From Catajapyx aquilonaris (taxonomy: Eukaryota), in assembly GCA_000934665.2 (NCBI GenBank), contig KZ538020.1, positions 186,001-228,853 of the forward strand: a stretch of 42,853 nucleotides of DNA. Reading direction: 5' to 3'. The position numbers and the translations under genes were made by a program. The notes under the pieces were generated by a model. It was not told the DNA's origin. It saw only the letters and a program-made list of their open reading frames with translations, and ran no database searches. Shown piece by piece: positions 1 to 42,853 of this stretch (the first letter of the stretch is position 1; every line of letters begins with the position of its first letter).

Positions 1-2385
1 TGCTCTCCCAAGTGCTGAAGAGCAGTTTCTCAGAGGAAATAAGCGCCTGGGAAGTGTAATGGTGAGGGGTGGTGGAGCCTAGTTTTGTAGTTTTGTGCGG
101 CCGTACGTTGTCCAGAAGCGAGTTGGGACCATAATGAGCGCAAACGATGTACAGGTGCGGAGAAAGAGGTGGGGAGGTAGTAGGCAGGGTAGGGCCCGTA
201 TTTCCTGGTGCATGGGATGCAGGCTGGCGCGCCCTCTTGCCGCGATTTATGCCTCAGTTCCTCTGCGCGACTAATTCCAACAACCTATTCATTTCGCCAG
301 GTGGCCCCTCCGCCGCCATTTGCCCCTTTTTGGTCCTCCATTTGTTGCACCTCCTGCATGCGCCACCCAAGACAAGAGTAATACGTCCGCACTTTTGACC
401 ATACCCGGCAACGGATGATCATGTTCGCTCATATCAGACCTGCCCCTGGAACAAGATGTGCCCGGGGGCACCACTTAAGATAAGGGCTAGGGGGCGGCGG
501 GGTTCATTAGCCACGTCTTGACTGATTACGTGCGGGGGTCAGAGTGAGACATTGCATTGTGGGGGAGGTGGCTGGATGAAAAGAAGCGGACTTGTAATGG
601 GGGATTTGTTCAGCGCACGTACCTGGGCGTAGCCAGGGAAGGGGTGCTGCACGCCAATTTGTGCACTATTTATCTCTACAAATCATCTCCTTTCAACAAC
701 GTGGCTCAAATGTAGAAAATTGAGGAGAAGGGTTGGTGAGGTCTCACGCTAACTTGATGATTGTGGATGGAAGTATTTTTTATGACTCATATTTCGGGAG
801 GGTCAATATTGGAGCATGCACCACCTTATAAGCAATAATAATAATTTGTGGTTTTAATTGATAGTTCAGAACAAGCTATATTGTCTACCCCACGTAACCA
901 TATTCTTGAGAATGTCGTCACGCATAAGTTTAACCGCCTGTTCACCTTATCACACAGTCCGTCACGACACCCTCAAACATCATTTTCCTGTATACCTTTA
1001 CAAGCCATTACACCAGATGACTTACAAGCTTAAGCAGCATTATAATAGGAGTTCTGTTAAATTTATCATTATTGTTTGCTGGATTTGTTTTTTTCCTCTC
1101 ATGATACCGTGCCATACAGCAAACATGGTTCACTTTTTGAAGATATCCTCTTTGCTCTACAAAATAGTCGTCACATGTCCATACCATGCTATGTGGACAT
1201 GGGAATTCTTTATGCGTGAAGCGTTCTTCCGAAGTGTGAGGGAAGGTGTGAAACGTGCTGCTGTGGAGTATACGCCATGGTTTGGTAACTCTGTTGCGGC
1301 CAAGGCGAGTCTGAGGCAGGGGCTGGCGAAAAAGGGGTGTGGGGGGAGGACTTGTAAAGAGAGAGGGAGAGGGAGGGAGAAAAGGGGAGGGAGAGGAGAG
1401 GGCGAGGGTGGTAAGGGTGGTGGGGAAGGGAAGGGAAAAACGCCTTGATTTACACGCCCACGGTCTTGCTACAAAATGAAGCTATAGCTTAAACGCCGAA
1501 TACGTTTTTCTAAGTGGCGGTTTAATATAGCAGGCTAGTCCCAAACATCTCGGGGCGTGCAGATCATAAATTGCTTAATGCACGTAAGGCAGCACTTTCC
1601 ACCGCTCATTTAAAATGGCTTATCATTAAATGGAGCATAATTTACTGGACGTTTTGATATACAAACAATCTTTAATGAAATTCCTGGTCTTCATTAATAA
1701 CGCATTATCCTCGTAAGGTGAATTACAGCAGCTCCGTAAACGTTTGGTCCGGGATAATTCTAACCCGCCTGACACCGGCAATTAGAAACATGGGGCATTA
1801 TCAAAATACGATACGGAGCACGCAACGCTAATTATAAACCAATGCCCACACCACAAATCTATTGCCCCAAAGCTGCTCCTGAAAACGCGGGCGTCGTTAG
1901 CAGAATTTGAGGCAGACATTTACTTATTTGGCGCAAAGTAATTGATTCCGGCGCGGCCTCAGTGGCCATGAGGCGGAACAGGACGCCAGTTGGTACCTAC
2001 AACAGCAAAGAAGAAAGGCTGCATAACTAAGCCTCCCCCCCCCCTTCTAACTCTCCCCCACCATCTACCCTTTGCCTTTGCCGCCATAAAACACAACGAC
2101 CTGCAACTATCCCCAAACGCTGCAAATTAGCCCGCTTTACGTCCCGAGAGCCGCGAATTATACACGTCATCAGGTGCGAAAGTGCTGCTTTTGCCCCCGG
2201 TGTGCCTGCATGTGCGCAGACCAATCGCGGCTACCACTTTTCTTTGAAAGCATCTTGTCCTGTTAATCATGGACAGTGGTGCTCCTTACAGGTGGTGAAG
2301 GGAAGAAATTGTAGCAGAGCGTGGTTGTTGGTCAACTAGGATAATAGGGAACATGGTCTTAGAATAATAAGGTCTGGACACTCCC

Positions 2386-2653
2386 TCTTATCTCCTGCCG
2401 GGGCGTTTTGCATGAGGTGCTCACTTGAGAGCGCCATGCGACAGCTTTTTTCTGCTCAATTACGTGGCGACCCCTACCGGACTACGCTGAACTAAGGTAG
2501 AAGAGAAGCCGCTACATGCGGTCCCAACATGGCCTATTTGTACCTATAAAGTTCAGCGTAGTCCTGTAGGGTCGCCACATAATAGAGCAGTGAAAGGTCT
2601 CATGGCGCTCTCAGGTGAGCATCTCATGAAAAACGCCCCGGCAGGCGATAAGA
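2386..2653. mobile_element. Foldback / MITE-like inverted-repeat element
   Basis: Imperfect arms of ~105 bp (tcttatctcctgccggggcgttt...ctacgctgaact versus agttcagcgtag...aaacgccccggcaggcgataaga). Superfamily unclear. Confidence 0.7.
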
Positions 2654-3923
2654 TAAGATTGTAGGGGAAGTGTCCGGGGGCTGATAGGGAAGAAGGCTTC
2701 TTACAGCCCTTGTGTGAAAATGTCCACTAGATGGCGCTGGGGCGGTGCAACGAGCAGCCTCATCCTGGAGTGCACGCAACCATTCAGCCTTTCTTGTGCA
2801 ACGGGGCGCATACATGGCAGGATACATTTTAATAATTTTGGTTGACTCCATCTTTTGAGCAGCGAAGCAAGGAAAGGTCTTGAGCACTAGAAATATGGGA
2901 CTCCAGGCCTGTATGAAGAAGAGAGTGGGGAAATTGGTGCTTGGCTGATGGGCCTCGATTTGTCATCTCTCGGGGGATGGGAGGGAGGAATGCCATGAGC
3001 TCTGGGTTTGGCGCCATGCAGAGGATGATGATTTGGGAATCGGAGCCTGATTGCCCTGCGGAGACCTCTTCTTTTTAATCCGAATGCGGCCGACGAGCAA
3101 GCATTAGTCCTCACGCGCCATTTAACCAGCCTCTGCCAGAACACCGCTTCTCACCTGATTCGCGCTCATTTGGCGCCCACGAGATATGAGGGGCTGCCCT
3201 TGCCGCAAATGAGGCCTTCCACCTCTTTCTTTCCCCCCCTTCTCTCTCCTCTCTTTTCTTTACTCTTCTCCTCAGGCCTCATTTTTATCTTTGCAAGCCA
3301 CCGAGTTTTCATTGGGCGCCACTTGGGCCTGGGACAATCTGCTCCCACGCCAACTACCCGTGTAACCTCCTCCTCCCCCCCATAAAATGCGGGAACCAAT
3401 TCCCTTTTATTCAATTTGTAGCCCTACTTCTCATTAGCCCTATACCATTTCATTTAACCTAAAAAATGGCAGTCATTTTTAAAATTAAGTACGCCTCATT
3501 CGAGCGACTCAAATTGAACAGTCTAATCCAGAACATAGTTGAATTTAAATGAAGCCCATATAAATTATCGAAATTGCCGACGGATAGGGTGGCATGGAGG
3601 GGTGGGGGAGAGGGAGGGAGGAGGGAGATGGAAAGGGGCGGGAGGAGGGGGTTGAATGGATATCCGACCACAAATTCCGTTCTTTTGCTGCGCTCGTACG
3701 TGGTGCTCAAGATCTTGCGCTCTTCTCAGGTTTTTGCGACTCATCACAAGTTTTGCTCAATTGTTTGCGAAAAATAGCGAACGTTTCCGTGATTCCCAAT
3801 GGCGTTTGCGCAGAATCTGTGTGTAACCAAACACGATGTGAATGCAAAACCAGCGTTGCCATGCAGTTAAGGAAATGTACTGGGTGTCACAAAAATATGA
3901 CCACATCCTTATCAGCACATTGA

Positions 3924-4278
3924 GGGGAGGTGTGGTGGCCGAGATGGTAACGTCCCGGCTTGCTGAGTGAAAGGCCCCAGGTTCGATCCCTCCTGGGGAA
4001 CTTTCCTTTCACCTGCGTCAGGAGGGTCTCTGACCTGCACCAAGGAGGTGTCTGGCAACTTAACCTCCTGGGGAACAGCACATGACCCATAGCTACGACA
4101 TTGCACCTTGCACCCATGTTCCCTCCCCAAAAATCCCTATCCTTTCCCATTGTCCCTGTTTCCTTGCACCGGAGAATGAAGCTGAAAATATATACAGAAA
4201 ACGGATGGTGGTATGCCACCCCCTATAGCACTCGTAAGGGTCATCACGGGGTAAACTAAATAAAAAATAAATAAATAA
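3924..4278 (+). mobile_element. tRNA-derived SINE, family 1, full length
   Basis: Pol III A box (TGGCCGAGATGG), B box (GGTTCGATCCC) and A-rich tail. A 15-bp TSD ttatc(a/g)gcacattga lies at 3909-3923 and 4279-4293. A second copy is at 20068. Confidence 0.9.
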
Positions 4279-5303
4279 TTATCGGCACATTGACATCTGG
4301 CACCTAATATAATATATTAGTTGTATCATTTTTTGGAAAATAAAAATAAAAATTGAAATATCACACAAGCCATCATTCCCACCAACCTATGGATGTTTGC
4401 ATCGCCCATAGTACTCGTATATACGAATATGAGCCTTACTAGTCAGCATGCGCAATTTTTTTCCCCCCAGGAGAGGTGAAACGAAAACATTTTCACCTAC
4501 GAACATACAGTAGCAAAGATATTGCATATACACTGAACAAATTGCCCCCGAGCGCTGCATTTATTACTTATTACTTCGCAATACTTGTGGTTATGGCACT
4601 AACAGCGATTATTAAATTTTGTGCCTTGTAATTAGATTTTTTTCCCCCCTACCAAAGGTTGCACGCACGCATTTCAGTAGCTTTCCCACTTAGCTCTATT
4701 ACCAAGAGTAGTGTGTTTTTGTTCCGCATTACTTGATTTTTCTACCCCTCTCCACGTCTGTTGCTAGAACCCGTCCTGCAAATTCTGTTTCTACCTCTCC
4801 ATTTTTATGGAATTTAGCCGCGGAGGAAGATCTGCTCTGGTGTATGGTAAGCGAATTTTGCGCGCGATCAGAGCGCCACAAAGTTGTTTCTGGCGCTTGT
4901 GAGCCTAGAGCCGAGATTTGGGCAGGGAGCGGAAAGTAGCGGTGGGGCGGGAAGATTTAATTAGGCAAAAAGGACTGACGGACCTGTAGGCGGCTGCAAA
5001 AGGGCGGATCCCAACCCAGGGAAAAAAATATATACTTTGCTGGGGGGAGGGCAGGGTGGGAAGGCTCAGTGGGCTGCGATTTTTCACCGACCTAAGGGTC
5101 ATCGCGTGATAATTATTTCTACCATTAATTTTTTTTGTGTGTGCCTCGCCTGGAGTATTCCCTCGGTGTTGCTGGCGGACGAGGTCATAGAGGTGTGGGG
5201 GTGTCAGGCGATAGGGAACCGGGCGTAAACCTTCGCATATTTCAATGGATTCAAGTTCTACATTGCTTCACTGCTATTTTGCACAAATATTCTTTATATT
5301 TTG

Positions 5304-5450
5304 ACAGACCGTGGCCGAAACTTTGCTTCTAAAGTTATGGAAGGCATACACACCCTTCTTCGGGTGAAAGCTTTGCAAACGACAACTTATCATCCAGCAG
5401 CCAATGGTCTGGTAGAAAGATTTAACCGTACACTATGTGATATGCTAAGT
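5304..5450 (+). pseudogene. LTR-retrotransposon (Gypsy-like) integrase core fragment
   Basis: TDRGRNFASKVM...TTTYHPAANGLVERFNRTLCDML contains the second D and the E of the rve DDE motif. No flanking pol sequence. Confidence 0.88.
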
Positions 5451-7043
5451 CTTATATTTATTAGCCCAACACGTCTAAACAGCGGATGCCAAATTATACT
5501 TAGTGCATGACAGGCATTTTCCATCCCCAGTCTTACAGTACTCACATGTGACAATCCTACACAATGTTGCTCCGAGGGCCTGTAAAGACCGTTGTTAAAC
5601 AGGATTTGGCGAGCTTATTAACATGGCAATAGTGTTGCTTTTGATTCCGTAGAAATCCCTGGGAAAAGAAAAGCGTTGGGTGTAATTACAAGGGGCCTAG
5701 AGTGGTGTATGGCGCAGGTAGGATGTGGAGGACGGAGTCGGCGGCAGATTTTGTTTACCCCGCCAAAAGAAGCAGAAGAGGCTGGCTTATTCATAAATTT
5801 TGTGGGCTGGGGGAGAGGGAAACAAGCCTTGAGGCTGTGGCGTTAAGTGCTGGCGGATCCTGTCCGCTTGCTGCGAAATGCTCTCGATACATTAGTTGCC
5901 CGAGTTTGGAGCCCTTAAATGTATAGCCTAATGCTTCTCCATATCGTCCAAATCCACCCATAATTTATAAGATATAGGATGAATTATGCGGCGGCTTACC
6001 CGGGATTTGAGGGGGTAGACTCCTGGTGAGACGGTCTGGGGAAATGTGTAAAGAGGTTTCCCCTCCATCCCCCTCAACACGCCCTCCTCTCCCCACCTCC
6101 CTTTCCTCCACTTTCCTCTGCCCCTACCCTTTATACACCCTCCCTCCCTCCTCGCCTTCTCTCGAGCCTTTTCGCATCCCCGAAATTTTTGCCCCTGACC
6201 CGGGTCTTTGCAGCACTCAGCGATGTAATTATGTGTGCTTTTGAACACAGATTAACGTACTGAGGGTTTGAGGTGCACTTTTCTTTCGTAATGTCCTGGT
6301 GCCCCGGGGCTTTCCATGCAGCGGGCTAGCAGTGCCATATATTAAATCGGTTGCCGTTTCTCAAAATGTATGGCCATGGCGTTAAATGGTGTTAATAATT
6401 GCACTATACAAACAAGTACTTCAATAATTGTCACTCCTGATTTTCTGGGTGAATATATTGGCACCATAGGGAGTGATAAAGAAGCTGCATATATTCCTGG
6501 CATAGCTACACTCGGAATACCCGAACTCAAGGCTGTATACGCCTAGCTGATTTACGGCAATGCTGGAAAATATTGGTTTGGAGCTAAAATTATCACGCCT
6601 TCCTTCCCAGCGAAAAATTCTGGGGGGGGGGGGGNNNGGGGGCTGCAGGAGTGATCTGTGAGTCCTGGGGTTGTGTATAAAAAGCCTCCCATTCGCTTTT
6701 ACGAGGCGGCCTTATGTAAGAGGCACTTTGCATCCCACTCAAAACATGTTTCATGCAAGGAAGGGAGGGGAGGGGGGGAAAAAAACTGGGGGCGTTTATC
6801 AGTGATTAGGTCTATAAATGTCGAAAGGTAATGTCGATGGCCGTTTACGAGGCATTAAATTATTTCGATAAGATTTTACTAACAGTTTAAAGGCGGGCCT
6901 TGAAGTGAGATTTACCGGGTTGGGATTTTTTCTTCCTGAGCAGCTGATGGGGCCCTGGAGATGTAGGCTTTACTCAAAACACGTTCCTTTTTTTCTTCTT
7001 ACTCGTGTATTTTTTATGCAATAAGTGGTATCTTTTTTTGCAG

Positions 7044-7207
7044 GTTCTGCTGCCCACTCGGTCGCTGCCTTTCGAAGTAGAGCAGATTCTGGTGGCTCCA
7101 AATGGGACGCGTCTTCTGCTGGTTGGTTCCAAGGGGTTGATGGTTCTGCAGGTACCGCCCAGATGGTCCTTTCCGGCGCAGGAAGAGAAGGAGCAAATAT
7201 CATGCAG
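7044..7207 (+). CDS. Nup88: Nup88 internal coding exon A (first recognisable exon; upstream exon(s) not found)
   Basis: Polypyrimidine tttttttgcag acceptor and AG|gtaggt donor. Encodes VLLPTRSLPFEVEQILVAPNGTRLLLVGSKGLMVLQVPPRW, similar to recalled human NUP88 FEIYQVLLSPT..ALIGIKGLMVLELPKRW. Its phase-2 end fits the exon at 18232. Confidence 0.88.
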
Positions 7208-10200
7208 GTAGGTTAATTGCGTATGGATATTTTTGCTGTTAATCACGACTGTCTGTGTAAGACTACCCACAATGGAGTCCTTGTGGCTGCAACATCCCAA
7301 CCAGCAATGTAGGAGGGCCCCATCAGAATGCAAGAAGACGGAGAGATAGGAAAAATAATCTTGGCCCGAAGGTTAGCGAGAAAAGCAGTGTGAAGTAATG
7401 GCACGCTGGACTATAGCCTCGCAGCCGCAATAATATCGGGGCGGGTGAGGGGTAGGAATGGTGATGAATTCGTGAAAATTGTGTATTAGGCCAGCGGGGT
7501 TTGCCTGTGAGAGTAATGCGAAGAGTCCTCCACCACCACCACCACCTCTCTCCTCCTTCTCCACGGCTGAAGCCCCATCCTTCTTATTGCTGATTACCAG
7601 AGCATCAAGAGGAGGAAAGGAAGCGAGTTGGGCAAAGTTTGCCACTTTGCGACTCCGCCCTTCATGTACCCACTTTTGCTACGAGGTGGGAAAGAAGAAA
7701 CAAGCCAGATTACTCTGAAGATTTTCTCCTTGTAGTGGGAAGTAAGTCTGGGTGGAAATTGGAGCCAAATATCGAAGGAGAGAAGCTCAGCAGAATGGAC
7801 GTGGAAATCCTTGCGGGCGGTTCGCAGCCCTGCATCTTATTATTGTGGCCTCTTGGCGGGGCTCGCAGCTAATCCCGCCCGGCAAAAGATTACTGCCTTT
7901 TGAATAGTCTGCCAAGCCAGCGGGCTTATTCTTCGCACTCGTTCCTGGCACTCTGCTCAGGGGCCTGCTTCGCCCCTTAATGGCCCTGTCCCCACCTGCT
8001 AAGCCCCGCACTCAAACTTTGTACAAGCTAACGGCCCAAAAACCCACTCTTACTTCGCCAACGGAATCATCATCTTCTTCTATTCCCTTCCCCCCATCAG
8101 CACACCCCCCCTTTTGATTTTTCTGGGGCCGAAGCTTCCACCTGATGGACCCAAAAGCTCGACTCAACCTCATTGATGCCGGGCTCTCAACTGGCTTTTC
8201 CACGTGCCAATTGCCCCTCGTCACTAACTTCCTCTCCAACCCACTCTTTGCCCACTTTTTGCACCAGCTTTGCCGGAGCAGTTTGCCAACAAATACGTTG
8301 TAACTCTTCTTCTATCGTGCACTGGGAGCAATCGGTACTCTTTGGGACGATGGAATTTTTTTCTGGTTCGGGCCAGCCGCAGCAACAGTATAAAATAAAC
8401 CTTTATAGTGGAAGCCATTTTGACGTCACAACAGTGTGTTGCACAAGGTCGAATTTGTGTCGTCAATGGCAATAGAATGCACGATACCCAAATGTGGGGC
8501 TCATGAGTGTGGGGTACACAAGATTCTTATGACCGACGTTGGCAGACCAGACCATATCGCATAAATTGTGCAAGGTTTTCTTCAAAAAGAGTTTATTAAG
8601 TATTCAAATAAAACAGAGAACACAGAACATCTGGCGTACACAATCATCAGCACTCTGGCACGCTGAATGCTAAACCCCACTTAATAGAGTGACATACTCC
8701 GTGGATGGCCCCCTTGATTACATTCAGCACCTCTTTTCAATTAGGGAAATTGAATCGTCAGTATTTATACTGTGCTTTGCCCCTGCCTTTACACTGGTCT
8801 CTAGAATACGTTTCTTAATTTATTTTTTTAAGGGATGGGGCACAGAGATTAACCAGTTCGAATTGCGCCTTTGCACATGAAACGGAATCAGATCTTGAGC
8901 CCCGTAACAGTTAGGCCTTGGTGATTTGGACCAGGCAGATAAATACAAAATAAAATGTGATAAGAGAGGGGGGGGGGGGTGGAGGAGAAGGAAAGGCAGC
9001 AAGGATGATGGGCGAGAAGCTTTATCTGCGGAGCTAATGGCCGGTGGAAGGCGTCGGGCCAATCAGGACCCATCAATGGCAATGGTTGCGATCCAAGAAG
9101 GGCAAACGGCGGCAATTATTCGGGGCGCCGAGTGAGTCCGGAAGAGAAGAGAGTGATCCCCAACTCTTCCCTTCTGCCCTAAAGATGCGGGGATAAATGT
9201 TAATAGGCTATTGGGGAGGAGCATGGCCGGCGGGTGGTGGGTGGATAGGAGGGGGTAAAGGGAAGAAGGAATCATTGCCATTGCCCGCCCAGATCTGAAA
9301 TCCGCGCCCGCCTAATGATAGGCTGCTCCATTTGCCATCTCACTGCGGATCGCGCCCGTCTTTTGTTTCCTGAATAAAGCAGGGCCTGGTCCGCATCTCA
9401 TCCGATAGATGACAAGAATGGCGCCGGAGGACTAGCCCCTGCAGACAAATGCGTGCCAGCTAGGCGTCTCTAGCTTATTATGCAGTGTAAATATGGTAGA
9501 CCCTAGAATTAGGAGAAGAATGAAGGTCCCTTGAGCAGGGGGGAGGTCGCTGTGATTAAGCGGGGCATAGGGCAAAGTGACGGTGTCACAGGCTTGAGGA
9601 GCCCGGTGCAATCCCAGAAGCTCCCAACTGCCACTCGACCCACAGGCTCCTTCTGGCTGAAGATCCGGTTAAGGAGAGAAGAAATAACTGGAATCACAGG
9701 AATCAGCTACTTGCATTAATGGGAGACCAACATTTACTCTATTCAACATTTTGAAGTCGGAATCAAAAAATTGACACGGTTTACTTTCTCCGCTTTTCCA
9801 CAGAGACCAAACCTCCCCGAAACGAAACCACTCGTGCGGTTCCGACCCGAATTTTCCCTTTCTCGGTTTTCATTCTCTGTGTACATTTACATGCCTCAGA
9901 CTCGCTCCTGCTCCGTCAAGGGCCGTTGACTGCTTGGGCTACTTAGGTATCGAGGAGTCATCGAGTATAGAAGGGTGACCTTTCCCAATTGGAGGGGCCA
10001 AAACTTGCCAAGGGTGCAAATGGTCCGTGACGCCGAGCAAATTCACCCTGACCTTTTGGGGTTTTTTGGCGGACCAAAGGGGAAGAGTCCGCATGCCCTC
10101 GTTTGGCTGCCTCCTCCGCAAATGTCTTGGGGCAATCTTCTACTATACACAACCTTAGCGCAGGCATCACATTAGTTTCCTCAACTATTTGGTATTTATG

Positions 10201-13200
10201 TAGCCAATAAAGGTGAGGCGATACTGAGGAGCTTCATGATGTGATAAGGTTGTTTCATACAACTGGACACTGCAAAATGTGCATTCTTTCGCTTCACTAA
10301 TCGCCTTTGGAGAAACATTTTGGACCCCTGCTCTCCGTATAATGACACCTCTCCGTTAATGGCACCTCTTCAGATACCAGCTCCAGAAAATCGGTTAATT
10401 CTCGTAAATCTGAACGATGCTAACCGATAAATGATCGATGCTTCCCAAGTTTCCGTCGCTAAGCAAATCAACCCAACTTCCTAGGAGAAACAGAATAAGT
10501 AGCCCATAAAAAAAGACGGGCTGGGAAGAAGGGAATGGAGTGGTGGAGATGGGGAGGAAAGGGGGGGGGGATGTTTACTCAATTCCTCTCCAGGTTTCCT
10601 CCCTCCCCCTGTTCGCCTCTCGCTTTCGGGAAGCAAATGCTGTGGAAAAGGGAGTCCCAAAGGGCAATAAAATAATCGAAGGACAGATTGATCTCCGCTT
10701 TCAGGGCGCTTGATTTTCCTGCGGAATCGGGGAAGTACGAGGGTTCGATTTGCATCTGCGGCTCATTAAGTGGGAAGAATGGCTCCCACGATTCTTCACG
10801 CGGCAGCGACCGATCAGGATGGAAATTGGCCTCAACACACTCTAGGATTTGCTCCGGTTTTTTTCGGAGCCGATATATCGGCTCGTTTGATGTCACTTGA
10901 GGATTCCTATAGGAATGGATACCCTCTTGGACATATAAGGAGCCGGATTCTGCTCTCCAAAAAAATAAATATGCGAGCCAGCCAGCACCGAAGGACCAAT
11001 CATCGACGGTGTGCTGGGAACAAGGTTTCTCCGGTTGCGGTTAGCTTATTATTGCTAACTAGGTTGGTCCGGAGCATGTTTATTCGGGGGAGATGTGCAG
11101 TTAGAGAAGAGAGCCGGCGGAAGGAAGGTTTTATTTGATAAGGTCTGGCTGCCATAAAGATGCCGAAAGTTAATGACAGCAAAGCTCCAGATGGAATTGG
11201 GCCTGGCGAGCGCAGTCTGGCGGAAAACAGGGGGATTAGTCCGGGAGGTCTTTATCAATACGGGGGGGCTCTCCCCTTCTCCTCCCGCCCAAATTCCCTT
11301 GCAAATTAAACATATTAAGGAGATCGCGGCGATAAAAAATTATAAATGTTTCTATTTCAAAGGCCCGGGCCCAGGGAACGAGCTGGGCGGGCGAACTGAG
11401 TCTGCTGCTCTTCTTCTTCTCCTTCTTATACCACCTCCCCTCCCCACCCACCTCCTCCTCCCACCACCCGGGCTTTTCTATCCCCCNCCCCCCGCACTGC
11501 TCTGCCCTTACCTTCGCCTTAATCTGCATACAAAGCCGAAGGCTATAACTCTTTGTCTTTAATGATTCATCAGAGAGAAAAGAAGGGCCAATTATACAGG
11601 GAGGACTAATTACTTGTGGGAATTTCATCAAACTGTTTCGACTTGGAGGCCCACTTTTTGCACTTTTATCAATCCCGTCCTCAATAAGCCTTTATTATTT
11701 GGAGCGTATGTGCACTGTGGTGTATTCTTGGCTGCAATTAAAAACTTGGAGGATCATAAAAGTCTGAGAACTAATGGAAAAGATGGAAATTGAGGTTGGG
11801 TTGCGCGAGGCGGCGGAGGAGGATGAAGGGATGGTGGGGAGGGGGGTGGAGGAATGAGGAGGGGGGGAGTAAATGGAGGAAGGAGGAGGAGGGAGGGGGA
11901 GGAAAAAAGAGGAAGCCCGCTTCTCTTCTTCTCTTTCTCCTCCTCTTGTTCCTCTCGTGGCCTCCAGCTGCCTTTTCCACCCCCTCCTCCCATGCGCAGA
12001 AAAGAGGGCGCTAATTTCTAGTCTCCCCTGATGAATATATTAGCACATGCAAAAAATTCATCTATAGGTATTTATCAAAGCTTGCCATGTATCGCCTAAT
12101 GGAAGTCACTGTCTGCATGCATTTCGAGGCAGTCGACGCGTTTTGTTGGGAGTAAATTCAAATTAAACGGACAGAAGTCAGCCAAGTGGAAGATTTTCTT
12201 TGCCAACAAAGGCGAAAACCATTTGTATCCATATAGGGATTAAGGTGCATTGATTGGCCAAAATTCCTTCAGATGGATATATCAGTTTGGATATCTTTGG
12301 ACCAGCCTCTTCCTCGAAGCGTCATTACCATTGATGGCCAAGTTTGAGTTTTAACAGCTTTGCGTGGGAGGATGTGCCGCCTCTTAATGCTAATCCGGCC
12401 TTGCTTTTCCGAACTGGTAAGTAATCAATATGCTGATCGAGGCTGCTGCACATATAATGGCCAGCAGTTATCTTCTCGGATGCAGAAAAAAAGGGCAGTA
12501 ATGTTGCCCGCTCTCTCGCACAACCTCTTAAGATCTAGCTAAGAGCTTTCCTCTTCGGATGAAAAGAGAGCTAAATAAACGGTATCGCAGAATTTCTAAG
12601 TGAGGAGACTTGATCCTGTCCTTTGTTGTCTTATGTAAACTACATAGCGCACTCAATATTTTCTGTGTCACTCTCTGTAATAATTGTGGGTATTGCATAT
12701 ACAGTGCTGGACATTAATTCCGTCATACTGCTAGCGACATTTTCTGATGCGGCAGACGTGAAAATCGAAGTGATAAGAGTGCGAGCCGTGCGAGTAAGAA
12801 ATGGTAGCCCTTGGGTGACGTCACTGGCTGGGGACAAGCCTTTTCTCCATTGCCCCCCAGCCACTCAAGGCCTACCTCTTCTTACTCGCACGGCTCACAC
12901 TCTATCTCCTAGATTTGCACGTCTGCCGCATAAGAAAATGTCGCAAGCAGTATGACGCGATTAATGTCCGACACTGTACAAGATGGTGTTTATATGACTG
13001 CTTTCCAGTAAGGAGTTAGTACTGTAGTTGAAAGTGACTGCTACTCTTCAAGCCTGAATTGACCGTAATGAGAAGGCAAAGAGTCCCAAGTATAACTTAG
13101 TCATTTTCCAAACGCTCGCTATACTATGCTTATGTGTCCTAAGTACGGTTTTTCAATCTAAAAATTGTTGAGATTTAAAATGTCCATGGACCATGGGCAT

Positions 13201-14274
13201 AACCACATTCGGCAATATCGTGGCCAGAAATGTGCCCTGAATGCACCTGGACGTTGGTTTACATACTAATACACACATTGGCTCCCTTCGCTCTGTAAGG
13301 ATATATAGACCTGTCCCTTGCAGTGCAATCGAGAGGTAGACAATAAAGCAAGGTAAAACTGTAGACTGGAAGATTGTGGGCGTATATGAAGGGGTGGGTG
13401 GGTGGAAGCGCAGTAATCCTCAGCATCTGAAGCAGAAAAAGGACTCGGGGCGAAAAAGAAGAGAGGGGGAGGGGGAAGGGGGAAAAAAAGTGTGCTGCAT
13501 GAGTGAGTGAGTCCGGGCGGCTCCTTTTTGGACCATCGGAGGCCTCACACGCCATTTAACCATCCCGGGGCCTTCTTCTAATTAATTATGCCCTGGGCGA
13601 GGACGAAGAGAAAAGTTAAACAAGGAGGGAGAAGAATAAGGGGGGAGGAGGGGATAAAAGGAGGGGGCACCAATGGCCTGGCGGGGAGCTCGTCTTGGAA
13701 TTGTTTCCTTTTTTTTTATTCTTCCCACCCTCTTCCTATTTCCACCCTCCTCCCCCCATCTCTCTCTCTCTACACTCCCCGCCTTCCCCTACTCACCAGC
13801 CCAACCCTTTCGAGGCGCAGGCAAACTTTGGGATTGGCCACACTTTTTTTAATGTCTTGGCCGGGAATGGATGATGATATGTGAGGAGGATATGGAGGAA
13901 AGTTTCACGTTCAAGTGTGGCCCATAGGAAAAGCACACTGTTATAATGTTTTTGAAACATTTGCATTGACCCTTTTCTGATATATACAGTACAAAAGTTT
14001 TGAAAATACAGTATAGTTTGGTACATAGCAGTTACTTCCGACCTTTTTCTTAATGCTATCGCTTCCATTGCCCTGCAGTGACATGTTGAACCCTTGTCCT
14101 GGAATGCTGCTTGGTCCACGCAGGTCAGTCTCAATGCATGAGCCTGAATCTGACATTCCCTGCTCTGGTTGTAAATGCCAAATAGTGACATATTACCACA
14201 ATAAAATGTATTGGTGCCGAAATTTTTCTGGGGGACACTGGAAACTCCGTTGGAACACTCGTATTCGTTTAGAG

Positions 14275-14531
14275 AAGAGGTCTCAAACATGAGGCCCGCG
14301 GTCAACCCAATTGCTGCCCCACGGTCCTATCTCATGTTGTTGAAAGTGACTACTAGTAACTTGGCATCTGTTACGGATTTTATAATATGCACATCTGTAA
14401 TTTTAGAATTCCACTGTACTTTGTCAGTTACATTCACCTAAGCTTGTGTGACCTTGAACACACACACAGACCCGAGCTAAAGTTCACGCAAACTGGTGTG
14501 GCCCTCTATCAAATCGAGTTGGAGACCCCTG
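14275..14531. mobile_element. hAT-superfamily MITE
   Basis: Termini aagaggtctcaaac and gttggagacccctg (CAGGGGTCTC-type TIR). Perfect 8-bp TSD gtttagag at 14267-14274 and 14532-14539. Confidence 0.82.
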
Positions 14532-16926
14532 GTTTAGAGTCGGCAGTCGTGGCTTCGCTTAGCGTAGTACTTTGACGTGTCGTAGCCCACATGTGACCTG
14601 AATTTGTCCTTCGAAGCAGTGACCAACTCCTCTTGCCTCCTGCGAACCAAGGCAGCTCAGGAACTGCATAATTTGGTAACCTGGTCGGGGCATGTTGCAT
14701 GAAGCTGGGGGTCGCCTCGGAGGTGCCCATAAAATATTTGGGAGCGTTTACGCCTCTGATGATCTTTGTCAATTATATCCGGGGGGGCAAGGGGTGGGGG
14801 TGGGAGAGAATAAGAGGAGGTGGAGGAAGGGGGGGGGGGGCTTTGCATTCCCCTAGGGAAATCAGAGGGGGCTTGTTGGGGGGAGAGTCGGCAGGAGAGG
14901 CCTTGGCGGCAATTATAGCCAACGACACCCCGATGGAATCTCCCTCAAGATTCCTGCGCCATCCGATGGAAAGGCACGGTGGTGAGCCTATTCTCCTTCT
15001 GCCCCCCCTCCATCCTCCCACCAACCAGCCAACCCCTTTCCCCTCCCTTCCCTCTACCACCCCAGAATTCGGCGGCATATTTAAGGGCCGCCCTGGTGTC
15101 AGGCCGCGTGCCATGATTCACTGCTCGGGTTAGGAAGACAGGTAGCAAGAGTATCCCAGAGTTCACCATCTCCGCCATAATTTACTTAGCCTGGATTGCA
15201 GCTTTTCAGCGCCTTGGCGGGCTTGTCTTTGAAAATTTCTCTTTATTACCCCCCGCCAGAAGAGCTTTAATGAAGAACGCCTTGAATTAATTAAAACCGT
15301 ACTTGTCGCCACTTTAACCTCGCCGTCCTTGTATCATTTCGGCTGCTTCTTCGGGAAGGGAGTTGGCGGGCAGCAAAAAGGGTTTCTCTCGCTCTCCCCC
15401 CTCTACAGCAACCTCCTATGGTGCCGCCCCTCCTGACACTTATTCCGAAGAAGAATATGAAAATACGGCCAGGCGGGGGAGGCAGCCCTCATCTTCACCC
15501 GGAATGGCGTTTCTAATCACATTCTTATTGTCCTGTCATCCCGAAGCGACTCCGCAGCCTTTTTGCTTCACCACCACTCCTTCTCCGTGCCTCCGCCCTA
15601 TCTTTTTCCAGAAAACACTCAGACTTACAGCCTTTCCCGGAGAAGGGGGACCCCTCTGTGATTCGGATACATGCAAAGTGAAGGCTTGCTAGGAAGGAAG
15701 GAATCAGCGTGATTTCAACCGCTCTATTCTCAAAATCTTGGGGAGCTGGGAAAATTTTGTTGCTTCATCATTATTCTCTTTGAGAATATTCAGCGATAGT
15801 GCATAGCGCGCCAAATTAGAGTGTGTTTGATCGTTGGATGTTCTTCAGGGGGAAAAAAAGGGGTAGTATGAGGAGAGTAGTTTTTTTTTTTTTTGGGGGG
15901 GGGGGGGGTTAAGTGCCCCTGGGATTTTGATTTATTTCGACAGTACGGGCAATGTGCGCTTGAGCATATCCCTTCTGGACCTGAATAATTTTGTTTGAGA
16001 TATATGGACTGCTTTGAAATATTTTTTGGGGGGGTACAATTTCGGATTTACTTCCCTTCCCTCTGAACTGAAAATTTTGAACTATTGAATTTATTTAAAT
16101 AGAAGAGCGCACAGCAAGGGCTATTGAAAATTCTAATCTCCATTTGCAACTGGGTAGGTTGCAAGAGGAGAGATTTGCGACACTGCTTAAAAGGGAGCTA
16201 CAAAGTGCAGGCTCCAGACTGGCAACACGGGATTTTTCTCTACCCCCCATCCCTTCCTTACCCCCCTCTTTTTCCTTACCCCCCCATTTTCTCAAGACTC
16301 ATCTTCCTCGTTTGTTAATTTAGTCCACGGGGGAGGAGCGATAACACTAACAGAATTTTCGTGTTTGGAGCCAATTGCGAGAAAAAAAAATCGGGAGATT
16401 TAAGGAGCGCGTCGCGTCCTATTCTCTTGGCCTTTTTATGAGACTCATTAATATGAAAAAGTTGAAATGAAAGCGAGCGAGTGGCGCAGAGGATGCTGCT
16501 TGCCTCCCCCCCTTCTCCCTTCTTCCCTCTACCCTCTCCCGCCCATCCCTCCCACTTCTTACCACTTGCCCCCCATCACTCCTCGGAAGGGTCGGGGGAT
16601 TCACAACAATATTTTCCAATACACTCCTGCTTGTCTGAAACTTCACTTTATAGCATCACAGGAATAAGAAAGTAGCGCTTCTGTCGCCGGCGCTATGAAA
16701 ATTTGTTAGCCTCGCTCAGGATGGGTTCAATGGAAGAAGTGGGTTTTTTTTGCATGTCAGCGTGTAGGTTGTAGCTTCGTCAACACCGACTTGCGACAAT
16801 ACGAGGATGGAAACTGTACAGATCTTGCAGTGTTATTGAAATAGGCATGCTTACTAAAGTTCAAGCTGATCATGAACCTGAACCAGAGTAAACATACACT
16901 AGAAAGAGCACGTTGGAATATGTAAA

Positions 16927-17247
16927 CACGGCCAGTCCCAGACTTACGTAAGTCGAATTTTACGTAACTCGGAACATCATCTTAAAAAGTTATACAGTGT
17001 ACTGCCCTATAGGATTGTCTGCGATGCCCAGAAGCGGGTCGCAAATGTCTGTCACGTGTAAACTGAGTCAGAGAATGAGCCTCAGCTAGCAGGTTCGAGT
17101 TCGCAAACTTTTTCTCGGATTTGGCTGCATTTTAAGTTACCTGTTCTGGGAGGGCGGTGGGGGTGTTATCACGTCGTATTTTAAAAAAAACATACATAAG
17201 TCAACATATATGGATTTCGGAGCTAGGTTAGTCGAGGACTTGCTATA
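16927..17247. mobile_element. Degenerate pogo/Tigger-like MITE
   Basis: Diverged TIRs gccagtcccagacttacg and ttagtcgaggacttgc; boundaries approximate. Confidence 0.45.
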
Positions 17248-18231
17248 CGTATGCCATTCTATGTTATGTTGTTTAAGAATGAGTTTACTGGCATTGTATT
17301 ATAGTACGAGTACCTTCATGTTGGCATACATGTAGCCCTAGTATTCTTGGTAGGCAGAGTTGCATTTTAAATTGTTTTCAGAGTGTGCCAGATACCCCTT
17401 TGCATTACTGATTAGTCACACATGCATGCGTGAAAAGGTTTGAAGATTTATATCGTACCTGCACGACAAAGCTAAGAACAAGTTCCAGGAATTTAAGGAC
17501 ACTAAGGGCCGGTTGCATCAACACAGGTCAAGGGTAACTCTCCGGCGAGGTGTTTGACAATGCCCAAAGAAAGATTTTCCATTATTTTGTGTAATACAAC
17601 CTGACATTAAAATTCTGCGTATGTGCCTTGTACTGTCTACTAGAAGAGTGAAAAGTTTATAACAGTTCTCTCAGCAAGAGTAGATAATGAACAGTGCCTT
17701 GAGGTTGCATGTTGTTTTGGTATAACGTGCGACCGCCGTGATCTCGTTGGGTCTCACTTGATCCACAAAGGTGCAAAAAAATTTTGGAGCCGGAATCAGT
17801 GGCAAAGCAAACAGGATCCTTTGTTACCACATATGTTACCCAAGTTTGGTAGATTGTGGTGTTTGGGGGGGGGGGGGGTTGCTGGGAAATTTTAAACTGA
17901 TTGTAATGCTACTTACGTATGCATTTTCATGGATTGCGAGTTAACTTGCGTAACTTGTTCCACCGTTGACGGCCTCTTTTATAAGGGAATATATAGTTGC
18001 GGGTTGCTTATCTTTGTTAGCGAGTGTTTACTAATTGCGAAACACTCCTTGAGTAGGATGCGGCATCTCTTCATCTGGAATCTAATGAAACTTATCTGTA
18101 GGCCTATACGTATAACGGAGTAGCCCCCGTTCGCAAAATCTATTCGCATTAGACAGGTTTCATATTCGCCGTCTTGGTAGGCTCCTTCGTGGTACATGGT
18201 CATTGAAACTTCTTTGGTTTGTGAATTTCAG

Positions 18232-18357
18232 GAGCTATTTAGTGGGCGATCGGATCCTGTCGTGTGGCCCTCGGGTGGAGGTGAAGAAAGCGGCGTGGCA
18301 CCCAGGCGGCCCACGAGACTCGCACCTGATCGTGCTGACCAACGACAATCAACTAAG
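18232..18357 (+). CDS. Nup88: Nup88 coding exon B
   Basis: ttcag acceptor and AG|gtcagt donor. Encodes (R)SYLVGDRILSCGPRVEVKKAAWHPGGPRDSHLIVLTNDNQLR, cf. NUP88 KHAAWYP...HVVLLTSDNVIR. Confidence 0.92.
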
Positions 18358-18415
18358 GTCAGTGCATCCCCGCACCGAAAAGGTGAGTACATTTTCACAC
18401 GGACTGTCATTACAG

Positions 18416-18584
18416 ATTGTACGAGGTGACCTCCGCAGAGAGCTGCGTCGCCGCACAGCAGACCATCCCTGTGGGCACCCTTCCGTCCTCCAGAATTGCA
18501 TATTTGGCCGCCTTGGGAGACACCGTTGTTTCCTTCGACTTCGCCCCGCCGATCACGTCGCAGACGGAACTTAAGTATTCTGTG
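18416..18584 (+). CDS. Nup88: Nup88 coding exon C
   Basis: Follows a 58-nt GT-AG intron. Encodes LYEVTS...AYLAALGDTVVSFDFAPP..., cf. NUP88 AYTASLGETAVAFDFGP. Donor GTG|gtatgt is phase 0. Confidence 0.9.
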
Positions 18585-18934
18585 GTATGTACTGAATCAT
18601 CTGTGGACCTGCTGCATATTCGCGCCATGAAGGACCGCGTGTCATTAGGCCCGCTTTGCGCCTGTGAGTTATACTGTGGGTGAGACAAGGGTGCGGTTGC
18701 TTGTAAGCCAGGATAAGCCGTTGTTCTCGGGAATGCATTTCATTGCCGTCATGTCGCGCTCATCAAATTATGACAACTGGCGACTGCATCTATATTGATT
18801 ACATCCTGAAATGTGCCCTGGGCAAAATAACTATCATGTTAATTTCGATTATTGTCTTGTACGATCTGTGGTTGTGTACTGGTTTTAGTGAATTGAAATG
18901 TAAGCATGGAGAATGAGCGTGTTTTTCGCTGTAG

Positions 18935-19062
18935 GTACCCTCCGTCGACGATGATGGCGCCAGTGTGCAGACTGAATACGTGCCTTCCACCTTGTGGCCA
19001 ATATTCCTACTGCGGGGGAACGGATACGTCTACATGCTTCTTACTTCACTGGCCAAGACAAG
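18935..19062 (+). CDS. Nup88: Nup88 coding exon D (not in the ORF track)
   Basis: tttttcgctgtag acceptor. Manual translation VPSVDDDGASVQTEYVPSTLWPIFLLRGNGYVYMLLTSLAKT, cf. NUP88 YPLYILYENGETF. Donor AG|gtacca is phase 2. Confidence 0.9.
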
Positions 19063-19178
19063 GTACCACAACATACTGAATGTCATTGTTTTGTATGATT
19101 AAACACCATGTGAAATGATGGGATTGGTAAAAACCATGCAAAACTGGGCAGTTTCCACCAAAATTGCTTATTTTTCAG

Positions 19179-19449
19179 GAGGCATTGTAAACCCAACATG
19201 ACTGGTCCCCTTCGAGTGTTCCCAGCAGCAGAGGACAACTATGGGGTGGATGCGTGTTCCTTGCTTTGCATGCAGACCCAGCCTCCAGTGCTGGCCATAG
19301 CCACTTGCTCTGGAACAATTCATCATGCCATTGCCATTGAGGCTAATGACTTCAGTGACTCTGGTGACGAAGGTGATGGTGATCTCAACGTAAATCAAGA
19401 AACATATGCCCTTCATAAGTCCTTGGCACGGACCAAACGGAGCATCAGC
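19179..19449 (+). CDS. Nup88: Nup88 coding exon E
   Basis: tttttcag acceptor. Encodes ...[41 protein letters not shown]..., close to the NUP88 motif [24 protein letters not shown]. Donor AGC|gtaagc. Confidence 0.95.
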
Positions 19450-19836
19450 GTAAGCTTTTTTCTTCTTTCTTTTTTCCCCCGATTGGATACAGCACTTGTT
19501 TGCTAAAGGCTACTCTTCATTTCAGCAAGTAGGGTATTTACATGTGATTAACAATTTCATGCAGTGGGAGTGATACTTATTTTGTACTGCATATGATTCT
19601 CATCTAAATTATGAGCAGTGGTGCTTCTGTTACATACGTAACTTGTGTTGAAAAATATTTATTACTGAGTTCTGTGGGCTACTCGGTTCTGAACCTACTT
19701 ATTTTGGAAATTTTTATGTGCATGTTCTCTTTATATGTAAAAAGTTTTACAATACCAAATTAGCTAAATGACCGTAAAACACCATAAGCCCAGGGATGGC
19801 GCGTAGGGGTCCCGGAGCCCCTCCAATGGTNNNNNN

Positions 19837-19867
<31 letters not shown>

Positions 19868-20067
19868 ATTCAGTGGCCCCACCGAGGATCGCGGAAAGGG
19901 AGGGAGAAGAGGATGAATTTTTATTATGGCCTTGAGCTATGGATTATGAATTTTTTGGAAAGTAAGTGGTCAAGAAAAAGAAAATTTTGCCTTTTTAACC
20001 ATCAATGATTCCAAAATTTTCGCGGCGGGCTATTGCTGTACAATCGACTTATTTATGATCGTTTCAA

Positions 20068-20427
20068 GGGGAGGTGTAGATGGCTGAGATGGTAACGTCT
20101 CGGCTTGCTGAGTGAATGGCCCCAGGTTCGATCCCCGCCTGGGGAACTTTCCTTTCACCTGTGTCGGGAGGGTCTTTGACCTGCACCTTGGAGGCGTCTG
20201 GCAACCTAACCTCCTGGGGAACAGCACATGACCACTTTACCGACATTGCACTTGCACCCCATGTTCCCTCCCCAAAAATCCCAATCCTGTCCCAATGTCC
20301 CTGTTTCCTTCCACCGGAGAATGAAGTTGAAAAATATATAGAAAACTGATGGTGGTGTGCCACCCCCCTATAGATCCCGTAAGGGACATCACGGGGTAAA
20401 ACAAAACAAACAAAATAATAATAATAA
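20068..20427 (+). mobile_element. tRNA-derived SINE, family 1, second copy (Nup88 intron)
   Basis: Colinear with 3924-4278 over the whole length: A/B boxes, body and catcacggggtaaa end, then an A-rich (AAT)n tail. Confidence 0.9.
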
Positions 20428-20483
20428 CATGATTATAAAGCTAGAGGCCGAAGTGAAAATGTTGGCACCATCGATGGTTTAAT

Positions 20484-20670
20484 CCCCAAGGGATGAAAAA
20501 CGCACCTAAAGTGACTTGTTCAAAATGACCCCTTTTTGGGGGGCAGAGGTCAACTCCTAAATGCCGAAAACTCACTGCTTTTCTTGAAATTCGGTGCATT
20601 GGTAGCCCCCAAAAAGGGGTAACTGGGTCATTTTGAGCAGGTCACTTTAGGTGCGTTTTTTATCCCTGGG
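20484..20670. mobile_element. Small MITE-like inverted-repeat element
   Basis: Arms of ~50 bp: ccccaagggatgaaaaacgcacctaaagtgacttgttcaaaatgaccc and gggtcattttgagcaggtcactttaggtgcgttttttatccctgggg. Confidence 0.65.
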
Positions 20671-21339
20671 GGGGGGGGGTGTTACCTAATTTCAAGAAAA
20701 TTGCCGAGACCTTGGAAAGTGTCCCTTGTGAGTTCGAGAGGTCATAACCTTTGACCTTGCATGGTTCCGCATAAACGGTTTCTTTAATAACTTCCCTGGC
20801 TATATTATTGCGCCAGGTTTCATTCAGCCACTCCATTATCAACACTTACAGTTCCCTTGTGAGATATGTATTCACCCTTACATTATTTAAAGAAGGTCTC
20901 CAATTACATTTTGCATTAATATTTTGGATTTTTCATTCATGAGATATTTGCCGTGAAACACAGGGTCCAATTAAAAAATAATAGTGCAGGAGACAGATTT
21001 GGCATCTGCGTTAGCAAAAATTAAAGACACAAACAGTCTGAGCGGGGGCCCTGCAAATGTCGGGGTCCAGAGAGGGAGGCCTCGCCTTTGACTCGGATGA
21101 CCAACCATTGCTCATAGTGCCACACCAGAATGACAATTCCACATTATGGAGAAGCTTACACAACTTTAAATAAATTTACTGTCATTTTCTGATAATAATA
21201 TGAACTTGTAGGGACACCTTATCATTTTAGCTGTTGGAAACTCGAAATTTATTTGTTAGTTCGTGTCGAAAATACACATTAATTTCGTAACAATCGTAGC
21301 CTACCTCTTTAAAAAAAGGTAGGCCTACACATGTTACAA

Positions 21340-21440
21340 ACCCAAGAGGACCCTGCTGCACGGGGCCTCTCGGGCACTGGGTCCGGGGCAGCCAGGGACA
21401 GAATTTGAACCCCGGACCTCCCGCTTGGCTGACTTTCATC
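21340..21440 (-). mobile_element. Degenerate tRNA-derived SINE head fragment
   Basis: The minus strand reads ...ccaagcgggaggtccggggttcaaattc..., a tRNA-like variable-loop/B-box segment. No tail or TSD identified. Confidence 0.4.
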
Positions 21441-21773
21441 TGTTCGAATATATTTTAAAAGTCCCTTCGCCGATGCAGTTTTGAGGACATTATTGACTGT
21501 GAAGAGTTGTCCGGGAGTCAGTGCGCCGTCCCACCAAAAAGTGGTTCCTGGTGGGCTTGGAGAGGTTGACACACCCGTGGTGCCAGTGCATTCGGTTCCG
21601 CCCTCGTATATCAATTCAACATAATTAGGCACCATTTTTCTTTTACCTTTGAAGCTATGCTGTTTCTTGTGACACTGCTCATAAATGGAATCAAAATCTA
21701 GAGGCTAATATTATAAGATTAATATTAATATTTGTGTGGGCTTGCAATGCAATGTTTTTTATTTCACTTGCAG

Positions 21774-22445
21774 AGTCAGTCATCCTGGCTTCCAAGTGAT
21801 GAGCTGGATGAAGACTTTCCTGGGACATGCTTGTATGTGTATGAGAGTGTGGAGCTTGAGCTAGGCCTGAAAGCTCGAGAAGATGATGACAACGTCAGTG
21901 ATGAGGGAGTCTCCAAGGGCAAAGCATCCAAAGAGCTGGGTTCCTATCCTGTGATGTTGTATCCTGATCCTTCCAACATTGGCCGTTACATGGCACTCCA
22001 TCCATGTGGCCTACATGCTGTGGCCACTCCTGTGGCATCCCACCTTCTGAAGTTGGCTGACATGCCAGATGAAGAAGGGCTGGAATGGCTGAGTGCCTTG
22101 GGATTGCCTGGAAGTGCTGTGGAACATCTGGTGTGCACACAGTTGTACCAGTCTCCACCCTTACCTGCACAGGGACTAGCAGTTACACTCCCACCTTGGG
22201 CTGCAATCATAATGATGCTGCCCTCTGGGCGAGCCATAAGCCTGCCCTTAGCTACAGCCCCGACTCTTGCCGCCCCACCACCACTAACCCAGTCAGATCT
22301 TCCCAGGGAGAATGGAGAGGAAGAGGAATTTGTTGCCCGGATTAATTCCATCCTGGCTCGTCCACATCGCCAGCCATTGCTGCAGGCACAATCATCTGAG
22401 CTCTCACGTCAGGCAAGCCTTCAGCTTCTGTGCCAGAGTACCCAG
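21774..22445 (+). CDS. Nup88: Nup88 coding exon F
   Basis: ttcacttgcag acceptor. LYVYESVELELGLK, VEHLVCT and LQLLCQSTQ match NUP88 LYVFECVELELALK, VEHILCT and LQLLSRATQ. Donor CAG|gtaaaa. Confidence 0.95.
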
Positions 22446-22712
22446 GTAAAATGATGTGTAGTGCACACTACCTACGAGTTGTGTTATTTTTATAAGGAGA
22501 AAGGAATTATGAATGGTACAAAACTGGCACAACATGAGTTTTTATTATTTTATGCTTAAAAACATGTGCAACACCTGCCACACAACTGTGTTGAAGTTGG
22601 TATCACTGACAATTGAGTAGCCTCCACATTTTCTCAACAATATTTCCCAGTGATATTTTATGTCGTTGTCTTTGCTCCAAACAAATAACAATATATCTTT
22701 CCTTATCCTATA

Positions 22713-23284
22713 CAGGGTGTAAATGAATTCAATCGACAAACTTGTTGGGGTAATAGAGGGAACCAAGACAAACATTTTTGACATAGGAAACCGTGTCCGG
22801 AAACGCCATCTAGAGGGGGTTCATAGACAAGGAACGGGTGCACTCAGACGCGTCACGCGAGAGGCGCTAATCGAGCGGACTGTTTTGTTGATAGATGACG
22901 CGCAGGTGTTGCCAGGTTATGGCGTATCGTGTCGTTGTAAGTAAACAACAACGCGATACGCCATAGTACCTGGCAACAACAAAACCGCTGTTGACTATCC
23001 GCGCGTCTGGCACGTCTCCTAGGAGGCGGACTTTAGTTGCTAGATGGCTCTGCTGTTGCCACGTTATGGCCATCGCATCGTTGGTTACTATCCGAGAGCC
23101 ATCTACCAACAAAACAATCCGCTCACCTAGCACCTCTCGCGTGACGCGTCTGAGCGCACCCGTTCCTTGTCTATGAACCCCCTCTAGATGGCGTTTCCGG
23201 ACACGGTTTCCTATGTCAAAAATGTTTGTCTTGGTCCCCTCTACCACACCTACAAGTTTGTCGATTGAATTCATTTACACCCTG
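22713..23284. mobile_element. Tc1/mariner-type MITE with long (~185 bp) TIRs in the Nup88 F-G intron
   Basis: TA|CAGGGTGTAAATGAATTCAATCGACAAAC...GTTTGTCGATTGAATTCATTTACACCCTG|TA. The mirrored ORFs at 22723(+) and 23274(-) reflect the palindrome. Internal hairpin at ~22908-22977. Confidence 0.9.
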
Positions 23285-23433
23285 TATAAGGGAAGTCCAT
23301 GAAAGTGTTTGAGAAATAAGGCGTATTGAGCCTATATGAAATATTCTGTGCAGATTGTTGACATATGAGAATAGTAAGATACTAGTGTTCTTCAGGTAAA
23401 AGATCTGCTGCTGAAATAGGCCCTTCTTTCTAG

Positions 23434-23900
23434 GTGCTGCGTGAAGAGCACATTCAGCGCCTGGACCATGTCCGAGACGAGATAGAACGCCGCTGCAAGC
23501 AGCAGAGCATGAGAAGGGAGCAGCAAGAGAATTTACTTGAAGCCCTCCAGATGGAGCGCCAGCAGCTGGGTGCCAATGCTGAAAGGCTTGCAGAGAAGTA
23601 CGAGGAGAGGAGGGACGCTCAGGAGCGCTTGATGGAACGCCTGGAGAGAGTCTTGGACTTGGCTCAGAGGCAGAGGCCAATGATCAGCGATGCAGAGAAG
23701 GCCATGAAAAAGGAAGTGGAGATGATTTTTGCAAATATGACCTCACTGCAAGTTTCAGTCGAGAGGATGATCAGAAAGCAAAAGGAAGAAGAGCAGGATG
23801 AGGGAAGGGAGATGGCGCAGTTGGAACAGACAAAGCGGAAGCTCAAGGGAAAGCTGGGTCCACAGCAAATTAACTGTCTTAAGGAGGTGCTACGCCTTGA
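23434..23900 (+). CDS. Nup88: Nup88 coding exon G (C-terminal coiled coil)
   Basis: ttctttctag acceptor. VLREEHI...AERLAEKYEE...PMISDAEKAMKKE matches NUP88 VFREQYI...AERLADKYEE...PVLSDSERDMKKE. Donor GA|gtaagt is phase 2. Confidence 0.95.
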
Positions 23901-24017
23901 GTAAGTATTAATCCATTTTAAACATTTCTGTGACGTTAGCCCCTTCAATTATCCAAAAGGATGGATCTATATGCAATCGAGGGATTCCCAACCTTATTGC
24001 CATACATCTATTGTTAA

Positions 24018-24433
24018 GGGACACTCCACTCAAAAAACAAGTTTTGCGCTAAAAATCAGGCAAAAAATCATTAATCTGAAGGTGCAATCCGTTTTTTGCT
24101 ATGCAGAACTGAACGGTAATCCCAGGGCAAGGGGTCAAAGTGGGTAAATTCAAATAGTGCACTAGAAGCTGGCCGTCCGCCAGCGACACCCTCGGGACCT
24201 TGGGAACTGGAGGGCTGCTCCCGCCTGCCCGCGGGCTTAGGCCCATCCCAGAGCGGTGCAGCCCTCCAGTTCCCCTGTTCCCCGCATGGCAGTGCTGCTC
24301 ATTAGCAGACAACACACTTTGACACCTCGCCCTGGGATTACCGTTCCTCGTAGCGAAAAACGAATTGCGCCGTCGGATTCAGGATTTTTTGCCCGATTTT
24401 TAGAGCCGAACATGTTGTTTGAGTGAAGTCCCT
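24018..24433. mobile_element. Non-autonomous DNA transposon flanked by TTAA (Kolobok-like) in the last Nup88 intron
   Basis: TTAA|gggacactccactcaaa ... tttgagtgaagtccct|TTAA. Imperfect arms of ~120 bp include aacggtaatcccagggc and gccctgggattaccgtt. Confidence 0.65.
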
Positions 24434-24928
24434 TTAAGAAGTCAGTCATTGTGAATGAAATGGCAACTGTAAAGTAGTTGATGCACAGCTGTTTAGGATA
24501 AACTATTGTTTAACAACGCGGTCGGGGTTGGACGGGCGGGGGGGCCTCCCGACGGTTGGCAACGTTCCGTCGCAAACACCCGGGTGCCTTGATACTGCTG
24601 CCAGCCAAATTCAAATGCCTTCACGGTTGCTTGACGAAGTGTCGTTCTTTGGGTTAACGGACTGCAGCAACCATCATGGCTTTCATATTTCCCACCTCCT
24701 TCATTAATACTGTGGTCCTAGCACTCGTCTGATCGGTTTGCGTGGCAGGGGTAACAAGACACCCTTTGTTGTGCTCTCCCGGCAACCGATTGTTTGCGAC
24801 CTGTAGCCAACATGTTTGGAGCCCACCACGCCTTCCCAACCCCACCGCATCGCTAGGTGCGGATAAACGATAGACTTTCCGCTGTTTATTTGTTTGATCA
24901 GGTTGATTAATATGCATTTTGTTCCCAG

Positions 24929-24995
24929 GACACAGAGGATTTCGGAGGCTGTTGCAAAGGTGAACTGGGCCAAGAGGAACTTGGGACTTCAGTGA
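24929..24995 (+). CDS. Nup88: Nup88 terminal coding exon (not in the ORF track)
   Basis: ttttgttcccag acceptor. The phase-2 join gives ETQRISEAVAKVNWAKRNLGLQ-stop, similar in length and hydrophobic spacing to the human C-terminus [27 protein letters not shown] follows at 25076. Confidence 0.85.
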
Positions 24996-25075
24996 CAGCA
25001 ATCACCGTACTGTTGCAAGCACAAATGAGTTATATGTGAAGGCCTGTTTTGTAGCAATTTTTCAGGATAAAATGA

Positions 25076-25081
25076 AATAAA
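25076..25081 (+). terminator. Probable Nup88 polyadenylation signal
   Basis: AATAAA about 80 nt after the Nup88 stop codon. Confidence 0.55.
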
Positions 25082-25308
25082 AATCAATGCAGCAACTAAG
25101 GGCCTCTTGCATGAATGCATAATAAGGTAAAATTTCAATGATGTGTTGAAATGACTTATGCACGATCAGGAGATTTTCCCCTTGATTTGTGTTCATGCAA
25201 CTGGGTTTCTAGTAATGCTTTAAAGATTTGATCGATTTGCATTTCTTACGGGCATGGCTTACGGGTTTATACGTGGTTTATACCAAAGAGAGAAGATATG
25301 GATTCAAG

Positions 25309-26571
25309 ATGGCCGCCGGGGCTGTGTCTGAATTGGCTGCTGTGCGGTTGCTGTGCGTGTCCGATTTCACTTGGATTGTCCAACTGTCCAAGCGGCATTG
25401 CGAACCACGAAGGCACGAAGCTGCACGTCTCATCACGTCTCCAGGCACATGGGCACAGAAGGTTGCTGCCTCGGTCAGGGAAAAGGTGCAGCACAGCATC
25501 CTGCTTCACAGGTTGGGTCCGGCTGTCTCAGGTAATGGTCATGTGCCTTACTACGCAGCACAACGGACTAATGCCCCCTTCTGTTTGGTAAGTGTCAGAA
25601 GCAAGATGAACGGACGAGACTGTGGCAAGAAGAAGCCTGCCCGCCCACATGAGCTTGTACTGGCACAATGCCGCGCCTATTTGGAGTCACGTGGACTGTG
25701 GAGAGACAACCTAGTGAGTGAGGTACCCCATGGATGGGAAAGGTACGGGGACTTAATTGTATTGCCCAAAGGCAGTTTTACAAGTCATGAATGGTGGGAT
25801 GATGACAATAACCAACTGTGGGAAGGGTTGGGAAAGGTGTTACGTGCGGACCGATTAGCTCTGCAGGGACCAATTCTGGCGTCACCATACCGTTCGCCAT
25901 CACTTCAGTTGGTGTTGGGTTCAAACCCATGGGCAACCAAGACAGAAAATGGTGTCACTTACACATGGGACGTTACACAGTGTATGTTCTCGCGTGGGAA
26001 TTTTATGGAGAAAAAGCGCATGGGTCAACTTAAATGTGAAACTGAAGTGGTTGTAGATGCTTTTGCAGGAATAGGATACTTTACTCTCCCTCTTTTGGTC
26101 GGTTCAAAAGCAAAACACTTGTTTGCATGCGAATGGAACCCAGCAGCATTGGATGCCCTCAAGCGAAACTTGAGTTTGAATGGAATCAATACATCTCGGG
26201 TTACCATTTGCGCTGGAGATTGCCGTGTTGTCTGCCCCCAGAATGTAGCTGACAGGGTTGTCTTAGGACTGATTCCATCCTCGAAGTGTGGGTGGGAAGT
26301 GGCATGCAGGGCTTTGAAAAGTGAAACAGGAGGGATAATACACCTTCATGGTGTGGACCGCAATGGTGGAGAAGTTGAGCGGCAGAGCTGGGGTGAGCTC
26401 ATGGCTAGTGAAATCAAGAAATTGTTGGACAAAATGTGGGCTTGCCCAGCAAGAGTTACCGTGAAAGGAGTGTACTCAGTCAAGTCTTATGCACCTAAAC
26501 TGCACCATTATGTGGCTGACTTAAGTTGCACACCAGTTTGTGATAGTTATGAAGATGTGCTTGTGCAGTGA
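25309..26571 (+). CDS. TRMT12: tRNA wybutosine-synthesizing protein 2 (TYW2/TRMT12), intronless, 420 aa
   Basis: Long open ORF whose first in-frame ATG (25309) lies in caagATGGCC context. Motifs WERYGDL, ENGVTYTWDVTQCMFSRGN..EK.RM, SAM-binding VVVDAFAGIGYFTLP, CEWNP, ADRVVLGLIPSS, GGIIHLH and VKSYAP are typical of the TYW2 branch of the Trm5/TYW2 (Met-10+) family. Confidence 0.93.
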   Translation: MAAGAVSELAAVRLLCVSDFTWIVQLSKRHCEPRRHEAARLITSPGTWAQKVAASVREKVQHSILLHRLGPAVSGNGHVPYYAAQRTNAPFCLVSVRSKMNGRDCGKKKPARPHELVLAQCRAYLESRGLWRDNLVSEVPHGWERYGDLIVLPKGSFTSHEWWDDDNNQLWEGLGKVLRADRLALQGPILASPYRSPSLQLVLGSNPWATKTENGVTYTWDVTQCMFSRGNFMEKKRMGQLKCETEVVVDAFAGIGYFTLPLLVGSKAKHLFACEWNPAALDALKRNLSLNGINTSRVTICAGDCRVVCPQNVADRVVLGLIPSSKCGWEVACRALKSETGGIIHLHGVDRNGGEVERQSWGELMASEIKKLLDKMWACPARVTVKGVYSVKSYAPKLHHYVADLSCTPVCDSYEDVLVQ

Positions 26572-27736
26572 GGGTAGTTTGAACTGTGTTTGGTGTAAAG
26601 ATTTGGATTGCCAACTGAAGTTTATGTGGGGAGAACTGTTCAGTGCCTTCCTGTTTGCTTTTTTTTTTTGTTGTAGTTCATGTTGTTAGGACACTTGACA
26701 TTGTGTCAGTTCATAAAATATAGTACATATGAAATTATTTTTGCATTGCTTTTTCCCCTTTGTGAAATGGATGAGGAATATTGCAGCGTTGCTTCTTCAA
26801 GCTGGGGTTGGGTAATCTTTGCCGCTTTGCATTAATATGTTAAGATGAACTCTATGTGCCTCAGGGTTTGGCTCATCTGTATTAGTTGCATCATGTTCAA
26901 GTTTGGCATAGCTATGCACACAAATGGAGAGCCTGCTAAATTACTTTAAAATGACATGTCAAGCAATGAAGCAATACTACACTTGTAGGTGAGACCACAA
27001 CACAGGTGTGACTGGAGATGAGACTCCACAAGGTTTTTATCACTGCTGATTTTATGAATGAATTCTGGAACATGTGGTATGTTTATAGTTGGTGGTGTTT
27101 GAGTCACCTTTCATGTGAAAGCAGCCTAGGGAAGTGCTTGCCTGGTGCTAACTGTAAGTGCATATGTCAGCAGTGAGTTAAAATATCTTCGGCGCATTTT
27201 TATTGCTGTCCCATTTTGGTAGCCCCTAAGTAAGATTGTAGCATAGCAATGGACAATGAACAATGAATTTTTCCAACATGTTGTTCTTGTTACATTTTTA
27301 AAAAAATTCGTCCTAACTCAAGTTCTGCTGCAGGTAGAGCTTCCAAATTTTGAGCACAGATCCCCACCGTCGCGTCGTGAAGTGCATTCCTACTATTTAC
27401 AGCTAAACTGAATTCCTCTTCAAAACGCTGCAAAAAATTACCACAAAAAAATTCTTTATTATTTTTTTGCTCAACTATTCGGAATGCGGTTTCTTCTTCA
27501 AAGGGCCGAATTTACAACATGATGGTGTGGATATATGTTAAAATCCTTATAGTTCTATCCACTACAGGATTGGAGGTATGATTTTTTTTTCTCTGCAATT
27601 TTTTCTGTCATTACTTCATTTGTTCATGATGTCATTACCTAGCACCATCAAGTCTTGTTTACCAACTCGCCATATCATTTTATGTAGTTATTGTTGGCCA
27701 AATGTTGCGCTACTGCAGTATATAGAGTACTTATTA

Positions 27737-28176
27737 CAGTTGAATCCGGATCCAACAGTCTCAGCTGTAACAGACTTTCGGTTATAAAAGCCTGTCCCAG
27801 CATGATTCCATAAGGCCTGTGTATTTTACTCCTGATGTAACAGACTCATTTTCACCTCACCTTGGGTATAACAGACCATTATTTCTGGGCCCCTTGGTGG
27901 GAAAATATAGTTTTTCAGGTATAAAATGTGCAAAAAGGAGCTGGCAGAAGAAAATTTCGGATATTTTGGTCCTGCATAATTTTCGGGTGAGCTCATATTG
28001 CATTTTTGATGGATTTCATTCATTGGTATGCAGTTAGTGCGTATTACAGGCATATGGAAAGCATAAATAATCTGTGTTTTTCGTTGAAAAAGTGACGATT
28101 AGGATATAACAGATCTCGGTTATAACAGACTTTTTTTCTGTGGTTTCTTGACGTCTGTTATATCCGGATTCAACTG
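27737..28176. mobile_element. Tc1/mariner (pogo/Tigger-like) MITE
   Basis: TA|CAGTTGAATCCGGAT...ATCCGGATTCAACTG|TA with subterminal ttataacagac-type repeats. Confidence 0.82.
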
Positions 28177-28185
28177 TACTATTAA

Positions 28186-28735
28186 CCCCTTCACTACCTG
28201 CTATATTGCCATCGCCTCGATTTTCGCTTACACATATTATGAAGATAAGGACAAGATATTTTACAAAATAATATAATATAATATCATACCCCATTGAAGC
28301 CGTTCTGGCTTTTTAGGGGGGAGATTTGTTTTTTTTTTGGCTGGAACTCTTGTAAACTTTATTTCGCTTTTTGGGACGGGATAGGGATGGAAGGAAGCGG
28401 CTGTGGCCTATTAACTAGGAAACAACTCTGGTATTCACCTGGAGGAACCGTGGGAAACCACAGAAAACCACGGTCAGAGTTGCCGGCACCGGGATTCGAA
28501 CCTCGAACCCAGGACCTCCCGATTAGCAGGCGGACTCCATATCCACTACACCAACCTGCTTCAGTATATTTTACAAAATAATACATAATAACAGCTATAC
28601 TTACGCATTCATGCTCTGTATGTGATGGAAACAGTTTTCGTTGTCTGGAAGTTCCTAAATAAATTTTCAATAAGATTGCCGTAAAAACTCGAAATTCAGG
28701 TATTACTGCCAACTATTAAGCTGATTTAATTTTCG
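28186..28735 (+). mobile_element. piggyBac-like non-autonomous element (partial), interrupted by a SINE
   Basis: TTAA|CCCCTTCACTACC left end. Segments on both sides of the SINE are homologous to ~31050-31240. Right end not located. Confidence 0.55.
28274..28565 (-). mobile_element. tRNA-derived SINE, family 2
   Basis: Minus-strand A box TGGTGTAGTGG, B box GGTTCGAATCCC (preceded by a duplicated GGTTCGA) and (ATATT)n tail. The body ggttttctgtggtttccc...ccaggtgaatacc...ggccacagccgcttccttcc resembles recalled insect SINE central domains. An 18-bp TSD atattttacaaaataata lies at 28256-28273 and 28566-28583. Confidence 0.88.
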
Positions 28736-29485
28736 CTCCTGAAAATGCAGAATCCAATCGAAAAAGACCGCTGAAAATTCACCAGTTTACATTAACATGT
28801 GAAAAATTAAACATTACAGTTAAATCAGTATCTAAATTGTGCGTAAATATTTCATGGCAATAAACTCGTACAAATTTTATACAGTATAAATTCAATACGC
28901 TTAATATTGAAGTTCCTAATTTCAGAAAACACACTTATATGGAGTGGCTCATGGAAAATTAATATTTTCAGAAAGGAGACTTCATGAGCAGTAAATTGGA
29001 AATTGCTTGAGTAAAACTTAAATCAGTAATTGGTGGAGGACTGGAGGTCTTATGTGCACCTACCTTGTTTCAGTACTTTCATTTAACCGCCACGGAGGTC
29101 TTACTACCCTTTTTATCACTGCAGGGAATGTTTATGTTCTTATTTTACCTATACTTAATAACAATGAGCTTCCATTATCCACAGGTTATTGGTTGCAAGC
29201 CTTCTGAACAGGTAAAGTGAAACCTGTGAATAATAACCTACTGACGAACATAGGTGTTGTAACAAACATACTTACCTGTTATAAGTTTAAATTACAAATT
29301 CTGCACATTAAGGTATGGTGAGCCGGCAGGCACGCTCCCCTGCCGGCTTCACCTCACGGGCAAATGTCCCCTGACTCGCATCGGCTTCCAAACCTATCCT
29401 GTCCCCTGCTCTTTTTCCCTCCAAAAACCTTCAAGGCCAGAGTCGACCAACTCTGGCTCGACCTCCACAAGGTCCGCGCCTTGGG

Positions 29486-29493
29486 TATAAAAA
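29486..29493 (+). promoter_or_regulatory. TATA box in the loop of a 14-bp inverted repeat
   Basis: gggTATAAAAAg flanked by ggtccgcgccttgg (29471-29484) and ccaaggcgcgggcc (29500-29513). A pyrimidine-rich Inr-like ttcacttcagc lies ~30 nt downstream. Confidence 0.55.
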
Positions 29494-29621
29494 GCAGCAC
29501 CAAGGCGCGGGCCACTTCACTTCAGCATCAGCTGCAGCCTTCAACGAGGAACACCCGACTCCGAGCTCCACAGCAGACACGGCCTACGAGCTCAGCAGCA
29601 GCAGCGGCGCATCAAACAACC

Positions 29622-29665
29622 GGTCCTTTTCAGGACCAACATAACAAACGGCCCTTTTCAGGGCC
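29622..29665 (+). other. Two tandem histone-3'-UTR-type stem-loops
   Basis: GGTCCT-TTTC-AGGACC (29622-29637) and GGCCCT-TTTC-AGGGCC (29650-29665), each with A/C-rich 5' flanks and an AACAT 3' flank. Both fit the 6-bp stem, 4-nt loop SLBP consensus. Confidence 0.8.
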
Positions 29666-29760
29666 AACATGAGCATCTGTAAAGGGTCACCAAAAAGGCA
29701 TCAACAAAAACAGTGAACAAAAAATTAGATTGTTATGACAGTACGGTACTGCACTGCACT

Positions 29761-29889
29761 ATATTGGATTTTTAAATTTTATTACAGTATTTCATTTCAT
29801 TATATATTGGATTTTTAAATTTTATTACAGTATTTCATTTCATTATATATTGGATTTTTAAATTTTATTACAGTATTTCATTTCATTAT
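29761..29889. repeat. Tandem repeat, 3 x 43 bp, AT-rich
   Basis: Unit atattggatttttaaattttattacagtatttcatttcattat starts at 29761, 29804 and 29847. Confidence 0.92.
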
Positions 29890-29890
29890 G

Positions 29891-30266
29891 CAGGGTGGTC
29901 CAACTTTTTTGTCCGAACAGCTATTGACAAATTCGGCCTAAGCTGCTTATGTTGTAGTGCGTTACCTGGCAACCCTGTCCGGCGGGCCAATTCAAACATC
30001 AGCCCATGGAGACTGCTTCCATTGTTGCCACTGTTTACAAATTGAGTGAGTGACGCGGATGACCCAGCGACGGATCTCTTCTGCCTGCGCACTCACTCAT
30101 TCGATTTGTAAACAGTGGCAACAATGGAAGCGCTATCCATGGGCTGATGTTTGAATTGGCCCGCCGGACAGGGTTGCCAGGGAACGGGCTACAATATAAG
30201 CAGCTTAGGCCGAATTTGTCAATAGCTGCGTGATAGCTGTTCGGACAAAAAAGTTGGACCACCCTG
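29891..30266. mobile_element. Palindromic Tc1/mariner-type MITE
   Basis: CAGGGTGGTCCAACTTTTTTGTCCGAACAGCT...AGCTGTTCGGACAAAAAAGTTGGACCACCCTG|TA with arms of ~165 bp. The left flank is TG rather than TA. Confidence 0.88.
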
Positions 30267-30983
30267 TATATTGCATCTTTTCAATCCATGGGTAATGAAC
30301 CCATGGATAATGAGGTCTCACTGTGTCTACTTGCCCTTGTAACACCATATTCTTCGCATAGAGAGTAGTGAGCCAGTGTAGAGAGAAGGTGACCATCAGG
30401 CCTGGGTGTATGATGCATTTGAGAGTCAGCTAGGAGAGGTACAGTGCAGTAATTTGTGTCATTATCCCTTTCCTTAAAAGAGTTAAAACATATTTCATGT
30501 TTTAATAAATTTCAACCCTGTCCTTCCCAATTTATTTAATTGTATTATTTATTCCATATCGTATGTTAAGGCCACAGTGGCTTTTTTTCTTGGGGGAGGG
30601 GAGGGGGTGCCATTTGTAACAAAATTATGTACAGTACACAGCCTACTATCTGTTTGTTTAATATAGAGCCCTGTGTTTGACTCTAAACAACTCCCAGGCA
30701 AATTATCAAAAAAAAATCATGGTATGTATCGTTAGAAAGCTTGTTTAAATCTATGTTACATAATTATATGATAGTTGTTTTCCTATCATCAGTCAGTCTC
30801 TAATTTTTTATCTGGTGTAGGTGAATTAGATGGGCCGTTATGAACATATGCCAGTATTGATGTTAGTACTGTACAGTATTTAGCATAGACCTTACTAGCA
30901 AGGTCTATGGTACTATGTAGAAAATGACAGTTTTAAAATGCCATAGCCCCAAAAATTGAAACTTAAAGGATATTTATAATTTA

Positions 30984-31434
30984 CCCCTTCGCTACCAGCT
31001 AGGCCAAAAACGCACAGATTTTCCCTTACGCCTATAGGGCTATACTCTGAAGGTAATAAGAACAAGATACTGTACTATTTTACAAATAATAACAGCTATA
31101 TTTACCCATTTATGGAAAACACTATATGAATGTCTTGCGAACAATTTTACTCCTGCATAAGTCCCTAAATTAATTTCCAAAAAGATCGCCTTAAAAACTC
31201 GAAATTAGAGTTAATACCGGCCAACTGTTAGGCTGATTTAATTATGAAATACGCAAAAATATACGGAACAACAACCTTGAGACGAATTTTCTGGAACTAT
31301 AGTTATACTTTGCGAGAAATAAATTAATACTTATTCGCGGATTTTTGACACTTCGCGAGAAGGAAATCAATTTGGGAGTTTTCTGAAGTGTCAAAAATCC
31401 GCGAATAAGTATTAATTTATTTCTCGCGAGGGGG
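30984..31434 (+). mobile_element. piggyBac-like non-autonomous element, related to the 28186 copy
   Basis: TTTA|CCCCTTCGC ... GCGAGGGGG|TTAA termini. Internal homology to 28241-28273 plus 28584-28735. Confidence 0.55.
31312..31427. repeat. Perfect 43-bp inverted repeat with 30-nt spacer
   Basis: gcgagaaataaattaatacttattcgcggatttttgacacttc (31312-31354) and its exact reverse complement (31385-31427). Confidence 0.92.
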
Positions 31435-31452
31435 TTAAAATAGTCCGTGTAA

Positions 31453-31577
31453 GGGCCGGTTTCACCGAGCTTGGTATATGATAAAACCAGGTTTCTTTAG
31501 GAAAATCCATACAAATAGATAGGGATTTTGAGAAATACCCTGGTTTTATCATATACTGAGCTCGGTGAAACCGGCCC
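31453..31577. mobile_element. PIF/Harbinger (Tourist-like) MITE, 125 bp
   Basis: TAA|GGGCCGGTTTCACCGAGCT...AGCTCGGTGAAACCGGCCC|TAA, with a 3-bp TAA TSD and ~40-bp TIRs. Confidence 0.88.
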
Positions 31578-34500
31578 TAAGTCCGTATTATTTCTGGATC
31601 TCTCTTTTTTGGGTGACCGGCAAGAATTCGGGTTATTTTGTCAGTTGAACAAAATTCTTGCTGTCCTCGAGAGATGGCACTCCACACACCGAAGAGAACT
31701 TCCCAGTTTTTCCCATGCAAATGGCAGTGGTTGACCTCTGCCGGGATACGGAGGAAGCACAGGAAAACCACGTCTTGTGAGTTATGTTACTAGATAATAA
31801 TATATTACCACACACTAGTGGTGTTATGTTTTTCGTACTGTTCGGGCCAACTATCATATTTGTCTCTGCCTGTTGTTGTTGTAAGCGTTTATTTGTTCCA
31901 GGTTCGGCCTGCGGCCTGTTATTCATCTCTTTCTGGTGTGCCCCTTCTGCCATGCTTGACATTTTAACCAATCAGCTGGAGGATAAATACAGAACTATTT
32001 GAACAGGAAAATGTTACTATGTTAGTACAGTAAGTTCTTTCTCCTGCCTTAACTGCATGCGGATTTCGACACTTAGCTGATATCTGATAGCATAAAGCTG
32101 TAATGTCATTGTCAGCTGCAAAGGCTTCTACGATTGCAGGGGCAATTCCTCTCCCTATAGAAAATGAATAGAGCCGTAAGTTGATAGCCTACAGCTTCTG
32201 GTGTGTGAAGGCTGTTTGTTATGCATAAAGCAAAGGAGTCATTAGTTTACCCAGGCATTGGCGAGCATTATATGTTGAGAGTGTGTTGGATAGCAGGCAG
32301 TAGATGGGCCCATGAATAATGAATGGCTTGGTTTTGCTAGTGGTCCTGGAATTGTATGGCGAAATGAAGTGGTGGATTCACGGGAGACCCCAGTTTGCGC
32401 AGTGTTGGACTTGGGCTCCTCGGAGAAATCGCAAGTGTGCACAGAGTTGGCTGGCAGGCATATTATGTGGCGTATAACCCCCCCCCCGTAGTGGAATGGC
32501 AGCTACGGGCTAAATTGCATTATCCGAATGTGCGATATTAATGACATAAACGCTCCTGTTTGGAGAAGGCGGCTAAACTAATAGGACGACGTGTGACGCC
32601 GGATAATGGGCCCCGGATTCTACTAGCAACAGAGTAGGCACAAGAGGCGATTATTTTGACGGAAGGAAACGAAAAAAAGGGTTTCTCCAGGGAACGTGGA
32701 TGGGATTCGAATAAAACGCAGCCCTACGAGTTTGGGTGTTTGGATGGCAGTGATGAGCATAAAGGGAGTCCGGAAAGGAGCCATTTGTGGCCTAATAGGG
32801 AGGGCCAATCCTCACTCAAGCCAGCTCTCCAATTGCCTTTTGGCAGACTCGTAAAAGAATACTTTGGCCTCCTCCTCCTTCTTTATAGCGACTCTTCCGA
32901 CGGAGAAAACGTCACAGTCTGAGCAATAACGTTGCATATTGCGTATATACAATAATTGTAATACACATCAGATAAATCCCATTTTTCCGCCATTATTGTG
33001 TGTTAATTTCGTCTGTGCACATATGGGGGCGCCACTGCATACAGTGGCGCCCTCATATTCACCAAGGAAACGGAAGAGGAATTGAGCGTAATAGGAAAAT
33101 AAGCGCTGAAGCATCCGCTTCCAATATGAAGGGGAAGTGGGGCGGATGCGCATCGATCTTCCCCGACAATATCATTCTATTTCCATGGGCTTATGGGGCC
33201 CAGGGCGTGAAGAAAGCTAGCTAGCAAGGAACACTGAGCACACTTACAAGCTGCTTCTCACACCTAGAGGCAACGTGCATTTGTGTCATCACGCACAAGG
33301 AGATGGCTCGACTGGGAAGTGCGGAGTGTACAGGTGTTTTGGAGGCAGAGTAATTTGTAATAATTAGAGTACCTCACATTTGTTAGATTAACAAAGTTTG
33401 AGAAGGAAGGGGTGTGCAGGGTGGAACAAATGTCTGCGTTCAGATTGATGTTTCTGGGTTGGTGGTGGTGTAGTACCTGGGAGGAAATTAGTGTCTTGAA
33501 CCAGTACTATGATGGAGAAAGCTGTGTAGCCAGAAGAATTTATGGCGATTACAAATGCAACAAATTGTCGGTTTTTATTCTTATCGTGTTACAGGGAGGA
33601 AAATGTGCTATATACTGTACCGTCGCGACTAAGAGTTCTGAAAAGTTTTCAAATATCTCATTTTTCTCACTAGAGTGGTGGGTTACACCCTCTGGCCATG
33701 GGCCAAAGGCAGGCTTCACCCCTCGTCGTAGCAACCTCATGGACAAAGTGAGCCGGCTTGGAATATGTCAAGCAAGTACTTTGTCATCATAGCAGTATGC
33801 AGCTGTACTAGGTTATATAAAAGGAAAAGAAGTTAAGAACCGTCAAATGTGTCCGTCGCACGTGACATATGAAGCTGCTGGTTTGTAAACATTCAATTTA
33901 AAAGTGTATTTACTCAAGTTTGCAACCGTTAAGACGAAGTACACTGTTGTACGTGATCAGTTATCTCCAGAAAAAATGCTAGCAGCACTTTCCTGAGAAG
34001 GTTTATATAAGATTCTAGGTTATCCCGTTGCAAAGAAAATACAGTGCAAATCCCTTGCAATCATTCTACGTAAAAGTCTAAACTAACAAGAACTTTTATG
34101 GGGATTGACGCGGAAAGAACGTTTACAGTATCCTAACTTGGTTTTTTTCAGAGTTGTTTACCTGGAGTTAGTGTACAGTACTAACAGTATCCGCATATGA
34201 AAATTCCAATTTTACGGTCGACAATTTTTGTTTAAGAGTGTTATGCGCTCTCAAAAACATGCTAAACGAGCAGTTAAATAAGCAGAAACTGCATGCCGAA
34301 CATTCAAATATTAATTTGAATGGTTAATTCGATATTTAAAATATTACATTTGTAACGCTAGGTTCAGACACTACATAATTCTGCTTTGTTTGGCACAGCC
34401 ACAAACCTCGTATATCATTCTGTCAAGCTGGGGAATTGTAGCTTTGTAACGAGGCATTTCGAGTAATAATATTAGGTTAGTAAAATGTAGGGTAATATGA

Positions 34501-36866
34501 ACTGCGAGTTTACATTTTGGAATATGATAACACTCGACAGTACGGGCACATGTTTTCACTTTCTGCCAGCAATCTATAGTGAGATTACATTTTTGCAAGG
34601 TCCCTCTTATACAGAGCTCTGAAAGTAGTGGGAGAGTATTTGTAAATATTTGACATAATTGATTTGTGGAGGGGATTGGACCTGTCTTTCAATCGATTGG
34701 TTTCCTAGAGCGAGTGTGCCAATCATGTACCCGCAGAGTCTGTAGAAAGACAAGGGCCGAGAAGATAGTGAGAGGAAGTAATCCACCCTGAGTGAAAAGT
34801 TCTACTTTGCGACCAGTTTTTCTCGCCTAGGTGTTCTAGCGCTATATATTGGATCCCTTCGAGTCGGGTCTGGGTCTCAGATAAAGAAAGGACGTCCTAA
34901 CATAATCCCTGGCATCACTTTCAACCTTCTTTGCCACCAACCAGTTGCTCCAAAGCACACCTTTCTTACTTTACCCATTTTCGCCAGTCACAGCAAAATA
35001 TTGGATTTTCTCAGCGCCAGTGCAGTCCTTCATATAGAGGATTCGGCTGAAAACCTCACATATTATCCAGTAACGCTGCCTGTACGTAATTTAGTTCCGA
35101 CGACACGTATTTAATTATATTGTCAGGGTTCACTGAAGGAAGGTGTATGGTTTTTTGATAATTTTCACACATGAGTCAAGTTAGCGAATTGTTTGCACAT
35201 CGAATCTCATGCCCAGTGGATCGTTACATTCAAATCTTAAACACATCATTAACTTGTACGGAAAGTGTGGGATTTGGTTTAATATGATTTTATTGTAGAT
35301 AGCAGTTGCTACCAATAAATCACATTCGTAACTGTAATTCACTGCGCCGCAATATTTCACTCGGCGATATACAATATTGCAATTCCGAATCGCATGAATT
35401 CCCAGAATCCAAAATCGTGCCATAAAAATGTTGGGAGCTGAAATACGGGCGATTATATGAATATAGCTAATGCAGCAGACATATCAGCCAGAACAAAGCA
35501 AGAAAACTCTCGATACAAAAGAAAAGCCCCTCCCCAAGTACCTTAAGTCACTGTTTTTTTTTTGTTTTTTTTCGTATCCTCGAAAAGATTTTTGGTGGTT
35601 TCTTTGAGCAGCTGCTGCAGTCCGTAGCTGGAAACCTTTTAGCTGCGCGCAAAAGTTTTGCGCCTTTTCTCCTCACTTCCGCTGCAGGGAAATAATAATC
35701 GCAGCAAAAAAAAAGTTTCCACCACAAAAGGGCAAATATTGAAACTTTTTCAGGAGGCAGAGATGAATTCTCCTCCATTTTTTTCTTCTTTCTAGCTTCC
35801 AGTCTTTCAACCCACGCTTCAGTGCGTGTACTGTACGATAGTATCGGAATTCGATGCTGCACTTGTCGATTCATATCGATATGGCGATATTTCGAAATAT
35901 TGTACCCAACACAGTGTAGCTTGGCTGCTACACAATATTTTGAAATATCCGACTGTGACCTTTTTTTTTACGGTCCTCTTTACGACATGGGAGATGCCCT
36001 GAAAGTACAATGGCACGCAACGTTACTTGATCCAGATTGGGGCACCACCCCGGCCGAAGTGCGTTCCGCCGACACGATTTGGGTCGGACCCCTGCTCTTG
36101 GAATCCACTCCTGGCCTGGTTGAATTCAATACCCTGGCACTTATCCCCGGCGTGTAGACGCTGCATGAAAGTGATACACAATGGGCCCTGTGAGAGTGGG
36201 TGTGCTTGGGGTGCTTGTGGGGCTTGGCGTTTGGAGTGCTGTGGCGGTCGGTGGCCTGGTGGCGCCATAAATCCGAGCTGTGGAGCTAGGGTTCCCTCGT
36301 GCACCATGGCTTCCCGGATTCCTATCAGCTTATCCCTCGTGCTGCAGCCAACCAAGGGGGACCTGCTGTAAATAACTGTAGTGGGGATGTATTAAAACGT
36401 TAGCTCTTGCTGCACGTGACACCCTGTTTATTGGGCTCAAAAGTCATCCATGTATGCGTCGCTTTCACTCGATTGATGTTTTTGTAATGTAATATGGCGG
36501 ATCTTCCGGCGCTAAAAAAAAAATGGAAGTTGAGATTTGGAAAGCGAGAGTGCATTTGGGAGCCTGGAGGTGTTCCTCCTAATTAGATTATTAAATGCCA
36601 TCTAGTGCTTTCGAGGAGGTGCCTCGGGAAAGAAAGGAAAAAGGGAAGAGGCTGCTAATATGCACTAAGAACTTCCTGTCTGACTCTTTTTCTGGGGGCC
36701 ACATGGGAGTGGAGGGTATATGTAAGGAAATGGCTGAGTGAAATTGTAGAGGATTATATGTAGAGACAAAAAAAATGGATAAGGCAAGAGAAGGTAATGG
36801 TAAAAAGATGAAGGGCAGATGGAGACAAAGGAACAAAAAAGAGCACAGGTCAAAACTGGTGGGTAG

Positions 36867-36921
36867 CATCCATCCATTCGCCTAACCATCCATCTCTATC
36901 CATCCATCCATCCATCCATCC
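36867..36921. repeat. Imperfect (CCAT)n microsatellite
   Basis: Runs of catccatcc visible directly. Confidence 0.8.
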
Positions 36922-39900
36922 TTATCCTGAGGCAGTATTTCTTGCCCCTAGAGGCGTCTGTCAATTTAAGGAAACGCAATCCCGGCGAGAATTAAGCTGA
37001 ATAAGAAATGAGTGCGTAAAAAATTGAAGCTTCCGCTACAGCTAAACTCCTCGGCCTTGCTTCCGCCTAAGAAGTAGGCGTGTCCCCGTAGACCCAAAGT
37101 TGCCTTCATTCCACGCTGCATGGTATATAGGTCTCAAAAAGTGTTTACCGAGCAGCCGAGTCCAACTTCCATAAGTAGATCCTCTCTTTTCTGCTCATCA
37201 GGATACGCTAAGCTACATTTAAGCCTGTCTCTTTTCCTACATTTCCATCGCTAATGTAGCTTCCAAAAAAAAGTAGGAAGCCTGTTTGCAAAATGGGACG
37301 TCATCGATCCTTACAACCCGCAGTAAATAGATCCATACTGTCCAATCATGACCCGGACATCCCATGCCAAGGCACTTTCCGATATGAATAAATGGGGCTT
37401 GTGGACGCTAATCCGCAGTGAGGCATCAACTTTCGCAGGTCACCCTTTTTTATATTAGTTCATGCCAGCAATGATAATGGTGTCATTCCATATCGCCTGC
37501 CGGGTAAGGTATAGTCGATTCCCCAAACGCAATTTTTCAACTAGGGTTGGGGAATATGAAAAGGGACATCGCCTTAACGATTTTTACACATGACAATTCG
37601 ATGCTTTCGGGTATGGTGTCAGGTTGGCCTGATCGAAGTTGCCAATTAATTAAGCAGGTGGAGAGAGATTCATTTAACGGATTGAAGCCTTCAGATGACT
37701 GTCTTTTGTTGCGGGGTGTCAATAGTCCACAATAGTGCATGGCCACTGATACTAATCAAACCAAACGTAATTACTGGCTGATTGTAAAATGTTCTTTACC
37801 GTGTGTCACGCGTGTGTTGTTTAGCACCTCTTTGACTGTCTACATAAATGATATGGCAGGCTCAAATTTTATCAACAAAAATCATGTTTGTCAGAGCAAA
37901 CAACGTGTTTTGCGCATGTTGAGTTGAATGGCTCTTCCGAGTTGGTTTGTTTTGTGTAAAGCTTTACTGTAGTGTTCAATGGAATTCATATCATTCAAAC
38001 ATGAAATCGGTCAGTATTTTCATGATGCAGTGCCCTTTGTCCTATTTACCAGGTTGACGTACAGAACCTTGCACACAGTGCAAATTCAATTATGGAGTTT
38101 CACAATACAAAGTGTGTTGGAGACATTGTGTACCAGTCGAGGACAAAATTTCTTTACTGGTTTGTGTACAACTCATGTTGGTAGGCCTACTGAAATTATA
38201 TTGTGGGAAGCTATATAATTGCCAAGCACTCAGGCTTCCTTCATTATGGCCGTTACCTGGAGCGCTACAGTACAAAACTGCTACATCACAGGCATGGGCT
38301 GTTCGTAGACAACAATGAAATTCCTGCACTCGCCTCAGGTTATGTTTAATCATGTAGCAAGTATAACACGAGGCGGTGAAGCTGCAGAGTCATTACTCTC
38401 TGGCTCCTACTCCAATGATGAATATTATCTACCTTCAGGTGTAGATATGATGTCACATGTGTTTCGGATTATACAAGTATCCTCCAAGTCTGCCTAAAGT
38501 GATGCCAGTGTGCTTCTTGAGATAATTAAATTCTAGTTTAGCTCGCGTTCAAGGAGATCTCCAGTGTCAGCAAATTACAGTGTAGCCTTCGAAACAATGT
38601 GGTGTAAGTCACGCAAATGATGTCGTTATGTAAATGTAGATGCAAATATGCTCAAAAGGAATCTCATCGGGCAAATATTACAACTTCAAAGCACAAAACA
38701 CGCACTCCTGTTACGTCTGAAAAGCTTTAATTTTAACTTGGGTACTTTTCATCCTTGCATGATGCAACTCAAATTACCCGGTGATATTTTTTTGTAGTGT
38801 TGCCAGATCGTGCCAGATGTTGCCGTCGCTTCATTTTTGTCGCTTTAAGCACATCCTTGCCCCCATTTGATTCCTCGGCTTTCTTTTGCGTTGTTATTGT
38901 GGAAAATTCTGTAGCACATTATCGCCCTGGAAATGGCACCACAGGGAACACACTGTTACCGCAACGTGTATTATTCCTTGTGCAACATAATTCCATATCT
39001 GGCTTTTAATTGCCGTATTTTGGTTTTACTGACTCCCAGCATCAGGCTGCACTTTTGCAGATAGTGCTGTGTCGGATTTTATGTAGTCTACTTGAACGAT
39101 CGTAACTGTAACCCGACTGTAATCTAGTTGATTTCAATCTTCCAACCTACAGTGGATTTCATGCCATCTTTAGTTACATTTGTCCTCCCCTCTAGGGATA
39201 TTGCTGTGATAAGCCGTTAATTCTCATAATTGCAGGGTGTAATAATGGGGGATTTTTGCCAATTTATTACTTTCATGTACTCGCGTGCACTTGGTTCACA
39301 TAAATGGCGGTAGCTGATGTTGGTGTGATATGTGATCTTGTCCGCCTCCTGCATCCACAATGGTTGTTACTAGGATATTAAAAAACAAGCATATAGCTTA
39401 TTTCATTTTGTAGGCGTTGTAGTATAACTAGTGTCACAACGTGTCAGTATGACATCGTGCCATTCATACGCACGTTATTTTTGTCTCCATGCATGACATC
39501 AATGTCGCGTCGTGCCTGTGGGACGGACCTCTTTGATTTATTCGGTTACAATATTTGGCACTTTTTTTGTGCACAGCATGGTGTCAGAAATTTGATGGCA
39601 CCACAGTCCAGTATTAAACAATAACTCATGGCGTGTTTTTTTAACGAAAATTGTGAAGTGGATTAAATCAATATCATTAGGACCTTGACTGGTACGAGTC
39701 TGTCAAACCGTCAACTGAACACGTTTCATTGAGTATTAGCGTTACAAATAGGGCGGTTTTTTTATCCGCTTTGAGTCTGTCATTTTAAATTTTACCGTAG
39801 AAATTAATGCATTGTTATCATCGGAGCGTAATTCCTTTAACAAGGTGAAAACGGCAATGTCATGTTTGCGTTATTTTTGCAAATAGTTTGTGGGCATTTA

Positions 39901-42624
39901 ATGGGGCACAACTTGCTTTGCCATATTTTTTGACCAGTCGTAATATCAGTAAATTAATTGTTTCCATGATTGATGCCAAACGTGGAGGCCCGCTGTTATT
40001 TTGCTATTTTTCGGGTTGTTTATGAATTTGTAAACTTTCATCGAAAGCAGTTGAATAATTACTAACTCATCTCTTGTTTTGTGTATGCTTATGTTATGAA
40101 ATTTTTGTCCAACAGCGTTTATGCCAAAACAATTAATTTTGCGAGTAGGCCTACATTATTTTACCATAACTACTAATTAACACTGAATTATGTTTTTTTT
40201 TTAAACTTCATGAACAGCATGAGCTGGTGAAGGCTATGTTGACAACGACACCTTCATAACACGAGAACTTTCGTATAACTTTAATTAACCTAATGGTTTT
40301 CCTGCACGTACTGAAGAGTAAGGCATGAACAGTGATGTAAGTTTGGAATGGGCGTTAGATTGACAAGGCCACTCTGCGGGACTTTGTGCGGAATGCTTTT
40401 ACTTCAAAGGGAGGCGGTGCATAGTGCGGTTATTATATTATAGTGCAGGAGTGTGAGTGTTAGGCAAGCTTACGAGGAACATATTCGCCGTCAAAGAGCT
40501 TGTTTCCAGGTCAAAGATAATGTTCCTTAATGTTTAGCAAACAAGTTGATTTTTTTGTCTTTGAAATTATTCTTCTACTTAAATTGCAAACAACACTAAA
40601 CGTAGAGGAAATTAATATGTATACAGAATATGTATGTTTTTTTACCGCAATTTGCAGCAGAAATATATTCGCCAACAATGCACTGGATGCATATTTGTGA
40701 CTTAATAAACTATAGTGAACTTCATATCTGGTGTTTACAAGTTACTGCCAGCTATGTAGCAACTATGTATGCAATATTATAATATAGAGTGGAACTACAA
40801 TTTCATCTGGTAGCACGAACATCAGAAACATTCTGGCAATATAGAGTTGCTGATTACGTGATTATATCTCTCGCGAGAGTTTTTGTTTCGAGCGAGATTA
40901 TTAACTATGAATTAATTACGACCGCAGAACACAGGCGCAACTGAGATGCAAATGGGGATAATTTGCAAGAGGATTCTCTATGTTTCACGTGTCGGAATGT
41001 TAGGGGCAGGCGAGCGACAAATTTGGACCGTAGTTTTTGCAACATGGAAAGGGCCCATATCGGCTTTTGTTCGTCAGAAATACGACCTCCCTTTGAAGTG
41101 ATCTGCGGCTGCTAATGATATTAATGAGGGAAAAAAGGGGTAATTACTTTCCGTCGCAGGGGCAAGCACAGACAAGCCCTTACTCTTTGCTGGTTAATTA
41201 CAGTAATGGACCTAAAACCTGATTGTTAATTCGGAATTAATCTGCCGCCACCGATGCAACAATCCCTGGGCAAGTTTGTTCCTTTTTTTTTTTGGAATAG
41301 ATTCACCTTGCAATCCTCTTTCACGGGCCTGCTTTTGCTACCGTGATCCTAATTACACCGGAGCCCTTCCTATGCTTTGTACCCACCGCTCTCCTTTCAC
41401 CCAACGCATGTGCTTGATGAGCACACCTACACCTCTTTATTCATTCATTCACTCCCTTGCTTGCACATGACGAACACTTTGAGTAGAGTGGAGCTGCAGT
41501 GCCTAATTTTACGGTGGTTAGGATTTATAGCGAAGAGTTCCACTCGGAAGCGGAATTAGGCTGTTTCTTAAAGTGCACTCTCGAAACGCGAACACGCTTA
41601 TTAGTGGAACCAACGGACGGTGGCGACACCGCTCCTTCGCTTCTGCATCTCGCCGAAAGAGTCGCCATCGCCGCTCCGCGCCACCGAGCCGCGCCTGCTC
41701 CATTTGATTATGGATGATATGCTGTAGTTTGGCGAGAATTTCAATGAAATGTCATTTACGAATATTAAATGCTTATGAAGTTGTTCTGTAACTATGCTCA
41801 GTGCTAGTCTAGCCCCCACCCCCACCCTCAGGAGGTTGAGACTCCGACTTTGATGAATGATAGGTGCGGCAGGGGTAATGCGAGTAGACAGGGTGCGTGG
41901 GATTAGAGGCACGCTTCAATCTCGAGAAGAGAATCGGCGACGCAAGTGGAATAATTGTGGAGGACGATTGGTTGGGAAAGCCGATTAGCGAGTGGAACTT
42001 AATTCGAGCGAATTAGCAGGAGAGGGCCTTGGTTGGGGGGTCGGGGGGTTAGACAGGAGGGTGTTGGAGGAGGAGGAGGGTCTCCCTTTCCCATCTCTTT
42101 GAAGCCTTACTTCTTTTCCCGGTGGCCATGAAGAGCCTGGGGTTGGGGTGGGGTAGGGGGTCCTCGGTCGTACATTTGCAGGTAATTAGAGCTCGGAGTG
42201 ACGGCCGGCAAATGGAAAGAAGCGCGCGTCTATTAATTAGACATTCAGCTGGCAAGGATGATGCTTCTAGAAGCACCCCTTACTTTAATTGCTGCAGGAT
42301 TTAATGGCCGATATTCCCCCCAACCCCCTCCCAATCTTCCTTCATTTTTATTTCTTTTCCCTTTGTTTTGTTCCCCCCCTGCCATTCAGACGACATTCCG
42401 TCTCTCCGGGATCCCATTTCCTCCTGTCGGGACCAAGAATCCTACAGACAATTGAGGAAGCTCTCACCTAATACAAGAATGAGACGCGTTCAATTTTGTA
42501 ATTCTGCCGGATGCGACCAACTTTGGATGCTTAAGATGCAACTTATTCATATTGGCAATGTGAATATTTGCCACGAATACACTTTAGCATTGAATAAATC
42601 ATTTTTTCGCCCGATTTAATAATA

Positions 42625-42853
42625 CGAGGGCTGATCAAAAAAGACTGAGACTTATTTTTTAATAAATATTGCTTTGAATCTTCACTTTTGAAATTGATAT
42701 ATTTGAAAACGGCGGGCTTTGTTTAATGAGGTGGCCAAATGGCATCACTGTATGAACATTCGTCTGGCTACACTGCTCGTTGCAAAGATGGCTGCTTCAA
42801 TTTCGCCTCGCACTGATGAAATGGAAGTGACACGCGAGGAGCAGTACGCGGCC
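42625..42853 (+). mobile_element. 5' end of a mariner transposon, truncated by the window edge
   Basis: TA|CGAGGGCTGATCAAAAA mariner-type TIR. An ORF from 42788 or 42821 (MAASISPRTDE-MEVTREEQYAA) runs off the window and resembles mariner transposase N-termini (ME...EQ..). Confidence 0.7.

What the first reader, a model, noticed from the sequence alone, without database searches (positions are those of the whole stretch)
29314..29690. Histone-less TATA unit ending in two tandem histone stem-loops: candidate SLBP-binding ncRNA or a mobile-element terminal repeat using histone-type 3' processing
Seen: a ~360-bp GC-rich island in AT-rich DNA. It carries a 5' hairpin (29317-29353), a TATA box at 29486, an Inr-like sequence near 29516-29526 and ~100 nt without an ATG. 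Two 28-nt repeats follow, each with a canonical 16-nt histone stem-loop, and the two differ by a compensatory pair (T-A versus C-G at stem position 3). A purine-rich AAAGGG lies ~15 nt after the second loop. There is no AATAAA and no histone ORF in any frame. Established: this stem-loop binds SLBP and, with U7 snRNP, forms the non-polyadenylated ends of replication-dependent histone mRNAs; it is rare outside histone genes. Inference: the unit may yield a ~120-150-nt poly(A)-minus RNA with two SLBP sites (a decoy or S-phase-coupled RNA). Alternatively it is a solo LTR (it ends ...AACA) of an element that replaced the poly(A) signal with histone-type processing.
Basis: partly seen in the sequence, partly recalled or inferred. 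Interest (0 to 1): 0.82.

Follow-up and report, generated by a model that had tools for sequence, protein, structure and literature searches.

The report
Repeated gene-less histone stem-loop cassette
A short stretch with its own promoter and two histone-type RNA end signals, but no gene between them, is one copy of a repeated and probably mobile element, which suggests that mobile DNA can borrow the pathway cells use to finish histone messages.

Summary
At 29622-29637 and 29650-29665 lie two canonical histone 3' stem-loops (0 expected by chance; Rfam Histone3 30.9 and 18.6 bits, below the gathering score of 34). They follow a TATA box (29486), Inr-like motifs and an ATG-free leader. There is no histone ORF and no poly(A) signal.

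New here: the unit is not single-copy. In genome contigs of the same organism, the bins covering it carry about 25-120 times the word depth of the single-copy flanks, and single contigs reach about 45 times. The open frame across the unit has no homologue, and an indel in the commonest copies would shift it.

A metagenome scan for tandem histone stem-loops returned 120 loci. None lies behind a histone ORF. In 94, the loops follow the C-terminal end of a Tc1/mariner-type transposase. One family is a short ORF-less element with inverted ends (a MITE) that keeps the loops. One locus is a compact TATA-to-ORF-to-two-loops gene.

Best reading (0.5): a mobile-element-derived expression cassette with histone-type 3' processing, element class unresolved. 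Rivals are a multicopy small-RNA gene and a histone-array orphon. No RNA data and no source genome were available.

The parts
29336..29694 (+). Extent of the repeated unit as inferred from genome contigs. The left edge could be as early as 29316.
   Evidence: A unique contig matches 28987-29365 exactly and stops there. With 31-letter words this places the first base shared with other copies at 29336 (inference). A diverged copy aligns from 29338. Another contig stays alike up to 29694 and then runs on unlike. Bins 29139-29305 and 30308-30474 are at single-copy depth.
29316..29353 (+). GC-rich 5' hairpin: 13-bp stem with one bulge and an 8-nt loop. Its left arm may be private to this copy.
   Evidence: -16.5 kcal/mol, z -6.07, 0 of 200 shuffles fold as well. 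One search puts the shared part from about 29336, which lies in the loop.
29436..29457 (.). 8-bp-arm palindrome upstream of the promoter
   Evidence: -8.0 kcal/mol, z -3.98.
29471..29513 (.). 14-nt inverted repeat bracketing the TATA box. Its left arm carries a GGTCCG box.
   Evidence: I14, 93% complementary.: -17.3 kcal/mol, z -5.65.
29486..29493 (+). TATA box (TATAAAAA)
   Evidence: All other copies laid have C instead of G at 29485, and two contigs have one more A after 29488.
29512..29523 (+). Two Inr-like motifs with the A at +28 and +33 from the TATA box. This copy has a 6-nt duplication here.
   Evidence: 6 nt are left out at 29522 in 3-4 high-depth contigs.
29514..29621 (+). Predicted leader, about 105 nt, with no ATG
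   Evidence: no ATG from 29486 to 29668; three-frame translation.
29622..29637 (+). Histone-type stem-loop 1 (6-bp stem, 4-nt loop)
29650..29665 (+). Histone-type stem-loop 2
   Evidence: (30.9 bits).
29678..29686 (+). Purine-rich tract 13 nt after loop 2, in the place of a histone downstream element
   Evidence: The same offset (9-14 nt) holds in 98 of 120 transposon-borne tandem loops.
29328..29332 (.). AGGCA, left copy of a candidate 5-bp target-site duplication
   Evidence: It coincides within 3 nt with the contig-inferred edge. My estimate of the chance of such a match near both edges is about 0.06, so it is only suggestive.
29696..29700 (.). AGGCA, right copy of the candidate duplication

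Best explanation
The unit is one copy of a moderately repeated family (tens of copies) of short, ORF-less elements derived from a mobile element. It carries a complete histone-gene-style expression cassette.

What the cassette contains:
- a Pol II TATA/Inr promoter;
- an ATG-free leader of about 105 nt;
- a duplicated histone 3'-end signal: two SLBP-type stem-loops followed by a purine-rich downstream element.

How it would work (inferred). Transcription starts near 29514-29519. The U7 snRNP/SLBP machinery cleaves 4-5 nt after loop 2, or less likely after loop 1. The product is a capped, non-polyadenylated RNA of about 125-155 nt with an internal and a terminal stem-loop, whose level is coupled to S phase.

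Origin (inferred). In full-size relatives the cassette would bracket the element's own ORF. This family would then be a non-autonomous deletion derivative (my odds about 0.3) or a terminal repeat such as a solo LTR (about 0.2).

Shown here: the motifs, the repeat status, the absence of coding potential, and the existence elsewhere of transposons that end their gene in the same tandem module. Inferred: transcription, processing, mobility and element class.
For: **Motifs.**

**Repeat status.** The contigs come from three DNA runs of one sample of the same organism, and they match the window exactly over 26300-27341, 28987-29365 and 30245-30686.
- Single-copy word depth is 19, 26.6 and 37.7 in the three runs.
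- The three bins over 29306-29806 have 962-3684.
- The neighbouring bins 29139-29305 and 30308-30474 have 17.6-85.8.
- Single contigs across 29378-29411 have depth 879.5 and 1544.4, about 41-46 times single copy.
- Other copies differ from this one by small indels, and one variant skips 29484-29610.

**Not coding.**
- The frame 29322-29669 has no homologue among 5.8 billion protein clusters and no Pfam family.
- The extra A after 29488 in the high-depth contigs would shift it.

**Not in a histone cluster.** 0 of 103 window ORFs carry a histone domain.

- 0 of 142 ORFs tested are histones.
- 94 of 120 loci have a Tc1/mariner-type transposase tail ending 200 nt or less before loop 1.
- Full-length relatives are 356-357 aa with PF13358 and PF13551.
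- One locus has a Merlin-type tail (PF12762, E 2.6e-06).
- One family of about 940 bp is an ORF-less MITE with about 200-bp inverted ends that still carries the module.
- L069 is a compact TATA-to-184-aa-ORF-to-two-loops unit.
- 109 of 119 loci that could be scored have a run of 7 or more purines in 8, mostly 9-14 nt after loop 2, as the window does.

**Insertion mark.** A 5-bp direct repeat, AGGCA, sits within 3 nt of both contig-inferred edges.
Against: - No second copy's sequence could be read, so the boundaries, the element class and collinearity of the commonest copies across 29530-29620 are not shown.
- The laying tool itself warns that summed contig depth is not a copy number. I use it only to separate repeated from single-copy DNA.
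- Few contigs at high depth (8-10 at 29485, against 38-72 for neighbouring repeats) means very homogeneous copies. That fits a tandem array as well as a recent burst.
- There are no terminal inverted repeats beyond 9 nt with one mismatch, and no unambiguous target duplication: 44 candidates of 4 bp or more, about what chance gives.
- No transposase, gag, pol or second copy lies in the window.
- The unit shares only the loops with the transposon families, so that support is by analogy.
- Both loops score below Rfam's gathering score.
- There is no evidence of transcription.
Confidence: 0.5

Rival explanations
1. Solo LTR. This is a sub-case of the mobile reading, listed apart because the first reader named it. 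U3 would carry the TATA box, R would run from the start site through the stem-loops, and a short U5 would hold the downstream element. The histone-type signal would replace the poly(A) signal of a retrotransposon.
For: - A promoter followed about 150 nt later by a 3'-end signal, with no ORF, inside about 380 bp is the ordinary layout of an LTR (established knowledge).
- The termini TGGTGA...TCACCA at 29316 and 29692 are TG...CA with a 6-nt inverted repeat.
- The unit is present in tens of copies.
Against: - The 4-6 bp beside those termini do not match (AGGTA versus AAAAG), and no TG...CA pair has a duplication.
- The part shared with other copies starts at about 29336, not 29316.
- There is no second LTR and no gag, pol or integrase nearby. 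The only integrase-like hit is weak (rve_3, E 2.8e-04) and lies 24 kb away.
- Histone-type processing is recalled to work best close to the promoter. That would cut transcripts in the 5' LTR rather than the 3' LTR (recalled, not tested).
Confidence: 0.2
2. A host multicopy gene family for a small non-coding RNA with two SLBP sites (a decoy, or an S-phase-coupled RNA). It would be kept homogeneous by concerted evolution, and the window copy would be a dispersed member.
For: - The transcription unit is complete, intact and compact.
- The two loops differ by a compensatory pair.
- Copies are very homogeneous: one contig reaches about 45 times single-copy depth.
- The predicted RNA folds better than shuffles (z -3.34).
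Against: - No RNA run holds it, so expression is untested.
- One variant lacks the TATA box and leader (joint 29483 to 29611, depth 422-494, anchor only 23 nt). A promoterless copy of that kind is more typical of decaying repeats than of a working gene family.
- No relative was found in other genomes.
- In the only other tandem-loop units found, the module belongs to transposon or ORF-bearing genes.
Confidence: 0.18
3. A histone-gene remnant. The promoter and 3' end of a replication-dependent histone gene (possibly H4-like) would have been joined by loss of the coding region. The unit would be either an orphon of the tandem histone repeat or a defective unit within it.
For: - Histone-type signals lie at both ends.
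- The leader of about 105 nt equals a typical 5' plus 3' UTR (established knowledge).
- A GGTCCG box just upstream of the TATA box recalls H4 promoters. This is recalled; a search for it found no paper.
- The apparent copy number is of the order of invertebrate histone repeats (recalled).
Against: - The unit is not single-copy.
- In the rows the tool printed (it kept the best supported), the only changes inside the unit in high-depth contigs are small.
- None of the 120 tandem-loop loci found elsewhere follows a histone ORF.
- No histone gene lies in 42.8 kb.
- The flanks are single-copy right up to the unit.
Confidence: 0.1

Closest known systems
Histone mRNA 3' stem-loop with downstream element (Rfam RF00032), processed by SLBP and U7 snRNP
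   Same: Both loops have the 6-bp stem, the 4-nt U-rich loop and A/C-rich flanks of the family consensus. A purine run lies 13 nt downstream. No poly(A) signal follows.
   Different: No histone ORF lies upstream. The loop is duplicated in tandem. Scores of 30.9 and 18.6 bits are below the curated 34. Pairing with the species' U7 could not be tested.
Tc1/mariner-type DNA transposons whose transposase gene ends in two tandem histone stem-loops, with their MITE derivatives (found here in metagenome contigs L001-L120; none of my eight paper searches, listed a paper reporting such a link)
   Same: - The module is the same: loop, a spacer of 5-30 nt (set by the search pattern), loop, then a purine run 9-14 nt on.
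- 4 of 10 loci tested reach the Rfam gathering score; the others score 24-30 bits, like the window.
- They are repeated elements.
- One family has lost the ORF but keeps the module.
   Different: - There is no sequence similarity outside the loops.
- Those elements have long inverted ends and a transposase remnant. The window unit has neither.
- The window unit also carries a TATA promoter about 130 nt before loop 1.
L069: compact intronless gene with a TATA box, a 184-aa ORF with a P2RX7_C domain, and two stem-loops
   Same: The layout is the same (TATA, short leader, two loops, purine run). The loop sequence is the same as the window's loop 2, and an AAGGGT core follows the loops in both.
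   Different: L069 has an ORF (PF20478, E 2e-06) and the window unit has none. They are unrelated outside the loops. L069's copy number is unknown.
Solo LTRs of LTR retrotransposons
   Same: An ORF-less unit of about 380 bp with a promoter and then a 3'-end signal. TG...CA ends. Many copies.
   Different: No target duplication, no partner LTR and no internal region. The 3' signal is histone-type instead of poly(A).
Histone orphons (dispersed solitary copies of tandem histone genes; recalled from the sea-urchin literature, no paper read here)
   Same: Histone regulatory signals away from a histone cluster.
   Different: Orphons carry the coding region and are solitary. This unit lacks it and is repeated tens of times.

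Membership tests
Histone 3' UTR stem-loop (Rfam RF00032) | 16-nt hairpin with a 6-bp stem, a 4-nt loop and conserved flanks | tested here: met
   both loops align to model positions 1-26 with no non-canonical pair.
Histone 3' UTR stem-loop (Rfam RF00032) | Score at or above the curated gathering score (34 bits) | tested here: not met
   30.9 and 18.6 bits; no hit at gathering level. Transposon-borne loops scored 24-37.5 bits, and 4 of 10 reached 34.
Replication-dependent histone gene | Histone-fold or linker-histone ORF directly upstream of the loop | tested here: not met
   no ATG between the TATA box and the loops, and 0 of 103 window ORFs have a histone domain.
Replication-dependent histone gene | Downstream element complementary to the 5' end of the species' U7 snRNA | not testable with these tools
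   No genome is held and no U7 gene lies in the window. Only a purine run at the right distance is seen.
LTR retrotransposon (solo LTR) | TG...CA termini with a short inverted repeat | tested here: met
   TGGTGA at 29316 and TCACCA ending at 29692. But the contig-inferred left edge is 29336.
LTR retrotransposon (solo LTR) | 4-6 bp target-site duplication at those termini | tested here: not met
LTR retrotransposon (solo LTR) | Copies occur in pairs around gag/pol with a primer-binding site and a polypurine tract | not testable with these tools
   No genome is held. Within the window there is no second copy and no gag, pol or integrase near the unit.
MITE / non-autonomous DNA transposon | Terminal inverted repeats of 10 bp or more | tested here: not met
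   the best is 9 nt with one mismatch (29316-29324 and 29684-29692).
MITE / non-autonomous DNA transposon | Target-site duplication at the ends | tested here: inconclusive
   AGGCA flanks 29333-29695, next to the contig-inferred edges. But 44 candidates of 4 bp or more exist in the grid searched, about the chance number.
Dispersed repeat family (any mobile element) | Many copies with single-copy flanks | tested here: met
   bins over the unit are 25-120 times the single-copy depth and adjoining bins are at single-copy depth. Depth is only a rough proxy.
Histone orphon | Solitary copy collinear with a histone gene of the same genome | tested here: not met
   The unit is repeated, not solitary. 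Collinearity with a histone gene could not be tested without the genome.

The most novel reading that the evidence does not exclude
Mobile elements in several animal lineages have taken over the SLBP/U7 histone-mRNA pathway. A tandem pair of histone stem-loops plus a downstream element replaces the poly(A) signal, so the element's RNA is made, stabilised and destroyed in step with DNA replication. The window's family would be an ORF-less offshoot whose tens of copies produce small capped RNAs of about 125-155 nt carrying two SLBP sites. Such RNAs could compete with histone mRNAs for SLBP.
Probability: 0.3. Interest if true: 0.85.

Novelty: new variant of a known kind. Interest (0 to 1): 0.66.

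Why it matters

This work found three kinds of non-histone unit ending in canonical histone 3' signals:
- a repeated, gene-less unit in the window;
- whole transposon lineages;
- a few non-histone ORFs.

If these signals are used, the pathway has other clients. Mobile DNA would then have a ready-made way to restrict expression to S phase. On my reasoning, that is when a cut-and-paste element would gain most from moving. Many copies of an RNA carrying two SLBP sites could also affect histone supply.

All of this can be tested directly with poly(A)-minus RNA sequencing, 3' RACE and SLBP pull-down.

Tried and rejected
**Searches that gave nothing**
- The source genome is not held, so copy number, ends and neighbours of other copies could not be read.
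- The look-up of sequencing runs listed 5 rows from 2 studies, with no RNA holder listed. This says nothing about expression.
- Earlier findings: nothing near the place, nothing by sequence, and nothing relevant by words.
- There is no second copy in the window.
- The tandem-loop pattern gave 0 hits in viral contigs. A window-type pattern gave 0 hits in genome contigs.
- The records behind five long metagenome loci are not held, so no full-length transposon was read.

**Coding reading rejected**
- The frame 29322-29669 (102 codons from the ATG at 29365) has no Pfam family and no homologue.
- It runs across the TATA box and both loops, and the extra A after 29488 in the high-depth contigs would shift it.

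**Relation to the transposon families rejected**
- Their ORF tails do not match the window (best E 0.077).
- DNA similarity is confined to 29614-29668.

**Ends**
- The inverted-repeat search found only 9 nt.
I count none as proof.

**Element types set aside using recalled rules, by eye only**
- Helitron: no A|TC start and no CTRR|T end.
- piggyBac, Harbinger and hAT: their termini or duplications are not seen.
- SINE: no A or B box, and the T-runs in the loops would stop Pol III.
- Spliced-leader or snRNA gene: no Sm site.

**Literature**
- Eight searches listed no paper whose title or abstract start links histone stem-loops to transposons. I opened none of the papers they listed.
- A term search in one preprint found none of 'transpos', 'tandem' or 'non-histone'.
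- Subscription journals and supplements are outside that library.
- One search call failed on a badly formed term.
Full report
**1. The observation**

- Two 16-nt hairpins with a 6-bp stem and a TTTC loop lie at 29622-29637 and 29650-29665. The degenerate histone-loop pattern matches only these two places in 42,853 bases, and none of 100 shuffles gave a match.
- In a local run, Rfam's Histone3 model scores 30.9 bits (E 6.2e-07, 29645-29689) and 18.6 bits (E 0.026, 29617-29642). Both are under the curated 34 bits, so the whole-window run at gathering level is empty.
- The loops sit in two 28-nt direct repeats that are 89% alike. Two of their three differences form the compensatory T-A/C-G pair.
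- Upstream lie TATAAAAA at 29486 and two YYANWYY motifs at 29512 and 29517. No ATG occurs up to 29668.
- A 7-of-8 purine run starts 13 nt after loop 2.
- No AATAAA or ATTAAA lies on the + strand between 28864 and 30504.
- GC is 0.578 against 0.37-0.40 around it.
- Three palindromes fold far better than shuffles: the 5' hairpin (z -6.1), an 8-bp-arm palindrome, and 14-nt arms that bracket the TATA box (z -5.7).

**2. Setting**

The window is animal DNA.
- Exons of a Nup88 gene run from about 6.9 to 23.9 kb, and a single-exon TYW2 (tRNA wybutosine) gene lies at 25216-26571.
- The best TYW2 relatives are only 37-51% identical and come from vertebrates, bivalves, echinoderms and arthropods. I name no closer taxon.
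- The unit lies 3 kb downstream of TYW2 in AT-rich DNA full of repeats. These include a 43-bp unit repeated three times (29760-29889) and a palindromic MITE-like element (29884-30273).
- None of 103 ORFs scanned has a histone domain. No transposase, gag or pol lies near the unit.

**3. It is a repeat**

Five runs from two studies hold part of the unit, and none is RNA. Contigs of four were laid on 26300-31300.

Three DNA runs of one sample match the window without a single difference over 26300-27341, 28987-29365 and 30245-30686. They are therefore the same organism.

| Measure | Run X1 | Run X2 | Run X3 |
|---|---|---|---|
| Single-copy word depth | 19 | 26.6 | 37.7 |
| Bin 29306-29472 | 1629 | 3194 | 3684 |
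| Bin 29473-29639 | 962 | 1388 | 2310 |
| Bin 29640-29806 | 1213 | 1741 | 2438 |

- The adjoining bins 29139-29305 and 30308-30474 read 17.6-85.8.
- The last bin also includes part of the 43-bp array.
- Single contigs across 29378-29411 have depth 879.5 and 1544.4, about 41-46 times the single-copy value.
- The tool warns that summed depth is not a copy number. I take from it only that the unit is present in tens of copies while its flanks are unique.
- Other copies differ from this one by G>C at 29485 (all 8-10 contigs there), a 1-nt loss at 29378, an added T at 29411, an added A at 29488 and the loss of 6 nt at 29522.
- One variant of depth 422-494 skips 29484-29610, with only a 23-nt anchor.

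**4. Ends**

- The unique contig ending at 29365 implies, for 31-letter words, that the first base shared with other copies is 29336 (inference).
- A diverged copy aligns over 29338-29524 only.
- A contig from the other study stays alike over 29542-29694 and then continues unlike for 168 nt. It could be another copy or a divergent allele.
- The shared part therefore begins in the loop of the 5' hairpin, unless this copy has a private change there.
- The best inverted repeat between the two ends is 9 nt with one mismatch (TGGTGAGCC / GGGTCACCA).
- A grid search for flanking direct repeats gave 44 candidates of 4 bp or more, about the chance number. Among them, AGGCA brackets 29333-29695, within 3 nt of both contig-inferred edges. 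I estimate the chance of that at about 0.06.

The element class is therefore open.

**5. Not coding**

- A frame is open from 29322 to 29669, with an ATG at 29365.
- It has no Pfam family and no homologue among 5.8 billion protein clusters.
- It runs across the TATA box and both loops, and the extra A after 29488 in the high-depth contigs would shift it.

**6. Tandem histone loops elsewhere**

None resembles the window outside the loops.

- The loci fall into two large similarity groups of 63 and 48, plus a few small ones.
- No histone domain was found in 68 ORFs of 110 aa or more. None was found in 74 ORFs of 55-109 aa ending 200 nt or less before loop 1.
- In 94 of 120 loci a Tc1/mariner-type transposase tail ends on the same strand 200 nt or less before loop 1, with the stop codon as close as 3-5 nt before loop 1 in the best-kept copies (L062, L002). 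Six more loci keep its last motif.
- Pfam supports the assignment through DDE_3 in L090 (E 5.4e-05, below its cut-off).
- Full-length relatives of 356-357 aa carry PF13358 and PF13551 (41 proteins at E 1e-05 or better).
- L014 has a Merlin-type tail (PF12762, E 2.6e-06, 28 bits against a cut-off of 27).
- L069 is a compact unit: TATAAAAG, an ATG about 95 nt on, a 184-aa ORF with a P2RX7_C domain (E 2e-06), the stop codon 8 nt before loop 1, two loops of the window's loop-2 sequence, and then an AAGGGT-containing run.
- L008/L098 and L019 have unknown ORFs in the same position.
- One family of about 940 bp is a MITE. It has about 200-bp inverted ends and only the last 40 or so codons of the transposase, followed by the two loops and a purine run.
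- Loop 1's 5' arm was not fixed by my pattern. It pairs at all six positions in 66 of 120 loci and at five positions in 33.
- 109 of 119 loci that could be scored have a run of 7 or more purines in 8 after loop 2; in 98 of them it starts 9-14 nt after the loop.
- Ten loci run through Rfam gave Histone3 hits of 24-37.5 bits, and 4 of the 10 reached the gathering score.

This sample is biased.

**7. Reading**

The closest analogues are therefore repeated elements and compact non-histone genes that use a duplicated histone 3' signal. At least one such element has lost its ORF and kept the signal.

The window unit most likely belongs to this kind. It would be a mobile-element-derived cassette whose promoter and terminator are of the histone type, now without an ORF. 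I give this 0.5, split into about 0.3 for a non-autonomous deletion derivative and about 0.2 for a terminal repeat such as a solo LTR.

The mechanism is inferred from established knowledge of histone pre-mRNA processing:
- Pol II starts near 29514-29519.
- SLBP binds the loops.
- U7 snRNP pairs with the purine tract.
- Cleavage 4-5 nt after loop 2 leaves a non-polyadenylated RNA of about 150 nt with two loops.

**8. Rivals**

- **Host small-RNA gene family kept homogeneous in an array (0.18).** The few high-depth contigs fit this. The promoterless variant and the absence of any relative argue against it.
- **Histone-array remnant (0.1).** The signals fit, as does a GGTCCG box that recalls H4 promoters (recalled; one search found no paper). 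Against it: the printed rows show only small changes inside the unit in the high-depth contigs, and tandem loops were never behind histone ORFs in my sample.
- **Chance** is excluded.

**9. Literature**

Eight searches listed no paper whose title or abstract start links histone stem-loops with transposons, and I opened none of the listed papers. The one preprint I searched inside, on the evolution of the pathway, has no occurrence of 'transpos', 'tandem' or 'non-histone' (passages only). The library lacks most subscription journals, so this is not proof of novelty.

The statements on orphons, on H4 promoter boxes and on the distance dependence of histone 3' processing are recalled, not read here.

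**10. Verdict**

- Function is untested.
- The side finding seems to me at least as interesting as the window unit itself: transposase genes that end in tandem histone stem-loops.

Noticed in passing
L001-L120 (metagenome contigs), e.g. L002:699-1080, L062:437-1067: A diverse lineage of Tc1/mariner-type transposons (DDE_3; full-length relatives 356-357 aa). Its transposase stop codon is followed (3-5 nt on in L062 and L002) by two tandem histone stem-loops and a purine-rich run. This holds in 94 of 120 loci by tblastn and in 6 more by motif. None of my eight paper searches listed a paper reporting this.
   Followed up: partly
Family of about 48 loci, e.g. L010, L003, L009 (consensus about 940 bp): A MITE with about 200-bp terminal inverted repeats. 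It keeps only the last 40 or so codons of the transposase plus the two stem-loops and the downstream purine run. It is an ORF-less repeat that still carries the histone-type module.
   Followed up: partly
L014:1064-1367 (- strand): A Merlin/IS1595-type transposase tail (PF12762, E 2.6e-06) also ends just before tandem histone stem-loops. The module therefore occurs in a second transposon superfamily.
   Followed up: no
L069:210-960; also L008/L098 and L019: Compact non-histone units ending in two histone stem-loops. L069 has a TATA box, a 184-aa ORF with a P2RX7_C domain and the same loop sequence as the window's loop 2. L008/L098 (307 aa) and L019 (266 aa, proline-rich with Cys/His motifs) have ORFs with no Pfam family.
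   Followed up: partly
window 29884-30273: A palindromic MITE-like element: 41-nt outer and 136-nt inner inverted arms, 93-95% complementary. Its summed word depth is 11,000-71,000 against 19-38 for single-copy DNA, so it belongs to a very abundant family.
   Followed up: no
window 29760-29889: Three perfect copies of a 43-bp AT-rich unit, directly between the stem-loop unit and the MITE.
   Followed up: no
window 28256-28731 and 31067-31243: Two copies (75-92% alike, about 2.5 kb apart) of another repeat. Part of it reaches word depths of 120,000-240,000, the most abundant repeat in the stretch laid.
   Followed up: no
window 6948-7208 and 18116-23904 (+); 25216-26571 (+): Exons of a Nup88 nucleoporin gene, followed by a single-exon TYW2/TRMT12 tRNA-wybutosine gene. 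The best TYW2 relatives are only 37-51% identical, so the organism has no close relative among the named hits.
   Followed up: partly
window 19831-19866: A run of six N followed by 30 G. This is probably an assembly gap and artefact inside the Nup88 gene.
   Followed up: no
window 5229-5507 (+): A weak integrase-core match (rve_3, E 2.8e-04, below its cut-off). It may be a decayed retroelement fragment in a Nup88 intron, 24 kb from the finding.
   Followed up: no
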